From positions 32,001 through 96,000 of the forward strand of contig MHLM01000004.1 of NCBI GenBank assembly GCA_001821395.1: a stretch of 64,000 nucleotides of DNA, read 5' to 3'. Source of the stretch: Candidatus Lloydbacteria bacterium RIFCSPHIGHO2_02_FULL_50_18. GTDB lineage: Bacteria; Patescibacteriota; Minisyncoccia; Phycocordibacterales; UBA6899. Below are positions 1-64,000 of this stretch, in pieces (within the stretch, counting starts at the first letter, position 1; every line of letters starts with the position of its first letter). Both the position numbers and the translations under genes were made by a program. The notes under the pieces were generated by a model that worked only from the letters and a program-made list of their open reading frames with translations, had not been told where the DNA came from and did no database searches.

Positions 1-1
1 C

Positions 2-1480
2 AATCTCGACAAAGGGAATTCCGCATTCAATTTTTGGCTTCAGGGTCCTGAATACGCCAACGAAACCGGACGAGTGACATTCATTGGAGGAAGCCAGAAC
101 AGTATCTCAGGGAAAGCTCTTCCCGTGCTCCGGATCACTTTCAAGGTGAAAGGGGCTGGACCGATCGCGATCATCTTTTCTGACGGTGCGGTTACCGCGA
201 GCGACGGAAGCGGTACGAACGTCCTTTCCGCGATGAACGGCCTGCATCTAACAAGCATCACGAAGCAGGATGCAACGTTCATTAAACCTCCCCAGATCGA
301 ACGCCCGGCAACGCCGTCGGTCGTGCTACCCGTGAAGCCGGTGATCACCGTCCCCCTCTACCCGGAACAGGAAAAATGGAGCAATGTATCCGCACGATTC
401 TTTGTAAGTTGGAAATTGCCGTCCGATGTCACCGCGGTTGCAGTGGCGCTCAATAAGACCCCTCTTTCATCACCAGCGGTGTCGGAAGGACTTTTCGAAC
501 TCAAAGAGTTCGCTCCGCTTCAGGATGGGGTCTATTATCTTCATGCGCGCTTTATGAACGACGAAGGATGGGGGAAGGCCCTCCATTATCGTATCGCTGT
601 CGACACACTGCCCCCACCGCTTTTTAAGATCGACATTGCCGCACTGAGCGATAATCCTACTCCAACAGTGGTCACAAACGTGGAGGATGCGCTTTCGGGT
701 ATCTCTAGCGTAGTATTTCTTGTTGATGACAAGGAAGTACTTCAAACTGCAAGTACGTCAGCAAAACTGCCCCCCGTAGGTCCAGGATCGCACGTATTGC
801 GGGTGAAAGTCATTGACCGTGCGGGGAATAGCTCCGAGGAGAGCACCTCATTTGAGATCACACCGCTTCCGACGCCGATCATAGAATTTCTTTCCGTTTC
901 TGCTACCCTCGAAGAACCCGTTATTGCACTTGGAAAATCCATTCCAAATGCATTCATTGATGTCAGCGTATTGAACGCTCTGCAACAGGAGATATTGAAG
1001 GATACCGTTGAAAGTGACACTTCAGGAGTCTGGAGAGTGAACCTAGGGCAATCGCTCCATTCTGGGAAATACACGCTTGCGGTAACCGCTCGGGACGTGC
1101 GTGGGGCATTAAGCTATCCCACCAAAGACGGAGCATTCAGGGTGCGACCGCAAGTGGTGCTGTCGTTCGGAGGGCTTATCGATCTTAGTTGGTTGGAGAT
1201 ATTTCTTATCACATTAGTCTTCATTATCGTTGGAGGAGGTCTTGCCGCATGGCGCTATGTTTCGGAGAAGCGGGTTCGAGAAGCGTACAAGATCGTCGTG
1301 AGCCAGGATGTTGAAAAGTTTGGCTCCATGCTCTCGTCTTCTCTGAAAGAACTTGGGGCCATACAAAGAGTTCCCGAGCCGGGTCGGTCAGCAAAGGTAG
1401 CGTCACTCGTTGCATCGATGAAAGATCGGGTCGCAAAATTGAAAAAGTATATCGGTACGGAGGTGAGTAAAATGAAGTAA
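2..1480 (+). CDS. 5'-truncated surface protein with a C-terminal transmembrane anchor, probably built from Ig-like repeats
   Basis: The ORF is open to the window start, so the gene begins upstream. It is 468+ aa of repetitive beta-rich sequence, with a single hydrophobic helix near the C-terminus (LITLVFIIVGGGLAAW) and a charged tail. A hairpin + T-run terminator follows. Confidence 0.45.
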   Translation, partial: NLDKGNSAFNFWLQGPEYANETGRVTFIGGSQNSISGKALPVLRITFKVKGAGPIAIIFSDGAVTASDGSGTNVLSAMNGLHLTSITKQDATFIKPPQIERPATPSVVLPVKPVITVPLYPEQEKWSNVSARFFVSWKLPSDVTAVAVALNKTPLSSPAVSEGLFELKEFAPLQDGVYYLHARFMNDEGWGKALHYRIAVDTLPPPLFKIDIAALSDNPTPTVVTNVEDALSGISSVVFLVDDKEVLQTASTSAKLPPVGPGSHVLRVKVIDRAGNSSEESTSFEITPLPTPIIEFLSVSATLEEPVIALGKSIPNAFIDVSVLNALQQEILKDTVESDTSGVWRVNLGQSLHSGKYTLAVTARDVRGALSYPTKDGAFRVRPQVVLSFGGLIDLSWLEIFLITLVFIIVGGGLAAWRYVSEKRVREAYKIVVSQDVEKFGSMLSSSLKELGAIQRVPEPGRSAKVASLVASMKDRVAKLKKYIGTEVSKMK

Positions 1481-1502
1481 GAATTATTTCTTTGTTCAAC
1501 AA

Positions 1503-1531
1503 AAACCAGCATGACAGTGCTGGTTTTTTAT
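1503..1531. terminator. bidirectional rho-independent terminator
   Basis: Hairpin aaaaaCCAGCAtgacagTGCTGGtttttt with A-run and T-run flanks, so it reads as a terminator on both strands. Confidence 0.6.
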
Positions 1532-1533
1532 GT

Positions 1534-1671
1534 GCGGAGGGGGCGAGATGTTCGACGCCTACTGCGTCAGTACCCGTTTCCCATTTTCTCAACATAAGAA
1601 TGTCTCGAAAATAGGGGAGAACGGCTTCGAATCTCGCACGAAAGTCGAGCAGTCGACTTTCTCTCCTCCGC
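1534..1671 (-). repeat. tRNA-3'-end mimic mini-element, instance 1
   Basis: On the minus strand it reads: GCGGAGG acceptor-like stem; hairpin AAAGTCGA-CTGC-TCGACTTT; GCGAGATTCGAA; a 77-nt insert (module B, 1549-1625); then TCTCGCCCCCTCCGCA. That last part copies the T-stem/acceptor 3' strand of the tRNA at 1710-1796 immediately upstream. Module B is about 97% identical to 45097-45171. Confidence 0.5.
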
Positions 1672-1707
1672 ATAAAAAAATCACGCTCATGCGAGCGGAT
1701 TTTTAAA

Positions 1708-1796
1708 TGCGGAGGGGGCGAGATTCGAACTCGCGGACCGTTTAACGGGTCGACAGTTTAGTAAACTGTTGATTTAAACCACTCATCCACCCCTCC
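1708..1796 (-). tRNA. type II (long variable arm), Ser-like tRNA whose canonical fold gives anticodon ACU; possibly aberrant or a pseudogene
   Basis: Manual fold: acceptor GGAGGGG/CCCCTCC, discriminator G73, D-arm GAT-GAGTGGTTTAA-ATC, anticodon stem ACAGT/ACTGT with loop TTACTAA, 17-nt variable arm, T-arm GCGAG-TTCGAAT-CTCGC. The architecture parallels tRNA-Ser(GCT) at 2392-2481. Confidence 0.55.
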
Positions 1797-1836
1797 CTGA
1801 TTCCTGTACTGTAGCATAAAATGCAGCCATGAAAGA

Positions 1837-2216
1837 GAGAGGGCGGGAATTGGTCACAAGTCATACCATCTCCAGTTAACTCTTTCTGCTCACAGAAGTT
1901 TCAAAGGTCAGTCCTTGGCCCTGCCTGCGCAGGCAGGTTTGAAAGGTCTCTCCTTGGAAACTGATTCGGAAGACCTTAACGAGAGATGGTATCACTAAGC
2001 GTATGCGGAGCAAGGCTCCTTATCCGTTAAGTGCACCACGGAGAGGGCGGGAATTTCTCGGCTTACAGCCGCAATACACCTTTGCGATTTATTCAGCATA
2101 AGAATGCTTCACAAATATCACCACGAGGAGTACTTCATTTTTCTAAGACGGAGTACCGTTAAGAAAAATTGGTCGCGCAAAGCTTTTCGAATCTCTTTGC
2201 GAGAGGGCGGATGCGG
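1837..2216 (-). repeat. array of degenerate mini-elements downstream of tRNA-Ser, each ending in a partial copy of the tRNA-Ser 3' end
   Basis: GAGAGGGCGG(GAATT) occurs at 1837-1851, 2041-2056 and 2201-2216; it is the reverse complement of the tRNA-Ser acceptor 3' strand/T-stem. An inverted copy TTCGAATCCCGCCCTCTC lies at 2329-2346. The insert next to it starts AGACGGAGGCG, as does the insert at 45256. Confidence 0.45.
2125..2178 (-). repeat. conserved intergenic hairpin repeat (family M2), copy 1
   Basis: Reads (g)AGTACTTCCATTTTTCTAAG-stem-loop-CTTAGAAAAATTGGTCGC. Two related copies lie at 34395-34449 and 35550-35600. Confidence 0.6.
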
Positions 2217-2391
2217 TCACGAGTTACTAAGCTTTTTATTTCGCTTCGCTCATAAAAATCTAAGTACTCTCGACCCCGACTCGGCTACGACCTTCGACGA
2301 GCTCAGGTCGGCTTCGCGCCTCCGTCTTTCGAATCCCGCCCTCTCGCGCAATGGCATATTAAAAAAGACCTTTCGGTCATTTTTAAGCCAT

Positions 2392-2481
2392 TGGCGGAGA
2401 GGGCGGGATTCGAACCCGCGAGGGGTTTTATCCCCTGCCACGTTAGCAGTGTGGTGCCTTCAGCCGCTCGGCCACCTCTCC
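2392..2481 (-). tRNA. tRNA-Ser(GCU), type II, with encoded CCA
   Basis: Manual fold: acceptor GGAGAGG/CCTCTCC, anticodon loop CTGCTAA (GCT), long variable arm CAGGGGATAAAACCCCTCG, T-arm GCGGG-TTCGAAT-CCCGC, G73 then CCA. Confidence 0.85.
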
Positions 2482-2581
2482 AAAATATTATTGCTCATGT
2501 AACTTAGCATATTGAGCGCTACTTATCAAAGTACCCCAAGAGAAAGCAGCATTTGGGAAGTTCTGGCTATTTCCCGCGAAC

Positions 2582-3271
2582 ATGCTAATTTGTGTCGAGA
2601 ACTATTTATGGGGGTTTCACGTGGATCTTTGTCATCTCGCGGTAGAAAAAAACGTGCGGGCGTTCATGAATATTATTGTGGAGACTTGCCGCAGGCTTGA
2701 CGTCGAGGTACTCCTCTGCGAGGGTGATCGTGTTGAATATGGCGGTATTTACAGCAATGGATATTTTGGCAACATAAGCCCTCTCTCTGTGCGTTACGCA
2801 GTTGCCGTTGGAAAGCCGACGTCTCTGTGGCTTCCTGTTGCGCTGCATGAATTCTGTCACTTGGAACAATGGGCTGAGGGCGCTCCCGTTTGGATCGATC
2901 AGGAGTTTTCAAAGACAATGTGTGCCTTTGATCTGGTGATGGAATGGTGTGGGGGTAAGGACCTGTCAAAAGAAGAGGTAATCCGACTTGTTCGCCTTGC
3001 GCGCGAGTTGGAGCGGGATTGTGAAGAACGCGCACTCCGGAAGATCACGCAGTTTGAGCTTCCGCTCGATCCTCTCGAGTACACACAAAAGGCAAATAGC
3101 TATTTGTTCTTTTATACCGCCATGATTGAGACGAAACAATGGTACGTCCGTGCGCCGTATGAGGTTCCCGAAGTGTGGACGTTGATGCCCACCATACTTT
3201 TGCCGGCGGGCGATTACGATACGCTTCCTGGGGAATACCTCGAGGCATTCAAGAAGCATCTCTTTGCATAG
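2582..3271 (+). CDS. hypothetical protein with an HExxH motif; possible metal-dependent hydrolase
   Basis: 229-aa ORF. It contains LHEFCHLEQW, reminiscent of HELCHL in DUF45/M48-like hydrolases. No other recognisable domain. Confidence 0.4.
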   Translation: MLICVENYLWGFHVDLCHLAVEKNVRAFMNIIVETCRRLDVEVLLCEGDRVEYGGIYSNGYFGNISPLSVRYAVAVGKPTSLWLPVALHEFCHLEQWAEGAPVWIDQEFSKTMCAFDLVMEWCGGKDLSKEEVIRLVRLARELERDCEERALRKITQFELPLDPLEYTQKANSYLFFYTAMIETKQWYVRAPYEVPEVWTLMPTILLPAGDYDTLPGEYLEAFKKHLFA

Positions 3272-3292
3272 CCGCGATATATTCGCGGTTTT

Positions 3293-3961
3293 TTAATGCG
3301 CGACGGCAAGCGCAAGAATACGCTTCGGTTTCCAGACCCTTACGACCCGCCGCGCCTCACTCATCGTGGCGCCGGTGGTGATGACATCGTCGATAAGGAT
3401 GACCGTTTTTCCGAATAGTTTTTCGCCGTCGCGGATGTCGAATGCATTGGCGACATTTTGGGCGCGCTTTACTCTTCCTCTCGCTTTTACCTGCTGGAGG
3501 ACCTCTTTCTTCTTATAGAGCACGTTTCTTGGGGCGGAGATGCGCATCCCATCCGCCTTTCCGCATTTTACGATAGTTTCGGCGATGATCGCTGCATGGT
3601 TGTACCCGCGCGACGCAAGCGCTTTCTTATTCGCAGGAATAGGGAGCAGTATGATCTCTTCACCAAGATGTTTCCCCCCTTTTATGAGCTGCTTGAAGAA
3701 TTCACGATAGAGTGCCGTTCCGAAATATCGTCCAAGCGCACGCCTCCGGTGGTATTTGAGTGCCCAGATCGCTTTTTTGACAAGTGGTTGTTGATAGTCA
3801 AAGAGTATCGCCGTCGTCCCCGAAAGCGCCTTCGCTTTTGTGGTAATCGCGCGTTCGCAGATGGCGCAGAGAGCGCTTCCTTCCCGACCACAGCCGATAC
3901 ACCGTTCGGGGAAAATAAACGAAAGAATGTCTTCCCATATCATATTTACCACAGTGTACAT
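3293..3961 (-). CDS. comFC: ComF family protein (ComFC, phosphoribosyltransferase-like competence protein)
   Basis: N-terminal CxxC...CxxC zinc finger (CIGCGREGSALCAICER) and a C-terminal PRTase motif (VILIDDVITTGATM). It is divergent from pilM. Confidence 0.8.
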   Translation of the reverse strand: MYTVVNMIWEDILSFIFPERCIGCGREGSALCAICERAITTKAKALSGTTAILFDYQQPLVKKAIWALKYHRRRALGRYFGTALYREFFKQLIKGGKHLGEEIILLPIPANKKALASRGYNHAAIIAETIVKCGKADGMRISAPRNVLYKKKEVLQQVKARGRVKRAQNVANAFDIRDGEKLFGKTVILIDDVITTGATMSEARRVVRVWKPKRILALAVAH

Positions 3962-4059
3962 GCCTTTATCGTCCCCGCAAGGTGGTACGCTGGCGTTCTC
4001 GCTCTTGTAGTCCCCACCTCGACTTCACTATTGATTTTATGCCGTGGTATGATTGTGTC

Positions 4060-5175
4060 ATGCCGAATCCGTTTGAAAAATTACTTGCCTCGTTCGCACC
4101 AAAAAAAGGGGGGAATGGCGTCGTGGGGGTGGACATTGGAAGCGCATTCATTAAGGTCGTAGAGTTGCACAAAAAGAATGGTAAGGCGGTGCTCGATACC
4201 TACGGCGAGATCGCTCTTGGTCCGCTTGCATCCCTTGAGGTTGGACAGGCGACAAACCTCACGACGGACAAGCTCGTTGAAGCGACGAATGATCTCTTTC
4301 TTGAAGCCAACGTCAAAAGTCGAAATCTCGTTTTTTCCCTTCCGCTTACATCGACCTTGGTGACGGTCATTGAAATGCCCGATGTCGGAGAGGCTAAATT
4401 GAAAGACATGATCCCGATGGAGGCGCGAAAGTATATCCCAACGTCTGTATCTGAAGTATCACTTTCACATTGGGTTATACCGAAGATCTCGCGTACCTAT
4501 ATCGATCCTGATAAGGCTGATGCGGAAAAAGGGGCACCTGCGAAGGTGGATGTGCTCCTTGCCGCAGTGCACAATGATGTGTTGGCAAAATACACCGATA
4601 TCGCCAAAAAACTTGGTGCAACGGCAACCGCATTTGAGATCGAGATATTTTCTACTATCCGTTCAACGATGAGCCGTGATACTACGGCGACGATGGTCGT
4701 TGATATCGGGGCGGGAAATACAAAGATCGCGATCGTTGAAGAAGGCGTTTTGCGGAGTTCTCATCTTATTAACGTAGGGTCCCAAGACGCAACGCTTGCA
4801 CTTTCACGTGCAAAAAGCATCAGCCTCCTCAGGGCGGAGGAGATAAAGCGCGAGTTCGGACTCTTGGGTGATCCGTCGGATGCATCGATCGCGGAGATCA
4901 CACGACTAGCTGTGGAACGCATCTTTTCCGAAGCAAGCCGAATTATGATGAACTACCAGCATGAAAAGCGCGTCAGTATCAATCGTGTCGTGCTTTCCGG
5001 AGGAGGGGTACTCATGAAGGGTGTCATGGATCTTGCGCAAAAAAGTTTTGAGACGACGGTGGTTAATGGTGATCCGTTTGCAAAGGTTGAGTCGCCTGCC
5101 GCCATCACTCCGCTCCTCAAGGAGTCCGGACCTGAGTTTGCGGTCGCCATTGGACTTGCGCTTCGAAATCTGTAG
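4060..5175 (+). CDS. pilM: type IV pilus assembly protein PilM (actin-like ATPase fold)
   Basis: GVDIGSAFIKVVEL N-terminal motif and the overall PilM/FtsA-like pattern. The start was chosen at MPNPFEK; the ORF is open from 3982. Confidence 0.75.
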   Translation: MPNPFEKLLASFAPKKGGNGVVGVDIGSAFIKVVELHKKNGKAVLDTYGEIALGPLASLEVGQATNLTTDKLVEATNDLFLEANVKSRNLVFSLPLTSTLVTVIEMPDVGEAKLKDMIPMEARKYIPTSVSEVSLSHWVIPKISRTYIDPDKADAEKGAPAKVDVLLAAVHNDVLAKYTDIAKKLGATATAFEIEIFSTIRSTMSRDTTATMVVDIGAGNTKIAIVEEGVLRSSHLINVGSQDATLALSRAKSISLLRAEEIKREFGLLGDPSDASIAEITRLAVERIFSEASRIMMNYQHEKRVSINRVVLSGGGVLMKGVMDLAQKSFETTVVNGDPFAKVESPAAITPLLKESGPEFAVAIGLALRNL

Positions 5176-5265
5176 TCGAGATCAAAAACCCGCATCTCTT
5201 TTTACTCAACTGTAGACAACTTCCTCGCAAAGTTTCTCTATTTCTTGTAAAATAAGGGTCTAGGA

Positions 5266-5973
5266 ATGCAAAATTCATTCGATACATCATTTATTCCGCA
5301 ACAGCCACTGCTTAAGGTGGCGGGGTTTGACCGCCGTCGCGAGTCGCTGAATCTCGCAATAGTGCTTTCGCTTGGCGCGTTTTTTATCGTACTTTTTGTC
5401 GCGGTGGGCGTCTATTTCTTTCATCGGAAGGTAGTGGGAGAGGTGCTTGCGCTTGCCGTGGAACTAGAGGATAAAGAAAAATTGATCGACATCGACGAGA
5501 TCGATCGTCTTAAGAGCGTCGATCTTCGTATCGTGGCAGCAAAAAATCTACTTCAAGATCATACGGTATTTACGATCATTCTTAATTTTCTGGAGGCGGG
5601 AACACTGAAAAACATAGGAATAACATCACTTTCCTACGCAAATAGTCCAGGCGGTTCTATTGTAAGTCTCGTCGCAGAGGCGCCAACCTACGAAGCGGTT
5701 TATTCGCAGGGAGAAACGTGGAGGAGCATGAAACCATTGGTTGAGAAAGTCGATATCTCCTCGGTTGTTCTTGCGGAAGCAACCGGTGTTGTTACTTTTA
5801 TTACAAAGATCACGATCAATCATGGTTTGACGCGTTATGCTGAATTTTTGAAGTCGGAAAAGATGAGTAAAAATGAGGAAATTACCGAGCCGGGTATTAT
5901 TCCGGTAATGAATGACCAATTCGAATTAGACGGAACGACATCATCCATACCAGTTAGTCCAGCCGCGCTATGA
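5266..5973 (+). CDS. pilN: PilN-like bitopic membrane protein
   Basis: Single N-terminal TM helix (LNLAIVLSLGAFFIVLFVAVGVYFF). Its position directly after pilM fits pilN. Confidence 0.5.
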   Translation: MQNSFDTSFIPQQPLLKVAGFDRRRESLNLAIVLSLGAFFIVLFVAVGVYFFHRKVVGEVLALAVELEDKEKLIDIDEIDRLKSVDLRIVAAKNLLQDHTVFTIILNFLEAGTLKNIGITSLSYANSPGGSIVSLVAEAPTYEAVYSQGETWRSMKPLVEKVDISSVVLAEATGVVTFITKITINHGLTRYAEFLKSEKMSKNEEITEPGIIPVMNDQFELDGTTSSIPVSPAAL

Positions 5974-6533
5974 TCAATAGATATCTCACTCCCGTGTTTC
6001 TCATGATCCTTTCGGGGGCAGTATATGTCATCTGGGTTGATGCACCATACAAAGATATTGCAGCACAACAAGCAAAGGCGGAGGTGTTGCGAGGCTACAT
6101 CGCTGATGCCGATAATGCACAGGAAGAATTACAAAAGATTGCGGCGCAGTATGATGCATTCCCCCCAGATGGTGATCGTCGTCTTCAGGTATTACTCCCC
6201 AAGGAGATCGATACCGTCCGTCTCATCATCGATGTGAATGAGATCGCCGCGCGTCATGGCATGGGCGTTAATGATCCGATGGTCGGGAAAGCGGCGACCG
6301 ATGAGTCGCGACCGCAAGCATACGTTCCGTACTCATTGAGTTTCAAAACGACCGCTACCTACGATGTATTTCGCGATTTTCTTGCTGACCTCGAACGATC
6401 GCTCGCGTTGCGTGATATTGTAACGGTGGAATTCTCTTCAGTCGCTTCTATCGCGGCTAGTAGCGGGTCGCAGCCTCCTGATGTCGCTATATTTAATTTC
6501 AGCATACATATCGTCAGTTACGGACTTCACTAA
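5970..6533 (+). CDS. pilO: PilO-like bitopic membrane protein
   Basis: Start overlaps the pilN stop (ATGA). It has an N-terminal TM helix and sits in the expected pilO position. Confidence 0.45.
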   Translation: MINRYLTPVFLMILSGAVYVIWVDAPYKDIAAQQAKAEVLRGYIADADNAQEELQKIAAQYDAFPPDGDRRLQVLLPKEIDTVRLIIDVNEIAARHGMGVNDPMVGKAATDESRPQAYVPYSLSFKTTATYDVFRDFLADLERSLALRDIVTVEFSSVASIAASSGSQPPDVAIFNFSIHIVSYGLH

Positions 6534-6534
6534 C

Positions 6535-6972
6535 ATGCATATGACCAAACAAGTTTTACTCGATATCCTTATCGTTCTCGTAGCCCCGATCATCCTCGTG
6601 GTGGGTTATTTGTATGTTGGAGCAGATAAAATGTCTTCTCTCTTTCTTGTGGCGCCACTTGATGTTGCTGCACTCCCCGGCGGAAACGGTGAAGAGATGG
6701 GGGCGAAAAGTACGGCTGCATTGAACGAACTTAGGTCAATTCATTTTGATGAAGCTCTTTTTTCTGACCCTACCTTCCAGTCGCTTATCGATTTCACCGG
6801 GTCTATCAGTACGACTACTGCTGGACGTCGCTATCCATTCTCGACACCCGATGAAGTAAAAATACTCTTGAAAAGGTCAGTCCAATCGGAGCCTGCCTCA
6901 TCGCAGAAGAATGGTGGTGCGGTAGTAAGTTCTACCGTTAAGATCGATACGGTCAAAAAGATCGCAAATTAG
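6535..6972 (+). CDS. hypothetical membrane protein, possibly a PilP-like component
   Basis: N-terminal TM helix followed by a low-complexity periplasmic region; it is the fourth gene of the pilMNO operon. Confidence 0.35.
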   Translation: MHMTKQVLLDILIVLVAPIILVVGYLYVGADKMSSLFLVAPLDVAALPGGNGEEMGAKSTAALNELRSIHFDEALFSDPTFQSLIDFTGSISTTTAGRRYPFSTPDEVKILLKRSVQSEPASSQKNGGAVVSSTVKIDTVKKIAN

Positions 6973-7247
6973 ATCGCGTTCGTTAAGGATGATGTGCGAA
7001 AAGGATGTAGTGTACGGCCTCATACTTATTCAGAACAACTGACACCGCATAACCCTTGTTTCACTTGGGGTGTTTTTTTGTTATCATAAAGCTATAGAAG
7101 ATCCGAGGTCCTTGGGCGGAAATCGTATCAGCGTTCCACGTTATCACCCACTCATATGAAGTACATGGCGGTCAAAGTATATTTACATAATCATAAGAAT
7201 GACCTTGATCTCTTACCGGGAGATAGTCATTTTTTGCCAACAACAAG

Positions 7248-8993
7248 ATGAGCTTTCCTCTATTTTTGGCACAAAAAGGATTGTTCCGCGAAGATGATAT
7301 TCCTGAATTGACGAAGGAGGCTGAAAAAGCGCTCGGAGGCATCGACGAGGTGCTTTCTCGCGGTGGTATGAGCGGAGATGATATTCTTACGCTCAAAAGT
7401 GAGTATTATGGAATGCCCGCTCGAACACTTGATGGCACCAAGATTCCCGTTGATGTGCTGAAGTATATTCCTGAAGATTCCGCACGACATTATCAGGTCG
7501 CCCCACTTTCGGTGGAAAATCAGATCCTCGAGATAGGTATCGTCGACCCTGATATGACGCAGGCGCGTGATGCCGTGCAATTCATCGCTGCGAAGCTCGG
7601 AATGCCTTTTAAATTCTTCCTCATTACGCAGACCGACTTCAATCAGATCCTTGTACAGTATCAAAATCTTTCGGGTGAGGTGGGAAAAGCGCTTTCCGAG
7701 CTGGGCACCGGAGAACATAAGGAGCTTACCGAGGCCTCGGCACAGGGTGATGTTTCAACGATCGACGAACATGCACGCGTTGATGTAAAAGGGGAGGAAT
7801 CAAGGATCGTTGAAGATGCACCGGTCACCAAAATCGTTGCCGTGATATTGAAACACGCCGTTGAGGGTAATGCGTCAGATGTGCATATCGAACATACGGG
7901 GGAGAAGGTCCGTGTGCGTTTTCGTGTCGATGGCGTCATGTATACCTCGCTTATTTTGCCCGTGAATGTCCATAGTGCCGTCGTTGCGCGCATCAAAATA
8001 TTGGCCCAGCTGAAATTGGACGAAAAGCGAAAGCCTCAGGATGGGCGCTTCTCTGCGCGGATGGATGACAAGAAAGTTGATTTCCGTGTCTCTACATTCC
8101 CAGCGTATTATGGCGAAAAGGTCGTGATGCGTATTCTGGATACCGGAAAGGGTGTAAAATCGCTCGATCAGATGGGTCTTTCCGCGGAGCATTTAAAGCT
8201 CTTGCGCGATGCGATCAGTACCCCGTACGGTCTTATTTTGGTGACGGGTCCGACCGGATCGGGAAAATCAACAACGCTGTATTCCATGCTGAACGAGCTT
8301 GATCGCGAAAAACGCAATGTGATCAGTCTTGAGGATCCGGTCGAGTACAATATCCCCGGAGTGAGCCAGTCACAAGTACGTCCCGAGATAGGGTATACCT
8401 TTGCGAGCGGACTTCGCTCGATCCTTCGTCAGGACCCCGATATCATCATGGTGGGAGAGATCCGCGATAAAGAGACTGCTCAGCTTGCGATACAGGCGGC
8501 ACTCACCGGGCATCTTGTGTTTTCGACGCTACATACGAACAACGCGGCAGGCGTCATTCCTCGTCTTATCGACATGGAAGTCGACCCATACCTCATCGCA
8601 CCAACCCTCATCATGGCGCTAGGTCAGCGACTGTTGCGTACGATGTGTCCCGAGTCGAAAAGCCCCGTACCGCTGACCGAAAGCATGAGATTGATGATCG
8701 AGAAGCAGCTTTCCGATCTCCCGAAGGAAGCACGCGACCTCATTACAATACCGGATCATGTATATGAAGCCGTCCCGTCTCCCTCGTGTCCGTCAGGAAC
8801 AAAGGGGCGCACGGCCGTATTTGAATTTTTGAAAATGGATCGAGATCTTGAGCATATTGTACTCACAAATCCTGTTGAGCAGGCGGTATATGAGGCGGCG
8901 CGGGCCAAGGGAATGCTTACTATGAAGGATGATGCCATTAAGAAGGCTTTTGAGGGCATAATTCCGTTCGAAGAGATCAACAACATCGTCTGA
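7248..8993 (+). CDS. pilB: type IV pilus assembly ATPase PilB (GspE family)
   Basis: N-terminal GSPII_E-N domain, Walker A GPTGSGKSTT and the His box VFSTLHTNNAAG; 581 aa. Confidence 0.9.
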   Translation: MSFPLFLAQKGLFREDDIPELTKEAEKALGGIDEVLSRGGMSGDDILTLKSEYYGMPARTLDGTKIPVDVLKYIPEDSARHYQVAPLSVENQILEIGIVDPDMTQARDAVQFIAAKLGMPFKFFLITQTDFNQILVQYQNLSGEVGKALSELGTGEHKELTEASAQGDVSTIDEHARVDVKGEESRIVEDAPVTKIVAVILKHAVEGNASDVHIEHTGEKVRVRFRVDGVMYTSLILPVNVHSAVVARIKILAQLKLDEKRKPQDGRFSARMDDKKVDFRVSTFPAYYGEKVVMRILDTGKGVKSLDQMGLSAEHLKLLRDAISTPYGLILVTGPTGSGKSTTLYSMLNELDREKRNVISLEDPVEYNIPGVSQSQVRPEIGYTFASGLRSILRQDPDIIMVGEIRDKETAQLAIQAALTGHLVFSTLHTNNAAGVIPRLIDMEVDPYLIAPTLIMALGQRLLRTMCPESKSPVPLTESMRLMIEKQLSDLPKEARDLITIPDHVYEAVPSPSCPSGTKGRTAVFEFLKMDRDLEHIVLTNPVEQAVYEAARAKGMLTMKDDAIKKAFEGIIPFEEINNIV

Positions 8994-9116
8994 ACTTTGT
9001 TTTTGGCGCATTGCTCGGCCTTCCCTTGGCAGGATTGGAAGCAGTATAACCCATACAGCTTCTCAATCACTGCCGCAGTCCAGACCTTCGCACTGCATCC
9101 AAAAACAAAGTTCAGA
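8992..9116. repeat. 17-bp perfect inverted repeat enclosing a ~90-nt loop, immediately after the pilB stop
   Basis: CTGAACTTTGTTTTTGG at 8992-9008 is exactly complementary to CCAAAAACAAAGTTCAG at 9100-9116. Confidence 0.7.
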
Positions 9117-9271
9117 TATTGCTCGGATATGAGCTTTTCCCGCACCTTATGATGCACCCACTTGCAGAGACGGGTCGAAAATCGCGCTACGCGCGGTCTC
9201 AGGACGGGTTGATTATTCCCTATGGTTATGAGTTGTATGAAAAGAGAGAAGTCATGATATTATAAACGCAT

Positions 9272-9673
9272 ATGCCAAAAGAAAAAAAAGAACCCACGAT
9301 CCTTATTATCGACGATGATTCATTTCTTCTCGATATGTATGCCTTAAAGTTTTCCCAGAAGAATTTTCATGTGACGACGGCATCCGGTACGCTCGAAGCT
9401 CTTGAAAAACTGCGCGGCGGATTTGTTCCGGAGATCATGGTTGTCGATCTCGTAATGCCGGCAATGGACGGGTTTGAATTCCTCGAAGTCGTGCGGGGAG
9501 AAAAGCTCGTGAAGGACTCATTGGTGATCATCCTCTCCAATCTTGGCGAACAGGAGGATATCGACCGCGGACTCGGACTTGGTGCGGCCGGGTACATCAT
9601 AAAGGCATCCGCTACGCCATCTGAGGTGGTGGAAAAAGTATCGGAAGTGCTCGGAAAGAGAGATAAAAAATAA
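9272..9673 (+). CDS. single-domain response regulator (CheY/PilH-like receiver)
   Basis: ILIIDDDSFLLDMYALKF...MPAMDGFEFLEVV matches a REC domain with the phospho-acceptor Asp. It lies between pilB and pilT. Confidence 0.8.
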   Translation: MPKEKKEPTILIIDDDSFLLDMYALKFSQKNFHVTTASGTLEALEKLRGGFVPEIMVVDLVMPAMDGFEFLEVVRGEKLVKDSLVIILSNLGEQEDIDRGLGLGAAGYIIKASATPSEVVEKVSEVLGKRDKK

Positions 9674-9687
9674 GACAAACCTATCAT

Positions 9688-10758
9688 ATGACCCAAGCTG
9701 AGTATAAAAAAGAACTAGAGGATCTCGTGCTGACGGTTATCCATGAAGGCGCTTCCGACCTGCATCTCGTTGTGGGTCGCCACCCGACGATCCGTGTTTC
9801 CGGAGAATTGATCCCGCTGGTCAAAAAACCACTACTCACACCCGAAGTGACGGAGGGATTGATAAGGGAATTGCTTACCGAAGAGATCTTCGTCAAATTC
9901 AAGCAGGATAAGGAGGTAGACTTTTCATTCTCTTTCGGTAAGGAGGCGCGTTTCCGCGGAAACGGTTTTTTTCAAAAAGGTACGATCGCAGTGGCACTCC
10001 GTCTCATTCCGAAGAAGATCAAAACTCTTCAGGAGCTTGCTTTGCCTCCGGTCTTGGAAATGTTCACCAAGCGAAAGCAAGGATTCTTTTTGGTCGTCGG
10101 TCCGGTTGGGCAGGGAAAATCGACCACACTTGCCGCAATGATCGAAATGATCAATCGCGAGCGTGCAGAGAACATCATCACCATCGAGGATCCGATCGAG
10201 TACGTGTTCACACCTGATCGTTCGATCATCAGTCAGCGTGAAGTGCATTTTGACACGAAGGATTTTCAGATCGCGTTGCATGCATGTTTTCGAGAGGACA
10301 TCGACATCATCTTGATCGGTGAAATGCGAGGACTTGAAACGATCTCGACGGCAGTGACCGCTGCTGAGACGGGGCATATGGTATTTTCGACGCTCCATAC
10401 CAACAATGCGTCACAAACGATCGACCGCATTATCGACTCATTTCCTCCTGAGCAGCAAGACCAGATCCGTGTCCAGCTTGCTGGTTCGCTCGCGGGAATA
10501 TTCTCACAACGTCTCGTTCCACGCATCTCCGGCGGTCTCGTTCCGGCATATGAACTCTTGATCAACAACAATGCAGTGGCCAACTTGATCCGTGAGCGTC
10601 GTACGCACGAGATACCGATGGTCATCGAGACGGGAATGGAGCTCGGCATGATCGATATGAACCGATCACTCGCGGAGCTCGTACGCGCAGGGGAGATCAC
10701 GGCGGAGAATGCGTATTTGCACTCCTTCAATCCGCGGTCACTCGAGCGAATGATCTAA
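9688..10758 (+). CDS. pilT: twitching-motility ATPase PilT
   Basis: Walker A GPVGQGKSTT, MVFSTLHTNNA and the PilT C-terminal AIRNLIRE-like motif (VANLIRERRTHEI); 356 aa. Confidence 0.9.
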   Translation: MTQAEYKKELEDLVLTVIHEGASDLHLVVGRHPTIRVSGELIPLVKKPLLTPEVTEGLIRELLTEEIFVKFKQDKEVDFSFSFGKEARFRGNGFFQKGTIAVALRLIPKKIKTLQELALPPVLEMFTKRKQGFFLVVGPVGQGKSTTLAAMIEMINRERAENIITIEDPIEYVFTPDRSIISQREVHFDTKDFQIALHACFREDIDIILIGEMRGLETISTAVTAAETGHMVFSTLHTNNASQTIDRIIDSFPPEQQDQIRVQLAGSLAGIFSQRLVPRISGGLVPAYELLINNNAVANLIRERRTHEIPMVIETGMELGMIDMNRSLAELVRAGEITAENAYLHSFNPRSLERMI

Positions 10759-10771
10759 CCATGACTTTCAT

Positions 10772-10875
10772 TTTTCGCGCCTCACTTTGTTACGGGGCCC
10801 CAGCGACTCGGTCAACATATATGAATATGTCTTCCTTGTCGCTTTCCCCGCGCCTCGTGACGCATCGAAAAATGA
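10772..10875. repeat. intergenic repeat A, copy 1 (about 93% identical to 35327-35440)
   Basis: TTTTCGCGCCTCACTTTGTT...CCCCAGCGACTCGGTCAACATATATGAATATGTCTTCCTTGTCGCTTTCCCCGCGCCTCGTGA(C/T)GCATCGAAAA. Both copies start within 15 nt after an ATPase-gene stop codon (pilT here; ftsE for copy 2). Confidence 0.8.
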
Positions 10876-11276
10876 AAGTCATGAAGGGTGTCGTTGTTCG
10901 ACGCCTCGCCCTGTATCAAAAAATAGGCCTCAGGTCTTATGTCGTGGGTCCGACAAACGTACTTTGAGTACGTCTGCTCGGACACCACTTCCTTGACGCC
11001 TCGTATTGCATCAGAAACCACGTCGAATTTGCATCTAATGCTCAACGCCTCGTGACGTATCGAAAAATGGAAGTGCTCTTGTGGCGCCTTGAGTACTGAA
11101 TTTTAGCAGTACGCTTATGGTATATCAAAAAATATTACTTCATATCGTTGATTGCTCGAATGTACTCCGAATATGTCTATCGGATATCGCCGCGTAAGGA
11201 GCCACCCTTCTTTGGTGGTTCGTTTTTATAAAGATGCTGTATAATATACTGGTCAGCTAAGTGACATCAACCACAT

Positions 11277-12488
11277 ATGCTTTATCGTTACAAATCCATT
11301 GATCAGTTAAGTGGAGAGGAGAAGTCCGGCACCATCGATGCGGCCTCAGTGGATATCGCGATAGGCTCGCTTCAGCGTCGAAAGTTGATCATCGTCTCTA
11401 TCGTCCCCGCAGACAACGTTCCGTTTTATGAAAAGATGATGTCGATCGGGCAAAAGGTCGCATATCGCGATGTCGTTATTTTGTCGCGCCAGATAGCGAC
11501 ACTCTTCAATGCGCAGGTCTCTGCGCTCCGTGTTTTTCAGCTACTCTCCCTTGAGGCGGAAAATGATATTCTCAAAGTACGCCTGAATGAGGTGACCGAA
11601 GATATTCAGGGCGGAATGTCTCTTTCCGATGCGCTCCATCGACATTCCGATATTTTCTCTGATTTTTATGTAAACATGGTGCGTGCGGGTGAGGAGTCAG
11701 GTAATCTTTCCAATACATTCAACTACCTCGCCGATTATCTTGATCGTTCGTTTGAACTTGTGTCAAAAACAAAGAATGCCCTGATCTACCCCGCTTTTGT
11801 TGTGGTGGTATTCATTATCGTGATGATCTTGATGCTGGTGATCGTCATACCAAAACTGTCAGCGATCATTACGGAGACCGGTAAAGAGCTTCCTTTTTAT
11901 ACAAAGGTCACGATCGGCGCCTCGAACTTTCTTATCCACTATGGCTTGTTCCTGCTCGTTATCGTGGTTATCGGAGTCTTTGCGCTCCTTCGTTTTATGA
12001 GCACTGATAAGGGAAAGGAAGCACTTTCTCAATTTTCCCTTACTCTTCCCTATATTGGCGATTTATACAAGAAGCTCTATCTCGCGCGTATCGCCGACAA
12101 CTTGAACACGATGCTTACATCGGGTATCGCCGTGGTGCGCGCGGTCGAGATAGCGGCTTCTGTCGTGGGGAATAAGGTCTATGAATCCATCCTGCTCGAG
12201 GTCTCGTCCGATGTGCGAACAGGTGTGTCGCTGTCACAGGCGATGAGTAAGCACCCAAAGGAGATTCCGGGGATCATGGTGCAGATGATCAAGGTGGGTG
12301 AGGAAACGGGAGAGGTGGGAAATATTCTTGAAACACTTTCAAAATTCTATAAACGAGAGGTTGATAACGCGGTTGAAACACTGATATCACTCATCGAGCC
12401 TGCAATGATCATCATGCTTGGACTTGGTGTGGGAGGGCTTCTGGTTTCGGTGCTGATGCCTATTTACGACATCGCCGGCTCCTTCTAG
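11277..12488 (+). CDS. pilC: type IV pilus inner-membrane platform protein PilC (GspF family)
   Basis: Duplicated GspF-type domains with conserved TM segments; 403 aa. Confidence 0.85.
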   Translation: MLYRYKSIDQLSGEEKSGTIDAASVDIAIGSLQRRKLIIVSIVPADNVPFYEKMMSIGQKVAYRDVVILSRQIATLFNAQVSALRVFQLLSLEAENDILKVRLNEVTEDIQGGMSLSDALHRHSDIFSDFYVNMVRAGEESGNLSNTFNYLADYLDRSFELVSKTKNALIYPAFVVVVFIIVMILMLVIVIPKLSAIITETGKELPFYTKVTIGASNFLIHYGLFLLVIVVIGVFALLRFMSTDKGKEALSQFSLTLPYIGDLYKKLYLARIADNLNTMLTSGIAVVRAVEIAASVVGNKVYESILLEVSSDVRTGVSLSQAMSKHPKEIPGIMVQMIKVGEETGEVGNILETLSKFYKREVDNAVETLISLIEPAMIIMLGLGVGGLLVSVLMPIYDIAGSF

Positions 12489-12745
12489 TCAAGAGTTCGC
12501 TAAGGTCGCGTCTACGTCGTTATCTGCGGAACGAACCCCGCTCGTCGTACTCCGAGTACGCCTCGGGAGGTGTCGTTCCTTGATGCCTCGTATCCACGAT
12601 CTTATCGGACTTTTGGGTGCGGCCTGCTCGCGGACCCTGTCACTTGGTCAACATATTTGCGTCAGCATCTTCCTTTTTTCCATTTTGGAACGACTTCCGT
12701 TGTTCTTTTTCTTAGGTTTGGTTAAAAAGACTCATATCGCATATA

Positions 12746-12751
12746 ATACCT
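12746..12751 (+). promoter_or_regulatory. candidate -10 box TATAAT upstream of the ABC transporter operon
   Basis: TTGGTT (12716), an 18-nt spacer, then TATAAT (12746), 15 nt before the ATG at 12767. Confidence 0.35.
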
Positions 12752-12766
12752 TCATCTATAAAGCGT

Positions 12767-13630
12767 ATGAATGCTATTGAAATTAAAAAATTATCAAAAG
12801 AGTATTATACGGTGGTTGGCACCGTGGCTGCGGTGCATGAGCTTTCGCTTACCGTTCCGAGCGGAAGCGTCTTCGGATTTCTCGGTCCGAATGGGGCCGG
12901 TAAGACGACGGCGATGAAAATGTTCGTCGGACTCACGGAGCCATCGTCGGGAGAGATCACTATCGCCGGGGGAAGCCCGAAAGACATTCTTACGAGGAAG
13001 CGCATCGGTTTTATGCCGGAGTCGCCCTCATTCTACGCGTATCTTTCGGGAAGAGAGTTTCTCGAACTGGTCGCTGCGATCTTTGGAACGGCAAATGCGA
13101 CCTCGCGTATCAATGAAGTGCTGAAAGAGGTCGACTTGGTCGGGAGGGAAGGGCGACAGATCCGCACGTACTCAAAGGGGATGCTGCAGCGGCTGGGCCT
13201 TGCACAGGCCATCCTTAATGATCCGGATATTCTCTTCCTTGATGAACCGCTTGACGGACTTGATCCGCTGGGGCGCGCGGAGATCAAGCAGGTCATCATT
13301 GCGCTCAAGGAGCGAGGGAAGACCGTTTTTCTCAATTCACACATCCTCGCCGATGTCGCAGAGATCTGTGATCAGGTCGGGATCATCGACAAGGGGTGTC
13401 TCATCGCTTGTGAGAGTCCTGAGATACTGTCAAAGGGCTATCGTGATCTTGAGGATGCATTTGTGCATATTATAAAGAACAAACGAGATATTTCAGGTGT
13501 CGGACATAAGCAAATGCAAATGGATGAAATTCGAGACGTGGGGGATGAGACGAGGAAGACGTATTCTGATACGTTGACTGAGTCTCGGGGGCCCCACAAC
13601 GAAGAAGTTCGCCATTTACATAAGTCCTAA
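12767..13630 (+). CDS. ABC transporter ATP-binding protein
   Basis: Walker A GPNGAGKTT, a signature-like YSKGMLQRLGLAQA, and Walker B ILFLDEP. Confidence 0.8.
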   Translation: MNAIEIKKLSKEYYTVVGTVAAVHELSLTVPSGSVFGFLGPNGAGKTTAMKMFVGLTEPSSGEITIAGGSPKDILTRKRIGFMPESPSFYAYLSGREFLELVAAIFGTANATSRINEVLKEVDLVGREGRQIRTYSKGMLQRLGLAQAILNDPDILFLDEPLDGLDPLGRAEIKQVIIALKERGKTVFLNSHILADVAEICDQVGIIDKGCLIACESPEILSKGYRDLEDAFVHIIKNKRDISGVGHKQMQMDEIRDVGDETRKTYSDTLTESRGPHNEEVRHLHKS

Positions 13631-13635
13631 TTATT

Positions 13636-14406
13636 ATGATGAACAGGATCCTCGCCATTGCTCGTAATACCTTTCGCGAAACGCTGCGTGACCGCATCTT
13701 GTGGTCGGCGCTCGTCGTCATGCTCGCGCTCATCGCATTTTCGCTTTTTGTCGGTTCGGTTTCATTGGGACAAGACCAGCGCATGATCATTGATTTTGGC
13801 TTGACCGCGATCTATCTGCTGCAGATCTTCGTTGCTATCTTCATCGGCTCGATGCTCATGTACCGCGAGGTTGACCGTAAGACATTCTTTCTGATCATTC
13901 CGAAGCCGATCCATCGGGAAGAGATCATTCTGGGAAAATGCCTTGGTCTCACCGCTACCACTATCGCGGTAACGGCCCTTTCGACCCTCGCACTTTTTTG
14001 TATCCTGTTCATAAGGGGGATTCATGGCGCATACCTTGCGATCCTCCTCTCGGTCCTCCTCTCGGTGTTCGAATCGGTCATTCTGATACTTCTTTCGATC
14101 TTGCTGTCGGGGCTAACCTCCCCGATCCTTGCCGCCATCTATACTATTGCCTTCTTTTTGATCGGTCATTCAAGCGACATCCTACGGACACTGATCGCTG
14201 CGCAAGAGTCGGCGGTGTCAGGTTTTTTCTTGAGTACGGCGTATTACGTCATGCCGAATCTCGAGAAATTCAACATTCGTAATGAGGTGGTGTATGGCGT
14301 GCTTCCCGATACGCGCGGTATTGCCGTTTCGGTTCTCTATGCGTTTTGCTATTCCGTCTTTCTTTTCCTTCTTGCGCGTGCCATGTTTAATAAAAAAGAG
14401 TTTTAA
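13636..14406 (+). CDS. ABC-2 family transporter permease
   Basis: Six predicted TM segments; directly downstream of the ABC ATPase. Confidence 0.6.
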   Translation: MMNRILAIARNTFRETLRDRILWSALVVMLALIAFSLFVGSVSLGQDQRMIIDFGLTAIYLLQIFVAIFIGSMLMYREVDRKTFFLIIPKPIHREEIILGKCLGLTATTIAVTALSTLALFCILFIRGIHGAYLAILLSVLLSVFESVILILLSILLSGLTSPILAAIYTIAFFLIGHSSDILRTLIAAQESAVSGFFLSTAYYVMPNLEKFNIRNEVVYGVLPDTRGIAVSVLYAFCYSVFLFLLARAMFNKKEF

Positions 14407-14472
14407 TTTCTTGCGACAAAGAGGTGATCCCTTAGCTTTGGAAGGTGTCACCTCAGAAATACCACCACTCTA

Positions 14473-15309
14473 ATGATCTTACATCCCCGCACATTCAACA
14501 TCGTCATGGTACTCGCCCCCCTCTTGTTTCTAGGCGCGTCCATCGGGGCGCAGCTTCGGTATGACGCGGTGCTGATGGAGCATTTTAACCTCCGGGAGCC
14601 GATGCATCGTTTCATCATGCCCGCTCCGGTCGTTCGCTATTTTGCTTTTGGATTTGAGAATATCCTCGCCGATTATTATTGGGTTTCCGCCATTCAGGAT
14701 CTCAACAAATGGGATAGACGTGATACATATTATCCGGAATATTTTCGTATCATTGCGACGCTCGACCCAAAATTTGAATACCCGTATACTTTTGCCGCAT
14801 TGACCATTCCGTCAAAAAAAAATCCCGAGTCGCTTACTTGGCTTGCTGATATTAGTGAGCGGGGGATGGTGGCACTCCCGTCAAGTTGGCAGATACCGTT
14901 CTACACCGGCTTAGAGTTTCACACCGTCGGGAGATTATACGAGCGAGCTGCGTATTATCTTGGTATCGCTTCTGCTATAGAATCAAGTCCGGAAGCGGCA
15001 CGTACCGCATATGGACTTTTTCTGCTTCATTCATCGACTGACTACGAGCGGTCACGCGCACTGTTCACTGCGATCTATGAAACTACCGATAGTCAGGAGA
15101 CCAAAAAGATAGCGCAAGAACGTATCATATTGCTCGATTTTATCGAAGCTGTTGATAGGGCATCGGAACTATATAAAGATCGCCATTTGATATATCCCGA
15201 ATCCCTTGAAGTGCTGGCAAGCGATGGGTTGATCCAAGTCCCTCCTGACCTCATCAAGCGATTTCCCATTGAGATAGACCTTCAAACTGGAAAAGCCTCT
15301 TTGTTGTAG
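14473..15309 (+). CDS. hypothetical protein with an N-terminal signal/TM segment
   Basis: 278-aa ORF with an N-terminal hydrophobic helix and no recognisable motifs. Confidence 0.4.
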   Translation: MILHPRTFNIVMVLAPLLFLGASIGAQLRYDAVLMEHFNLREPMHRFIMPAPVVRYFAFGFENILADYYWVSAIQDLNKWDRRDTYYPEYFRIIATLDPKFEYPYTFAALTIPSKKNPESLTWLADISERGMVALPSSWQIPFYTGLEFHTVGRLYERAAYYLGIASAIESSPEAARTAYGLFLLHSSTDYERSRALFTAIYETTDSQETKKIAQERIILLDFIEAVDRASELYKDRHLIYPESLEVLASDGLIQVPPDLIKRFPIEIDLQTGKASLL

Positions 15310-15509
15310 CCATTTCTGTGAACGGAGCAGCCGTTGCGGCCTGAGTCCCCACCCTCCTCCCTCGTGTGCAAGTACGACATAAAATACTCATGGTTATCCA
15401 CACCTCTTACATGCGGGAAATGTCCCGCGTGGTACCATTAATACATTGCCTGCTTCGGCTAATGAGGCAGATATATCTTGGTAATTATTAATTATTATTT
15501 AAATTTTTT

Positions 15510-16049
15510 ATGATGTTTATTTCATTGAAAAATCGTACGAAGGGTTTCACCCTGATCGAGCTCCTCGTTGTGATCGCGATCATCGGTATTCTGTCGTCCG
15601 TCGTGCTTGCATCGCTCTCGACTGCGCGGGCAAAGTCACGTGACGCAAAGCGCATCTCGGACCTTGGTCAGGTACAGCTTGCACTCGAGCTTTACTTCGA
15701 TTCAGCTCAAAGTTATCCGATCAGTGCGGCGGCTGCTCCGTACGTGATTCCCGCAGCTCTTGCGCCAACGTATATTCCGCTAGTTCCCGTTACTCCTGGA
15801 GGCGCGACTGCATACCAGTACCTCGGATTAGGGACTCCCGCAGCGAACATATATCCTAATTGTACCGTTGTTACGTGCAATTCGTATGGACTTTTTGCCG
15901 AGCTTGAGCGCAACGATAATACCATCGTTACGACGGACACTGACACTATCACTTCCGGCGTTGTTATCAGAGGTGATTCAGTCGCCTGTTTGGTGGCTGC
16001 TGCAGCAGCCGGTGCGGGACTTGAGCGTTGTTACGATATTAGGCCGTAA
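15510..16049 (+). CDS. pilA: type IV pilin (class III signal peptide; major pilin candidate)
   Basis: Prepilin leader MMFISLKNRTKG|FTLIELLVVIAIIGIL with G-1 and E+5. Confidence 0.8.
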   Translation: MMFISLKNRTKGFTLIELLVVIAIIGILSSVVLASLSTARAKSRDAKRISDLGQVQLALELYFDSAQSYPISAAAAPYVIPAALAPTYIPLVPVTPGGATAYQYLGLGTPAANIYPNCTVVTCNSYGLFAELERNDNTIVTTDTDTITSGVVIRGDSVACLVAAAAAGAGLERCYDIRP

Positions 16050-16080
16050 TACGGTTTTCATGGATCTCATTCGCGATTCG

Positions 16081-16116
16081 AAAAACACCCCGAGCTCATG
16101 CTCGGGGTGTTTTTTG
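16081..16116 (+). terminator. rho-independent terminator after the pilin gene
   Basis: AAAAACACCCCGAGC-tcat-GCTCGGGGTGTTTTTT: a perfect 10-bp stem followed by a T-run. Confidence 0.8.
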
Positions 16117-16422
16117 TTTCCTTGAACCCCCCTCCAATGTCAAGGTTTAACCTTGACAAAAAATGATGAAAATATGGCTATAAATGGTAAATAAAAGCGT
16201 GTCAGTAGACTTTGCTTTCGTGTGCTTGCTTTGACTTCAGAGCTTTTGGGCCGACGTAGTATCTTACTGCCATTGTATTGAGGATAGCCTGCAAATATGA
16301 AGTTTTTTGGGGACATCACTGTTGAGCGCCGATGAACGAAATTTGAACAAGGGTGAGAGATCCATTAGCACTGCGCCGTTCGTGCCCTGCATAACTGTCG
16401 CAGTGATCTGCGGTACTCATGG

Positions 16423-16428
16423 TATAAT
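16423..16428 (+). promoter_or_regulatory. TATAAT -10 box 9 nt upstream of the pilD ATG (possible leaderless transcript)
   Basis: GGTATAATTGTTGCTATATG; the ATG is at 16438. Confidence 0.35.
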
Positions 16429-16437
16429 TGTTGCTAT

Positions 16438-17265
16438 ATGGATGGTTATCATTTGGTTCTTCTTGCATTGACATTCGTTCTTGGTGTCTCTATCGGGAGC
16501 TTCGTGAACGTACTTATTTTTCGCCTGCGCAGCGGTTCTCGGCTCACTGGACGCTCTAAGTGCATGTCCTGCGGGAGGACGCTCACTCCGTGGATGCTCA
16601 TTCCGCTTTTCTCGTTTTGTTATCAGCGCGGGAAATGTGCATACTGCGGAGCGCGTATCGCACTTCAGTATCCGCTCGTAGAGATCATCCTCGGAATGCT
16701 CTACGTCGTCATTGCGCTCGTTCACGGGTACGACCCTCTTCAGACCTCGGTCAGCCAGACTTTTTTTGTGCTTGGTGACATGGTCATTTGGACGACATTG
16801 CTCGCCGTTACCGTCTACGACCTCCGACACAAGATCATACCTGATAGCTTCTCCCTTTTCCTTGCCGCTACGGCAGGTATGTTGTTGCTCGTGAAGTGGA
16901 AGTTAGGAATACTCCCCACTGCCTATTTGCCATTTTGGGAAACGATGCCCTCATGGATAGACCTTCTTGCGGGACCACTAGTGGCGGCACCGTTCGCTCT
17001 GCTCTGGTTCTTTTCGGGTGGGCGCGCGATGGGGTTAGGTGACGCGAAGCTCGTCTGGGGGATTGCTTGGTTCTTGGGTTTTGCGGAGGGCATTTCTTCC
17101 GTCATTCTTGCGTTCTGGGTCGCGTTCTTCCCCAGCCTCATGCTGTTGTTACTTCGATCAAAGCATTTTACAATGAAAAGCGAGATACCCTTTGCACCCT
17201 TTCTTGTGGCTGGAGCGTTTCTCGCATATGTATTTCAGATCAATATCTTGAATTGGACATTTTAA
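16438..17265 (+). CDS. pilD: prepilin peptidase PilD (A24 family aspartic peptidase / N-methyltransferase)
   Basis: N-terminal tetra-Cys zinc motif CMSCGRTLTPW...CAYCGARI, a multi-TM body, and conserved acidic residues. Confidence 0.85.
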   Translation: MDGYHLVLLALTFVLGVSIGSFVNVLIFRLRSGSRLTGRSKCMSCGRTLTPWMLIPLFSFCYQRGKCAYCGARIALQYPLVEIILGMLYVVIALVHGYDPLQTSVSQTFFVLGDMVIWTTLLAVTVYDLRHKIIPDSFSLFLAATAGMLLLVKWKLGILPTAYLPFWETMPSWIDLLAGPLVAAPFALLWFFSGGRAMGLGDAKLVWGIAWFLGFAEGISSVILAFWVAFFPSLMLLLLRSKHFTMKSEIPFAPFLVAGAFLAYVFQINILNWTF

Positions 17266-17308
17266 TATGCGTACATTTTTACCGATACAAAAGTGCGAGA
17301 GAAGAACG

Positions 17309-17953
17309 ATGATTAACCTCGATACTCCTTGTGGGAGGGGCACACGATCCTACCCCGTCACCGCGGGATTCACCCTTCTGGAGATGCTTGTTACACTGTC
17401 TATCTTTGTGATAATCACTTCAACGCTGTTGATCAGTTATAGTGGCTTCAATAAGCATCTCAGTGTTGATACGCTTGCGCACGAGATCGGTCAATGGATC
17501 CGTGATGCTCAGGTTTCTGCGATGAGCGTGAAGAGTGCGAGGACGGTTGCGGGAATGTATCCGGGCTATGGGGTCCATTTCACACTCAGCGATCCAGGGA
17601 AATTCATTTTTTTTGCCGACTTGGACAGCGATGATCAATACGACCCCGGTGTTTGTGGTGCGGCAGGATCGGAGTGTGAACGAGAAATAGTGTTAACCCA
17701 AGGAAATAAGATCGATGCTCTTTGCGGGGTGACCACGGGTGGTATTTTCACTGCAAAATGTCTTTCGCCGAATGGCGCATCGAGCGTGTTCGATATCGTC
17801 TTTACGCGTCCTGATCCGGATGCTGTTATCAGTGGAGACCTGAACGGTGGGGCTTCGAGCGGATACAGTAGCGCACGCATCACGATCGTTTCGCTCCAGG
17901 GGTATCGTCGCACCGTCGAAGCATGGATCACGGGGCAGATATCTATTCAATGA
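17309..17953 (+). CDS. minor pilin / pseudopilin
   Basis: Prepilin motif G|FTLLEMLVTLSIFVII. The ORF is open from 17267; the ATG was chosen at 17309. Confidence 0.7.
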   Translation: MINLDTPCGRGTRSYPVTAGFTLLEMLVTLSIFVIITSTLLISYSGFNKHLSVDTLAHEIGQWIRDAQVSAMSVKSARTVAGMYPGYGVHFTLSDPGKFIFFADLDSDDQYDPGVCGAAGSECEREIVLTQGNKIDALCGVTTGGIFTAKCLSPNGASSVFDIVFTRPDPDAVISGDLNGGASSGYSSARITIVSLQGYRRTVEAWITGQISIQ

Positions 17954-18612
17954 TCAATTCCAACATGAAATTTTCACTTCGCAACGATAATCAAAAAAAG
18001 ATCAATGACACGGGTGGGTTCACCCTGCTCGAAATGCTCGTTTCGACCTCACTCTTCATCGTCGCCATGCTCGTTATCGTGAGCGCGCTTATCTCGCTCG
18101 AGACGGCAAGTAGAAAAGCGCGAACGATCCGTATTGCCGCAGATAATGTGAGCGCCGCTGTCAGTTCGATGTCGCGTGCAATTCGCATGGGTAGTTATAT
18201 TCATTGCGGGTGCACAGGAACGCACGCAGTGCTTGCTGCGCCGCAGGACTGTGAGATCAGCGGTGCAGGTACGGGAGAGCTCCCGGCTAGTGGTGGTACC
18301 TGTCTTGCATTCGAGGCTCAGAACGGAAATCCGCTGATAGACAGTGATCAGTACGTCTATCGGTTGTGGAACAACCGCATTCAGCGCTCAGTTAATAGTG
18401 GTGACGACTGGCTCGATATGACCGCGCCGGAGATCAGGATCGATGCTCTCGCCTTTTACGTTGGGGGGACGGAACTCAACGAGAACCAGCCGTATGTGAC
18501 CATGCTCGTCCGTGGAACAGCGACCTCTCCGATTGTAAAGATTAATACAACATTCGATATCGAGACCACCGTCGCCGTGCGCACCCCAAACCTTAATCTC
18601 TTCATTCCATGA
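17950..18612 (+). CDS. minor pilin / pseudopilin
   Basis: GG|FTLLEMLVSTSLFIVAML; ATGA overlap with the upstream gene. Confidence 0.7.
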   Translation: MINSNMKFSLRNDNQKKINDTGGFTLLEMLVSTSLFIVAMLVIVSALISLETASRKARTIRIAADNVSAAVSSMSRAIRMGSYIHCGCTGTHAVLAAPQDCEISGAGTGELPASGGTCLAFEAQNGNPLIDSDQYVYRLWNNRIQRSVNSGDDWLDMTAPEIRIDALAFYVGGTELNENQPYVTMLVRGTATSPIVKINTTFDIETTVAVRTPNLNLFIP

Positions 18613-19205
18613 CTTGCATAAAAACAACCAGACCAAGCACCGCTGGATTCACCTTGATCGAAGCACTCGCCTCGATCACGCTTTTGGTGATGGCGATATC
18701 GGGGCCTATGGTGCTTTCCGCACAGAGTCTTCGCGTTTCGCGCGAAGCTCGTCTTCAACTTGAGGCGACGCAGCTTGCGGAGGAAGGTATCGAGATCGTC
18801 CATTCTTTGCGCGACGACAATTCCGCCGATGGCACACCTTGGATGACTGACATTTTGAGTGAGTGTAGTAATCCTGCTCAGCCTTGCATTGCAGATATCA
18901 CTGAACATTCCGGACTGAGCAGTACGGCGTGGCATCATAATGCACTGAAGAGCTGTGCTTCCGCTTGTGCATCCTTGGCGTCGCTCTACAAACACAATGT
19001 AAGCGGAATATATCGGCAAAAGACGAGTGGCTTTGGAGCAGGTTGGACAAAAAGTGATTTCACTCGGCTCATCACGCTGACGGAAGTTGTCGCGGGGCGT
19101 GAAGTGAAGGTGACCTCGACGGTGACGTACAAAGGCTATTCCGGTCAGACACGGACGATCACGGTGACCGGGGATCTCTATAATTGGTTCCCAGACCTCC
19201 ACTAA
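18609..19205 (+). CDS. minor pilin / pseudopilin
   Basis: TAG|FTLIEALASITLLVMAI; start overlaps the upstream stop. Confidence 0.7.
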   Translation: MTCIKTTRPSTAGFTLIEALASITLLVMAISGPMVLSAQSLRVSREARLQLEATQLAEEGIEIVHSLRDDNSADGTPWMTDILSECSNPAQPCIADITEHSGLSSTAWHHNALKSCASACASLASLYKHNVSGIYRQKTSGFGAGWTKSDFTRLITLTEVVAGREVKVTSTVTYKGYSGQTRTITVTGDLYNWFPDLH

Positions 19206-19209
19206 ATGT

Positions 19210-19743
19210 ATGCAAACAATCCGACAAAAATCGTCATGCGAAAAAAAAGAGGGATTCATCCTGCTGCTCACTGTACTGGTCACGAGTGTGATCCTGGCCA
19301 TCAGTTTTAGTATTTTTAGCATCAGTTTGAAGGAGTTGATCATGGCGTCGTTTCTAAAAAATTCCGCACAGGCATTCGCTGCCGCCGATCGCGGGGTCGA
19401 GTGCGCGCTCTTTTGGGATAGAACTCCGACCCCGGTAAATCCGCAAAGCGGAATTACTTATACGATATTTGCCACGTCGAGCGCTTATCAGGCGCCGACA
19501 AATTTATCTAATGCGACCTGTGATGGGATTCAGCTCGATACCTCTGCTTGGTTGGTAAGCGGGCTGACTACGACACAGGGGAAGACCGTATTTCAGATCT
19601 CGTTCGCAGATTTGACCTGCGTAGAGGTATCGGTGCTTAAGGATAGCGGTGAAACAACGGTGACTGCGAACGGTTTCAATACTTGCAACGCATCGAGTGA
19701 GCGAAAAACACAGCGCACTATTCAAGTTCGTACGAATCTGTGA
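19210..19743 (+). CDS. PilX-like minor pilin
   Basis: N-terminal GFILLLTVLVTSVILAISFSIFS hydrophobic segment; last gene of the minor pilin operon. Confidence 0.55.
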   Translation: MQTIRQKSSCEKKEGFILLLTVLVTSVILAISFSIFSISLKELIMASFLKNSAQAFAAADRGVECALFWDRTPTPVNPQSGITYTIFATSSAYQAPTNLSNATCDGIQLDTSAWLVSGLTTTQGKTVFQISFADLTCVEVSVLKDSGETTVTANGFNTCNASSERKTQRTIQVRTNL

Positions 19744-19819
19744 TCGGCGTGCACCTTGAGCTCTGCCCCTCACTATTTTTTGAGGATGCATTTTTTCATT
19801 CTGTGCAGTATTGCGGTGA

Positions 19820-21865
<2,046 letters not shown>

Positions 21866-21914
21866 GGTCGTATAAAAAACAAGGAGCATAATGCTCCTCG
21901 TGGGTTTTTCTGTC

Positions 21915-22223
21915 TCAGCGGTATGAGTTCAGCATGGTCACAATCTGCGCCATGATGGCGTATTGTTGGCATTGTGGCACGACTATCCATTTGTTTGATC
22001 TAAAGTCAGTTGCGTTCATGATGATCTCACGAAAGTGTGGGACCTGACTTCGTGGGATAGTCAATGGCGGAAACCCTGCTTCTTGAGGAGAAACTAATTC
22101 CGCGATCAGCTCAATTGCCTGGGCCTGGTCGGACTTACTTGATCCGCAGTTTTGCAGTTGCTTCGCTTCGGCTTGAAGCCACTCTTTGATCCCCACAAAT
22201 TGTTCCGCTGGCATCGTATTCAC
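21915..22223 (-). CDS. hypothetical small protein
   Basis: 102-aa ORF between ligA and gatC, flanked by a hairpin terminator; no recognisable motifs. Confidence 0.3.
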   Translation of the reverse strand: MNTMPAEQFVGIKEWLQAEAKQLQNCGSSKSDQAQAIELIAELVSPQEAGFPPLTIPRSQVPHFREIIMNATDFRSNKWIVVPQCQQYAIMAQIVTMLNSYR

Positions 22224-22317
22224 TGTGTGCCCCCTTGTGTTCAGTTGATTCCTGAATCTATTTACCCCAATTATGCAAATCTGTCAATCGTACGCAGTGA
22301 GGGAGAAATAGTGTAAT

Positions 22318-22611
22318 ATGAAGACCATGCTCACGAAAGATGATATCAAACACCTCTCCACACTCGCGCGGATCGCGGTTTCGGAAGCAGAGGAGGAAAG
22401 TCTTGCAAAGGACCTTGATGCTGTCCTCGGCTACGTTTCTGAGGTTGCCGCGGTCGCGACCCAAAAAGATGCTATCCCCCCGGCGGGCGATCTGCGTAAT
22501 ATCATGCGTGATGATGACGATGTCCATCCCGGCGGCGAGTTTACCGATATGATCCTCAAGAACGCGCCCGACACTGAAGACGGTTATTTCAAGGTAAAGC
22601 AGATATTTTAA
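22318..22611 (+). CDS. gatC: aspartyl/glutamyl-tRNA amidotransferase subunit C
   Basis: 97 aa with MLTKDDIKHLSTLARIAVSEAEEESLAKDL, the GatC pattern; directly upstream of gatA. Confidence 0.8.
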   Translation: MKTMLTKDDIKHLSTLARIAVSEAEEESLAKDLDAVLGYVSEVAAVATQKDAIPPAGDLRNIMRDDDDVHPGGEFTDMILKNAPDTEDGYFKVKQIF

Positions 22612-22623
22612 TTCGCGCACCGT

Positions 22624-24060
22624 ATGTCTATCGATATTTCAAAACTGACCATCACGCTTGCTGCAAAAGCGCTTCGAGCAAAAGACTTCTCGTCAAAGGA
22701 GCTCACGGAGGCGGTGCTCACGGAGGCAAAAGCAAAGAACAAAGCTATCAACGCGTATGCGGAGATCTTTGATGATGCGATGGCGCTGGCGGCACATGCG
22801 GATGATATGCTCGCGAAGGGGGATGCCCCAATATTGGCGGGTATCCCGATCGCGATCAAAGATAATATGCTCTACAAGGGGCATGAGTCGACCTCCGGCT
22901 CAAAGATATTGCGCGGACATATCGCCGCCTACAGCGGAACGGCAGTGGAGAGATTGCTCTCGTGCAGAGCGGTCATCATCGGGCGTACGAACATGGACGA
23001 GTTTGCAATGGGGAGTTCAACAGAAACATGCTCATATGGACCGGTAAAAAATCCGATTGATACTACGCGCGTACCCGGCGGCTCGTCAGGCGGATCTGCG
23101 GCATCCGTGGTGATGGGTGGGGCGCTTGGTTCTTACGGCTCTGATACCGGTGGTTCTATTCGTCAGCCAGCCTCTTTGTGCGGTCTGGTGGGGCTGAAGC
23201 CCACTTACGGAGCAGTATCGCGCTCAGGGCTTATGTCGCTTGCGTCATCCTTTGACCAGATCGGACCGTTCGGAAAGACCGTGGCCGATGCACAGCTGCT
23301 CTTTGATGCAGTCCGCGGGCATGATCCGATGGATAGTACGACGGTCCCGGAAGGGCATAGTCTGCGAAAGGCGAAGCCGCTTGGTGAAAAATTAACCATC
23401 GGTGTGCCAGAATCACTGATCGCCACGGACGGAATCGATGAAGATGTTCGTGCGAACTTCCGTGCACAGATCGCCGCACTCCGTTCACAGGGGCACACAA
23501 TAAAAAATATTGATCTTCCGCTGATCGCTCGCTCGCTCGCTGTCTACTATATTATTATGCCTGCCGAGGCATCCGCGAACCTTGCACGTTTTGACGGTAT
23601 TCGCTACGGATTCTCTAAAGAGGCGGATAAGCTCATTGAGGTGTACATGAATTCGCGAGGGGAGGGATTTGGTAAAGAGACGCGCAGGAGAATACTGCTC
23701 GGGACATATGTGCTTTCGGCCGGATACTATGATGCATACTACAATAAGGCGGTCGCCGTGCGTCGTATGATTCGTGACGAATTGGATCGAGCGTTCGAGA
23801 GTGTCGACGTGATCGCAACCCCCACCTCACCGTCTCCCGCGTTCAAGATAGGAGAAAAGATCGCTAATCCGCTCAAAATGTACATTGAAGACATTTTTAC
23901 GGTATCGGCAAACATCGCGGGGGTACCGGGAATTTCCGTCCCCGGCGGTACGGTGATCCGTGATGGTGTCTCACTTCCTGTTGGTATCCAATTCATGGCC
24001 GCAGCGTTCCAAGAGGATGCCTTGTTCCGCATGGGAACCGCCATTGAACAAAGTATATGA
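22624..24060 (+). CDS. gatA: aspartyl/glutamyl-tRNA amidotransferase subunit A (amidase signature family)
   Basis: Amidase signature GGSSGGSAASV with catalytic Ser/Lys context; 478 aa. Confidence 0.9.
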   Translation: MSIDISKLTITLAAKALRAKDFSSKELTEAVLTEAKAKNKAINAYAEIFDDAMALAAHADDMLAKGDAPILAGIPIAIKDNMLYKGHESTSGSKILRGHIAAYSGTAVERLLSCRAVIIGRTNMDEFAMGSSTETCSYGPVKNPIDTTRVPGGSSGGSAASVVMGGALGSYGSDTGGSIRQPASLCGLVGLKPTYGAVSRSGLMSLASSFDQIGPFGKTVADAQLLFDAVRGHDPMDSTTVPEGHSLRKAKPLGEKLTIGVPESLIATDGIDEDVRANFRAQIAALRSQGHTIKNIDLPLIARSLAVYYIIMPAEASANLARFDGIRYGFSKEADKLIEVYMNSRGEGFGKETRRRILLGTYVLSAGYYDAYYNKAVAVRRMIRDELDRAFESVDVIATPTSPSPAFKIGEKIANPLKMYIEDIFTVSANIAGVPGISVPGGTVIRDGVSLPVGIQFMAAAFQEDALFRMGTAIEQSI

Positions 24061-24713
24061 GCGAGGAAAAAGGAAACGATAAAGCAAAAGCGAAGCCCCC
24101 CGTCATTATCTCGACCGGGTTGGGGCAACAGGTCGGAGAGATCGTCCTCATCGTATTATTCCTTTCTATTCTTTCCGGTGCGGTAAGTTTGCTGCTCGGT
24201 TTTTTTGGTGATGGCGACATCTACGGTCTTAGGGCTACGTTCGCACATCTTTATGCGGTCGCGAATATGGTAGCAACAGTCATTGCGATGGTCGCTATCG
24301 TCATTGCAATCTATTCCTTCATGCGTATCAGTGAGATCGCGGGGGAAGAGACCAAAAAACTCGGGCTCGCACTCAATTGGAATAGTGAACGGAAGCAAAA
24401 AAATGCGCGCTGGTCGCGCGTAGAAACTTATATGACATCACTGAATCCCTCCGATTGGAAGATCGCGATACTCGAAGCGGATAATATTCTCGACGAGGTG
24501 GTTGAGCGGATGGGTTATATCGGTGAAACACTGGGTGAGCGCATGAAAAAGATCGAGGCGAGTGATTTCCCGTATCTGGAGGATGCATGGACGGCACATA
24601 AGACGCGTAATTCGATCGCGCACAAAGGAACGGATTATGAGCTTAGTCGAAGTGAGGCGGAGCGCGTGATCAACATGTATCATCGCATATTTACGGAATT
24701 GGGTTATTTGTAG
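24057..24713 (+). CDS. membrane-anchored protein with a C-terminal HEPN-like (Rx4H, DUF4145-like) domain
   Basis: Start overlaps the gatA stop (ATGA). Two N-terminal TM helices and a soluble C-terminal domain containing TRNSIAH (Rx4-6H) in a helical context. Confidence 0.45.
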   Translation: MSEEKGNDKAKAKPPVIISTGLGQQVGEIVLIVLFLSILSGAVSLLLGFFGDGDIYGLRATFAHLYAVANMVATVIAMVAIVIAIYSFMRISEIAGEETKKLGLALNWNSERKQKNARWSRVETYMTSLNPSDWKIAILEADNILDEVVERMGYIGETLGERMKKIEASDFPYLEDAWTAHKTRNSIAHKGTDYELSRSEAERVINMYHRIFTELGYL

Positions 24714-24814
24714 GAGAGATTTGATTTTGAACTGAAATATGCTATAAATTGCATACCGTCGATGTATGCAGCATACCTCGACGGTACTCGGATGAATTGG
24801 CGCTTCGCTCATTT

Positions 24815-24867
24815 TCGTGATGATGTTCATAAAAGCAAGCACGCTTTCTTTTATGAACATCATCACG
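24815..24867. terminator. long perfect hairpin (20-bp stem), probable bidirectional terminator
   Basis: TCGTGATGATGTTCATAAAAG...CTTTTATGAACATCATCACGA. Confidence 0.55.
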
Positions 24868-24902
24868 AAAGATCTGCATATTGCGCCGACTCATCATCGT
24901 TT

Positions 24903-24979
24903 GTCGACGTAGCTCAGTTGGTTAGAGCGCGGGACTCATAAGCCCGAGGTCGGAGGATCGTTCCCTCCCGTCGACACCA
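24903..24979 (+). tRNA. tRNA-Met(CAU); the anticodon stem carries three consecutive G-C pairs, so it could be the initiator
   Basis: Acceptor GTCGACG/CGTCGAC, A73, CCA encoded, anticodon loop CTCATAA, anticodon stem CGGGA/GCCCG. Confidence 0.8.
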
Positions 24980-25111
24980 TCCAATAGGCATTATCGCGTT
25001 GGTAGTGGACTATCGGTGAATAATTTGCAGTGGTAAGAAGAAAATCCTTCTTTTCACCGCGGCATTCGCAAAAAATGATAATAGATGCTATTCTCATTTT
25101 GTCGCTTATTT

Positions 25112-25185
25112 GCGGTGGTAGCTCAATTGGTTAGAGCACCCGCCTGTCACGTGGGAGGTTGCGAGTTCGAGTCTCGTCCGCCGCG
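25112..25185 (+). tRNA. tRNA-Asp(GUC)
   Basis: Acceptor GCGGTGG/CCGCCGC, anticodon loop CTGTCAC, T-arm GCGAG-TTCGAGT-CTCGT, G73; CCA not encoded. Confidence 0.85.
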
Positions 25186-25193
25186 CAAATACA

Positions 25194-25219
25194 AAAAAAC
25201 TGCTTTTGCAGTTTTTTTG
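25194..25219 (+). terminator. rho-independent terminator after tRNA-Asp
   Basis: AAAAAAACTGC-tttt-GCAGTTTTTTT. Confidence 0.7.
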
Positions 25220-25234
25220 TGTTTGCACGGTGGA

Positions 25235-25392
25235 GGAAGCATCTGCATGCTTCCGACGAGACTCGAACTCGCCATCACCATGATGAGTACTTCCAATTTC
25301 ATACTCTCTGTAGTCGTTGAAATTTAGGTCGCTCCATAAAGCCTGCGATGACGATCTCGAATAAGCTTCGCTTCTCGTCCGTCCCGTAAATA
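25235..25392 (+). repeat. tRNA-3'-end mimic mini-element, instance 3 (downstream of tRNA-Asp)
   Basis: Hairpin GGAAGCAT-CTGC-ATGCTTCC; GACGAGACTCGAA, the inverted copy of the tRNA-Asp T-loop/T-stem; a ~105-nt insert ending ACGATCTCGAATA; then TCTCGTCCGTCCCGTAAATAC, an 85% copy of the last 21 nt of tRNA-Asp including the downstream AAATAC. Confidence 0.5.
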
Positions 25393-25415
25393 CAAAAAGT
25401 ACCTAAAGGTACTTT

Positions 25416-25484
25416 TTGTTCTTGTTGCGGGACCTGGAATCGAACCAGGGCCTTCAGGTTATGAGCCTGACGAGGTACCGCTCC
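25416..25484 (-). tRNA. tRNA-Met(CAU) elongator type, or tRNA-Ile2 if lysidinylated
   Basis: Acceptor GCGGGAT, anticodon stem TCAGG/CCTGA with loop CTCATAA, T-arm CCTGG-TTCGATT-CCAGG; 69 nt, followed by a hairpin/T-run terminator at 25390-25412. Confidence 0.75.
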
Positions 25485-25588
25485 TCTATCCCGCTATATT
25501 CACACCACGGTCAACTTTGTTTGATACGCGGATTGTAGCCAAAAAATCGATTTTTCGCAAGCGCGAATCTTTGGTATGCTATAGCAGT

Positions 25589-26209
25589 ATGAACGCGCTC
25601 GAAAAATTGATGCATTCTCGCCTAGCAAACATTTTACTCGGTACCTTCCTTTTTACTCTCTGGATGCTCTTCGTGTGGGTGCATATTCGTGCATTCATTG
25701 ATACGGACAAGTTCGCGTATCTGGTCTTTTGTGTTTCAGAGTCTTTACAGGCAATTCTTTTCCTTTTCCGCTCGATGCCAAAAGTGGTATCCATGGACCC
25801 CTTCGATTGGCTCGTTGCGGGAGGGGGGACACTCACTCCGCTTTTGTTGCGTCCGACGGACGTGCTTTTATGGGGGCACGGGGACATCATCGTTGTCGGC
25901 GCGGTGATCATCCAGATCATTGCATTGCTTTCGCTCAATAGGAGTTTTGCGCTCGTCGCTGCAAACAGATCGATCAAGACGCTTGGCGCGTATCGTATTG
26001 TGAGGCATCCAATGTACGCAAGCTACATTTTTCTTTTTTCAGGATATTTTTTGCTCAATGCGTCGATGATGAATGCGGGGCTGATCATCTTTGCTTGGGT
26101 ATTCATGGGCCTTCGACTTATAAGGGAAGAGAAGCTCTTGTCGGAAGACGTTGCATACCAGGAATACAAAAAACAGGTCAAATGGAGGCTGATTCCGTTT
26201 GTTTATTGA
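25589..26209 (+). CDS. isoprenylcysteine carboxyl methyltransferase (ICMT/PEMT) family membrane methyltransferase
   Basis: C-terminal signature RIVRHPMYASYIFLFSGYFLL...EEKLLSEDVAYQEYKKQVKWRLIPFVY with multiple TM helices. Confidence 0.7.
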   Translation: MNALEKLMHSRLANILLGTFLFTLWMLFVWVHIRAFIDTDKFAYLVFCVSESLQAILFLFRSMPKVVSMDPFDWLVAGGGTLTPLLLRPTDVLLWGHGDIIVVGAVIIQIIALLSLNRSFALVAANRSIKTLGAYRIVRHPMYASYIFLFSGYFLLNASMMNAGLIIFAWVFMGLRLIREEKLLSEDVAYQEYKKQVKWRLIPFVY

Positions 26210-26302
26210 AAAATTGAACATTTAGAAGAAATAGTGTACGATTTTGCTTGTTGTTCCATTTGCCTGCTTGATATTTACTGTTCAGCTGTTTGTTGCAGAG
26301 AA

Positions 26303-26337
26303 TATTTGAAGTGCCGTCGTAGCTGTTTTGGTAGATA
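26303..26337 (+). pseudogene. degenerate tandem copy of the 5' ~30 nt of tRNA-Thr(GGU), including 10 nt of its upstream flank
   Basis: ATTTGAAGTGCCGTCGTAGCT occurs at 26303 and again at 26339. The first copy continues GTTTTGGTAGATA against CAGCTGGTAGAGC in the real tRNA. Confidence 0.6.
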
Positions 26338-26348
26338 ACATTTGAAGT

Positions 26349-26424
26349 GCCGTCGTAGCTCAGCTGGTAGAGCATCTCCATGGTAAGGAGAAGGTCCCCG
26401 GTTCGATCCCGGGCGACGGCTCCA
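26349..26424 (+). tRNA. tRNA-Thr(GGU)
   Basis: Acceptor GCCGTCG/CGACGGC, anticodon stem TCTCC/GGAGA with loop ATGGTAA, T-arm CCCGG-TTCGATC-CCGGG, CCA encoded. Confidence 0.85.
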
Positions 26425-26432
26425 TGATCGGG

Positions 26433-26500
26433 ATAGTGTGCCGCCTTAGCTCAGTTGGCAAAAGAAAGTCAGACAGCTCACTCGTTACGAGTGTTGAGGA
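26433..26500 (+). pseudogene. pseudo-tRNA: 5' part plus anticodon-arm-like copy of tRNA-Thr(CGU), lacking a T-arm
   Basis: The 26-nt ATAGTGTGCCGCCTTAGCTCAGTTGG is identical to 26529-26554. CAGCTCACTCGTTACGAG matches the CATCTCACTCGTAACGAG anticodon arm of the real tRNA. No T-arm or acceptor 3' strand follows. Confidence 0.55.
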
Positions 26501-26534
26501 AGATGGTGTAAAATAGTGAACAATTGAATAGTGT

Positions 26535-26610
26535 GCCGCCTTAGCTCAGTTGGTAGAGCATCTCACTCGTAACGAGAAGGTCCGCAGTTCGATCCTGCGA
26601 GGCGGCTCCA
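26535..26610 (+). tRNA. tRNA-Thr(CGU)
   Basis: Acceptor GCCGCCT/AGGCGGC, anticodon loop CTCGTAA, T-arm CCGCA-GTTCGAT-CCTGCG, CCA encoded. Confidence 0.85.
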
Positions 26611-26746
26611 AGTAAATAGTTTCGCTCAGTTGGTAAGCCAAGTCCGCAAAGCCAGACACTGGGTTGGCTTTTTCGTAGCAGTGTCGCCCACCGGCGACGC
26701 ACCACACAACTCGTCTTCTCCGCTACGCTGCGAAAACGATCTCGAA

Positions 26747-26800
26747 TAGAGCATCTCACTCGTAACGAGAAGGTCCGCAGTTCGATCCTGCGAGGCGGCT
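26747..26800 (+). repeat. direct duplicate of the 3' 54 nt of tRNA-Thr(CGU), an attR-like scar
   Basis: AGAGCATCTCACTCGTAACGAGAAGGTCCGCAGTTCGATCCTGCGAGGCGGCTCT is identical to 26557-26609 except the terminal CT versus CCA. It is preceded by ACGATCTCGAAT, the same module end seen at 25356. Confidence 0.8.
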
Positions 26801-26923
26801 CTAGAAAAAGAACGTAGTATTTTTTTGTCCGCCTCAAGAAAATAACTGCTTGTTTTCTGGCAGGATCGAATAGCGAAGCTAAAAAGCCGCGCATATGCGC
26901 GGCTTTGTGTACTCACTCATTTC

Positions 26924-27403
26924 TCATGAAAGTTTTCCGGAGAAGAATAAGCGTCGAAGGATGCAGGGAATGAGGAGTATATTCCCCAGCAGAAAGAGTA
27001 GCGACCCCATCCATCGGCAAATGTCTCCGATGCTGACGAGATTGACTCCTCCCTCGAAAGGGTAGTCGAGCCATTTGCCCCACCACCTGATCGCGATACC
27101 TGGCGCGCCTTCCGGTATGTACTTCTCCCAATCGGGGAAATCGACCCGAATATGATCTGCGAGAAAGAGCAGCTTTCCGTCGGAAACGAATTTGCGCGGA
27201 GTCCCGTAGTTGGTCATGATAAATCCGGGTGTTTCAGAAATGACCGGCATAACTCCGTCGTTCACTTCGACCACAACTCCGTTCATGACGATCCCCCATG
27301 CATTCAATGCCAGGCCGGTCACAACAAGAAGGGCGAGCATGGTATCAACGAGACCCCACATCGTACGATCTCTCGTCAAAGAGAGTGTGTTTTTCAATCC
27401 CAC
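26924..27403 (-). CDS. hypothetical membrane protein
   Basis: 159-aa ORF with N- and C-terminal hydrophobic segments; no catalytic motifs recognised. Confidence 0.35.
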   Translation of the reverse strand: MGLKNTLSLTRDRTMWGLVDTMLALLVVTGLALNAWGIVMNGVVVEVNDGVMPVISETPGFIMTNYGTPRKFVSDGKLLFLADHIRVDFPDWEKYIPEGAPGIAIRWWGKWLDYPFEGGVNLVSIGDICRWMGSLLFLLGNILLIPCILRRLFFSGKLS

Positions 27404-27581
27404 TGAAGTCTCCTGTGTAATTTATCTAGTGTAATTATATCTCAATTTATTCAATTTGTCAATAATACCGTAATACTTCGTAAGACTCGTATGGTCTTTC
27501 GGACGTCGGAAAACGTTGGAGATGAGTCATGATGGGCTTGTTGTTCTTTACATTTTGTTTCTCACGTGTTACTCATAGTTT

Positions 27582-28274
27582 ATGTCGAAACACCAACAAT
27601 TCTGGGATAGAGAGTATAAGACATCTGAATACTTAATGCTTTCCGATGAACCGGCTGAAGATCTGGAGAAGTTTTGCCGTTTCCTTGAACGTAATCACGG
27701 GAAGAAATATTTGAACGTCACCACACGCGTGCTCGATCTCGGGTGCGGTAACGGCCGCAACCTCATTTATCTTGTGCAGAATTACGGAATGCGAGGAGTA
27801 GGGTACGACATTTCCGGCGAGGGGATCAAAATAGCGAAACGCGCGTCAGCGGAGCTTCCGATCGTTTATACTGCGCGGACGATCGAAGGAACGATTGATA
27901 TGCCCGATCATTCGGTGGATATCGTCCTCGATATGATGACTTCGCACTTCCTTCGGGAGAAGGAGCGTGAAGCATTGCGTAATGAGATACTGCGGGTGTT
28001 GAAACCCGGCGGATGGCTCTTTTTTAAATCTTTTCTTGCCGAAGAGGACATGCATGTGAAGCGTCTGCTGAAGGAAAATCCCGCTGATGAAAAAGACTCC
28101 TATATCCACCCGGAACTTGGTCTTTATGAACACGTGTGGACAGGAGAGTCGCTCCATGAGTTTTTTTCGGCTGATTTTATGATTGAGAAGATCGAACGTT
28201 CATTCAAGCATATTCGTGACGGGAAGCCATGGAAGAGACGTACAGTATCGGTATATCTACGAAAGCCATTTTAG
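27582..28274 (+). CDS. class I SAM-dependent methyltransferase
   Basis: Motif I VLDLGCGNGRN and post-I acidic residue; followed by a strong terminator at 28264-28295. Confidence 0.7.
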   Translation: MSKHQQFWDREYKTSEYLMLSDEPAEDLEKFCRFLERNHGKKYLNVTTRVLDLGCGNGRNLIYLVQNYGMRGVGYDISGEGIKIAKRASAELPIVYTARTIEGTIDMPDHSVDIVLDMMTSHFLREKEREALRNEILRVLKPGGWLFFKSFLAEEDMHVKRLLKENPADEKDSYIHPELGLYEHVWTGESLHEFFSADFMIEKIERSFKHIRDGKPWKRRTVSVYLRKPF

Positions 28275-28394
28275 AAAAAAGACCCCAAGCGGGTCTTTTT
28301 TGACACCAAAAAGATTCTCTTGCAAAACGGTGGCACTTCGTTAGGATGATGTCAGATTGTTGTTTTACAGATTCTTCATTATGGGAGGTATGAC

Positions 28395-31013
28395 ATGTGG
28401 CCATTTAAACCTCGTAAGGAAACGCCTGAGGAAAAAAAAGAGAGCGGAGACCGGCGCGAATCGGACTTGTTCAAACGGCTCTTTCTCGCGACGTGGAACT
28501 TCATCGTTGGTATCGTGTGTTTTTTCGGACGATTGGTGAGACGATTTCTCGTCACTGTTGGTGTTATGGTGCTCCTCATCGGAGGGTGCTACTTCTTTGC
28601 CGAAGACATCATTCGCGGAATAGACAATTGGAAACCGCAATTCTTCGATGCACACATCGGAAGTGATCGGGTAGCAGTCTCGCGATTGCATGACCCCGGA
28701 TACTTTGCCGAGCAAACGGACTTTGTGTCTGAGGACCAACGGTCGGTTGCGTGTATCTCATCGCCGGAGCGCCGCGTGCTCATCACTGATCCCGCTGCTA
28801 TCCCGCCGTTATTCAAAGATGCGATCATCGCATCCGAGGACAAACGTTTTTATGAACACGAAGGTGTTGATAAGGAGGGCGTGATACGAGCAACGATCAA
28901 GCGATATTTCTTGCACACGAGTTCATCGGGTGCGTCGACGCTGACTATGCAGATGGCCAAAGACCTTCGCCACGGTGCCGGTCGCGCGTCTACTCCAAAA
29001 GAGAAGGTGGGCGATATCATCATGGCGTTGCGCATCGAGCAAGAGTTTTCCAAAGGGCAGCTGCTCGAAAAATATACGAACACCCCATACTTGGGGCGCG
29101 GGGCGTACGGGATCGAGGCCGCAAGCCGTGTGTATTTCGGTAGACCGGCGAAAGACCTCAAGCTGCACCAGGTTGCGTTCATTGTCTCATTGATCAACAA
29201 GCCGGGACTTCCGGACCGTTCGTTCGCGAACGATCGTTCGGCGAAGACTCGTGAGCAGGTCCGTGCCGCGAATTGGCAAGAGGTGAAGCATGGAACGCGT
29301 CGTGTGCTTGAGCTTATGTCCGATGAAGAAAAGATCACTGCCGATGACTATACACGTGCGGCGGATGCTATCGACAATAGTTTACGCGCGGAAGTATTAC
29401 CGCGCGGAACGAACTGTGGTACGAATGGCTACTTTGCCGAATACGTGCGTCAAGACTTGATCAAGCGTGGTTTTCGCGTCGATAAGGGTGGCTTCACCGT
29501 GCCGATCACTCGTGATGACGGTATTCAGGATGCGCTTGAAAAAGCCGTGAACATGACGACGAACACGTATCTTGCCCGACATGTTGGCGATCCGGATAAC
29601 GGAGAGTTGCGTGCCGGTGCGGTGGCGATCGAGTTTACCGGGGACGTGCTTGGTGAGGTTGGGAATATCGACTTCAGAAAATTCAAGTATGACGTGATGG
29701 CGCAAGGTTTTCGTTCGCCCGGTTCGACATTCAAGCCGTTCGTATACGCTGGGCTGATCGAACGATTGGTGGAAGAAGCGCTTGCTGCAGATCATCCACC
29801 TGAAACACTTGATGACATCGTCGCGGAGGTGACAAGAAAATGTGTTGTGCTTGATGCCCCGATCGCTGTAGGGATGGGGCGTGGTCGTGCACCAAAATGG
29901 ATCCAAAATTTTCACTCGAACAGTGAACCTTTGTATCGAGGACAGATCTCTTGCTCCCTTGCGATTGCAGAATCGCGGAATGCCGCAGCAATGCGAGCCG
30001 GACAGCAGGCGGGCATAAAGAATGTACTGAGTCTCCTGTACGATCGTTTGGGGATGCCGAGAGATCCGAACCATGTGTGTCTTCCATACCCAACGACCGC
30101 AATCGGTGCTTGTGACATGAATCCGCTCAGAATGTCCGTTGCTGCCGCGCTTGCAAATGGCGGATTTAAAGTTACGCCGCGATTCATGAACGATGTTTGC
30201 AAGGGTGGAAAGTCGTTGCTCTATAAAGATGACAATGGCGGACAGCGGGATTGTGATACGAAAGGTGATCATCGTGAGCCCTTGGAGCGCGTTATTCATC
30301 CTGCGGTCGCAGCAACGACCATTGAGATGCTGAGAGGCCCTCTTGACCAGCCAACGGGCACTGTGCACAGCTTGCGTACCGGTATTATTCCGGGGCTTGA
30401 TCCGCTCAGTCCTGAGACATGGAAGATAAAGCCCGCCGACAAAAAGAAACGGCAACTCGTATTTTCCATTGAAGAAGCGGGAGAGATCGCCGGGAAGACT
30501 GGTACTGCGACGAATGCAGACGGACGCACCTCCGATGTATGGCTCCTCTTGTTCATTCCCGGTCCGACTGCACAGCCGGAAAAAGGGATCATGCTCATCT
30601 TCTGGATGGGCAAGGACTCGAAGGATCATCCGCTCGGTGAGCGCGGGTCTACCGGAGGCAAAGGGTTTGCCGAAACAGGTGGGCGCAATTGGACCCATTC
30701 AGCAGCAACAGTGCTCGCATTCCTGCAAAAAGAGCGCGGATACCTCCAGCCCGGATTCAAGTTCCAGCCCATGATGAAGGATGAAGTGCTCTTGGGTTTT
30801 GAAGCCAAGAGATACACTGAGCCACAGCAGGAGGTCTATCCAGAGCCCGATGGGACCCCCGTTGATGGTTCGGTGGTCATTGATCCATCGGATCCGGCAA
30901 CACCCCCGGAGCTTCTTAAGGAACTTCCGGAAGAAGAGCTATCGGAACTTCCCTCCTCTACGGCCTCTGCGCCGATAGATGGAGAGCAGCCACCGGCTAT
31001 GCTGAAGGATTGA
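28395..31013 (+). CDS. bifunctional class A penicillin-binding protein (PBP1A-type glycosyltransferase + transpeptidase)
   Basis: GT51 motifs EDKRFYEHEGVD and RYFGRPAKDL; transpeptidase STFKP and KTGT(A); N-terminal TM; Pro/Glu-rich C-terminal tail. Confidence 0.9.
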   Translation: MWPFKPRKETPEEKKESGDRRESDLFKRLFLATWNFIVGIVCFFGRLVRRFLVTVGVMVLLIGGCYFFAEDIIRGIDNWKPQFFDAHIGSDRVAVSRLHDPGYFAEQTDFVSEDQRSVACISSPERRVLITDPAAIPPLFKDAIIASEDKRFYEHEGVDKEGVIRATIKRYFLHTSSSGASTLTMQMAKDLRHGAGRASTPKEKVGDIIMALRIEQEFSKGQLLEKYTNTPYLGRGAYGIEAASRVYFGRPAKDLKLHQVAFIVSLINKPGLPDRSFANDRSAKTREQVRAANWQEVKHGTRRVLELMSDEEKITADDYTRAADAIDNSLRAEVLPRGTNCGTNGYFAEYVRQDLIKRGFRVDKGGFTVPITRDDGIQDALEKAVNMTTNTYLARHVGDPDNGELRAGAVAIEFTGDVLGEVGNIDFRKFKYDVMAQGFRSPGSTFKPFVYAGLIERLVEEALAADHPPETLDDIVAEVTRKCVVLDAPIAVGMGRGRAPKWIQNFHSNSEPLYRGQISCSLAIAESRNAAAMRAGQQAGIKNVLSLLYDRLGMPRDPNHVCLPYPTTAIGACDMNPLRMSVAAALANGGFKVTPRFMNDVCKGGKSLLYKDDNGGQRDCDTKGDHREPLERVIHPAVAATTIEMLRGPLDQPTGTVHSLRTGIIPGLDPLSPETWKIKPADKKKRQLVFSIEEAGEIAGKTGTATNADGRTSDVWLLLFIPGPTAQPEKGIMLIFWMGKDSKDHPLGERGSTGGKGFAETGGRNWTHSAATVLAFLQKERGYLQPGFKFQPMMKDEVLLGFEAKRYTEPQQEVYPEPDGTPVDGSVVIDPSDPATPPELLKELPEEELSELPSSTASAPIDGEQPPAMLKD

Positions 31014-31199
31014 GCAATAGCGTATCTTTGTTTGACCCACTCCGAGTATGAATATACTCGGAGTTTTTTTGTATTTACCATTATGAAAAGTATATCGGTC
31101 GATATATATTACATAATTGTTTTCATGGGTATGGGGCAGGTTGCTTTTTTGTGTATGAACGTTAGTGTGGAGAGAGAATCGTTTTTTGAAAAGGCATTC

Positions 31200-32582
31200 A
31201 TGCAAAAGATCATTTTACGGATCATTGCGGTACTGATGTGCAGTGCCCCGCTTCATGCACTCTGTGCGAATGAAGCTGTGGAGCCACTGTCTCGTGCCGA
31301 ATACATCCTCGCAAAGATCAAAGAAGGTGATGCAGTCTGTGCGAACGCCCCGCTTACTCCAGCGGTCGAAGTTGATGTCGAAAAGGGAGTTAAAAATAGT
31401 GCGCCTACGAGCCGCATTACTGAGCGCCCAGTCGTACTTTGTGCATATAGTGAGCAAATGAAGACTTGGCAGGTCATAGAATTGCGCATGCAATATCCTG
31501 TGCCGAAGGATTACGTTACGTGTGTGAAAAACGCACCGACCATCGATCTCCGCAAGGATTGCGTTTTGCCTTACCGGGTGGTGACTCCCGGCTACCGCGT
31601 CCTCCACCTTCGTGGGTATGGAATCACGCGGATGATTTTCGATGTGTATGCGGACAATGCGTCGAGTGAGAAACTCACCGTATATCGCACGCGGCACCTG
31701 TGGCTCGATGATGTTGCGCTTGCATCGGGTGATGTCGAGCGCATTATCGCCACGGCTGGTGCAAAAAATTACACGCCGTATCATCCTGATCTCGGCGATC
31801 CCGAATTGGTAGACATTGGTACGCAATTCTTGTATGAGACGATAGCGGCGGTGAGACAAGAGCTGGGTAGTGACGTGTCGGACCCACTAACGGTCCGCTC
31901 ACGGGCGTTCCCCGATCGTGCGCTTGCGGACGTCGTTCCTTGGGAGACACCCTTGGCGCTTGCGGTCATCGAGCAGATGGACGACAAAACATTTCTCGAA
32001 GACAAAAAGCTTGCGACGGAAGCAGTACTCATTGAGTACGCACTTAATCACGAAAGAGCTTTTCGCTACAGCCAGTCGGGAGCGAATGCTATTGGACCCC
32101 TGCAGTTCACGGACGGTGGCGGCAACGGAACTTATAGCGCGATGGTAAGGGGGTATCCCGGTGCGAATATTCACCCTCAATTTCAAGAGGGTGCACGTGA
32201 CCTGCATAATGTCCTGAAGGCAGCGATTGCCTTGATCGATCATGAGGTCATGCAATTTCCTCAAATTCAGGGATTGTTTCAGGAAAACCCAAGGCTCGGG
32301 GGAGCGTTTCCTGTCGCTGCATACAATGGTGGTCCCGCTTCAGCGAAGGCACTTTATGCATGGTTCAAGAGGCGCGGTATCAGCGTCCTTCATGAGGAGG
32401 TAGCACTTCCGTCGTCGCTTGCGATGAAGCGTACCCAAAAGTGCCCGTGCAAAAAAGTAATCGTAAAGGGAAAAAAGAAGCGCACCGTCGAGCATATCGT
32501 GGTCAACGTGCGAAACTCGGAGACACCGGGGTACGTGATGAAGTATTTTTATCTATTGAACTATCTCGCCGATAGGGAGTGA
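31200..32582 (+). CDS. hypothetical secreted protein
   Basis: Signal-peptide-like MQKIILRIIAVLMCSAPLHALCANEA. The ORF is open from 31032, which probably lies upstream of the true start. Followed by a terminator at 32590-32615. Confidence 0.45.
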   Translation: MQKIILRIIAVLMCSAPLHALCANEAVEPLSRAEYILAKIKEGDAVCANAPLTPAVEVDVEKGVKNSAPTSRITERPVVLCAYSEQMKTWQVIELRMQYPVPKDYVTCVKNAPTIDLRKDCVLPYRVVTPGYRVLHLRGYGITRMIFDVYADNASSEKLTVYRTRHLWLDDVALASGDVERIIATAGAKNYTPYHPDLGDPELVDIGTQFLYETIAAVRQELGSDVSDPLTVRSRAFPDRALADVVPWETPLALAVIEQMDDKTFLEDKKLATEAVLIEYALNHERAFRYSQSGANAIGPLQFTDGGGNGTYSAMVRGYPGANIHPQFQEGARDLHNVLKAAIALIDHEVMQFPQIQGLFQENPRLGGAFPVAAYNGGPASAKALYAWFKRRGISVLHEEVALPSSLAMKRTQKCPCKKVIVKGKKKRTVEHIVVNVRNSETPGYVMKYFYLLNYLADRE

Positions 32583-32619
32583 GCATAACAAAACCCGCAA
32601 GGAAACTTGCGGGTTATTT

Positions 32620-33297
32620 TCATATAGGAAACAGCTCGGGTCTGTCGGTGAAGATGCGTTCCGCTCCCCAATCGTGAACGCGTCGCGCGACGGAAAGGTC
32701 ATTCACGGTAAAGACAAAGACGTGCAGACCGAGTTTCCGGGCTTGCTTCATGAAGAGGGAGCCGTACTGCATATCCATGTCGGCATTCATCCATTCAACG
32801 TGGAGATTGTCGATCCCATTCCGGGCGAGCATCGTGATATATCGCGGAAGCGGGATAGCATCCATGATCGCCGCGACGCATATCTCCGGAAAATGTTTTT
32901 TGATAAGGACTGCAGTCGGATGGTGAAATGTCGAGAGCATGAACTGTTCCGGCCTCCATCCGTCGTATTCAATGTACCAGCGTACTAGCTCAAGCACTTG
33001 TTTCCAGATGATCGGATCCTTTATCTCGATATTCACGTCGCATCGTGCGTTCACGGCATCGAGCACGTCAACGATCGTTGGAGTCTCCCCGCAAGAGGCG
33101 GCATCATGAGCGATGATGGGGAAATGCGCTTTTCCGAGGGGGTTCCGTCGCGCATCGAACTCGACCATGGTCGCCTTCTCGTCGATCGCACTGCGAAATG
33201 CTTGGAGCGAATTTTCAGAAACAATGACGGAATTGTCATCCCGTGTGACGTTTCCATGACGCCCACGATGATAGATCAGGTTGTCGTGCAGGAACAT
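32620..33297 (-). CDS. glycerophosphodiester phosphodiesterase family protein
   Basis: HRGRHG...ENSLQAF...VEFDARR, IIAHD, NIEIK, FTVND and GAERIFTD motifs of the GDPD family. Confidence 0.75.
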   Translation of the reverse strand: MFLHDNLIYHRGRHGNVTRDDNSVIVSENSLQAFRSAIDEKATMVEFDARRNPLGKAHFPIIAHDAASCGETPTIVDVLDAVNARCDVNIEIKDPIIWKQVLELVRWYIEYDGWRPEQFMLSTFHHPTAVLIKKHFPEICVAAIMDAIPLPRYITMLARNGIDNLHVEWMNADMDMQYGSLFMKQARKLGLHVFVFTVNDLSVARRVHDWGAERIFTDRPELFPI

Positions 33298-33353
33298 GCG
33301 TCGCTCCTTTTTCTTGTCTGTGCCTATTCAACCCGTGTTTGCGTATTGAGTCA

Positions 33354-34280
33354 ATGAGCGCGGAATTCCTCCGCTTTGCTATACTGTTTATTATGATCGA
33401 ACAAGAAGAACCGAATGCCAAGCGCATTAAAGAATTGGAGGACGCCATGCAAGCGGCTGATTTTTGGGTGAATAAAGAGAAGGCGCAGGCGGAGATCCGT
33501 GAGTTGCAGGAATTGAAGAATGTTGCCGAGGGAGGAGGAAGATATGACAAGGCCAATGCAATCATCACCATCTTCTCCGGTGCCGGAGGAGATGACTCTG
33601 AAGATTTCTCCGCTATGCTTGTGCGGATGTATTTCAAGTATTGTGAGCGGAGAGGGTGGGGCTATGAGGTCCTGCATGAGAACGAGAACGATCATGGCGG
33701 GTATCGCAATATCACCTTTGAGGTGAGGGGGAGCGCCTCATACGGAGAGCTGAAGAACGAGTCCGGCGTGCATCGTCTTGTGCGTATCTCACCGTTCAAC
33801 GCGAATGCGAAGCGTCACACGTCGTTCTCGATGGTTGAGGTGATCCCGAAATTCAAGAAAGGGGAGATCGAGGCACTTCCTGAGGGCGAAGTGCGTTTTG
33901 AATATTCGCGCTCGGGCGGTGCGGGTGGACAGAATGTGAACAAGCGCGAGACCGCGGTGCGCGCGATACATGAGCCGACGGGGCTTGCTGTGCACTGTTC
34001 GACGGGGCGTTCCCAGTTACATAATCGTGAAATGGCTCTTGAATTGCTGACGGCAAAAGTATTTCACTTACGTGAGTCACTCACCAATGCGGAAAAGGAG
34101 AAGATGTATGTCTCGAAAACGACAAAAGTCGAATGGGGAAATCAGATACGTTCGTACGTCCTCCATCCGTACAAAATGGTGAAGGATCATCGTACCGATG
34201 TGGAGACGTCAAAGGTCGACGCCGTCCTCGAAGACGGTGAGATCGACGAGTTCATCAAAGCAGAGAGGGATCTCAAGTAA
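33354..34280 (+). CDS. prfB: peptide chain release factor 2, in one continuous frame
   Basis: GGQ motif RSGGAGGQNVNK, SPF tripeptide (RISPFNANAK) and the RF2-type domain order. The ORF is open from 33339 (TTG); ATG candidates lie at 33354 and 33393. Domain 1 is about 50 aa shorter than in E. coli RF2. Confidence 0.85.
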   Translation: MSAEFLRFAILFIMIEQEEPNAKRIKELEDAMQAADFWVNKEKAQAEIRELQELKNVAEGGGRYDKANAIITIFSGAGGDDSEDFSAMLVRMYFKYCERRGWGYEVLHENENDHGGYRNITFEVRGSASYGELKNESGVHRLVRISPFNANAKRHTSFSMVEVIPKFKKGEIEALPEGEVRFEYSRSGGAGGQNVNKRETAVRAIHEPTGLAVHCSTGRSQLHNREMALELLTAKVFHLRESLTNAEKEKMYVSKTTKVEWGNQIRSYVLHPYKMVKDHRTDVETSKVDAVLEDGEIDEFIKAERDLK

Positions 34281-34282
34281 AA

Positions 34283-34375
34283 GGTGTTAAACCCCGGGGC
34301 AAGCCCTGGACTCGCAATCTGCTCGCAAAGCCTCGCGCGAGTCCGCGGCAGAGCCGCGGGGTATTAAACCTTTTT
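34283..34375 (+). other. highly structured ~95-nt element (nested stem-loops) immediately after the prfB stop
   Basis: Outer arms AAGGTGTTAAACCCCGGGG and CCGCGGGGTATTAAACCTT are near-complementary; inner arms GGACTCGC and GCGAGTCC. Confidence 0.4.
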
Positions 34376-34394
34376 AGCTCTCCTCGGCACCACG

Positions 34395-34449
34395 GAGAGT
34401 ACTTCCATTTTTCTAAGTGGATGACCACTAAGAAAAATTGGTCGCTCGG
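34395..34449 (-). repeat. hairpin repeat family M2, copy 2
   Basis: GAGAGTACTTCCATTTTTCTAAGTGG-atga-CCACTAAGAAAAATTGGTCGCTCGG. Confidence 0.6.
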
Positions 34450-34638
34450 AAATGAAAAAGAAGATTTTTTCATTTCGCTCGCTCTACGTCGGCAATAAAA
34501 AAGCGCTATCGTCTCTTCCGTTGTTTGAGTTATTTTGTCTACCTAGGAACTTTTTCGTGAGTGTTCTTCTTCGGCAAATTCATTTATCGGTGAAGCAGGA
34601 TCCGGGACTCCTAGAAACTCGAATGGCATTACTGTATA

Positions 34639-35325
34639 ATGTCGCTAATGATCTATTTCGATAATGTGACGAAACTATACTCTGACCACGCCGCGGTGTC
34701 GGACGTTACCTTTGGCATTGAGTCGGGGGAATTCCTCTCGATTGTAGGGCATTCGGGTGCCGGGAAAACGTCGCTGTTGCGCCTTCTTTTGGTAGAAGAT
34801 AGGCCGACGTCAGGTGCCGTTTTTTTTGAAAAAACCGATATCCATCGTATCAAGGCCGCTCATGTGCCGGAATATCGCAGACGCATCGGTACTGTTTTTC
34901 AGGATTTTCGGCTGTTTCCCAATAAGACTGCGTATGAGAATATTGCGTTCGCACTTGAGGCTGCCGGACGTACCGATGAGGAGATCCGCTCCGATGTTCC
35001 GCAGGTGCTCGAGCTTGTCGATCTTGCGTCAAAAGCGCTGCATTTTCCGCACGAGCTCTCCGGAGGGGAGAAGCAACGTGTCGCCATCGCGCGTGCTATC
35101 ATTTCGCAACCCGATGTACTGATCGCCGACGAGCCGACGGGAAATCTCGACCCGGTGAATACCTACGACATCATTCAGATATTGAAGAAGATCAATGACA
35201 TGGGAACAACGATCATTTTGACGACGCACAACAAGGGGATCATCGACGCGCTGAAGAAGCGGGTGGTGACGATGGAGAATGGGAAGGTTATACGTGACGA
35301 TGCTCACGGCAAATATATTCTCTAA
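34639..35325 (+). CDS. ftsE: cell division ATP-binding protein FtsE
   Basis: Walker A GHSGAGKTS, ABC signature LSGGEKQRVAIARA, Walker B VLIADEPTGNLD; 228 aa. Confidence 0.85.
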   Translation: MSLMIYFDNVTKLYSDHAAVSDVTFGIESGEFLSIVGHSGAGKTSLLRLLLVEDRPTSGAVFFEKTDIHRIKAAHVPEYRRRIGTVFQDFRLFPNKTAYENIAFALEAAGRTDEEIRSDVPQVLELVDLASKALHFPHELSGGEKQRVAIARAIISQPDVLIADEPTGNLDPVNTYDIIQILKKINDMGTTIILTTHNKGIIDALKKRVVTMENGKVIRDDAHGKYIL

Positions 35326-35326
35326 T

Positions 35327-35440
35327 ATTTTCGCGCCTCACTTTGTTGTAAGGCAGCGCACTTATGCCCCAGCGACTCGGTCAACATATATGAATATGTC
35401 TTCCTTGTCGCTTTCCCCGCGCCTCGTGATGCATCGAAAA
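35327..35440. repeat. intergenic repeat A, copy 2
   Basis: About 93% identical to 10772-10875; begins 2 nt after the ftsE stop. Confidence 0.8.
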
Positions 35441-35549
35441 TATTCGAGAATATTTCCTGCATGGCTTCGCTCTTTATCCAAAATCTTAAAGAATGATACA
35501 TAGAACTTCAACCAACACTGACACTAGAGGACGCGTTGCGCCTCGTGAT

Positions 35550-35600
35550 GTGACCAATTTTTCTCAGCGGTACTCCGCTTTAGAAAAATGAAATGCCCTC
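35550..35600 (+). repeat. hairpin repeat family M2, copy 3
   Basis: GTGACCAATTTTTCTCAGCGG-tact-CCGCTTTAGAAAAATGAAATGCC. It is directly preceded by GCGCCTCGTGATG, a member of the GCCTCGT motif family. Confidence 0.6.
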
Positions 35601-35694
35601 TGTGGTACATCAAAAATATTTCGGCCGGCATATTGACATAATCAGTTATTTTCATAGGATGAGTATTGGAAGAGTTTGAAAAGGAGAATTGACC

Positions 35695-35895
35695 ATGAAA
35701 CTGAAGCAGGGTTCGGTAAGGCGTGCATGCGCTCTTTTTGCGACTTTTTGTGCCGCAGTGGCAATGACCGGACTTATCATTTGGGGTTTAGACTTGCTGG
35801 TGGTGAAGGCCGTCGAGATCGCTCCGACATTCATTCCGGTCGAGCTCTATCCTCCGCATCATGCTTGTGTTGACATCATTCCTCTATGCCCTTAG
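35695..35895 (+). CDS. small predicted membrane/secreted protein (66 aa)
   Basis: Strong SD AAGGAG 8 nt upstream of the ATG; N-terminal basic residues then a hydrophobic stretch ALFATFCAAVAMTGLIIWGLDLLVV. Confidence 0.3.
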   Translation: MKLKQGSVRRACALFATFCAAVAMTGLIIWGLDLLVVKAVEIAPTFIPVELYPPHHACVDIIPLCP

Positions 35896-36178
35896 ACTCG
35901 TTAAAGGAACTGTTCTCGGACCGAACCAGAAGGGGAGGATAATCCTCGACAGGGTAAACCGACAGAGGGAAACGAAAAGATCTCAAGCGGCATGCTCGCG
36001 TGGATGCACGCGTAATGCCAAGGGCTTAGCCGTAACGGGGCGCGCCAGCACCTGACATCCCGTAGGGGACGAGGGTTTGAGAGATCAGCCATAAAACGGG
36101 TGCCTTATCATCCGTGGCAAATCGCCGGAGAATAGTTCTGCCATTTCAAACGTCGCATACTCGTGCGGCGTTTTTTCT
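35896..36178 (+). other. ~280-nt hairpin-rich non-coding stretch ending in a terminator-like hairpin; candidate structured RNA or long 3' UTR
   Basis: Multiple short GC hairpins (CGCGTG-gat-GCACGCG, CCG-taa-CGG, CCC-gta-GGG) and a terminal CGTCGCAtactcgTGCGGCG + T6 at about 36152-36178. Confidence 0.25.
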
Positions 36179-36253
36179 TTTCCGAGGACCACCCAAACAT
36201 GGTGAATTTCTTTATTTCGGGATTCTCGTGATTCGGTCGCCATGCATGAGTGA

Positions 36254-37240
36254 ATGGCCTCACCTGTCCACTTCGCTTTTCTGGTCAATTCATGCGAAAA
36301 TACCCTCATGGGAATGTTCACTAGTACGCGCCGCATCGTGAGAGCGGGATTCATTAATTTCTGGAGGAATGCTGTTGTCTCCTTATCGGCCATCTTTGTC
36401 ATGAGCATCGCGCTCTTTGTGGTTGGTTCCACGATCCTTTTTTCAAACTTTCTTGATTCAACCCTAGAGGAGATCAAGAACAAGGTTGATGTGAACGTAT
36501 ATTTTAATCCTGACGCGCAGGAATCCGATATCTTTTTGATGAAGCGCTCTCTCGAAGAGCTTCCGGAGGTCAAGTCGATAGAATATATTTCTCGCGATCA
36601 GGCAATCGCGAATTTCAAAGCACGTCACAGTAATGACTACCTTATGACTCAGGCACTCGATGAGCTGATCGATAATCCACTCGGGGCAATTTTGAACATC
36701 AAGGCGAAAGACACGTCTCAATATGAAGCGATCGCCAAGCGCATCAAGAGCGATCAGGAGACGGCCGGTCCCGGAGGGAATCTGATCTATAGTGTTAATT
36801 TCAGCAAGAACAAAGTGGTCATCGACAAATTGACCGATATCACGAATGGGGTTGAAAAAGTATCTTTTGCCATACTGCTCGTACTGATCGCAATCGCGAT
36901 CGTGATCACCTTCAATACAATCCGCTTGGCGATCTATGTTTCCCGCGAAGAGATCGCTATCATGCGTCTCGTCGGGGCCAATAATTCGTTCGTGCGAGGA
37001 CCGTTCATCGTCGAGGGCATCATGTACGGCATGGTTGCGGCGATCGTTGCGACCGCACTGCTTTATCCGGTGACACATTGGCTTCGTGATGCGACACAGA
37101 ATTTCTATGGCGGAGTCGACTTCTTCTTCTCCTATTACATCAATCATCTCAATCAGATCTTCGCCATTTTGCTGGTTGGCGGAGTGTTCCTAGGCGCAGT
37201 TTCATCGTTCCTTGCGGTGCGGAGATACTTAAAAGTTTAA
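36254..37240 (+). CDS. ftsX: cell division permease FtsX
   Basis: N-terminal cytoplasmic segment, TM1, large extracytoplasmic domain and three C-terminal TM helices. The true start is probably near 36308 (MGMFTSTRRIVRAG). Confidence 0.8.
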   Translation: MASPVHFAFLVNSCENTLMGMFTSTRRIVRAGFINFWRNAVVSLSAIFVMSIALFVVGSTILFSNFLDSTLEEIKNKVDVNVYFNPDAQESDIFLMKRSLEELPEVKSIEYISRDQAIANFKARHSNDYLMTQALDELIDNPLGAILNIKAKDTSQYEAIAKRIKSDQETAGPGGNLIYSVNFSKNKVVIDKLTDITNGVEKVSFAILLVLIAIAIVITFNTIRLAIYVSREEIAIMRLVGANNSFVRGPFIVEGIMYGMVAAIVATALLYPVTHWLRDATQNFYGGVDFFFSYYINHLNQIFAILLVGGVFLGAVSSFLAVRRYLKV

Positions 37241-37268
37241 TCAAAGCGGGACCTCCCGCTTTTTTAAT

Positions 37269-38933
37269 ATGGCAAAAGCGCACAAGTACATTTTCGTTGC
37301 AGGTGGGGTCATGAGCGGGGTGGGAAAGGGTGTCGCAACGTCTTCGATCGCACTTTTGCTTCAGGCGCGCGGGTTCAAGATCTCGCCCATAAAGATCGAT
37401 CCGTATCTGAACGTCGACGCGGGCACGATGAATCCCACTGAACACGGCGAAGTATTTGTCCTCAAGAGCGGACTCGAGACCGATCAAGACATGGGTTCCT
37501 ACGAACGTTTCTTGGGCAGAGACCTGAATACCGAGAACTATATGACGGGAGGACTCATTTACAAAACCGTTATCGACCGCGAGCGTGCACTCGGCTATGG
37601 AGGCCGCTGCGTTGAGCCGGTGCCGCACATCCCCGAAGAGGTGATCCGTCGTATTAAGGACGCAGGGGAGAAGGATAAGTCGGATATTACGATCGTTGAG
37701 ATCGGCGGCACGCTTGGAGAATATCAGAGCGTCATGTTCATCGAGGCGGCACGCACCTTGAAAATGGCGAATCCCGATGATGTGCTCTTTGTGCTTGTAA
37801 CCTATCTTCCTGTACCCGGCAAGCTGGGTGAAATGAAGACGAAGCCGACGCAGTATGCGGTACGCACAATGAATTCATACGGGGTGCAGCCGGATATCAT
37901 CATTGCCCGCGGTGAGGTGCCCGTTGATATGAAGCGTAAAGAGAAGATCGCGTCATCGTCGGGGATGCGCGTCGAGCAGGTCATTTCCGCGCCGGATGTC
38001 GATAGTGTGTATGATGTGCCGCTCAATTTTGAGGCGGATAATATCGCGACGATCGTCATGAAATTACTCAAGCTGAAGTCAAAGAAACCCGTCGATCTCG
38101 CTCCGTGGAAAGGCTTTGTGCGGAAGACAAAGAACACGAAGGGCGAAGTGCGTATCGGGATGGTGGGGAAATATTTTGCAACAGGCGATTTCGTTCTTGC
38201 CGACTCTTACCTCTCGGTCATTGAAGCGCTCAAGTATGCGGCATTTCATGCGGGAAAGAGGCCGGTCATCGACTGGATCGCTGCAACGGATTTTGAGGGA
38301 ACAAACGCGGCGAAGAATTGTGCAAAGCTTGCGCAGTATGACGGCATCGTTGTACCGGGAGGATTCGGCGCACGCGGTATTGAGGGTAAATTGAACGTCA
38401 TAAAATACGTGCGCACGCACAAGATCCCGTATTTCGGGCTTTGCTACGGTATGCAGCTTATGGTCGCAGAGTATGCGAGGAATGTCCTCGGACTGAAGGG
38501 GGCCATCACTACCGAGATCGATCCGAAGACGAAGTACCCCGTGGTCGCGGTCATGCCGGATCAGCAGGTGAAGCTCGATGCAGGTGACTATGGCGGCTCC
38601 ATGCGTCTCGGCTCGTACCCCGCTTATCTCAAGGAAGGAACCGTTGCACGCGGTGCATACAAAGCGGAGATGGTTCACGAGCGTCATCGTCATCGCTATG
38701 AAGTGAATCCGGAATACGTTGCTGCAATCGAAAAAGCAGGACTTGTTTTCTCGGGTATTTCGCCTGATGAAAAGTTGATGGAGATCGCCGAGCTTCCGAA
38801 GTTGAAGCATCCGTTCTTCCTTGGTACGCAATTCCACCCCGAGTTCACCGCACGACCGCTCACGTCACATCCGCTTTTTGATGCATTCATCAAGGCCTGC
38901 GTAAGCAGTCGGGCGACAAGCAAGAAGAAATAA
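37269..38933 (+). CDS. pyrG: CTP synthase
   Basis: N-terminal synthetase domain (KYIFVAGGVMSGVGKG) and a C-terminal class I glutamine amidotransferase domain with GLCYGMQ and the His/Glu dyad; 554 aa. Confidence 0.95.
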   Translation: MAKAHKYIFVAGGVMSGVGKGVATSSIALLLQARGFKISPIKIDPYLNVDAGTMNPTEHGEVFVLKSGLETDQDMGSYERFLGRDLNTENYMTGGLIYKTVIDRERALGYGGRCVEPVPHIPEEVIRRIKDAGEKDKSDITIVEIGGTLGEYQSVMFIEAARTLKMANPDDVLFVLVTYLPVPGKLGEMKTKPTQYAVRTMNSYGVQPDIIIARGEVPVDMKRKEKIASSSGMRVEQVISAPDVDSVYDVPLNFEADNIATIVMKLLKLKSKKPVDLAPWKGFVRKTKNTKGEVRIGMVGKYFATGDFVLADSYLSVIEALKYAAFHAGKRPVIDWIAATDFEGTNAAKNCAKLAQYDGIVVPGGFGARGIEGKLNVIKYVRTHKIPYFGLCYGMQLMVAEYARNVLGLKGAITTEIDPKTKYPVVAVMPDQQVKLDAGDYGGSMRLGSYPAYLKEGTVARGAYKAEMVHERHRHRYEVNPEYVAAIEKAGLVFSGISPDEKLMEIAELPKLKHPFFLGTQFHPEFTARPLTSHPLFDAFIKACVSSRATSKKK

Positions 38934-38934
38934 T

Positions 38935-39207
38935 ATGGCGCAAATAGTAAAAAAAATTCTCACTGAACATTTTGATCTCGTCGCAAATGGGAAGAAGAGA
39001 TACGAATTACGTTTGGGTGATTTTATCGCAAATGAAGGAGATGAATTGGTGCTGCAAGAATGGGATTCGAAGAGCGGGTCATATACGGGACGCGCAGTGA
39101 CGAAAAAAATAAATTTCGTTCGCAAGTTCTCACTTGAGGAGCTCTATCAGTTTTGGCCAAAAAAAGAGATCGAACAATACGGCATACAGATCCTTCAGCT
39201 TGATTGA
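38935..39207 (+). CDS. small ASCH/DUF3850-like (PUA-fold) protein
   Basis: 90 aa, ...FDLVANGKKRYELRLGDF...GDELVLQEW..., typical of DUF3850/ASCH mini-proteins. Its start is 2 nt after the pyrG stop and 28 nt before the Pif1 helicase. Confidence 0.45.
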   Translation: MAQIVKKILTEHFDLVANGKKRYELRLGDFIANEGDELVLQEWDSKSGSYTGRAVTKKINFVRKFSLEELYQFWPKKEIEQYGIQILQLD

Positions 39208-39234
39208 GTCCGCGAAAGCAGGTACGCTTGTGCA

Positions 39235-41130
39235 ATGATTCAAGAGACCGCTCTTACTATTATGAAAACGGGGGCGAATGTATTCCTCACGGGGGAGCCC
39301 GGGAGCGGTAAAACGCATACCGTAAACGCATATATCCGCTACCTCCGCGAGCACAACGTCAATCCTTCGATCACTGCTTCAACGGGTATCGCCGCGACGC
39401 ACGTCGGCGGGATGACCATTCATTCATGGAGCGGTATCGGCATCAAGCGTGCGCTCACCGAATATGACCTCGATGCGCTGTCCTCGAACGAAGGACTTGT
39501 GAAGCGTATCGCCAATGCAAAGGTGCTTATCATCGATGAGATATCGATGCTCGACGGCAACACGCTGGTCATGGTGGAGGCGGTCACGCGAACGCTTCGT
39601 CGCAAGCACGAGCCTTTCGGCGGACTGCAGATAATTTTCGTCGGCGATTTCTTTCAGCTGCCTCCCATCGCGGACCGGGCAAGCGGTGTTCGTGCGCAGT
39701 TTTGTTTCGAATCAACAGCATGGCGAGTGGCGAATCCCATAGTGTGCTATCTCTCCGAGCAGCACCGTCAGGAAGACACCGCGTTTCTCTCTACGCTTGG
39801 CGCCATTCGCCGCGGAGAGCTCGAGGATAGCGTCTTTGAATATATCGGCGAGAGGCACGTGCTCCCAGGTGAGCATCCACACGACATTCCGCAGCTCTAT
39901 ACGCACAACATTGATGTCGACAAAAAGAATACGGAAGAGCTCGCAAAACTTGAAACGGAAGAAAAGGTCTTTCTCATGAGCACGAAGGGGACGAGCAATC
40001 GCGTGGAGCAGCTGATCAAGGGCTGTCTTTCACCCGAGGAACTGGTGTTGAAAGAAGGCGCATCGGTGATGTTCACCAAAAATAATTTTGAAAACGGCTA
40101 TGTGAACGGCACATTGGGGACGGTGGTGGGATTCGACGAGGACAATGGTTTTCCAATTGTTGAAACATCGGGCGGAGAAAATATTACCGCGCTTCCTTCC
40201 GAATGGGCCGTTGATGATTCTGGGAAAGTGCTCGCCACCATCACTCAGGTACCGCTCCGACTCGCGTGGGCTATTACCGTGCACAAGAGCCAGGGGATGA
40301 GCCTTGATGCCGCGACGATGGATCTCTCGCGCGCATTTGAATACGGGCAAGGGTATGTGGCACTCTCTCGTGTACGCGCATTCTCGGGATTGCACATCCT
40401 CGGCATCAATCAGCGCGCATTCGAGGTGCACCCTCTTGTGCTTGAGCGCGACCTCGCGTTTCACGAGCGTTCGGATGAAGCGGAGGCGGGGTTTCTCGAC
40501 ATGTCGGACGCCGACCTCCGGAAGTTACACGAGAACTTTTTACTCGCCATTGGAGGGAATCTGGCGAAAAAAGAAATCATTGCCAAGGCATTCGGTGTTC
40601 CAAAACTGAGTACGTATGAAGAAACGCTCGCGCTCCTCAGCCCCGGGATGACGCTCGCCGCGATTGCCAAGCGTCGGGACGTGACCGAGGGGACGATCGT
40701 GGGCCATATCGAAGAACTCGCGCTACTCGGAAAGCTCCCGTCGATAGACATCGCCGCCTTTGCCGAGCTTCCTGCGTCGGTGGTGAAGGAGATAACGCAA
40801 ACGATCGAGACGATCGGAGGAGAATTTCTCAAGCCGCTCTACCTTGAATTGGATGAACGTTATTCTTATGAAACGATCCGTCTTGTTCGATTCGGAGCGG
40901 GCATTGCTCCGAAGCAAAAAGACGCCGTCGTTGCGAAAAAAGAAAAGGTAAAAAAGGTGTCACATGAAAAACCCGCAAAGCTCGGAGCGAAGTGGGGAAA
41001 GGAAGAGGAAGAACGACTCACAAAAATGTTCAAAGAGGGAAAGAAGACGAAGGACATCGCACAGACACTTGAACGGCAGTCGGGGGGTATCCGTGCTCGT
41101 TTGAAGAAGCTGGGGCTGATAAAAAAATAG
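39235..41130 (+). CDS. Pif1-family (RecD-like SF1B) ATP-dependent DNA helicase with a C-terminal HTH-like tail
   Basis: Walker A GEPGSGKTH, the Pif1 signature ITASTGIAATHVGGMTIHSWSGIG, Walker B LIIDEISM, FQLPPI and AITVHKSQGMSLD; the C-terminal region is basic with an HTH_40-like shape. Confidence 0.8.
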   Translation: MIQETALTIMKTGANVFLTGEPGSGKTHTVNAYIRYLREHNVNPSITASTGIAATHVGGMTIHSWSGIGIKRALTEYDLDALSSNEGLVKRIANAKVLIIDEISMLDGNTLVMVEAVTRTLRRKHEPFGGLQIIFVGDFFQLPPIADRASGVRAQFCFESTAWRVANPIVCYLSEQHRQEDTAFLSTLGAIRRGELEDSVFEYIGERHVLPGEHPHDIPQLYTHNIDVDKKNTEELAKLETEEKVFLMSTKGTSNRVEQLIKGCLSPEELVLKEGASVMFTKNNFENGYVNGTLGTVVGFDEDNGFPIVETSGGENITALPSEWAVDDSGKVLATITQVPLRLAWAITVHKSQGMSLDAATMDLSRAFEYGQGYVALSRVRAFSGLHILGINQRAFEVHPLVLERDLAFHERSDEAEAGFLDMSDADLRKLHENFLLAIGGNLAKKEIIAKAFGVPKLSTYEETLALLSPGMTLAAIAKRRDVTEGTIVGHIEELALLGKLPSIDIAAFAELPASVVKEITQTIETIGGEFLKPLYLELDERYSYETIRLVRFGAGIAPKQKDAVVAKKEKVKKVSHEKPAKLGAKWGKEEEERLTKMFKEGKKTKDIAQTLERQSGGIRARLKKLGLIKK

Positions 41131-41186
41131 ACAAAAATTTGAAAGCGAGAGGTATTTGACAAGTGCGATAAACTACTGCAGGATTG
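41073..41186 (+). repeat. direct repeat L (helicase 3' end plus a promoter-like 34-mer)
   Basis: About 90% identical to 42906-43018. The 34-nt core GGTATTTGACAAGTGCGATAAACTACTGCAGGAT is 100% identical in both copies and contains TTGACA. Confidence 0.8.
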
Positions 41187-41220
41187 ACGGTAGACATACA
41201 TTTCATTGAAAGAAAATATC

Positions 41221-42831
41221 ATGAGAACAATCGGTTTTCTCAGAGCTTTCTTCTCCATCTTCAAGGAGATGCGCACCTCGTATCTCCCTCCGCTCATGGT
41301 ATACATGGCTGCGGGTGTTTCCGGGATTACTGCCATCGTTGGCACGTTCTACGTGAAGGAGCGACTCGGGCTTTCTGCGGAATTTCTGAGTGCGCTCGGT
41401 TTTTGGATTGGTTTGCCGTGGGTACTCAAGATGCCTATTGGTCACCTTGTCGATCTTCTGTGGCGGTGGAAAAGCGCATTCGTAATTCTCGGAGCAGGAT
41501 TGATTGCGTCGAGCCTCGGCATTATGGTCGGACTTCTTGGTTATACCGATGCGATGCGCGAAGTTGCCAGAGTGGAAGCGTGGTATGTCATCGCGGTTCT
41601 GCTTGCGCCGATCGGGTATGTGCTCCAAGATATCGTTGCGGATGCGATGACGGTCGAAGCAGTTCCGCGCATGAATCTTGACGGCACCGCGGTGAGCGAC
41701 GCCGATCTCAAGCTGATGCACACGACCATGCAGACACTTGGTCGCATTGCGATCATCGGCGGTGGTATCCTGGTATCTCTCGTAAATATCTTTCTGCTCA
41801 CTGGTGTTGGAGATCTTCCGCCGGCGGAAAAAGCGGCTACGTATCTTTTTGTATACCAGCTTGCCCTCGCCATCCCGATGATCTCAGTGCTCGGTGTCTT
41901 GCTTGCATCGGTGTTTCGTTGGAGTGACGTACGGACGCTCGTTGCGCAAGGAAAAACGAAAGCTGAGGCCCGGGCATTTCTCGATCGAGCATGTAAGGCT
42001 CCCGCGATAAACTGGGTGTTACTTGGTGGCGGGCTTGCGTTCGCAATTGCTGCCATTACGATCGGATTGAGCAAGATCGATGGAGGCCAGGAGATTGTTT
42101 TTGGTATCTCACTTCTTATCATTCTCTTCCTCATGAATCAACTCATGAAGGAGATCAGCAAGGAGGGTCGCAGGACGCTCATTGTCACGGCGCTCCTCAT
42201 TTTCGTCTATCGCGCGATGCCGGGAGTTGGACCGGGGATAGAGTGGTGGCAGATTGATGAATTGCACTTCGATCAGGAATTCTTTGCGAAGCTGTCATTC
42301 ATCGGCAGCACGCTCGTCCTCCTCGGGATGCTCGGTTTTCGTCGTTTTATTGCTGAGCGGTCTATGGCATATGTGCTCGGATTCCTGACGGTTGCGGGAA
42401 CGTTGCTGTCGCTTCCGACAATTGGCATGTATTACGGATTGCATGAGTGGACGGCCGCTATGACCGGAGGAGTCGTCGACGCACGCTTTATTGCGATCGT
42501 CGATACGGCAATTTCATCTCCTCTAGGGCAGGTCGCAATGATTCCCATGCTTGCGTGGATCGCAAACTCGGCACCGGAGCAGCTCAAGGCGACATTCTTT
42601 GCGGTCATGGCATCGTTTACGAACCTTGCACTCTCCGCGTCCAGCCTCGGAACGAAGTATTTGAATCAGGTCTTCGTGGTGACTCGTGAAGTGAGAGACG
42701 AAGCGACGAATGCCATCATTACACAGGCGAACTACGCTGAATTGGGAACCTTGCTCATCGTGGCAACCGCACTCGGATTCGTTGTGCCAATGCTTGCCGT
42801 TTGGCTTTTGCGAAAAAAGACCAGTTACTAA
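41221..42831 (+). CDS. multi-pass membrane transporter (MFS-like, about 12 TM; family uncertain)
   Basis: About 536 aa, highly hydrophobic with 11-12 predicted TM helices. Bracketed by direct repeats L and R and followed by a terminator at 42841-42867. Confidence 0.45.
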   Translation: MRTIGFLRAFFSIFKEMRTSYLPPLMVYMAAGVSGITAIVGTFYVKERLGLSAEFLSALGFWIGLPWVLKMPIGHLVDLLWRWKSAFVILGAGLIASSLGIMVGLLGYTDAMREVARVEAWYVIAVLLAPIGYVLQDIVADAMTVEAVPRMNLDGTAVSDADLKLMHTTMQTLGRIAIIGGGILVSLVNIFLLTGVGDLPPAEKAATYLFVYQLALAIPMISVLGVLLASVFRWSDVRTLVAQGKTKAEARAFLDRACKAPAINWVLLGGGLAFAIAAITIGLSKIDGGQEIVFGISLLIILFLMNQLMKEISKEGRRTLIVTALLIFVYRAMPGVGPGIEWWQIDELHFDQEFFAKLSFIGSTLVLLGMLGFRRFIAERSMAYVLGFLTVAGTLLSLPTIGMYYGLHEWTAAMTGGVVDARFIAIVDTAISSPLGQVAMIPMLAWIANSAPEQLKATFFAVMASFTNLALSASSLGTKYLNQVFVVTREVRDEATNAIITQANYAELGTLLIVATALGFVVPMLAVWLLRKKTSY

Positions 42832-42905
42832 GAAGTAACAAACCCGCGTTCGCGCGGGTTTTTTTGCGCTATTTTTCTCTTCCAATGGGTACCCTCGGAT
42901 TGCAA

Positions 42906-43018
42906 TGAACGCCAGTCGGGAGGTATTCGCTCTCGTTTGAAAAAGCTGGGGCTGATAAAAAAAAGACATACATTTGAAGGCAAGGAGGTATTTGACAAGT
43001 GCGATAAACTACTGCAGG
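42906..43018 (+). repeat. direct repeat R, including an in-frame pseudo-fragment of the helicase C-terminus
   Basis: Would encode NERQSGGIRSRLKKLGLIKK against LERQSGGIRARLKKLGLIKK in the helicase. Four of five nucleotide differences in that stretch are synonymous. The 34-nt promoter-like core is identical. Confidence 0.8.
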
Positions 43019-43063
43019 ATGAAACAAGATCGTTTTCTTTGACGAAACTCTAAGGAGTCTGTG

Positions 43064-44053
43064 ATGATCAAAGCATTTTTTGGAGACAAGAAGTGGTTCT
43101 GGTGGGCGTACGGCGGACTTGTGTTCTTGCTCTGTTCGCTCTATGCGCAGGTGCACATGACGGTGCTTTTGAATGACTGGTATGGACGCTTCTACGACAT
43201 GATGGGCGATGTGTCAGCGCACAATCTCGACCAATTCTGGAAAGAGTTGATGAATTTCTTTTACATTGCGATCCCATATTCAATCCTTGCCAGTATTACT
43301 GGGTATTTTACAAGGCACTATGGGTTTGCGTGGAGGGAGGCAATCACTATGAGCTACCTTCCTAAATGGCGGAATGTGAAAATTGAGATCGAGGGAGCAA
43401 GCCAGCGTATCCAAGAGGACGCATCGCGTTTTGCAAAGATCGTCGAGTCACTCGGACTTCAGGTTGCTCGTGCCGTCATGGTACTCATTGCATTCCTTCC
43501 TGTGCTTTGGACATTGAGTTCACATATTCCGCTTCCATATTTCGGGCCCGTAGCTGGTTCGCTGGTGTGGGTGGCGCTGTGCACAAGCTTGGGTGGCATG
43601 ACGATTTCTTGGTTCGTCGGATATTATCTTCCGAAGCTGCAGTATAACAATGACGTTGTCGAGGCGCGCTTTCGCAAGGAGCTCGTGTATGGCGAAGATG
43701 ATAAGCAAAATCACGCGTCGATTCCGACACTACTCGAGATGTTCACCAGCGTGCGACTCAACTATCGGCGACTGTTCCTGCATTACGGGTATTTTGATCT
43801 CTGGTCTAATTTGTACGGTCAGATTATGGTACTTGTGCCGTTCATGATCGCAGGGCCGAACCTCTTTCTCCCCGCAGGTACCACAGGATTGATCACACTT
43901 GGAGTGCTGATGAAGGTCAGTAATGCCTTTGATAAGGTGCATTCGAGCTTTTCGCTTTTCATCGACAATTGGACGACGGTGACGGAACTCAGGAGTATCT
44001 GGAGGCGCCTGCATGAGTTTGAGCGAAACATCGACAAGCATCAGATGACATAA
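43064..44053 (+). CDS. sbmA: SbmA/BacA family inner-membrane transporter (peptide/antibiotic uptake family)
   Basis: Matches SbmA at NDWYGRFYD (vs NAWYAPFYD), GASQRIQEDASRFA...LIAFLPVLWTLSSHI, RKELVYGEDD and NWTTVTELRSIWRRLHEFE. SD AAGGAG upstream. Confidence 0.85.
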   Translation: MIKAFFGDKKWFWWAYGGLVFLLCSLYAQVHMTVLLNDWYGRFYDMMGDVSAHNLDQFWKELMNFFYIAIPYSILASITGYFTRHYGFAWREAITMSYLPKWRNVKIEIEGASQRIQEDASRFAKIVESLGLQVARAVMVLIAFLPVLWTLSSHIPLPYFGPVAGSLVWVALCTSLGGMTISWFVGYYLPKLQYNNDVVEARFRKELVYGEDDKQNHASIPTLLEMFTSVRLNYRRLFLHYGYFDLWSNLYGQIMVLVPFMIAGPNLFLPAGTTGLITLGVLMKVSNAFDKVHSSFSLFIDNWTTVTELRSIWRRLHEFERNIDKHQMT

Positions 44054-44096
44054 GAAAAACACCGAAGACACAATTCCCGCTTCACGGCGGGGATTT

Positions 44097-44444
44097 TTAT
44101 TTGCACTTTGGTTTTTTGGCCAGCAGACTCGCGTCGACTGCGTCTTCAATCCAGATCGAAAGGAGGTCGGGGTTTTCCATAATTTCTTCAGGAAGCGTGA
44201 AATAGCTCAGCGTTACCTTTTTTCCTTTTGCTTTGTACACAAAAGGCGTGCTCCCATATTTTTCGTATTGCGATTGATTAACCCCATCAACTTTGAAATA
44301 GAGTACGCCATTTAGAACCAGCGCAAAGATGACCCCGTCTAAGTAAACACCATAGCCGCCAAACATGGCACACGAGGTAATGCCGGGAATATGACCCATC
44401 AGGTCATGCACGATAAAATCATGGAATTCACTATTGCGCTTCAT
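44097..44444 (-). CDS. TfoX/Sxy N-terminal domain protein (competence-associated)
   Basis: FGGYGVYLDGVIFALVLNGVLYFKVD matches the TfoX_N core; 115 aa. Confidence 0.6.
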   Translation of the reverse strand: MKRNSEFHDFIVHDLMGHIPGITSCAMFGGYGVYLDGVIFALVLNGVLYFKVDGVNQSQYEKYGSTPFVYKAKGKKVTLSYFTLPEEIMENPDLLSIWIEDAVDASLLAKKPKCK

Positions 44445-44445
44445 G

Positions 44446-44841
44446 TCACCGGTTCATCCACGTGATGGTGAGTTGAAGTATCGTTGCGAAGGAGACCCAG
44501 AGAAAATAGGGTATATTCACATACGCGACCCATCGTGCGATCGGGAATATCGCCCACATCGCCCATGCGAGGGTGATGAGCACGAGGATGATGTCGAGCG
44601 AAGCTAGGGGAAGGTTTTTGATCCCGAATTGGATCGGCGTGAAGGCGAGATTGAAGATGATGTTCAAAATAAACGGAAGCAGCACCGCAAAGGGGATGCG
44701 CTTTAAGTAAAAAAGATAGCCGACGTATCCGAATGAGCCGGCGATGATGAGGTAGAGCACACTCCACACGGGTCCGAATATCCAGGCGGGGGGCGCAAAG
44801 AAGGGCTTCACGAGGGCAGCATATGATTCGTATGTTTTCAT
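44446..44841 (-). CDS. tspO: TspO/MBR family tryptophan-rich sensory protein
   Basis: KPFFAPPAWIFGPVWSVLYLIIAGSFGY signature; five TM helices, Trp-rich. Confidence 0.75.
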   Translation of the reverse strand: MKTYESYAALVKPFFAPPAWIFGPVWSVLYLIIAGSFGYVGYLFYLKRIPFAVLLPFILNIIFNLAFTPIQFGIKNLPLASLDIILVLITLAWAMWAIFPIARWVAYVNIPYFLWVSFATILQLTITWMNR

Positions 44842-44941
44842 GATGATCTCATTATAATCCCATGATGACTTGAAAAATAGGGCGAATTGGCTATACTGAG
44901 CCGACTGTTCTAAGACGGTTTTGTTTTAGGCTTTATATCAT

Positions 44942-45014
44942 TGCGGGTTCGTCTAATGGTAGGACATCGCCCTCTGGAGGCGAGTATTGGGGTTCGAGTC
45001 CCTGACCCGCAGCA
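44942..45014 (+). tRNA. tRNA-Gln(CUG)
   Basis: U1-A72 acceptor (TGCGGGT/ACCCGCA), anticodon stem TCGCC/GGCGA with loop CTCTGGA, T-arm TGGGG-TTCGAGT-CCCTG, G73. Followed by hairpin GAAAACACCCC-ttttaat-GGGGGTGTTTTC. Confidence 0.85.
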
Positions 45015-45051
45015 AATGAAAACACCCCTTTTAATGGGGGTGTTTTCATTT

Positions 45052-45189
45052 GCGAGGAGAGGAAGCCATCTGCATGGCTTCCGGCAGGGACTCGAAGCCG
45101 TTCTCCCATATTTTCGAGACATTCTTATGTTGAGAAAATAGGAAACGGGTACTGACGCAGTAGGCGTCGAGATTCCCTGACCCGCAGCA
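45052..45189 (+). repeat. tRNA-3'-end mimic mini-element, instance 2 (downstream of tRNA-Gln), carrying module B
   Basis: Hairpin GGAAGCCAT-CTGC-ATGGCTTCC; CAGGGACTCGAA, the inverted copy of the tRNA-Gln T-loop/T-stem; module B at 45097-45171, about 97% identical to 1549-1625 in the opposite orientation; then ATTCCCTGACCCGCAGCA, the tRNA-Gln T-stem/acceptor 3' strand. Confidence 0.55.
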
Positions 45190-45234
45190 GCCGCACAAAA
45201 CCACTCTGTATGGAGTGGTTTTGTTTTGCGGTTG

Positions 45235-45442
45235 CTCGCGGGTCAGGGACTCGAAAGACGGAGGCGGTCTACGCCGCCACTTTCCTAAGTGCGGTGTCGC
45301 CGAGCGACATTGTTTTCTTATGAGTAAGCGAGTTAGAAAACAAGAAGTACTCTTGTGGTGCCGGGGTCGAGAGCACTTAGGCTTTTGGCTGCCTTGCGCC
45401 AAAATATTTAGTGACTCGTGATCAAGTTTGACCCGTAGACAT
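45235..45442 (+). repeat. second tRNA-Gln-derived mini-element with a different insert (module C)
   Basis: CTCGCGGGTCAGGGACTCGAA (inverted copy); an insert starting AGACGGAGGCG, as at 2217-2326 in reverse complement; a degenerate terminal copy TTTGACCCGTAGACA. Preceded by a long hairpin at 45175-45232 built from the tRNA-Gln 3' end and its complement. Confidence 0.4.
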
Positions 45443-45547
45443 GTCGTGCTCTTATGATGCGCGTTCTTTTTTAAAAAATATTTTGAGAACAAAAAGAAGC
45501 CTATTTTGTGGTTAAAAAAACCGCAAGCCTTTACTTGCGGTGATATT

Positions 45548-45826
45548 TCAGGGAACACTAATGGTATTGCGGCCGAATGGCCACGACGTGCAGACATAAA
45601 GGGTTATACTTTTTCCTTGCGGCGAAGTTGCCGAGACAGTTAGGCGCGCCGAGTCGCCTCGTACACAACCAGACATGATAAGTATTGATTTGTCGATGAC
45701 TTTTATGTTCGTATAGCCGAACGGCTCGAGTGTCTGGTTGGCGATGTCATCATTTACAAAATAGCCCCGGGTGCCAAGCGCAAGTATCATCAACAATGTG
45801 AATGCTACGCCGATTTTGTGTAACAT
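45548..45826 (-). CDS. small secreted hypothetical protein
   Basis: GGAGGG SD 8 nt upstream of the ATG; signal-peptide-like MLHKIGVAFTLLMILALGTRG; terminator at 45500-45540. Confidence 0.45.
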   Translation of the reverse strand: MLHKIGVAFTLLMILALGTRGYFVNDDIANQTLEPFGYTNIKVIDKSILIMSGCVRGDSARLTVSATSPQGKSITLYVCTSWPFGRNTISVP

Positions 45827-46040
45827 AGACAAAACCCTCCTCGTGAACAAACCGCCATAAATAGTACACCAGTAGCTTTGAGAGTCAAGAATGATCAGAA
45901 AATGTAGCAAGTGCACCTAGTGCTCTTCGTATCAGATATATCGACACCAAGTCATCCGACCAAGGTGGGCTTGACTGACCACGGTTTTATCTAGGGTCGG
46001 CCAGCTTTTAAAAACAGAAAAGCGGTATAATTCAGAGTAT

Positions 46041-46394
46041 ATGAATATTTCTAAGAAAAAATTTGTTGCCCTCTTCCTCATTTCTGCGTTTGCCTTTCAA
46101 TTCATCTCCAACTCACTTTTTGGGTCAGACGTTCGACTCTTTCCTCAGAAAGGGGAGTCTTTGTTGGGGACGGATCCACAAATAGGCTGGAAGAGTGCCG
46201 GATACAAAATTCAATTGCCTATCAAAATTGTTTTGATGGGACCCATGCTGCTTTCTACTGATTTTTTGCGAGATGATCCACCACCTCCATTTGTTGCCGC
46301 TGTATTTGCTCTCTACTGGTCGATCCTTGCCTTATTTATTTACTATCTTATCGGTATTATAAGTAGAAGACATCCTCTATGTGTTTCTGCTTGA
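46041..46394 (+). CDS. hypothetical membrane/secreted protein
   Basis: 117 aa with N- and C-terminal hydrophobic segments. Confidence 0.35.
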
Positions 46395-46548
46395 GTGCTT
46401 GGGTAATTTTGTGAGCAAGGAGGAGAGATGGGTTATATCTGTTTTGTTCAAGCGAAATAATTGTTTGTCTGGTTACTCCTGCAAGTTCAGCAAGTTTTTC
46501 TTGCGTAAGGTTTAATTTATTTCGATAAAGAGCAATGTTTGTTTCCAT
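46357..46548 (-). CDS. XRE-family HTH transcriptional regulator
   Basis: 63 aa, [35 protein letters not shown]: a classic Cro/C1-type HTH. Confidence 0.8.
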
Positions 46549-46550
46549 TT

Positions 46551-46979
46551 TTAATTTTTCTTATCTAAATAGAAATTTGAAGCGGCTTTAACGATAGTAC
46601 CAACGATGAGAGCTAATAAGATCACCGGATCAACTCTCGTGATCTCGTTTACAACAATGCCTGCGGCAATCTGATAACCGATGCCTGCGGTGAGCACTAC
46701 TAAGATAGCCCAAAGGGCATTTCGCTCAGAGATCGCTTCGTGTATTATATCCCGCTCGTCTTTCGGCACATGAACCATCATAGCTATGAAATCGATACCA
46801 AAAACGATCGCCCACAATGAGAGCAATACTACTTGCGTTGACCCAATGACATTCATTTCAGTTATGACAATTATCGGCAGTATCATAACGACAATATATG
46901 CCCAGCCTTGCCAAGTAGAAGGTGTCAGCCCCCAGCCCGTATACTTTCTTCTTTTGAACCACTCCGGTTTTGCGATCAT
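46551..46979 (-). CDS. DUF2975-like multi-TM membrane protein (usual partner of small XRE regulators)
   Basis: Four TM helices. Its start follows 3 nt after the XRE gene stop; the start was chosen at MIAKPEWF (the ORF is open to 47036). Confidence 0.45.
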
Positions 46980-47278
46980 ATAATTATGTTTATTACTAAT
47001 GTAATATATACTATACGTAAAATATATATTACACAAGCGCTATTGCGGATAACTTGCATTACGGGTAAAAGTTTCACTGCGGATATTGAATGCTAAGTCA
47101 GGAGATCGTTTTGGGCGGTCTTCCGGGGTGCCTCTTCGTGAGACCCTGAAAGGTAGTTTGTAGGGCAATGCGTCGTCTTCACTCCATCTTTTTCGCCTCT
47201 AATATTTATGCTTCTTCTAACTTAAATAGGTTCCAGTTTGTTCCTGACGCGCAGTATTTTTTTTGGTATGCTCATTTT

Positions 47279-47605
47279 ATGAAGATAGTAAATCCAAGAG
47301 TCGTCCCTGATGTAGCTCAAAAATATATCATCGCCAAGATTTTCAATAGCGATGAACTTCTGCTTTGGGGCGATCCAGAAATCGAATGGCATAAGGACAT
47401 TGCAGAAGAAATGGGTGACGCAGGCCTCGTTGTTGAATGGGTAAGGGGAGGAGGAAGATTGAAATTCGTGACTGATTCGAAAACTATTTATGTCTGGGGT
47501 AAAAGTAGTATGTATGGAGCCGCGTCATTTCGGGAAGCGAAGAACATTTTGAGGATCGCTTATTCTGACTATGACATTCTTAATGAGATCCCTCCAGAAG
47601 AATAG
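47279..47605 (+). CDS. hypothetical protein
   Basis: ORF open from 47168, with the start chosen at MKIVNPR; no known motifs. Confidence 0.35.
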   Translation: MKIVNPRVVPDVAQKYIIAKIFNSDELLLWGDPEIEWHKDIAEEMGDAGLVVEWVRGGGRLKFVTDSKTIYVWGKSSMYGAASFREAKNILRIAYSDYDILNEIPPEE

Positions 47606-47684
47606 TTCCAACGTCGTCCCCTGCATCTAATTTGATAAATGCGCTAATCTTGCTGATTGGCATTTTTTAAAGCCAATGTCTGTT

Positions 47685-47990
47685 TTATGAAAAATCTCGT
47701 TTCCCTTCCCAGGGGATACCCCCGTAGTCCAATAATAGTTCTTCACCAGATCGAATATCTCTTGAGGAGATAAAATAAAATTTATCTCCATTTTGTAACA
47801 GCCCTATGTTGGGATCTTGTGAATGATTTATTTTCTCTCCGAGGCTCGTTCTCGCATAATCCACATCAGGATTTCCCGTGGTGCTAATTCTTTTGAATCC
47901 TAACCCGATATTCTCACCGCAGACGATATTATCTCTAGTGAAAACTCCATGCCCCGCAATATTTGATCCCTTTATTTCGAGGTTGACCAT
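47685..47990 (-). CDS. minimal SET-domain protein (putative protein-lysine methyltransferase)
   Basis: 101 aa with NHSQDPN (SET NHSC(D/N)PN motif) and a C-terminal GEELLLDYG (SET ELxFDY motif). Confidence 0.6.
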   Translation of the reverse strand: MVNLEIKGSNIAGHGVFTRDNIVCGENIGLGFKRISTTGNPDVDYARTSLGEKINHSQDPNIGLLQNGDKFYFISSRDIRSGEELLLDYGGIPWEGKRDFS

Positions 47991-48020
47991 TGCTTTGATT
48001 ATAGCTTTTTGTTAATTTCC

Positions 48021-48506
48021 TCATCGTCTCCATCCCGCATCATCGAATCGTGCGCCATCTCCGTTGAGGTATTTTTGCATCATTTCCTTTGCTGGCCCTC
48101 GGCGCACCCATGCATCATTGACTCCCGTCATGTCGACAAGAATACCTGCAGTGATGATTGCAACAATGAATCCCGCGATGATGATCTTGAAATCTATCTT
48201 GTAGGAAAAATCATAGCGTCGGAGCAACCATATTCCGAGAACGAGTCCGAGTATCGCAAATACGGGCGCCCACCACGGGAAACTCGAAAGAAATTGCTCA
48301 AGGCGATATTCTCCCATTGGTCCGTGCGACCGAGAAAGAAAACGCAGTAATCCAAAAAGGAAAACTGAGACAACTATTGAAGAGACCAACCCCAAGAAGG
48401 TGAGTAGTGATCCGAGAATAAAGTATATCTTTGGGCGGGGTTTTATCTGCTCACCATGGATCTTTCCCATGATGGTGTCGGTGATGTTGTTTAATTCTTT
48501 TGACAT
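48021..48506 (-). CDS. membrane protein, putative anti-sigma factor
   Basis: Immediately downstream of, and overlapping, the ECF sigma gene; N-terminal cytoplasmic segment followed by four TM helices. Confidence 0.4.
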   Translation of the reverse strand: MSKELNNITDTIMGKIHGEQIKPRPKIYFILGSLLTFLGLVSSIVVSVFLFGLLRFLSRSHGPMGEYRLEQFLSSFPWWAPVFAILGLVLGIWLLRRYDFSYKIDFKIIIAGFIVAIITAGILVDMTGVNDAWVRRGPAKEMMQKYLNGDGARFDDAGWRR

Positions 48507-49033
48507 AAGTGTTTCATTAAGGCTTTTGCGCGACTTACGCGCGTCGCAACGGTACCCATTGGTATGCGCAGGATGTCGCTGATCTCTGCATACGACTTCT
48601 CTTCTATATAATACAACGTGAGCGGTTCAGCGTAGAGGAGGGGTATCTGTTCGAGGCACTTCGTCACCATCTCCACTGTTTCTTTTTGCTCGAATTCCTT
48701 TTCGATGTCTTCATCACTTACAAAATCCGCAGTATCCAAGAGAGGGACTTCACTCGGATATTTTTTGATGATGTTGAGTGCCACATTATGTGCAATACGA
48801 TATATCCAGCTCGAAAATTTCTTTTTTACGTCAAAACCGTTGAGATTGATGTACGCGTTAATGAAGGCTTCCTGGACGACGTCGGTCGCCATGTGTTCAT
48901 CCTTGATGAGGTGAGTGACGTAGCGGAGTAGTTTGTGTTGATATCGCTCAATGAGTATAGCGTAAAGATCCCGATCAGTTGATCGAACTTTTTCAACTAT
49001 TGCTTCATCTGAAAGTTTTTCGTTCTCGTCCAT
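48491..49033 (-). CDS. ECF-type RNA polymerase sigma-70 factor
   Basis: Region 2 (YRIAHNVALNIIKK) and region 4 HTH (YAEISDILRIPMGTVATRVSRAKALM); 180 aa. Confidence 0.8.
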   Translation of the reverse strand: MDENEKLSDEAIVEKVRSTDRDLYAILIERYQHKLLRYVTHLIKDEHMATDVVQEAFINAYINLNGFDVKKKFSSWIYRIAHNVALNIIKKYPSEVPLLDTADFVSDEDIEKEFEQKETVEMVTKCLEQIPLLYAEPLTLYYIEEKSYAEISDILRIPMGTVATRVSRAKALMKHLCQKN

Positions 49034-49120
49034 ATAAAAATTCTACTCAGTATTATTGATCATGTACACTAAATCCCCGATCGTGACTCGGGGTAGTGTG
49101 CTTGGGGGTTGTGCTTTTGC

Positions 49121-49492
49121 TTAACGATTCATGTGCCTGCCCATCCCTTTTCCTCGTCCTTCTCCACCTCCAACACCGAGGCCAAGTTCTTGGCGGATCT
49201 TTTGTGCTTCAGCGATCTTTCCTTGCTCTGCCAATTCATGAGCCTCAGCAAATTTTGCAAAGTTCCCCTGATTGATGACTTCCGTTGCTCGTCCTCGTCC
49301 TTGCATCAGCTCTTTCCATGCATTGTAATCCTTCTGCTCAAATACCTTCTCCATTGCCTCATGGCGCTCTGTGCTGTAGTTTGGACCTTTAACGCTAGGG
49401 TCTCCTCTATATGCAAGCGCAGCGCTCGCGGATACCCCGAGTCCTCCAAGGACAAGTGCTGCAACTCCTAAGCCGAATAGTTTTTTGTTCAT
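49121..49492 (-). CDS. small secreted Lys/Glu-rich protein
   Basis: Signal peptide MNKKLFGLGVAALVLGGLGVSASAALA followed by a helical charged region and a G-rich tail. Confidence 0.45.
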   Translation of the reverse strand: MNKKLFGLGVAALVLGGLGVSASAALAYRGDPSVKGPNYSTERHEAMEKVFEQKDYNAWKELMQGRGRATEVINQGNFAKFAEAHELAEQGKIAEAQKIRQELGLGVGGGEGRGKGMGRHMNR

Positions 49493-49741
49493 ATGTGTTT
49501 CTCTTTAGATCAATGATTAATTTCAACCCCCTCCACTATTAATACAAGCTCAGGGAGTATTTTCTTTCATCGGTGAAAATTGCCCGAATTTCAACGTTTA
49601 TTCTCGGTCTTTACGATGGTCTTTTCCGTTGCGAGGGAGGAATGACCCGTGTGAGCTACGATCAGCGGATCGAATGACGCCTGTTGACAGTCGTTGTCTT
49701 CTTTTGACACACTTACTGAGTGAGAAGCAGGTAAAGAAATC

Positions 49742-50815
49742 ATGCATAAAGGGTACAAGCCGATAAAATTCCCGGAAGATGAATCAATCCACGATTATAT
49801 CGTTGAGTGGTGGTATTTTAACGGCCACCTGAAAGATGCAGATGGCAATGAATATCCTTTTATGGACTGTCTGTTCAAGGTGGATATGAAGAAGGTGAAA
49901 AGACCTTTTTTGAGTCGGCTGCGGATCAAAACAGCCTACTTCTCTCATTTCTCTCTTTCGGACCTAACGAATAAAAGTTTTAATCAGCGGATAGCTCCTC
50001 TTTCGCTTGTTTCCGACGATAGCTTTTCTAAACCGCTCCTCTACATTAGTTATATCAATCCCACCGTCAAAAATAGTTACACGAACTGTGTCATTGAAAA
50101 AATAGGTGAGTCAGTTTATCATCTAAAAAATGAGGACATTGATCTCCAGTTAACGTCAGTGAAGGAGCCGCTGCTCGAAGGGGGAAACGGATTTCTCGAT
50201 TTCCATTCTCGGACAACCTATTATTACTCCTTAACGAATCTCAGAACGGTAGGAAAAATAAAGGTCAATGACAAATGGATAACTGTTACCGGCAAGTCCT
50301 GGATGGATCACCAATGGGCGGATGCGAGTTATTCCGTGAATAGGTGGGATTGGTTCTCGGTGCAATTCGATGATGATACGGAAATGGTCTGCTGTGTATA
50401 TGACGATGGCAAGGTCAAGACTTTTTTTGCCGACATTTCGTATCCGGATGGTACAGAGGGGCATTACACTGAGATCGAGATCATTCCTTTGGATAAGCAT
50501 TGGACAAGTCCAAAAAGCAAGGCGGTCTATCCAGTCTCATGGAGCATTACGATACCGGAAAAAAACATAGAGGTGAATCTGACTGCAGTGATCGAAGGTC
50601 AGGAAATGCTTTTTGGGTCAATTAATTATTGGGAGGGTCCGCTTAAGGTGGAGGGTTCATTCGGGGATAAGAGGGTAATCGGTGTCGGCTTCATGGAATT
50701 GGTCGGCTATCCATCAGAGTACAGTAATGTGAGATATCTCAAGGATGAGATCGGTAAGGTCGCAAGTTGGTTTATGTTAGCAATAAGGAAAAGGGCCCCC
50801 ACCCGTGGCTCGTAG
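49742..50815 (+). CDS. CrtC/AttH-like (hydroxyneurosporene synthase-like, lipocalin-fold) protein
   Basis: N-terminal FPEDESIHDYIVEWWYFNGHL matches the P..H...EWWY.TG.L signature of the CrtC/AttH family. Confidence 0.55.
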   Translation: MHKGYKPIKFPEDESIHDYIVEWWYFNGHLKDADGNEYPFMDCLFKVDMKKVKRPFLSRLRIKTAYFSHFSLSDLTNKSFNQRIAPLSLVSDDSFSKPLLYISYINPTVKNSYTNCVIEKIGESVYHLKNEDIDLQLTSVKEPLLEGGNGFLDFHSRTTYYYSLTNLRTVGKIKVNDKWITVTGKSWMDHQWADASYSVNRWDWFSVQFDDDTEMVCCVYDDGKVKTFFADISYPDGTEGHYTEIEIIPLDKHWTSPKSKAVYPVSWSITIPEKNIEVNLTAVIEGQEMLFGSINYWEGPLKVEGSFGDKRVIGVGFMELVGYPSEYSNVRYLKDEIGKVASWFMLAIRKRAPTRGS

Positions 50816-50821
50816 TATAAT
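50816..50821 (+). promoter_or_regulatory. TATAAT -10 box 8 nt upstream of the MFS ATG
   Basis: TAG TATAAT GGTAGGTA ATG. Confidence 0.3.
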
Positions 50822-50829
50822 GGTAGGTA

Positions 50830-52032
50830 ATGAAAAAAGGACCGTTGAATGTTCATCCTGACGTCATAAAATTGGGTATCGTCAGCTTTTTGACCGACCT
50901 CAGTTCCGAGGCGATCTTTTCGGTCTTCTCCCTATTTTTTACCGTCGTGGCGGGTGCTTCAACCTCTCTCCTCGGTTTGATCGAGGGTCTTGCTGACCTG
51001 TCTGCATCTTCGCTCAACTATTTTTCCGGTTGGTTGTCAGATCGCTACGGGAAGAGAAAGCCCCTTGCCGTAGCGGGGTATGGGTTTTCAACGGTGGCAA
51101 AGACGATACTTCTTTTTGGCACATCCGTCCTCGCTCTCGGTTCTTTCAGGGTAATTGAACGTTTGGGAAAAAGCTTTCGAGGTCCGCCCAAAGATGCATG
51201 GCTCGCAGAAATGACGGATGAGTCAACGAAAGGGTATGTTTTTGGTCTGCACAAGGCGATGGACAAAGCGGGCGCCGTGCTCGGTCCGCTTGTCGCATAT
51301 TTTTTACTTCGCGTGCTCGGAGAGAGCACGGGTACGTTCCATGTGATCTTTTTTTTGGCCGTGATAACGGCTGCACTATCGGTCGTTGTGCTTTTGTTCA
51401 TAAAAGATCGTCCGGGTATTTCTCATGAACGCGAAAATATGTTTAAGGCGTGGGGAACATTAAGTCCGCAATTTCGATCGTATCTTATTCCTGCGGGAAT
51501 TTTTTCTTTAGCATATTTCAGTTTCGGGTTTCTTCTGTTGCGGGCTTATTCCATAGGTTTTTCAATGGGTGACGTGGTACTGCTTTACGCACTTTTCAAC
51601 GTTTCGTTCGTCATAATTTCCATCCCGATAGGAAAACTCGGTGACATATTCGGGCGAAAGTACATTGTTGCTTTAGGATATGTTACATATATCATCATGT
51701 CTTTAGGCTTTGTCTTTGCCACTGAAAAATGGGAGGTGGTCATCTTGTTCCTGTTGTTTGGTATTTTTTACAGTATTGATGACGCCCAAAGCAAGGCATT
51801 TATTATGGATATAGAAAAAGACAGACGGGCCACTGCCATCGGCGTGTATAACTTCGTCACCGGCTTGATCTATCTTCCCGCTTCTGTTATTGCAGGCGTT
51901 CTTTGGGTCATGAATCCCGCATATGCATTCATTTTTGCAGCTATCGTCACGAGTATCGCCATGGGCGTTTTTATCGTGTTGCGTCCCTGGAATCAAAATT
52001 TATCACAACAAGATATCACCGAGAACTACTGA
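50830..52032 (+). CDS. MFS transporter
   Basis: 12 TM helices, with the GxLaDrxGrkxxl-like loop LSDRYGKRKPL between TM2 and TM3. Confidence 0.7.
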   Translation: MKKGPLNVHPDVIKLGIVSFLTDLSSEAIFSVFSLFFTVVAGASTSLLGLIEGLADLSASSLNYFSGWLSDRYGKRKPLAVAGYGFSTVAKTILLFGTSVLALGSFRVIERLGKSFRGPPKDAWLAEMTDESTKGYVFGLHKAMDKAGAVLGPLVAYFLLRVLGESTGTFHVIFFLAVITAALSVVVLLFIKDRPGISHERENMFKAWGTLSPQFRSYLIPAGIFSLAYFSFGFLLLRAYSIGFSMGDVVLLYALFNVSFVIISIPIGKLGDIFGRKYIVALGYVTYIIMSLGFVFATEKWEVVILFLLFGIFYSIDDAQSKAFIMDIEKDRRATAIGVYNFVTGLIYLPASVIAGVLWVMNPAYAFIFAAIVTSIAMGVFIVLRPWNQNLSQQDITENY

Positions 52033-52041
52033 CGTCGCAGG

Positions 52042-52932
52042 TCACTGTTCCGCCCGCCCCATTTTGTCCAGTGTCTTTTTGAAACCCTCAATGCGACCCA
52101 TCAGCACCATGTGGAGTAGCTCTACGGGGTCAAGGTCGGCATGTTTTTCAAAAGCATCATGTGACGTGAAAACCTCCGTCGCGGGAGCGGCGCTTGCGGC
52201 AATGATCGAGCGAAAAAATTCTTTCCCCTCCTCACCTGCAAATCGCTCATGAAGTTCGGATAATTTTTCTTTCAGATGCGCGATCGTTTCAGGACTCATG
52301 AACTGCAATCGTGCGATGAGCGAATCACGATTCGTGGGAGCTCGAAGAAAATTATCCGCATCCTCGCCAAAGTCAAAGTGGACCATTTTTCCATCTTTAT
52401 ATGTGGCATTGTTCGCCCAATTACTCTGCGGATTGAAAAGGTGATCCTTGCTGTTGAAGAGATACTCGAGGAGTAATTGCTCAGACGCGAGCTCTTCTTT
52501 TGAAGTGTCGTTCTCGATCTTTTGGAGCGGCATTTTTCGTGAATAGTATCGTTCTTTTCCTTCTTCATCCGGAACGGTCACGACGTCGGCTACGTTAAGT
52601 ACGCCTTTCAGCATACGTGCGACCACCTGCTGCCCTCGTGGGTCATTTTTATTCGAAAGTTCATAATATGTTTCCCCATCGGCTGTTCGGACGGGAAGGC
52701 TGTATTCATTGAGCGGACGAATGAGTTTGACGCGCATCTCATCGGGGGGGAGCATGGAATATGTCGTTGGGTCGGCCTCGTTGGTGGCTTCATTCACCCC
52801 CGTTTTCACCTCGTCGTCTTGTGCATTGAATGATTCATTTCTCATTGCTTCAGCGTACGAGAGAAAAGAGAAATACTCAAGCGCAAAAGCAGTTCCGGGG
52901 TCGCCGAAGGCACTCGCAAAACTCTTTCCCAC
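52042..52932 (-). CDS. hypothetical protein
   Basis: 296-aa soluble acidic protein; no recognised domain. Confidence 0.35.
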   Translation of the reverse strand: MGKSFASAFGDPGTAFALEYFSFLSYAEAMRNESFNAQDDEVKTGVNEATNEADPTTYSMLPPDEMRVKLIRPLNEYSLPVRTADGETYYELSNKNDPRGQQVVARMLKGVLNVADVVTVPDEEGKERYYSRKMPLQKIENDTSKEELASEQLLLEYLFNSKDHLFNPQSNWANNATYKDGKMVHFDFGEDADNFLRAPTNRDSLIARLQFMSPETIAHLKEKLSELHERFAGEEGKEFFRSIIAASAAPATEVFTSHDAFEKHADLDPVELLHMVLMGRIEGFKKTLDKMGRAEQ

Positions 52933-52994
52933 GTATCGACACCTATGTCGCGATTATGTAGTATGACCGACGGATTCATTCAAGGGGGATACTC

Positions 52995-53672
52995 ATGATC
53001 TTTCCAACACTGAAGGGGCAAATGCCCGGTTACGTCGATCTCGATGAGTACGCGCGCGGATGGTTGTTGCGGAATGGCTATTGTCGCATCCGCTCAGGGG
53101 CGGTCGGGTACCCGAAGATCAGCCCGCTGCTTGATCCCACCATCTGTCAATTCATGGTCCTCGAGTGTCATGCGAAACTCGGCCTCGACTTTTCCTACGG
53201 CGGATGGCTCGAAGATCGTTCCGTTCTGTGGAGCGGCAGTTATCTTGATCTGGGCAGCAAGTACATTCACTTGGGACTCGACATCAATACGAAAGCCGGC
53301 ACGCCGATCGCGCTCGATATGCCGGGCGAGATCGTGCTCGTCGACAATGACCATCCGCTTGTCGGAGGCTGGGGGACCCGGGTCATGGTCAAGCTCGATG
53401 ATGCGCCGATCGTGCTTATCTACGGTCACTTGGCTCATGTGAGGCATGTGGTGGGTGCGACACTCAAGCGCGGTGATATCTTTGCCGCGGTCGGTCCTTC
53501 TTCTTCGAATGGTGCTTGGTACACGCACGCACACGTGCAGGCAATGACCTTGCAAGCGTATGAATGTTTCCTCGATAAGTCGCTCGAGCTCGACGGGTAC
53601 GGAAGGCATGATGACATTTCGCGGCTAGCGAGGTTGTTTCCCGATCCTATGCAATTCATCGAGCTAGGGTAG
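52995..53672 (+). CDS. M23 family (LytM-like) metallopeptidase
   Basis: HLGLD (HxxxD), IYGHL and HAH (HxH) motifs in the usual order. Confidence 0.7.
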   Translation: MIFPTLKGQMPGYVDLDEYARGWLLRNGYCRIRSGAVGYPKISPLLDPTICQFMVLECHAKLGLDFSYGGWLEDRSVLWSGSYLDLGSKYIHLGLDINTKAGTPIALDMPGEIVLVDNDHPLVGGWGTRVMVKLDDAPIVLIYGHLAHVRHVVGATLKRGDIFAAVGPSSSNGAWYTHAHVQAMTLQAYECFLDKSLELDGYGRHDDISRLARLFPDPMQFIELG

Positions 53673-53776
53673 TGATGGCGGCGGACACAATGGTGTCCGC
53701 TTTTTCATGTCGACATCAAAAAAACCGCCTCATTTCCTGAGGCGGTTTATTATATTTCCGAGCGTCTCGGACAAAC

Positions 53777-54121
53777 TCACGTGACGATGGTAGCCGATGC
53801 GAGCATTTGCATGGCGATATGTTTCGTCTGCGGATCGAGAAAATCCAAAGAGAATTCGCCATTTTGCGCGGTCTTCCAAACGAAGTCGGTGCCGTACTCG
53901 AGGCCGAATTTTCCGAGGACGTTTGCGGCGCGCGCAACTGCCTCAACAGTCCGATAGTTCGCATTCAGTCCGCCGCCCCCGCCGAACGATTGGTTGATCT
54001 CACGTGAGAATTCTTCGCGTCGGGAGAAGTTACCGGTCTTAAGCGTCGCGGAGCAACCAGGCTGTTTCCAGTTTTTCAGTTCAAATGCCATGTGGCCTCC
54101 ATGTGCTGTTGTTTCCTTCAT
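53777..54121 (-). CDS. hypothetical protein
   Basis: 114-aa ORF, no motifs. Confidence 0.25.
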   Translation of the reverse strand: MKETTAHGGHMAFELKNWKQPGCSATLKTGNFSRREEFSREINQSFGGGGGLNANYRTVEAVARAANVLGKFGLEYGTDFVWKTAQNGEFSLDFLDPQTKHIAMQMLASATIVT

Positions 54122-54286
54122 TAGAATACTGGCGCGCGTTGCTTTGTCAAACGGGCCAAGTGTAAAGCGGCATGAGAGGGAAACATGAGCTACTGCAGTT
54201 CGGGATCGAACCTCTCCGGAACGCGGAGTAAAATGAGTTGACGCTGGTGATCTATTCGTGATTTACGGTATAATCACTATACATTT

Positions 54287-55264
54287 ATGAACAACACATT
54301 GAAGATCGGCGGGTTAACGTTATTACTCATTCTCATAAGCGTGCTTTCATACGCGTTCTTTTCGCAACCCGAAACAATTACCCTTGCTCGGGAGGAAGCG
54401 ATAGATACGATCATCGGTGCGTATCCTGAATTAGCCGCGTACAAAGTAGTTTCGCTTCCACCAAGTTTCATAGAAGCAAAAAGGGCAGATGCGGGATGGG
54501 ATGTGGGATTTATTGAACTAGGAAGCGGAGTCCCCGGGGTACTGAGTGCAACGTGTTATCATGTTACAGACGCAAAAGCTGTTGTCTTGATCGGTGTATA
54601 TGCACAATTGAACGATAAGACTGCGGAGCGTATCGAGCTCACGACGTGCGAGCCGGTGTTCGCGGAGCAGACAGCCCCGGCGGCACCTATCACAGCCCCC
54701 GTGATTCCGCCAGTAACGCAAGATACTGTTTTGCCTTATGGCGATGTAACGCTTCGTCTGGGTCAGATCGCGACATTTAAGGATCTCTCCATGCGCCCGA
54801 TTGCTATCGAGGAAGATAGCCGTTGTCCCAATGATGTGCAGTGTATCCAGGCGGGGACGGTGCGCGTGAAGGTATCCGTCACCACAGGGGGAAGATCACG
54901 AGTGAGTATTCTTAAGCTCGGTGAGATCGTTGCGGCAGACAACGAAACAATATTGCTTGCCCACGTCCTGCCCGAGCAGAATTCCAAGATCACGGAAACC
55001 GATGCAGATTATCAGCTTCAGTTCACCGTGTTGCCGCAAGAACCCAAAGTTACCCCCTCCGTATTGGGTAAATGCTTCATCGGTGGTTGTTCGGGGCAAC
55101 TATGTACCGAGAGACCCGATGCCATCTCAACGTGCGAATACAACGCCGCATATGCATGTTATCAATCCGGGGTCTGCGAGCGACAGCCAAGCGGCACCTG
55201 TGGCTGGACGGAGACTCCGGAACTTGCCGCCTGCCTTCTGAATTCAGCGTCGGCGACATTATAA
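54287..55264 (+). CDS. secreted Cys-rich hypothetical protein
   Basis: N-terminal TM/signal helix; about 10 Cys clustered in the C-terminal third. Confidence 0.4.
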   Translation: MNNTLKIGGLTLLLILISVLSYAFFSQPETITLAREEAIDTIIGAYPELAAYKVVSLPPSFIEAKRADAGWDVGFIELGSGVPGVLSATCYHVTDAKAVVLIGVYAQLNDKTAERIELTTCEPVFAEQTAPAAPITAPVIPPVTQDTVLPYGDVTLRLGQIATFKDLSMRPIAIEEDSRCPNDVQCIQAGTVRVKVSVTTGGRSRVSILKLGEIVAADNETILLAHVLPEQNSKITETDADYQLQFTVLPQEPKVTPSVLGKCFIGGCSGQLCTERPDAISTCEYNAAYACYQSGVCERQPSGTCGWTETPELAACLLNSASATL

Positions 55265-55379
55265 GTCAGCATGCGAGAGTTGGAGCGGGGTGCATGAGTG
55301 TTTCGTCGCTGCCCCGAGTTTCATGCGGCATTTCACTGTCATTTTTATTAATCTTACCCATAGACCTCAAATAACCTAC

Positions 55380-55859
55380 ATGAATACCACGGAAGAACAC
55401 ATGAATTTTATGCGCGTCGCAGTCGAGCATTCAAAAGCATCGGTCAGAACGGGTGGTGGTCCATTCGGCGCCGTCATCATGCAAAACGGCGTCATCGTGG
55501 GTGAGGGGAATAACATGGTTACGATAATGAATGACCCGACCGCACACGCTGAGGTTGTGGCGATCAGGAACGCCTGCGCGAAACTCAATACGTTTCAGCT
55601 GACGGACTGTACGCTCTACACGAGCTGCGAGCCCTGCCCGATGTGTCTCGGAGCTATCTACTGGGCTCGTCTCGGAAAAGTCTACTTCGGATGCGGAAGG
55701 ACCGATGCAGAGCAGATCGGGTTTGACGATGCGTTCATCTATACGGAGATAAATCGCGAACATGGCGAACGAGCAATAGCATTCGAGCAGTTGCTGCGCG
55801 ATGAAGCACTGGAGGCATTCGCGTTGTGGACCAAGAAGGAAGACAAGACGTCCTACTAA
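55380..55859 (+). CDS. CDA-fold deaminase, guanine deaminase (GuaD)-like
   Basis: GGPFGAVI...NDPTAHAEVVAIRNA...LYTSCEPCPMCLGAIYWAR: Zn-binding H(A)E and PC..C, and near colinear with B. subtilis GuaD from memory. Confidence 0.7.
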   Translation: MNTTEEHMNFMRVAVEHSKASVRTGGGPFGAVIMQNGVIVGEGNNMVTIMNDPTAHAEVVAIRNACAKLNTFQLTDCTLYTSCEPCPMCLGAIYWARLGKVYFGCGRTDAEQIGFDDAFIYTEINREHGERAIAFEQLLRDEALEAFALWTKKEDKTSY

Positions 55860-55899
55860 AGTGCAAAATAGATAAAGTCCGCCATGATCAAAGTTTGTT

Positions 55900-56856
55900 T
55901 TGATCGACCTATCGCGAAGGTGTCTCGTGTCTTCCGCTCAGGTAGTTTATACTTACTTCATGCCCGTGTCCGTTAAGCATCATTTGATCGTCGTCGGTAT
56001 TTTGATGACGGTGGTCATCGCACTTTTGGGCGTGCTTGTCGTACTCACCAAGCAGCTCGGCTTACTAGAAAAAGAACCGTTGTTTCCTGCCATGGAATAC
56101 ATCAACGAAGAAGAGATCGTTGTCATTTCGCCAAGTGACGGTCAAAAAGAAGAGGTCGTCCTCCCCGTATCAAAGGTACTTTTTGAATACATCGAAGTTA
56201 CCGACGGATGCGGGCCGCATTTCGCAGGAACGTGTTTGAACGTCCGCTCCGGACCCGGAGAGGATTATCCTGTGGTGACGCAGCTTCGGACCGGCGTCGT
56301 GCTAAAAGTTGGGGGGAAGGTGGAGCGTGACGGACGCGTGTGGTATAAGATCGCGTTCAATGAATGGATCCGCTACCCTCTGCGTGTGGTGGGGGATTGG
56401 TATGTCTCTGCTGATTACGTGAACGCGCTCATGAATGAGGGTGATCGTGACCATTCGGACGGGCAAAATGGAACAAGTACGAAGCGCATCATCGTAGAGC
56501 GTTGGACGCAAAAACTGTACGCATACGAGGGTGAGGAATTATTCATGGAAGCAAAGATCTCTACTGGCGTTGAGCTCACGCCCACACCGCGGGGAACATT
56601 CACTGTTTTCAAAAAAACACCGAGCCGCTACATGCAGGGTCCTATTCCCGGTATTGCGGAAGAATACTACGATCTTCCCGGAGTGCCATGGAATCTCTAT
56701 TTCACCCATGATGGCGCGGTCATCCATGGGGCGTACTGGCATGACAATTTTGGACGCAGGTCGTCGCATGGTTGTGTAAATCTGCCGCCCGATCTGGCAA
56801 AAAAACTTTATCTTTGGGCTGATGTGGGGATGCAGGTGATTGTCCGAGATAAATAA
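55900..56856 (+). CDS. L,D-transpeptidase (YkuD family)
   Basis: Catalytic HGAYWHDNFGRRSSHGCVNLPP, an N-terminal TM helix and a possible SH3b-like middle domain. Confidence 0.75.
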   Translation: MIDLSRRCLVSSAQVVYTYFMPVSVKHHLIVVGILMTVVIALLGVLVVLTKQLGLLEKEPLFPAMEYINEEEIVVISPSDGQKEEVVLPVSKVLFEYIEVTDGCGPHFAGTCLNVRSGPGEDYPVVTQLRTGVVLKVGGKVERDGRVWYKIAFNEWIRYPLRVVGDWYVSADYVNALMNEGDRDHSDGQNGTSTKRIIVERWTQKLYAYEGEELFMEAKISTGVELTPTPRGTFTVFKKTPSRYMQGPIPGIAEEYYDLPGVPWNLYFTHDGAVIHGAYWHDNFGRRSSHGCVNLPPDLAKKLYLWADVGMQVIVRDK

Positions 56857-56883
56857 CGTCGACACAGAAAAGGGTCGCTATTA

Positions 56884-57579
56884 TTGCGTTTGTGTGGTAG
56901 AACTCTCCGCATGATAATCAGTACCACCCTTTTCCTGAATTTTCTCATTGGCGCCTCCGTTTTGGCTTCCGGTGTTGAAGCAGAGCCATTTTTCGATATT
57001 TCTGGCCCGTCCTTCGTCGTTCCGACCGCGATGAGTTTCTCTGCTGTTCCTCTTGCTCCGCTTAATTTGAGCATTTCGGCGACGGTGCCGACCGTTCCAT
57101 TCTATTCCCAATTCGCGGACATTCATGAGGCGAAATGGCAGAAGGTTGGCTGCGGAGTGACTAGTCTTGCGATGATTATTGAATATTATCGCCCCGGGAC
57201 GGTCTCGGTGGATACATTGCTCCGAGAGGGTATCGCATCAGGTGCATATCTTTCGAATGCCGGATGGAAACATCGCGAGCTTGCCCTCTTAAGCGAGCGG
57301 TACGGTTTGGAAGGCAGGAGCTACGACTTTGCTCGTGAGACAAGAGTTGATGCATTTGCTCATCTTCAGGAATCATTGGACGTAGGCCCGGTCATTGCAT
57401 CGGTGCATTATAAGTTCGATCCGAAAAGCACGATCCCGCATCTCGTTGTCATCACAGGAATTGAGCGTGACCGCGTATACTACAATGATCCGGCCGGGCA
57501 CACTCCCGGTCAGTCGGTTGCTACCGATGATTTTCTTAAGAGTTGGAAAAAGAGATTTATTACCATACGGCCGGCATAA
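56884..57579 (+). CDS. secreted C39-like papain-fold cysteine peptidase domain protein
   Basis: Signal peptide; KVGCGVTSLAMIIEYY matches the C39_2 catalytic Cys context; His downstream (IPHLVVITG). Confidence 0.5.
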   Translation: MRLCGRTLRMIISTTLFLNFLIGASVLASGVEAEPFFDISGPSFVVPTAMSFSAVPLAPLNLSISATVPTVPFYSQFADIHEAKWQKVGCGVTSLAMIIEYYRPGTVSVDTLLREGIASGAYLSNAGWKHRELALLSERYGLEGRSYDFARETRVDAFAHLQESLDVGPVIASVHYKFDPKSTIPHLVVITGIERDRVYYNDPAGHTPGQSVATDDFLKSWKKRFITIRPA

Positions 57580-57605
57580 GAAACACGGTTTGTGTCTATC
57601 AACGA

Positions 57606-58496
57606 TCACCGCACGGCATCAGTGAATACGACCAACCTCTCTGAATAGCTTAATTGTCCCGGATTCCAGGTGCCTTCACAGGTAATGATATTTAGATGTG
57701 CACCGCCATCTGCCGATACAAAAACAGTAGTAGCATCGGAATTTGGATCATAGAGACGACTCTCACGAACTGCGTATGTGAACGACTCTCCTCTGTCGTT
57801 AGTCACCGATAATCTGTCTCCCGCACGCAGCTCCCTTAGGTTCATGAAGACGCCCGGCTTCGTCAGCACTCCTCCGCGTATCTGGGCAACATGACCGGTC
57901 ATGACGGCGGTACCTATTTCTCCCGGTTGCGCACTTCCGGTGAACCATCCCACGTCGACAATGTTGTTTGGTATTTCCATTGCCCCGGCTTGTGTGAGAC
58001 CGTTGTGTTGAACATTTGCATCGACATTGAGCTTGGGGATATTGAGACGAATCGGTAATCCGCTATTGGTGTCGACCATCGGGATGGTTGTCGTTCCTGC
58101 AGTCGGTGCTGTTGTCGTCCCGACGATGATGTCCGGTATACGAATCACACTGATCGGAACTGCAGTGGTAGTGATATATAATTTTGCTCTCGAAATTGGG
58201 CCAAAAAAACCGACTGAAGGAGCAATGTCCATTGACGCCTGCCATTTCCCGAGCGCGGTCCTTGTGAGTGCTCCAAAGTAGCCAGTTGGGGTAGCAATGT
58301 TGAGAAATCCACCCGCAATCAAAAATTGTTGCAGTGCTGACACGTCACTCCCTCGAGCTCCCACCGTAAGGTTGCGCGTGAAGGTAAGTTCAGCAGCTGA
58401 GAAGGCAGAAGGTGCACTTTCCGCACTTGCATTACTTCCCAGCATTGAAGCAGCAAGCAGTAACGCGATAAGGTGTATTTTAGTTGATTGTCTCAT
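57606..58496 (-). CDS. peptidoglycan-binding domain + sortase-fold transpeptidase-like protein
   Basis: Signal peptide, a PG_binding_1-like segment (LQQFLIAGGFLNIATPTGYFGALTRTAL), then VMTGH...LNIITCEG...ERLVVFTDAVR resembling the sortase His/TLxTC/Arg motifs. Confidence 0.55.
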   Translation of the reverse strand: MRQSTKIHLIALLLAASMLGSNASAESAPSAFSAAELTFTRNLTVGARGSDVSALQQFLIAGGFLNIATPTGYFGALTRTALGKWQASMDIAPSVGFFGPISRAKLYITTTAVPISVIRIPDIIVGTTTAPTAGTTTIPMVDTNSGLPIRLNIPKLNVDANVQHNGLTQAGAMEIPNNIVDVGWFTGSAQPGEIGTAVMTGHVAQIRGGVLTKPGVFMNLRELRAGDRLSVTNDRGESFTYAVRESRLYDPNSDATTVFVSADGGAHLNIITCEGTWNPGQLSYSERLVVFTDAVR

Positions 58497-58512
58497 TGGG
58501 GTAGTATGCCAT

Positions 58513-58881
58513 TTATTCGCATGGAGCGAAATTGCAATCTGGAGGCAGGCGCAATGAGAATGAGCCATCCGGGCAACTTCTCGCGTCTGCGGTACACGTG
58601 ACGACGAGTCCTTCCGCCGTCGATGCCTTGGGCACGTCGGACACTCCGTTTGTTATCGCAAACGTAATCTGCTCATTGGGGCATCGATCAAATGTACAAT
58701 CGGGACCGGTGCGACCCACCGCGGATCCGTCAGGGCATATCTTTGCTTCAGCAGTGCAGGAACCAGCAGTTACACCAGTGCTGGGATACCATGGTAGTAT
58801 GAACGCGAAGATGAGGATGATGAGCGATACAATGATACCGACCTTACCGAGCACGATGACCTTCTTTTTCTCTAACTTCAT
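58513..58881 (-). CDS. small secreted Cys-rich protein
   Basis: TM/signal helix then repeated CP(D)GS units (CTAEAKICPDGS, CTFDRCP, CTADARSCPDGS, CNFAPCE). Confidence 0.35.
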   Translation of the reverse strand: MKLEKKKVIVLGKVGIIVSLIILIFAFILPWYPSTGVTAGSCTAEAKICPDGSAVGRTGPDCTFDRCPNEQITFAITNGVSDVPKASTAEGLVVTCTADARSCPDGSFSLRLPPDCNFAPCE

Positions 58882-58951
58882 TAGTATAGTATATGCCTCA
58901 CAAGCGAAAAATGCATCTTGAGAAGGTGCACCGCTTGCTCCATGAGAACCC

Positions 58952-59455
58952 ATGCGAGATGATATTTATTCCGCGTTAATGATCCTGCGACCCATGATAA
59001 TAAAAGAAAAATGGCGAGAGCATCCTTTGTATAAGCAGGGGAAAATAGAATTAGTGCCGACCGATTGGGTCTGGCAATACTTCGGGCGCGACGTCTCACC
59101 GGAGGCGGATCTGATGGACGGTACGCTCGTCTCCATGGATACGCTATGGGAAAATATTTGCGAAGAGGGATTGTATGATCCGCTCATCATGCGCATCGGG
59201 CTAGGGAATAAGAAGTTTCGTCTCGAGTCCGGTAATCACCGCATCCAAGTCTTTCATGAGCACGGAGTAGCGATGGTGCCCCTCACGGTTGAAGTGAGAG
59301 AAGCGTGCGGACCGGAGCTCCCCGATGTGATGACTGACGCGACGCACAATTTTGATGCTCCGGACGGATTTCTTATTTCAGTGATCACGGATGCACACAT
59401 GAAGCCAAGTGAAGTTTTTCAAGATATTAAAGATATGCAGAACAATAACTCATGA
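58952..59455 (+). CDS. ParB/Srx-fold-like hypothetical protein
   Basis: DPLIMRIGLGNKKFRLESGNHRIQ resembles the ParB-nuclease P..V.....f.L.dG.HR core. Confidence 0.3.
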   Translation: MRDDIYSALMILRPMIIKEKWREHPLYKQGKIELVPTDWVWQYFGRDVSPEADLMDGTLVSMDTLWENICEEGLYDPLIMRIGLGNKKFRLESGNHRIQVFHEHGVAMVPLTVEVREACGPELPDVMTDATHNFDAPDGFLISVITDAHMKPSEVFQDIKDMQNNNS

Positions 59456-59856
59456 ATATCGTTGAACGAGTAAAAAAACTGGATCTTCCCGCGGGGGAAT
59501 ATGTCGTCGTTGGGAGTGGTATTCTTGATGCCCTTCACATACGAGAGGCACAAGATATTGATATTGCAGTAGTGCCGGCATTGCTGGCACGACTCCGTGC
59601 TAAAGGAGGATGGGAAGAGGAGGAGCGCTATGGAAAAGTATTTCTTAAAAAGGGTGATATTGAGATCATTCCTCAGCTTTCTTGGGAAGATTATCCTACA
59701 ACCACTGAAGAAGCTATTGATTCAGCAATGATCATTGAGGGAGTGCCGTTCATGAACTTAGCGGAGTTGTGCAAATTTAAAAAGGCCCTTGGGCGAGAAA
59801 AGGACCAAACGGATATTGCGTTGATCAATGCATATAAAGAAGCGCACGCTTTGTAG
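59452..59856 (+). CDS. nucleotidyltransferase-fold (MNT/pol-beta-like) protein
   Basis: Start overlaps the upstream stop (ATGA). GEYVVVGSGILDAL...DIDIAVV is a minimal NTase signature (GS...D.D). Confidence 0.5.
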   Translation: MNIVERVKKLDLPAGEYVVVGSGILDALHIREAQDIDIAVVPALLARLRAKGGWEEEERYGKVFLKKGDIEIIPQLSWEDYPTTTEEAIDSAMIIEGVPFMNLAELCKFKKALGREKDQTDIALINAYKEAHAL

Positions 59857-59912
59857 GATGGATAGATCCCGCGCGCCCATACAAAAAATTCGAAACTCGC
59901 TATACTGCATTC

Positions 59913-60518
59913 ATGGTGAATATTTTTATTGCGCGGCACGGGCAAGACGTCGACAATCGTAATGGTATCCTGAATGGTCATCGCGACCTGCCGCTCACTG
60001 AAAAGGGAATCGCAGAAGCGCACCAGGTTGCTGATCTCATCAGTGCGGCAAAGTTGCATTTTGATGCAGTCTACACCTCGCCGCTTTTGCGTGCGTCTGA
60101 AACGGCAGCGATCATCACAACGGTACAGGGAGGCCCAATGCCCATAAAAGAAGACCTGCTCATCGAGCGCGACTTTGGCATTATGACCGGGAAAAAGGTC
60201 GCCGATATCTCCATGCTCTGTGCATCGGACATACTCATCACGGATATGGCCACGTACTTTCTCGAGCCGTTCGGTGCGGAAACATTTCCCGATCTCTTAA
60301 AGCGATCACGGCTTCTGCTCGACAAGCTCGAAAAGCTTCATCCGTCCGGGAATATTCTCCTCGTTGCTCATGGTGATATTGGAAAGATGCTTTACGCGGA
60401 ATATTATCATTTGCATTGGGAAGAAGTGCTCATGCAGTTTCATTTCGGCAATTGCGATCTACTCCTTCTCTCCGCAGATTCGCCGGCGAGCGCATCTCAC
60501 GTTTTTCAGATCCGTTAA
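59913..60518 (+). CDS. histidine phosphatase family (phosphoglycerate-mutase-like) protein
   Basis: IARHGQDVDN...GHRDLPLTEKG (RHG motif) and TSPLLRASETA. Confidence 0.7.
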   Translation: MVNIFIARHGQDVDNRNGILNGHRDLPLTEKGIAEAHQVADLISAAKLHFDAVYTSPLLRASETAAIITTVQGGPMPIKEDLLIERDFGIMTGKKVADISMLCASDILITDMATYFLEPFGAETFPDLLKRSRLLLDKLEKLHPSGNILLVAHGDIGKMLYAEYYHLHWEEVLMQFHFGNCDLLLLSADSPASASHVFQIR

Positions 60519-60662
60519 CACGATCATTGATCTCATGCGTTATCTCACGTCCCCCAGTACCCTCGGGGTTCCCTGCGCGACAGAGGTTTTTGGAGTACAG
60601 TGAATTCAAAAAAGGTAATTAAAAACCCCGCAGAGAATGCGGGGTGAAATGAACGAGAACGA

Positions 60663-61181
60663 TCACTTGGGAACTACGGCGAAACGCACCTGCTCATGCC
60701 ATCCGAGTACTCCCGCTCCGATGGGGTAGATCATCCGAATGCTGGTCTCTGCTTTGGTTGCCGTGCGCATGAGGATGACCGCAATGTGTCCGTTCTTGTT
60801 AAGCCAAGGAGAGCCGAGTGCGATGATCGGAGGACCACTCTTATTAAGCAATGTCGGATCTGCCGCGATCATTGCAAGTGTCTCATGGAGTGTTGCCGGA
60901 CGGTAACCCATTAGTGCGATCTTCTTCAACGCTTCGTCACCGACCACGTACTGGTCAATCGAAATGAGTTCGACCGCAACCACGATCTTCCCTTTTTCCA
61001 TCCTCGGGAAGTTCTCTTCCTTGACGGCCGGTCCGACATCATCAAACCTTGCGTTCGTGATCATCTGTCGAAGTGACTGGCTGTAGTCAACAGTGACCGT
61101 GTATCTTTCTGCGAATGCCGGGGATATCGGCAAGAAGCAGAGCAAAGATACGAATACGCTGGCAAGCATACGCTGGAACAT
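60663..61181 (-). CDS. secreted hypothetical protein
   Basis: Signal peptide MFQRMLASVFVSLLCFLPISPAFA; 172 aa. Confidence 0.45.
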   Translation of the reverse strand: MFQRMLASVFVSLLCFLPISPAFAERYTVTVDYSQSLRQMITNARFDDVGPAVKEENFPRMEKGKIVVAVELISIDQYVVGDEALKKIALMGYRPATLHETLAMIAADPTLLNKSGPPIIALGSPWLNKNGHIAVILMRTATKAETSIRMIYPIGAGVLGWHEQVRFAVVPK

Positions 61182-61359
61182 AACAGATCTCCTTAATGGT
61201 GAACAACGTTGAACTCTGCCCCATTGTTTATCACCTCTCTATTCCCGTGTCAAACGTTATGGCAAAATAAGCCGTACGATGTCCGGATAAATGAATGACG
61301 CTTTACGAGTAAATTATTGGCGCGTACCATTGTCTCTATGTTATCATCATTTTTGTCGT

Positions 61360-61368
61360 GGGGGGGGG
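61360..61368. repeat. G9 homopolymeric tract in a 460-bp divergent intergenic region
   Basis: GTCGTGGGGGGGGGCTCG. Three overlapping short ORFs in different frames surround it. Confidence 0.6.
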
Positions 61369-61644
61369 CTCGATGGCGACGCAAAGATCGCTCAGTGGAA
61401 AAAACAGGTGGAAGGATTTATGCCTATCATTTCCGGCGCACGCATGGAAGAGGATTATCTCAATTTTGCTTTTCTGCAAAAAATCAGCACTCCCGCATCG
61501 GGAAAAGCATCTGCATAGCGGTTTCGGTCGGTATGTACTCGGTCATTTTAGTTGCATAATGAGTGCGCGCAAGTGCCTTCTTGCTTGGAATTGGCCGAAT
61601 GGGGTGGTACAGTTAACCCGTAGTTAATTACATAATAAAAAGAT

Positions 61645-61980
61645 ATGGCAGCAAAAAAAGTAGCAGCAAAAAAGGCAGTCGCTAAAAAAGCAGTAGCAAA
61701 AAAGGCGGTCGCAAAGAAACCTGCAGCAAAAAAGGTCAATTCCGCATTTATGAAACCAATGACGATCAGCGCCGAGCTTGCTCTTGTCGTCGGAAAAGGT
61801 CCGATGCCTCGTTCAGAGGTCGTGAAGAAGCTCTGGGTTTATATCAAGAAGCATGATCTTCAGGATGCAAAAAATAAGCGCAATATCAACGGCGATGCGG
61901 CATTGGTTGCGGTATTCGGCGGAAAGAAGACCGTCAACATGTTTGAAATGACGAAGCTTGTGTCGAAACATCTTTCATAA
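61645..61980 (+). CDS. SWIB/MDM2-domain protein with an N-terminal histone-H1-like KAAK repeat tail (putative nucleoid-associated protein)
   Basis: N-terminus is (A)KKAVAKK x5. The C-terminus TISAELALVVGKGPMPRSEVVKKLWVYIKKHDLQD...KRNINGDAAL..VFG...V.MFEM.KLVSKHL matches the SWIB fold consensus. CATAAT lies 8 nt upstream of the ATG. Confidence 0.7.
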   Translation: MAAKKVAAKKAVAKKAVAKKAVAKKPAAKKVNSAFMKPMTISAELALVVGKGPMPRSEVVKKLWVYIKKHDLQDAKNKRNINGDAALVAVFGGKKTVNMFEMTKLVSKHLS

Positions 61981-62080
61981 GACAAACTTAAGTATGAGCA
62001 AAAGCCCGCAATGTCTGCCTCTGCAGACAGGCGGGCTTTTGTGTTTCTTGTGCGCAGTTCTGTTATAATTTGCGCATTCT

Positions 62081-62398
62081 ATGACTATATTTACTGAGCG
62101 CGTGATAAGGGCGGCACTTTCGATACCGAGGGGGAGGGTGACCACGTATGGCCGTATTGCCCGTGCTGCGGGAGGTGGCGGCATGTCGGCGCGTAGTGTG
62201 ACGGGGATACTCGGAAAAGCCTATGATGCGGGTGAGACACGAATACCTTTCCACCGTATTATTTACGCCGACGGAAAGGTCTGGGTGGATGATGCGCATC
62301 GGGCAAAACGCATGAAACTTTATAAAGAGGAGGGGGTCATGCTCGACAAGGGTGACCGAGTGAAAAATTTCGCCGACATTGTCTTTGATTTTAAATAA
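62081..62398 (+). CDS. alkyltransferase-like (ATL) protein: MGMT DNA-binding domain with Phe in place of the acceptor Cys
   Basis: RGRVTTYGRIA...RIPFHRIIYADG: the PCHRV active-site motif is PFHRI here. Confidence 0.65.
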   Translation: MTIFTERVIRAALSIPRGRVTTYGRIARAAGGGGMSARSVTGILGKAYDAGETRIPFHRIIYADGKVWVDDAHRAKRMKLYKEEGVMLDKGDRVKNFADIVFDFK

Positions 62399-62407
62399 CA
62401 GAAGCAG

Positions 62408-63112
62408 ATGCAAACAGCGTTACATATTGAACGTGCATTGAAGAAGGTGGGCACCGCAAAGAGGGCCGCTTCTTCTGCGAGGTTTTTTAAAACAGGAAAA
62501 GGAGAGTATGGTCAGGGTGACATATTTGTCGGGGTCACCGTACCCGAACAGCGCAAGCTCGCGAAGGAGTACGCAACGCTTCCGCAGGGTGAGATCGCCA
62601 AACTCCTGAAGCGTCGCATCCATGAATGCCGATTGACCGCACTCATCTTATTGATCGGACAGTACAAGAGTGGGGATGAGGCTGCGCGCACGAAGATCGC
62701 GAGGTTTTATCTCGCCCGCACGAAGTACGTCAACAGCTGGGATCTGGTCGATGTATCTGCGGGTGCAATTCTTGGTACGCACTTACTCACGCGTGATCGC
62801 AGGATCCTTTATCGTCTTGCGCGTTCAAAGAACATCTGGGAACGTCGGATCGCCATCATCGCAACACTCGCGTTCATCAAAGCGGGTGACGTTCATGACA
62901 CACTCCTGCTTGCTGAACTCTTACTCGCGGATACGCACGACCTCATGCACAAGGCGGTCGGCTGGATGCTCCGTGAGGTGGGCAAGCAGGCTCGTCCCGC
63001 GTTGGTCTGTTTCTTGAAAATCAATGCGGCGCATATGCCTCGCACCGCTTTGCGCTACGCAATCGAGCATTTCGGTGAAGCGGAGCGTAAGAAATTTTTA
63101 CGTGCAACATAA
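62408..63112 (+). CDS. DNA alkylation repair enzyme (AlkD/AlkC-type HEAT-like repeat glycosylase family)
   Basis: RFFKTGKGEYGQGDIFVGVTVP...WDLVD...MHKAVGWMLRE pattern of PF08713; 234 aa. Confidence 0.65.
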   Translation: MQTALHIERALKKVGTAKRAASSARFFKTGKGEYGQGDIFVGVTVPEQRKLAKEYATLPQGEIAKLLKRRIHECRLTALILLIGQYKSGDEAARTKIARFYLARTKYVNSWDLVDVSAGAILGTHLLTRDRRILYRLARSKNIWERRIAIIATLAFIKAGDVHDTLLLAELLLADTHDLMHKAVGWMLREVGKQARPALVCFLKINAAHMPRTALRYAIEHFGEAERKKFLRAT

Positions 63113-63363
63113 AGCTTTGAAAGTGGTCGCTATCGTTGGGGTTTGCCTTTGTGGTGTGGGTTACGTTATTATGTGATGGCTCGGCTACGACGTAGCCTGA
63201 TCAAAGAGCTACGATAAGAGATTGTCTCTATTTAATAATTTCATTTGCATATATGGAGCAGCAGCACGAACACGAGGTTGAGGAGAGAATAGAAGCAGAG
63301 GTACCCGCATCTGTTTCGGACAATGAGCCGAAGGAGGCTGTATCGAAAGGAAAAGGAGAGTTT

Positions 63364-63942
63364 ATGATTAGCAAGAAGATGATTCTCATGGTTGCGGTCG
63401 TCGTCCTCATCGCGTTGGTTGCATATTACTATCGCGGAGTGTTCGTCGCGGCGACGGTGAATGGTAGTCCGATCAGTCGTCTCGAAGTCATCCGTGCGCT
63501 TGAAAAGGCTTCCGGAAAACAGGTGCTTGAATCGCTCATTGTTCAGAGGGTACTTGTTGCTGAGGCAAAGTCGCTTGGCGTCACGGTGACGAGTGATGAA
63601 ATACAGGCGGAAATTGCGCGGATCGAAAAACAGGTCGGCGCGCAAGGTGGAACACTTGAAGACGCGCTTGCCGCACAAGGGCTCTCGCTTGCTGATTTTA
63701 CCAAGCAGGTGGTCATGCAGATCCAGGTGGAAAAGATGCTCGGCGAGAAGGTTGCCGTCACCCCGGCTGAAGTTGATGCGTATATTGAGACAAGTAAACT
63801 GAAGATCCCCGAGGAGCAGATGGAGCTCGCACGAACATCCATTGCCGACCAGTTAAAGCGGGACAAGATGAACAAAGAAGGACAGGCATTTGTCGATTCA
63901 TTGCGCACAAAAGCGAAGGTTTCTCTATTTGTCCAGTACTAA
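63364..63942 (+). CDS. membrane-anchored SurA-N/PpiC-type chaperone-like protein
   Basis: N-terminal TM helix then ATVNGSPISRLEVIRALEK...QVLESLIVQRVLVAEAKSLGVTVTSDEIQAEI, resembling a SurA N-domain. An alternative start lies at 63253. Confidence 0.4.
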   Translation: MISKKMILMVAVVVLIALVAYYYRGVFVAATVNGSPISRLEVIRALEKASGKQVLESLIVQRVLVAEAKSLGVTVTSDEIQAEIARIEKQVGAQGGTLEDALAAQGLSLADFTKQVVMQIQVEKMLGEKVAVTPAEVDAYIETSKLKIPEEQMELARTSIADQLKRDKMNKEGQAFVDSLRTKAKVSLFVQY

Positions 63943-64000
63943 ACAGCTCGTGCCGCTTCTGTCGGCACAATGCAATGCAATATTCTGTCTATATCCTTCG

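Follow-up and report, generated by a model that had tools for sequence, protein, structure and literature searches.

A short, TM0-less SbmA_BacA-family transporter behind a duplicated promoter-like segment in a Lloydbacteria genome

The closest described relatives of the protein reported here are the SLiPT transporters SbmA of E. coli and BacA of S. meliloti. SbmA/BacA in the strict sense carries a TM0a/TM0b domain that brings each protomer to eight transmembrane helices, and in the published picture TM0 is the hallmark of SLiPTs and SbmA/BacA is confined to Proteobacteria. A full ladder of glutamates is held to set the proton-driven SLiPTs apart from their ABC relatives (PMC13316013, PMC8442886). 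According to the 2026 SbmA paper, transport by SbmA is lost or badly weakened when any one of the conserved ladder glutamates is missing (PMC13316013); E269 is absent from the list of mutants in the methods of the 2021 SbmA paper (PMC8442886). Recent papers propose that SbmA/BacA is an invention of the Hyphomicrobiales, derived from BclA or YddA. In the literature that we searched, no experimentally characterised member of the NCBIfam family NF009036 was found, nor any paper that mentioned PRK12369 or that linked SbmA-family proteins to CPR bacteria, SAR11, SAR86 or Campylobacter.

The window, by which we mean the whole 64,000-nucleotide stretch of DNA that was analysed, encodes a protein that the first-pass annotation had described as an SbmA/BacA-family peptide importer of a reduced genome, paired with a second transporter under the same control element. 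An NCBI entry from Candidatus Lloydbacteria bacterium RIFCSPHIGHO2_01_FULL_49_22 (CPR/Parcubacteria), a small-genome CPR bacterium of groundwater, has exactly this protein sequence (100% identity), which bears out the premise of a reduced genome. As the gene is a transporter of an ordinary kind that databases already annotate, the direct finding is modest. We consider it probable that the gene encodes a TM0-less transporter of the short SbmA_BacA subfamily and that it lies in a recombinant chromosomal slot with a duplicated promoter. The start codon (ATG 43064) and the end of the stop codon (44053) were read directly from the sequence, and public gene calls give an identical start and a length of 329 aa; a start at the in-frame GTG at 43061 would lengthen the product by one residue. 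The coordinates of the gene and of the features around it are collected in Table 1.

Table 1. Features of the helicase-TspO region, in window coordinates
Feature	Position	Strand	Details
PIF1/RecD-like helicase with HTH_40, conserved left flank	39235..41130	+	Pfam PIF1 E 2.7e-32, HTH_40 E 2.3e-21
Repeat copy 1: true helicase 3' end, intergenic spacer, 36-nt block	41070..41184	+	TTGACA 41156-41161, CAGGAT 41179-41184
BT1-family (folate/biopterin-type) MFS transporter CDS, other slot cassette	41221..42831	+	536 aa gene call
Intrinsic-terminator-like hairpin followed by a T run	42840..42866	+	AAACCCGCG-TTCG-CGCGGGTTT; -16.4 kcal/mol, z -2.47
Non-functional helicase 3' fragment, start of repeat copy 2	42906..42963	+	Last 19 codons, stop codon lost; 90% identical to 41070-41127
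Candidate sigma-70-type promoter of the SbmA-like gene	42985..43020	+	TTGACA 42992-42997, 17-nt spacer, CAGGAT 43015-43020
Shine-Dalgarno AAGGAG of the SbmA-like gene	43052..43057	+	6 nt 5' of ATG 43064; read from sequence
Short-form TM0-less SbmA_BacA-family (SLiPT-core) transporter CDS	43064..44053	+	329 aa; Pfam, NCBIfam, 7p34 alignment, AF2, Foldseek
Terminator-like hairpin 3' of the SbmA-like gene	44072..44095	+	-13.9 kcal/mol, z -3.52, 0/200 shuffles as good
TspO/MBR gene, conserved right flank	44446..44841	-	Pfam TspO_MBR E 6.5e-25

The assignment to the SbmA_BacA family is firm. Residues 9-324 of the protein matched positions 1-314 of the 315 in the Pfam profile PF05992, a full-length match (E 2.6e-111; 372.6 bits, cutoff 24), and all four motifs quoted in the first-pass annotation were found in the translation. 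The outcome that the first-pass annotation had named as refuting its reading, assignment to another ABC-TMD family, did not arise: the secondary match to ABC_membrane_2 scored 61 bits. Pfam placed no ABC_tran or other ATPase domain, and nothing beyond the core, in the 329-aa protein. Among the NCBIfam equivalog models, the one for SbmA (NF008306) was failed at 292.6 bits against a cutoff of 492, with an alignment confined to model positions 81-402 of 413, and the one for a 'putative transporter' (NF009036) was passed at 460 bits against a cutoff of 385, with residues 2-326 aligned to model positions 1-324 of 326. The nearest relative of solved structure was E. coli SbmA (7p34; E 1.6e-68 by sequence), to which the alignment was nearly gapless; it covers only SbmA residues 78-395, with residue 7 of the query opposite SbmA 78, and the TM0a/TM0b domain is therefore absent. 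The AF2 model (pLDDT 78.5) has six long helices, the first starting at residue 12, and in Foldseek the SbmA structures 7p34, 9g3f, 9g3g and 9g3d were the top matches (E about 1e-13), followed by Rv1819c and ABCD4. Judged by these profiles and alignments, the protein is a real SbmA/BacA-family membrane transporter, but one that belongs to a widespread, uncharacterised short branch (NF009036/PRK12369). It would not be an SbmA/BacA orthologue, and the description as an SbmA/BacA peptide importer did not survive in that sense.

Five of the six positions of the SbmA glutamate ladder are kept, as E118, E128, E200, E211 and E308; the sixth, SbmA E269, corresponds to Q193, and one helical turn further along D197 takes the place of SbmA Q273. 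In an alignment of 198 short-form sequences, the positions of SbmA E193, E203, E276, E287 and E378 are invariant and the E269 position is E in 197, the rest of the subfamily thus keeping all six ladder glutamates; the combination of Q at E269 and D at Q273 is found in no aligned member other than the window protein. Invariant as well are the equivalents of R190, R280, K281 and R385, and those of D288 and Y116 are each kept in 196 of the 198. At the Y285 position, Y is found in 138 sequences, the window protein included, whose gate and cavity equivalents are R115, R204, K205, Y209, D212 and Y44. In SbmA, mutagenesis has demonstrated the importance of R190, R280, K281 and Y285. The internal gate residue of SbmA, Y368, is replaced by Leu in the window protein; among 79 family members examined, the position is L in 55, I in 22 (77 together), M in one and V in one. 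With Y368 replaced by L or I and TM0 absent, stability or gating may therefore differ from SbmA. About a third of positions in the short subfamily are at least 95% conserved across phyla.

Relatives at 53-74% identity were found in other CPR bacteria, a Woesearchaeota (DPANN) archaeon, Campylobacterota, Desulfobulbia, SAR86, SAR11 and a cyanobacterium. In the phylogenetic tree, the protein falls in a Lloydbacteria-type clade with 100% support, inside a weakly supported CPR group, and a long branch lies between it and E. coli SbmA. The phylogeny that the first-pass annotation had proposed as a check on horizontal transfer thus returned a lineage-specific clade, and the tree points to a gene particular to its lineage that was not recently acquired from Proteobacteria. 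The annotation's further suggestion, that the gene marks the uptake of host- or partner-derived peptides, is undercut by the occurrence of a like short protein in free-living SAR11, SAR86, Desulfobulbia and a cyanobacterium; as the short family spans CPR, DPANN, Campylobacterota, Desulfobulbia, SAR86 and SAR11, it has no special link to host association. Clustering of neighbouring genes at 78 loci returned no neighbour conserved across phyla as a clue to the substrate, and synteny was seen within lineages only. The neighbours at SAR11 loci include NDUS4-like, GcvT-like and Mem_trans genes, those at SAR86 loci alpha/beta hydrolases, and those at Desulfobulbia loci gamma-PGA hydrolase, OsmC and PRiA4_ORF3 genes.

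By its likeness to SbmA, the protein would work as the TM1-6 core of that transporter does. A homodimer would alternate between outward-open and inward-open states, would draw its energy from the proton gradient by way of a ladder of buried glutamates, without ATP, and would import a hydrophilic solute, possibly oligopeptide-like or cofactor-sized. Proton-driven import by a homodimer is likely by this analogy, in which the homodimeric state, the proton coupling, the direction of transport and the kind of substrate are all carried over from SbmA at 40% identity.

The SbmA-like gene would form a transcription unit of its own, composed of a promoter-like TTGACA-17 nt-CAGGAT element, an unstructured 43-nt leader, a Shine-Dalgarno sequence, the coding sequence and a terminator. 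In the candidate promoter, the TTGACA is perfect and CAGGAT agrees with the TATAAT consensus at three of six positions; a consensus promoter scan made no call. The hairpin behind the BT1-family gene is predicted to separate its transcript from the SbmA-like gene. Rfam scans and leader folding against shuffles gave grounds to reject a riboswitch, or any other known RNA element, as part of the leaders: these folded no better than shuffled sequence, and Rfam at its gathering threshold returned only tRNAs across the window and one tRNA only across 11 diverse related loci. A permissive RNA-element scan of 41000-43200 gave sub-threshold matches to the terminator hairpin only. A canonical RF2 frameshift site was sought near 33339 and not found.

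The adjacent MFS gene does share a 34-mer with the SbmA-like gene, as the first-pass annotation had stated. The sequence GGTATTTGACAAGTGCGATAAACTACTGCAGGAT occurs in exactly two copies (41151-41184 and 42987-43020; 0 of 100 shuffles matched), and the identity in fact extends to 36 nt (41149-41184 against 42985-43020). A direct repeat of 115 nt (41070-41184 and 42906-43020) terminates in this 36-nt block and opens with 58 nt that belong to the 3' end of the upstream helicase gene. Between the two copies, identity is 36/36 in the block versus 52/58 and about 17/22 in the adjoining segments, and the block stops exactly at the -10 box. The second copy of the helicase end has lost the T of its stop codon. 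Read in the helicase frame, it differs by six substitutions, of which five are synonymous, a pattern with a P of about 0.005 if a quarter of random changes are assumed to be synonymous. Neutral decay after duplication within the genome is disfavoured by this 5:1 pattern as the source of the fragment's divergence. All six intergenic regions in the alignment, which come from four lineages, have the form TTGACA-N17-CA(G/A)(G/T)AT with a variable spacer sequence; the leaders 3' of the boxes are gene-specific. Because the spacers of orthologous promoters vary, selection does not explain the identity of the spacers here, and a recent duplication or gene conversion, instead of selection, may have produced the 36/36 match. 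No exact match to a 20-nt core of the 36-mer was found in JGI metagenome contigs, and none to a 29-nt core in 80 related loci.

The neighbour that shares this repeat matches Pfam BT1 across the whole protein (59.7 bits, cutoff 22) and scores 49.6 bits against TIGR00788 (fbt), below the cutoff of 216.4; its nearest relatives outside its own lineage are proteins of Nitrosomonadales and Burkholderiales at 63-68% identity. Four related loci bear on the arrangement of the region. Orthologues of the helicase (77-79% identity) lie upstream of a BT1 or an SbmA-like gene in loci L088, L089 and L090, and orthologues of TspO (74-85% identity) adjoin the cassette in L088, L090 and L091. The order is helicase, BT1 and TspO in L088, helicase, SbmA-like gene and TspO in L090, and SbmA-like gene and TspO in L091; L090 is the one contig long enough, of the two relatives with only the SbmA-like gene, for the helicase to be seen upstream. 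A metagenome scan with the helicase for further variants covered 80 loci at no more than 69% identity. Neither BT1 nor the SbmA-like gene followed the helicase in any of them, which limits the slot association to the close lineage. The identical SbmA-like protein is present on 15 contigs; of the five places shown, three that derive from different samples run from BT1 into the SbmA-like gene. An assembly chimera was rejected as the source of the tandem arrangement because three contigs from different samples span the junction and 42870-42905 is unique sequence.

From these arrangements, we propose that the space between the PIF1-like helicase and TspO is a variable slot in the Lloydbacteria lineage. 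The window genome would be a recombinant with both cassettes in tandem, in which the helicase 3' end and the slot promoter have been duplicated ahead of the second cassette. The two promoter copies would then be identical because two alternative cassettes recombined into one slot, and the shared element appears to arise from segmental duplication or recombination.

Other readings of the protein have to be set against this account. A genuine SbmA/BacA orthologue that imports antimicrobial or signalling peptides from a partner or host, as in rhizobia and Brucella, is unlikely. It would fit with SbmA being the best solved relative both by sequence and in Foldseek, with the conserved ladder and gate residues, with a host organism of the CPR that is presumed to depend on other cells, and with the JGI label of 'peptide/bleomycin uptake transporter' on relatives, but it is opposed by the score below the NF008306 cutoff, the missing TM0 domain, the long branch to E. 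coli SbmA and the free-living members of the subfamily (SAR11, SAR86, Desulfobulbia and a cyanobacterium), at 53-62% identity. Moreover, conservation of about a third of positions to at least 95% is easier to reconcile with one shared substrate than with host peptides that co-evolve, and published surveys put true SbmA/BacA in Pseudomonadota only (PMC12003926). The protein could also act as the transmembrane partner in a split YddA/BclA/Rv1819c-type ABC transporter, with its ATPase encoded elsewhere in the genome, although we regard this as very improbable. Split YddA genes exist (PMC13316013), and the ABC_membrane_2 match, the rank of Rv1819c and ABCD4 as the next structural matches and the presence, in 5 of 80 loci, of ABC ATPase genes a few genes away from the homologue all lend it some weight. 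However, those five ATPases occur at varying positions and strands and not as co-oriented operon partners, and a dedicated co-oriented ATPase gene was found neither beside the gene in the window, where the two ABC ATPases pair with an ABC-2 permease and with FtsX, nor consistently in the 80 related loci. The ladder is of the SbmA type, down to equivalents of E203 and E287 that YddA lacks, and the intracellular loops align almost gap-free with those of SbmA, which has no coupling helices (PMC8442886). That the protein has been inactivated or has shifted in function with the loss of the E269-equivalent rung is quite improbable in our estimate. Q193 is unique among 198 close family members, and the severe effect reported for the loss of a ladder glutamate in SbmA (PMC13316013; glutamate-to-alanine data in PMC8442886) would give such a reading its force. 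Against it, several other clusters of the wider family also have Q where SbmA has E269, and the open reading frame is intact, with a good Shine-Dalgarno sequence and a terminator. The window protein deviates at only 2 of 102 columns conserved to at least 95%, where other members deviate at up to 6; this and its identical occurrence on 15 contigs suggest that the protein is not decaying. Its second change puts an Asp four residues on (i+4) in the same helix, and from this i/i+4 spacing only we infer that D197 may compensate for the lost rung.

The pairing of the two transporter genes was the part of the first-pass annotation that held in one half only. The shared element is real, and one could read the genes as a co-regulated functional pair with the 36-mer as an operator or promoter kept by selection, for example for the uptake of related cofactors; both are importers by family, the block is identical where the segments alongside it are not, and it ends exactly at the -10 box. 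This functional module is decidedly unlikely. A BT1 gene adjoins the homologue in 0 of 80 related loci, and close relatives hold one gene or the other but not both. A useless helicase fragment within the repeat marks rearrangement, the spacer is free to vary in orthologous promoters, and the BT1 gene was recently exchanged, as its nucleotide identity to L089 is 96.3% versus 74% in the flanking helicase. We therefore retain the recombinant slot as the preferred account of the locus.

The published SLiPT picture misses a large and highly conserved short subfamily in which the proton ladder is retained and which is common among those free-living and episymbiotic microbes that are the most streamlined. 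Taken together, the observations allow the tentative suggestion that the TM0-less, ATPase-less form with a full ladder is a widespread and possibly ancestral SLiPT, with SbmA/BacA a late proteobacterial offshoot that gained TM0; if the short form is ancestral, SbmA/BacA would not be a Hyphomicrobiales invention from BclA or YddA. The very high conservation across phyla would then point to one common nutrient, most important for streamlined genomes. Knowledge of what the short subfamily transports would supply a missing entry among the nutrient-uptake systems of SAR11, SAR86 and CPR bacteria. The either/or use of the slot by BT1 or the SbmA-like gene might mean alternative routes for one metabolite class. 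The locus would be a clear natural example, in CPR genomes, of cassette exchange at a fixed chromosomal slot, and it illustrates that an identical 'control element' before two genes can be a recombination scar and not evidence of a regulon.

Compared with known systems, the protein resembles SbmA and BacA (7p34, 9g3d-g) in its TM1-6 core, where 40% of residues are identical in the structural alignment, in having no ATPase domain, in keeping the ladder residues E193, E203, E276, E287 and E378, and in keeping R190, R280, K281, Y285, D288, Y116 and L349 of the gate and cavity. It differs from SbmA in failing the SbmA equivalog model, in being without TM0, in the exchange of the gate residue Y368 for Leu and in the Gln at E269 with Asp at the Q273 position, and it comes from a CPR bacterium, whereas curated SbmA/BacA proteins come from Pseudomonadota only. 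With the NF009036 (PRK12369) family it shares a full-length pass of the model and the length and architecture of the relatives in CPR, Woesearchaeota, Campylobacterota, Desulfobulbia, SAR86 and SAR11, and it stands alone in that family (n=198) in its residues at the E269 and Q273 positions. YddA, BclA, M. tuberculosis Rv1819c and human ABCD4 (type IV ABC, ABC_membrane_2) have a homologous transmembrane fold, and Rv1819c and ABCD4, its next-best structural matches, are cobalamin transporters with a large hydrophilic cavity. Unlike the window protein, all four have a fused or partnered ATPase and coupling helices; E. coli YddA is without equivalents of E203, E269 and E287, three of the six ladder positions, where the window protein has Glu at five and Gln at the sixth. 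The neighbouring transporter is like the BT1/folate-biopterin family in passing the Pfam BT1 gathering score and unlike TIGR00788 (fbt) in falling far below its cutoff and in exceeding the profile by about 100 aa in length; the proteins closest to it, from nitrifying betaproteobacteria, are 550 aa long and uncharacterised.

The open reading frame encodes 329 amino acids, a length also given by the public gene calls. AAGGAG lies 6 nt 5' of its ATG, which makes the in-frame GTG at 43061 the less probable start. All four peptide motifs cited in the first-pass annotation were found in the translation, and its family-level call was confirmed by an end-to-end match to Pfam SbmA_BacA (E 2.6e-111), with only 61 bits for the related ABC_membrane_2 model. 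The protein is a member of the SbmA_BacA superfamily and not an SbmA/BacA orthologue. It scored 292.6 bits against the NCBI SbmA equivalog, for which the cutoff is 492, in an alignment that begins at model position 81, and it passed NF009036 (PRK12369, "putative transporter", 326 positions) with 460 bits versus 385. We conclude that the gene adds a member to a known, uncharacterised subfamily of short SbmA_BacA transporters, which carry neither the N-terminal TM0 domain nor an ATPase domain and which are nowhere discussed in the literature searched. True SbmA/BacA proteins have been reported only in Pseudomonadota (Smith et al. 2025, PMC12003926). The premise of a reduced genome was right, since an NCBI entry ("transporter") with 100% identity to the protein comes from Candidatus Lloydbacteria bacterium RIFCSPHIGHO2_01_FULL_49_22, a small-genome CPR lineage. 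The remainder of the window, with its type IV pilus cluster, LigA, GatA, class A PBP, release factor and FtsEX, looks like a typical CPR genome. No support was found for the functional proposal, that of an SbmA-type importer of antimicrobial peptides linked to host dependence and under common control with a neighbouring transporter.

Scanning one genome per species gave at least 577 relatives, the best 80 of which (53-74% identity) belong without exception to the short type. These 80 come from CPR (Lloydbacteria, other Parcubacteria, Niyogibacteria, Sungbacteria and Saccharibacteria), Campylobacterota, Desulfobulbia, one Merismopediaceae cyanobacterium, SAR86, many Pelagibacteraceae, Devosia, Rhodospirillaceae and Bdellovibrionales; one Woesearchaeota protein is among the top protein matches. 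Because the family is common in free-living plankton, uptake of partner-derived peptides is not implied by the mere presence of the gene. In a neighbour-joining tree (63 taxa, 100 bootstraps), the window protein falls within a 100%-supported clade of Lloydbacteria-type sequences, itself placed with weak support (25-49%) inside a group of CPR and Woesearchaeota, and E. coli SbmA sits at the end of a long branch. This placement and the long branch indicate a lineage-specific gene and answer the question of recent import from proteobacteria in the negative. Horizontal transfer has occurred elsewhere in the family, as with the cyanobacterial sequence nested within Desulfobulbia.

Several relatives have features of their own. 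One homologue of 401 aa (P0050, 61% identity) has an N-terminal DnaJ domain (PF00226) fused to the short transporter core. A recurrent gene neighbourhood was seen in 29 loci, including L040 and almost all from Pelagibacterales (positions about 3800-7900): in SAR11, a 94-aa NDUS4-like gene lies directly 5' of the homologue, its stop overlapping the transporter start; about a dozen of the loci also have, farther 5', genes for a GcvT-family aminomethyltransferase and an alpha/beta hydrolase; and a Mem_trans (AEC-type) permease follows 3' in 25. In seven loci from Desulfobulbia and one cyanobacterium (L010, L011, L017, L019, L020, L021 and L027), a PF05908 poly-gamma-glutamate hydrolase family gene occurs no more than three genes away from the homologue. 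The cyanobacterial transporter, inside the Desulfobulbia clade and with this neighbour, suggests that the neighbourhood was transferred.

Exhaustive searching of 1.84 billion cluster representatives with HMMER returned 198 clusters at E <=1e-30. When 117 of the best representatives, each of at least 300 aa, were aligned, about eleven had an N-terminal extension long enough for TM0; the rest begin about 12 residues ahead of TM1. In a neighbour-joining tree rooted on YddA, built without bootstrap values from a sample biased toward the query, the longer forms grouping with E. coli SbmA are nested among short forms, and a few other extended proteins are scattered elsewhere. Most of the sampled family lacks TM0, and such TM0-less forms are common where genomes are streamlined. 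We consider this prevalence the most interesting lead of the analysis, pending a proper phylogeny and biochemistry.

The gene shares its upstream sequence with the adjacent BT1-family MFS gene. The 34-mer reported for both occurs exactly twice, and not at all in shuffled sequence. The identity extends to 36 nt, the final part of a 115-nt direct repeat with a constant spacing of 1836 nt. Copy 1 opens with 58 nt of the PIF1-like helicase gene, namely its last 19 codons and the beginning of its stop codon. Copy 2 carries a dead helicase fragment that shares 90% identity with copy 1 and has lost the T of the stop codon. Of the six substitutions in this fragment, five are synonymous when read in the helicase frame, so that the fragment diverged while still coding, in another gene copy or lineage, and was truncated afterwards. 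In an alignment of six intergenic regions, TTGACA and CA(G/A)(G/T)AT are invariant and 17 nt apart, the spacer between them varies, and the leaders 3' of the -10 box are gene-specific, of BT1 or SbmA type. Invariant boxes about a variable spacer are the footprint expected of a sigma-70-type promoter; the site is a candidate with a weak -10 box, and a consensus promoter scan made no call at this TTGACA/CAGGAT-type site. Since a terminator-like hairpin follows each gene, the two appear to be independent transcription units whose candidate promoters are identical and whose leaders differ. Of the proposed shared control element, the identical copies therefore stand. The co-regulated pairing is not supported, as a BT1 gene lies beside the homologue in none of 80 related loci and the spacer varies; identity of the spacer in the window is best explained by recency or gene conversion, and not by selection for co-regulation. 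The motif AGACA(A/T)A(A/C)ATTT precedes both 36-mers and has a third occurrence in the BT1 leader, past copy 1; it may mark recombination junctions.

Features of the window discussed in the text
Feature	Position (strand)	Remark
Type IV pilus cluster	3982-17265	PilM-like, two T2SSE ATPases, T2SSF platform protein, prepilin peptidase
ABC-2 transporter pair	12767-14406	embedded in pilus cluster; ABC ATPase with permease
ABC ATPase with FtsX	34639-37240	
PIF1/RecD-like helicase gene	39235-41130 (+)	
AGACA(A/T)A(A/C)ATTT	41130-41141	
36-nt block, copy 1	41149-41184	
AGACA(A/T)A(A/C)ATTT	41192-41203	
BT1-family MFS gene	41221-42831 (+)	
Hairpin and T run after BT1	42840-42866	strong, -16.4 kcal/mol
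AGACA(A/T)A(A/C)ATTT	42964-42975	
36-nt block, copy 2	42985-43020	
SbmA-like gene	43064-44053 (+)	ATG start
Hairpin after SbmA-like gene	44072-44095	z -3.5
TfoX_N-domain gene	44097-44444 (-)	
TspO gene	44446-44841 (-)	
tRNA-Gln	44942-45013	directly after TspO
Low-GC stretch	46-48 kb (region 44942-50000)	GC 0.405 vs about 0.50 elsewhere
CrtC-like lipocalin-domain gene, then MFS_1 transporter	49742-52032	same strand

Gene order in related genomes points to the origin of this arrangement. L088 (GCA_043737875.1) has helicase, BT1 and TspO; L090 (GCA_043720495.1) has helicase, SbmA-like gene and TspO; and L091 has the SbmA-like gene followed by TspO. The helicases of L088, L089 and L090 are each 77-79% identical to that of the window. 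The slot is thus variable, with either BT1 or the SbmA-like gene as its cassette. Helicase, BT1, helicase fragment with its promoter copy and SbmA-like gene follow one another in the window and in three of the five same-species contigs shown, and TfoX then TspO lie downstream in four of the five. On these gene orders, the helicase-TspO interval appears to be a recombination-prone slot and the window genome a recombinant with both cassettes. The BT1 protein (536 aa) passes Pfam BT1 and falls far below the fbt subfamily cutoff. Between window 41250-42850 and the Lloydbacteria-like contig L089 (5030-6630), nucleotide identity is 96.3% from 41250 on, compared with 74% in the adjacent helicase and 68% in the intergenic region, with a sharp breakpoint about 30 nt inside the BT1 coding sequence; this looks like recent exchange of the cassette between diverged Lloydbacteria lineages. 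Outside its own lineage, the nearest relatives of BT1 are uncharacterised 550-aa proteins (63-68% identity) of Nitrosospira, Nitrosovibrio, Nitrosomonas and other Burkholderiales, a likeness that suggests inter-phylum transfer in either direction.

The surroundings of the slot merit brief description. The TfoX_N-domain gene lies between the SbmA-like gene and TspO in this genome only, being missing at the matching position in L088, L090 and L091. Elsewhere among bacteria, proteins of the TfoX type are regulators of competence, and the type IV pilus cluster lies in the same window. The low-GC stretch beyond the tRNA holds small ORFs, mostly of unknown function, along with HTH_3, Ocnus, SET-domain and ECF-type sigma-factor genes, and may be an island adjoining the slot. 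The CrtC-like and MFS_1 genes form another small transporter unit in the variable region.

The window protein has no ATPase domain. Both ABC ATPases of the window have partners of their own, an ABC-2 permease and FtsX (Table), and such genes occur near the homologue in only five of 80 related loci, at varying positions and on varying strands. With no ATPase partner evident in these loci and a largely intact ladder of buried glutamates, the protein would most likely work by the SbmA mechanism of proton-driven import: a homodimer would alternate between outward- and inward-open states, protonation of the ladder would drive this cycle, and a hydrophilic solute would be imported.

Residues were compared in an alignment of 198 short-form sequences with E. 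coli SbmA and the membrane domain of YddA, numbering the window protein from its ATG. Ladder residues E193, E203, E276, E287 and E378 of SbmA (E118, E128, E200, E211 and E308 in the window protein) are invariant among the 198, as are the counterparts of R190, R280, K281 and R385. D288 and Y116 are each kept in 196, and position Y285 is Tyr in 138 (Y209 in the window protein). These seven residues outside the ladder are each discussed or mutated in the SbmA structure paper. The internal gate Y368 is Leu or Ile in 77 of 79 short-form sequences examined. At the sixth rung, E269, 197 of the 198 sequences have Glu; the sole exception is the window protein, with Q193, which is also alone in having Asp (D197) four residues on, where the others have Gln (SbmA Q273). 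A relative 86% identical to the window protein (P0002) retains E and Q at these positions, and several clusters of the wider family likewise have Q at the E269 rung. Q193 and D197 are its sole deviations at 102 columns conserved at 95% or more, at which other short-form members have up to six; we infer a carboxylate displaced by one helical turn (i to i+4) and not decay.

Among solved structures the best match is E. coli SbmA (E 1.6e-68; residues 7-326 versus SbmA 78-395). An AlphaFold2 model from 66 sequences (mean pLDDT 78.5) has six long helices (12-48, 55-103, 114-152, 166-212, 220-267 and 279-325), and Foldseek against the PDB ranked SbmA structures first (40% identity), followed by the cobalamin transporters Rv1819c and ABCD4. 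SbmA residues before about 78 form TM0a and TM0b, a peripheral domain reported as a novel element of the SLiPT fold (PMC8442886, PMC13316013); unlike E. coli SbmA, the window protein lacks it. YddA, in contrast to the short forms, lacks counterparts of E203, E269 and E287, in agreement with the published argument that the proton-driven branch is distinguished by a complete ladder (PMC13316013, PMC8442886).

Follow-up and report, generated by a model that had tools for sequence, protein, structure and literature searches.

tRNA genes are classic landing sites of mobile DNA, and their known occupants are either gene-carrying elements or random remnants. In Escherichia coli, 178-bp repeats with the rtT RNA (RF00391) are found at tyrT; each repeat ends in a copy of the tRNA 3' end, a single tRNA is concerned and there is no inverted arm. 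The nearest documented concept for the elements described below is that of decayed cis-mobilizable elements (CIMEs) with tandem accretion (PMC5704250). Recombination on a folded strand is exemplified by the single-strand attP of CTXphi, in which a pair of inversely oriented sites folds into a hairpin stem, the substrate for recombination with a duplex target (PMC3442271). As to inserts in tRNA genes of Patescibacteria, one report describes group I introns, i.e., full ribozymes which interrupt the anticodon loop at position 35/36 (PMC13011429). A literature search for cassettes such as those presented here returned no published description, the nearest subject being these anticodon-loop introns of Patescibacteria.

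The subject of this analysis is module B, a short sequence which is located behind tRNA genes in the window, i.e., the whole 64-kb stretch of DNA that was analysed. As the best explanation we propose, with somewhat less than even confidence, that a gene-less integrative cassette, with B as its folded core, replaces and displaces the tRNA 3' end. The window belongs to a Candidatus Lloydbacteria genome (CPR). The surrounding genes are of a bacterial chromosome type (ligA, pyrG, PBP1, type IV pilus genes), and a flanking protein is 100% identical in Candidatus Lloydbacteria bacterium RIFCSPHIGHO2_01_FULL_49_22.

An earlier note had reported a 75-nt module, ~97% identical at two tRNA loci in opposite orientation. 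The duplication stands. A degenerate 74-mer has two exact matches in the window, 45097-45170 on the plus strand (copy 1) and 1552-1625 on the minus strand (copy 2), against a chance expectation of 0 (100 dinucleotide shuffles). The copies differ by 2 mismatches in 74 nt (C/A and G/A; ~96-97% identity), and the base just beyond the 74-mer differs as well (G vs A), which explains why "2-3 positions" had been counted. The orientation has to be qualified: the copies are antiparallel in the window, yet they are co-oriented relative to their respective tRNA genes. The extent given at the time, 1549-1625 and 45097-45171, contains the two matching copies but is too long for a module of its own. Its terminal TCGAA/TCGAG tracks the local T-loop (TTCGAAT vs TTCGAGT) and thus belongs to a tRNA-derived right arm; once the right-arm bases are removed, a tRNA-independent core of ~66-68 nt remains. 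On the upstream side, TCGAA from an inverted T-loop copy adjoins both copies; this inverted copy is CAGGGACTCGAA for copy 1 (45085-45096) and GCGAGATTCGAA for copy 2 (1626-1637). Insertion right after the inverted T-loop copy was thus read correctly.

The independent assemblies deposited at ENA, JGI and NCBI have identical sequences at these loci, hence module B is not an assembly artefact, which the note had considered. Nor is it a conserved UTR of orthologous genes. It resides behind tRNAs of differing identity. The two near-identical window copies are most similar to each other (96%); their identity to other copies does not exceed 87%, and to the third one in the window it is 58%. "Recent movement or gene conversion" was a fair reading of the 97%. 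The copies are probably paralogues which are so alike through recent copying or through gene conversion confined to B. That the identity is limited to B is explained equally well by gene conversion seeded in the near-invariant ends of B.

The order of elements is the same at both loci: tRNA, bidirectional terminator-like hairpin, inverted acceptor 3' strand with tail, a hairpin with a CUGC loop, CGN, inverted T-arm, module B and right arm. At the first locus an intact tRNA-Gln(CTG) is positioned at 44942-45013 on the plus strand, with a sigma-70-like promoter at 44870-44897; it has no encoded CCA and ends in G-CA. The interval between tRNA and cassette arm is occupied by the terminator-like hairpin (45014-45051, plus strand). 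Left arm and scaffold follow at 45052-45096 (plus strand). They start with an acceptor-type inverted arm, GCGAGGAGAG (45052-45061), which is Ser-like and not Gln-like, and continue with the CUGC-loop hairpin (45062-45081) and an exact reverse complement of the T-loop and T-stem 3' strand of tRNA-Gln (45085-45096). The inverted T-arm is such an exact reverse complement at both loci, CAGGGACTCGAA for Gln and GCGAGATTCGAA for Ser. Module B copy 1 comprises helix B1, the GUACUG linker and helix B2 (GACGC-AGUAG-GCGUC). The right arm (45171-45189, plus strand) consists of GAT and an exact 16-nt direct copy of the tRNA-Gln 3' end, TCCCTGACCCGCAGCA. In general terms, module B is followed by TCGAR, two further bases and then the exact 16-nt direct copy, which comprises the T-stem 3' strand, the acceptor 3' strand, the discriminator and CA.

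The second locus is built correspondingly on the minus strand. A Ser-type tRNA with the anticodon ACT (1709-1796) lies upstream of module B copy 2. Its scaffold (1626-1704) contains the terminator hairpin (1674-1704), the inverted acceptor arm TGCGGAGGAGAG (1661-1672), the CUGC hairpin (1641-1660) and the inverted T-arm (1626-1637). The region behind B (1498-1551) contains the direct copy of the tRNA-Ser(ACT) 3' end at 1533-1551 and a second terminator-like hairpin with a T-run at 1498-1529, which is seen in the fold and is absent from the list of the consensus scan. The flanking arms are tRNA-specific as claimed, those of copy 1 following tRNA-Gln(CTG) at 44942-45013 and those of copy 2 the Ser-like tRNA(ACT) at 1709-1796. 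The period of the direct repeat is 175 bp at the Gln and Ser-ACT loci alike (offset 161 in both), and the folded portion of the cassette is ~140 nt long. A fixed 2-nt bulge, usually AT, is situated beside the T-stem helix. The T-loops of tRNA-Gln and tRNA-Asp are asymmetric (TTCGAGT becomes ACTCGAA), which demonstrates that the left arm is truly an inverted copy. Direct copying of the T-stem 5' strand as the origin of the left arm was rejected: the Gln and Asp arms fit the reverse complement at 12/12 and 13/13 positions, a direct copy poorly.

Such elements are carried by 5 of the 8 tRNAs in the window, and tandem cassette arrays are present at tRNA-Ser(GCT) and at tRNA-Gln. The Ser(GCT) locus (2198-2481, minus strand; tRNA at 2392-2481) belongs to the same cassette family with another cargo, module A. 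An inverted copy (2328-2355) forms a palindrome with 28-nt arms around the terminator and is followed by module A copy 1 (2213-2327, minus strand) and a direct copy (2198-2212). The second cassette of this array has a third, degenerate B-type core (2058-2133, minus strand; ~58% identity) in which the CAUUCUUAUG apex persists. The Ser(GCT) 3' end recurs behind this core as a direct copy (2039-2054). Altogether, three direct-repeat copies of the tRNA 3' end lie downstream of tRNA-Ser(GCT). At tRNA-Gln a second, older cassette adjoins the first (45190-45439, plus strand), with the terminator within the palindrome; its parts are the tRNA-Gln 3' end in inverted, uninterrupted form (45227-45255), module A (45256-45423, plus strand) and a decayed direct copy (45424-45439, plus strand). 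Module A starts with AGACGGAGGCG, contains in its 3' part the conserved block GGGGUCGAGAGYACUUAG and ends in UUAGURACUCGUGAYC. It is located behind tRNA-Ser(GCT), in the second unit at tRNA-Gln and also in L011, and is truncated in L003. In A-type units the inverted arm is contiguous and is the mirror image of the direct copy before it; the mirrored stretch includes the non-tRNA flank about the terminator, and the arms of the palindrome are up to 28 nt long. A tRNA-Asp cassette (25224-25388, plus strand) has the same 5' scaffold, a hairpin GAAGCATCTGCATGCTTC which is nearly identical to the Gln hairpin, an inverted T-arm at 25255-25267, a decayed direct copy at 25373-25388 and an unrelated cargo, module C.

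The window cassettes form a mosaic of shared segments. The Gln and Asp cassettes have the 5' hairpin almost exactly in common and differ in cargo; the Gln and Ser-ACT cassettes have module B in common, not the 5' hairpin; and the Gln cassette retains a Ser-like acceptor arm (TGCGAGGAGAG). A motif of module B, CATAAGAATG, had been said to recur at 2096 and 7189. The former position lies inside the degenerate B-type copy (2058-2133); the latter is without such a context and probably due to chance, the 8-mer having 8 occurrences when both strands are counted.

The search for relatives that had been suggested yielded further copies, and with few exceptions their arms correspond to the local tRNA. 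Four copies came from scans for exact words (20-23 nt) of module B: another Lloydbacteria MAG (L001) has one behind tRNA-Ser(GCT), MAG GFS_12994 (L002) has an orphan, and the other two are placed behind tRNA-Trp (L003) and tRNA-Gln (L004). These have the same architecture, and the arms fit the local tRNA. Word scans force the conservation of the 20-23 nt searched in the four copies; the invariant blocks are longer (30 nt at the 3' side and ~13 nt at the 5' side). A covariance model derived from six copies found two more independently of exact matching, i.e., a divergent copy behind tRNA-Tyr in L003 (77.8 bits) and the degenerate window copy in the tRNA-Ser(GCT) array, which contains CATAAGAATG. 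Thus six B-type copies exist besides the two near-identical ones, five of them in four other genomes and the degenerate one in the window. The architecture recurs at seven tRNA-linked loci in five genomes (tRNA-Gln twice, Ser-ACT, Ser-GCT, Trp, Tyr and the degenerate Ser-GCT), plus one orphan. The inverted T-arm agrees with the local tRNA at 12/12 or 13/13 positions in six cases and at 10/12 in L004; the Tyr copy has one mismatch. Copy number is low, 1-3 per sampled stretch with three in the 64-kb window; the exact 23-mer matches once in each of two representative MAGs that were hit, a count which misses divergent copies. This is not the profile of a proliferating repeat.

In the predicted fold of module B, the linker GUACUG, retained in 7 of 8 copies, connects a long irregular helix (B1) with a hairpin of 5 bp (B2). 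B1 has a lower stem CCGUU/AACGG, then UCCC/GGGA and, after a 2-nt bulge, AUUUU/AAAAU; a symmetric (tandem) internal loop, YGAR/YGAR, separates these from a variable hairpin at the apex. Both hairpins pointed out before, GACGC/GCGTC and the CAT-tctt-ATG apex, are part of this fold. The assignment as a structured module is borne out by compensatory changes over the eight copies. In the alignment of these copies 96.1% of cells are paired, vs 37-47% with partners slid; compensatory changes affect 31 of 53 pairs (B1 10/21, B2 3/5, 5' hairpin 8/9) and the covariation score is 0.487 vs 0.162 shuffled, a value reached by 0 of 500 shuffles, all figures being based on only 8 sequences and on an alignment fitted to the model. 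A six-copy MAFFT alignment of module B alone has 99.4% paired cells vs at most 51% when slid. In arm helices 1 and 3, 85-97% of cells are paired.

This covariation is strong and speaks for the main rival explanation, which we consider possible, if rather unlikely. It states that B is the functional domain of a structured small non-coding RNA, read through from the tRNA promoter, the ends of which are clamped by a tRNA-derived acceptor/T-stem-like minihelix. As to its purpose, the clamp would shield the RNA, attract tRNA-processing enzymes (RNase P/Z "punctuation") or create a decoy or partner specific for the adjoining tRNA. The Tyr copy of L003, which was found free of search bias, speaks for an RNA as well: it compensates in the lower B1 stem (CCGUU/AACGG to AGGUU/AACCU) and in B2 (GACGC/GCGUC to GCUCC/GGAG) and keeps GUACUG and GAAAAUGGGAAAC. 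The peripheral hairpins vary in length. On the tRNA-sense strand G-U pairs exceed A-C pairs in B1, and this strand folds slightly better (mean -56.7 vs -52.0 kcal/mol). G-U excess and better folding tell which strand folds; nevertheless, they fit RNA and DNA alike, and a folded DNA strand would be equally compatible with covariation and G-T wobble. All copies are co-oriented with the tRNA, and some have a terminator after them. On the other hand, a T-run terminator-like hairpin separates the tRNA from the cassette at every locus (at the Gln and Ser-ACT loci according to the consensus scan, at the others as judged from the sequence), and no promoter-like site was seen ahead of the cassette. Together, this argues against an efficiently co-transcribed RNA. 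Further, a trans-acting RNA would be expected at one conserved locus; instead, the copies reside behind differing tRNAs in differing genomes and are missing at the orthologous tRNA-Gln of close relatives. The outward-displaced copy in the window is degenerate (58% identity), and in the fold both 5' and 3' ends are buried in a helix, with no free NCCA-like end.

Database comparisons assign module B to no known RNA family. At the gathering threshold Rfam 15 reports tRNAs only, and for 44900-45500 with E up to 10 it lists generic hairpin/miRNA-type chance matches far below threshold. Several likenesses were examined and rejected. CUGA...GUC GAA was compared by eye with the hammerhead core; the A9 and GAAA positions do not agree, and the Rfam search contains no self-cleaving ribozyme family. 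A similarity to group II intron domain V/VI (AGCCGU...ACGG, UACUGAC) is ruled out by length and pairing; moreover, group II introns are reported to be absent from Patescibacteria (PMC13011429). A match to 16S rRNA (ACUGACGC) extends over 8 nt only and is taken as chance. Coding by module B was rejected, the copies being on opposite strands relative to the overlapping ORFs 1224-1673 and 45046-45597, neither of which has a Pfam match. The cassettes do yield spurious ORF calls, e.g., a 183-aa "gene" over 45046-45597.

The tRNA-Gln loci adjoining TspO homologues (78-84% identity) permit a comparison of orthologous sites. The cargo turns over here, and five states are found: B then A in the window, A only in L011, a 38-nt mini cargo in L017/L018, a degenerate state in L014/15 and B in L004. 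The mini cargo of L017/L018 sits between arms of the same kind. The terminator-plus-A units of L011 and L017 are homologous to the distal unit of the window; consequently, B and its own terminator stand on the tRNA-proximal side of an older cassette. The distal direct copy of L011, AGTCCAGGTCCCGCAGC, reads CCAGG, in agreement with the tRNA-Gln of the sister lineages L013/L014 and in contrast to the CCTAG of the L011 tRNA itself. An original 3' end that had been displaced outward would look like this, and we regard the displaced ancestral 3' end as shown. What varies at orthologous sites is the whole cassette of ~175 bp. The suggestion that the 75-nt module itself is the transposable unit does not agree with this nor with the low copy number, and a movement of B by itself is not supported. 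The idea of a transposon with a TCGAA target duplication was also dropped, as the flanks of the Gln copy are CTCGAA on the left and TCGAG on the right.

The proposal of a gene-less integrative cassette is supported by an insert of fixed size between direct repeats of the tRNA 3' end, by an intact tRNA with a new terminator of its own, by tandem arrays, by the turnover of cargo at a single site and by the decay of a displaced copy. In this proposal the features would be connected as follows. The cassette has its home straight after the terminators of tRNA genes in Lloydbacteria-type CPR bacteria. Its arms, inverted on the left and direct on the right, would pair on a single strand to form a helix which imitates the duplex end of the local tRNA gene, and B would protrude from this helix as a two-hairpin junction. 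The 175-bp unit, comprising a replacement tRNA 3' end, its own terminator, the left arm and B, would be the insertion, bounded by a direct repeat of 16-19 bp. In an attL/attR-like manner the insertion would rebuild the tRNA, and the original 3' end together with older cassettes would be pushed outward. We infer that a site-specific recombinase encoded elsewhere may insert and remove the cassette, that it may act on the folded single DNA strand, and that B may serve as its recognition or architectural element. Integrase, transposase, HUH (rolling-circle) endonuclease or reverse transcriptase genes were found neither beside any copy nor among the 40 ORFs of the window and the loci that were scanned.

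Several points count against this cassette. Its copy number is low, and neither an excised circle nor an empty site was seen. Assemblies of the same population are all identical without polymorphism, i.e., there is no sign of present-day mobility. The conservation pattern, with invariant junction and linker, covarying stems and a variable apex, is a classic signature of a functional RNA. The model leaves unexplained how both arms are re-specified upon transfer to a new tRNA. To our knowledge, a circle of ~175 nt which bears only its own recombination site has no precedent.

Could the copies be inert scars? They would then be attP arms left from tRNA-integrating phages or conjugative elements with the interior deleted, conserved only via active source elements, a reading we regard as improbable. 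The cassettes do have the typical traits of tRNA-integrating elements and of cis-mobilizable elements in decay (PMC5704250), with the tRNA 3' end repeated directly, accretion in tandem and the tRNA left intact, and a low-GC stretch adjoins the tRNA-Gln locus. Yet seven independent tRNA-linked copies have the same boundaries and no remnant of an element gene, and random deletions would not recur in such a way. Compensatory changes in B1, B2 and the 5' hairpin demonstrate a fold under selection, and ordinary attP arms come without an inverted arm. Finally, patterns of B, module A or the scaffold have no match in 50,697 phage records, 72,556 plasmids and IMG/VR.

Template switching is a further explanation to which we give little credence. 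The palindromes would be replication by-products at terminator hairpins, extended into the tRNA 3' end and homogenised by local gene conversion, and B would be functionless. This agrees with an inverted copy which is centred on the terminator and includes the non-tRNA flank, and the patchy Gln/Ser-ACT/Asp mosaic fits frequent short-tract conversion. It explains neither a cargo which covaries across five genomes and the CUGC hairpin in most scaffolds, nor the direct copy distal to the cargo, nor the constant period of 175 bp. A programmable guide RNA like the IS110 bridge RNA or the TnpB/IscB omega RNA, with tRNA-matching segments that would lead a recombinase or nuclease encoded in trans to the tRNA gene, is very improbable. 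In its favour, a conserved scaffold is broken by two target-tracking variable segments, one complementary and one identical, and the right arm of 16-19 nt is at the 3' end of the structure, the position of a guide. Against it, the arms cover the same target segment and pair mutually so that neither is free for a target, they behave as DNA duplications (12-28 nt, flank included), a promoter was not found, and no IS110, TnpB or IscB gene is near any copy (40 ORFs scanned).

What distinguishes this occupant of tRNA loci is that it is tiny and regular, has a conserved structure, and has arms which are rewritten for each tRNA, in host genomes so small that non-functional DNA is not expected to persist. 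There is a chance, appreciable though well below even, that these are new minimal mobile elements (circles or strands of ~175 nt, little more than a self-folding imitation of the tRNA gene's 3' end plus a conserved two-hairpin core, which integrate at tRNA genes via a structure-specific recombinase and are re-targetable to different tRNAs) or, equally novel, tRNA-specific structured RNAs clamped by a mimic of the acceptor/T-arm of their partner. If they are mobile, they show how little sequence site-specific integration needs and how a hairpin imitates a target. If they are RNAs, they add a tRNA-specific class of structured RNAs to a phylum with a largely unexplored RNA biology. If either of these novel readings is true, reduced CPR genomes possess a tRNA-linked system without described counterpart. 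In practical terms, cassette repeats break metagenome assemblies at tRNA loci and generate spurious ORFs; short-read assemblies repeatedly break at the cassette loci.

How do the cassettes compare with known systems? They share with tRNA-integrating elements and CIMEs that direct repeats of the tRNA 3' end bound the insert, that the tRNA is kept intact via a replacement 3' end and terminator, that tandem arrays occur with the apparently newest unit nearest to the tRNA, and that no integrase is inside the unit. As in CIMEs, the content differs at an orthologous tRNA among relatives, the five states at the TspO-linked tRNA-Gln being the example. Unlike CIMEs, the cassette is only ~175 bp long, has no gene remnants and carries an inverted copy of the target, and its core is conserved and covarying at tRNAs of at least five identities. 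The repeats of tyrT/rtT are similar in that ~175-180-bp repeats lie directly downstream of a tRNA gene, the window loci having exact 16-nt copies 175 bp on. Neither the RF00391 sequence nor its covariance model matches, and the cassette has an inverted arm and a core in addition.

The attP of CTXphi and related IMEX resembles the cassette in several respects: inverted target-like sites, a short spacer and a one-strand stem that imitates the duplex target, a junction of the type inverted copy - spacer - hybrid direct copy, and tandem arrays at the target. The cassette differs because its arms are tRNA-derived and not dif-like, a phage genome is absent and the spacer, i.e., B, is itself strongly conserved. 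At the two window loci no dif-like XerC/XerD sites are visible; it is the tRNA 3' end that the arms reproduce. With integron attC sites the cassettes have in common an imperfect hairpin which ends each unit of an array, inverse and direct core copies around a variable or structured middle, and a 2-nt bulge (usually AT) which recalls the extrahelical bases of attC. In contrast to attC, the arm positions lack RYYYAAC/GTTRRRY cores, an IntI gene is absent from the vicinity, a terminator is all that the cassette carries, and the arms vary with the target tRNA.

MITEs and REPINs are likewise short, gene-less and hairpin-forming, have inverted terminal arms and are intergenic near terminators. In MITEs, however, the arms do not change with an adjacent tRNA as they do here, where only ~9 nt (TTCGAAGCC / GGCGTCGAA) are common to the copies. 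A short target-site duplication is missing; at the Gln locus CTCGAA/TCGAG are the inverted and direct T-loop copies. Copy number is low, and the cassettes are strictly downstream of, and co-oriented with, tRNA genes. The group I introns of Patescibacteria belong to the same phylum and are also structured RNA-like inserts, associated with tRNA genes, which are overlooked by standard annotation (PMC13011429). The cassette, by contrast, is outside of an intact tRNA, its element has ~74 nt and there is no Intron_gpI match. From bridge and omega RNAs it is set apart by the absence of an adjoining recombinase or nuclease gene and by two tRNA-matching segments that pair together. Each of these systems, MITE, integron attC, IMEX, bridge/omega RNA and group I intron, fails in at least one defining feature. 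The palindromic cassettes which flank tRNA genes in CPR bacteria thus make up an undescribed family, and module B is a conserved structured core of it.

Module A is a second conserved family of cargo in the cassettes, the gene-less units which are positioned behind tRNAs. Copies are present in the window at 2213-2327 (-) and 45256-45423 (+), and in two related loci from other genomes or assemblies, L011 (2130-2270) and L003 (about 1690-1750). The blocks AGACGGAGGCG, GGGGTCGAGAGYACTTAG and TTAGTRACTYGTGAYC are conserved; the preceding tRNAs are Ser(GCT), Gln and Tyr. In two arrays the unit of the B type, i.e., with the folded core of about 74 nt as cargo, is proximal and module A distal. The 64-kb window has ten AGTACT sites, and four of them (2129, 2263, 25286 and 45346) fall inside cassette sequence, which amounts to roughly 1.5 kb; module B itself contains GGTACTG. 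GTACT may be a motif common to different cargo types. Further, the cargos of tRNA-Asp and tRNA-Thr have a 3' block in common, CTGCGAWRACGATCTCGAATA (25340-25372 and 26718-26748, respectively), apart from which they are unrelated.

Most tRNAs directly followed by a cassette of the scaffold type, i.e., with inverted arms and the CUGC hairpin in its 5' part, lack an encoded CCA and end with the discriminator and CA: G-CA in tRNA-Gln (45011-45013), Ser-ACT (1706-1708) and Asp (25184-25189), A-CA in tRNA-Tyr of L003 (1955-1960). The inverted arm opens with TG, complementary to this CA end. CCA is encoded in the cassette-free tRNAs Met and Thr-GGT of the window, and in tRNA-Thr(CGT), which bears only an atypical D-loop insert. 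CCA is likewise encoded in tRNA-Trp of L003, which does have a cassette.

The atypical insert behind tRNA-Thr(CGT) (26624-26801, +) consists of a copy of a D-loop segment, GCTCAGTTGGTA, a cargo of 107 nt with the 3' terminus ...ACGATCTCGAA, and the tRNA sequence from position 20 through the 3' end, repeated without mismatch over 55 nt. The dinucleotide TA is present on either side of the cargo. The whole resembles a tRNA pseudocopy into whose D-loop a segment has been inserted. Directly upstream of the same tRNA (26440-26534, +), and of tRNA-Ser(GCT) in the related locus L001 (about 4702-4850, -), are incomplete, decayed copies of the 5' portion of the tRNA, which extend from the acceptor 5' strand through the D-loop and are followed by the common motif CAARAGAAANNCAGACA and a hairpin resembling an anticodon arm. 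They may represent, on the 5' side, an equivalent of the 3' cassettes.

Cassette repeats fragment assemblies. In several samples, numerous contigs assembled from short reads terminate in or next to tRNA-Gln or tRNA-Ser(GCT), or where module B begins or ends (L007-L010, L012, L013, L016, L018, L020, L022); as an example, the NCBI MAG contig MHLI01000005 begins at window position 1634. Long ORFs run across the cassettes at 45046-45597 (-), called as a 183-aa gene in public annotations, and at 1224-1673 (-). Both are very likely spurious because they match no family and are on different strands relative to module B.

The far side of the tRNA-Gln cassettes adjoins a stretch (46000-52000) with a GC content of 0.40-0.45 compared to about 0.50 elsewhere. 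Its small ORFs include an ECF-type sigma factor, a SET-domain protein and an Ocnus-family protein. The stretch is possibly an island gained by horizontal transfer; it is not bordered by another copy of the tRNA-Gln 3' end.

At 1709-1796 (-) the window encodes a class II (Ser-type) tRNA that is well formed, has the anticodon ACT and is redundant with the adjacent tRNA-Ser(GCT). It is located within the cassette array behind the latter and, therefore, may itself have arrived as cargo. With this anticodon, position 34 is A, which is unusual among bacteria.
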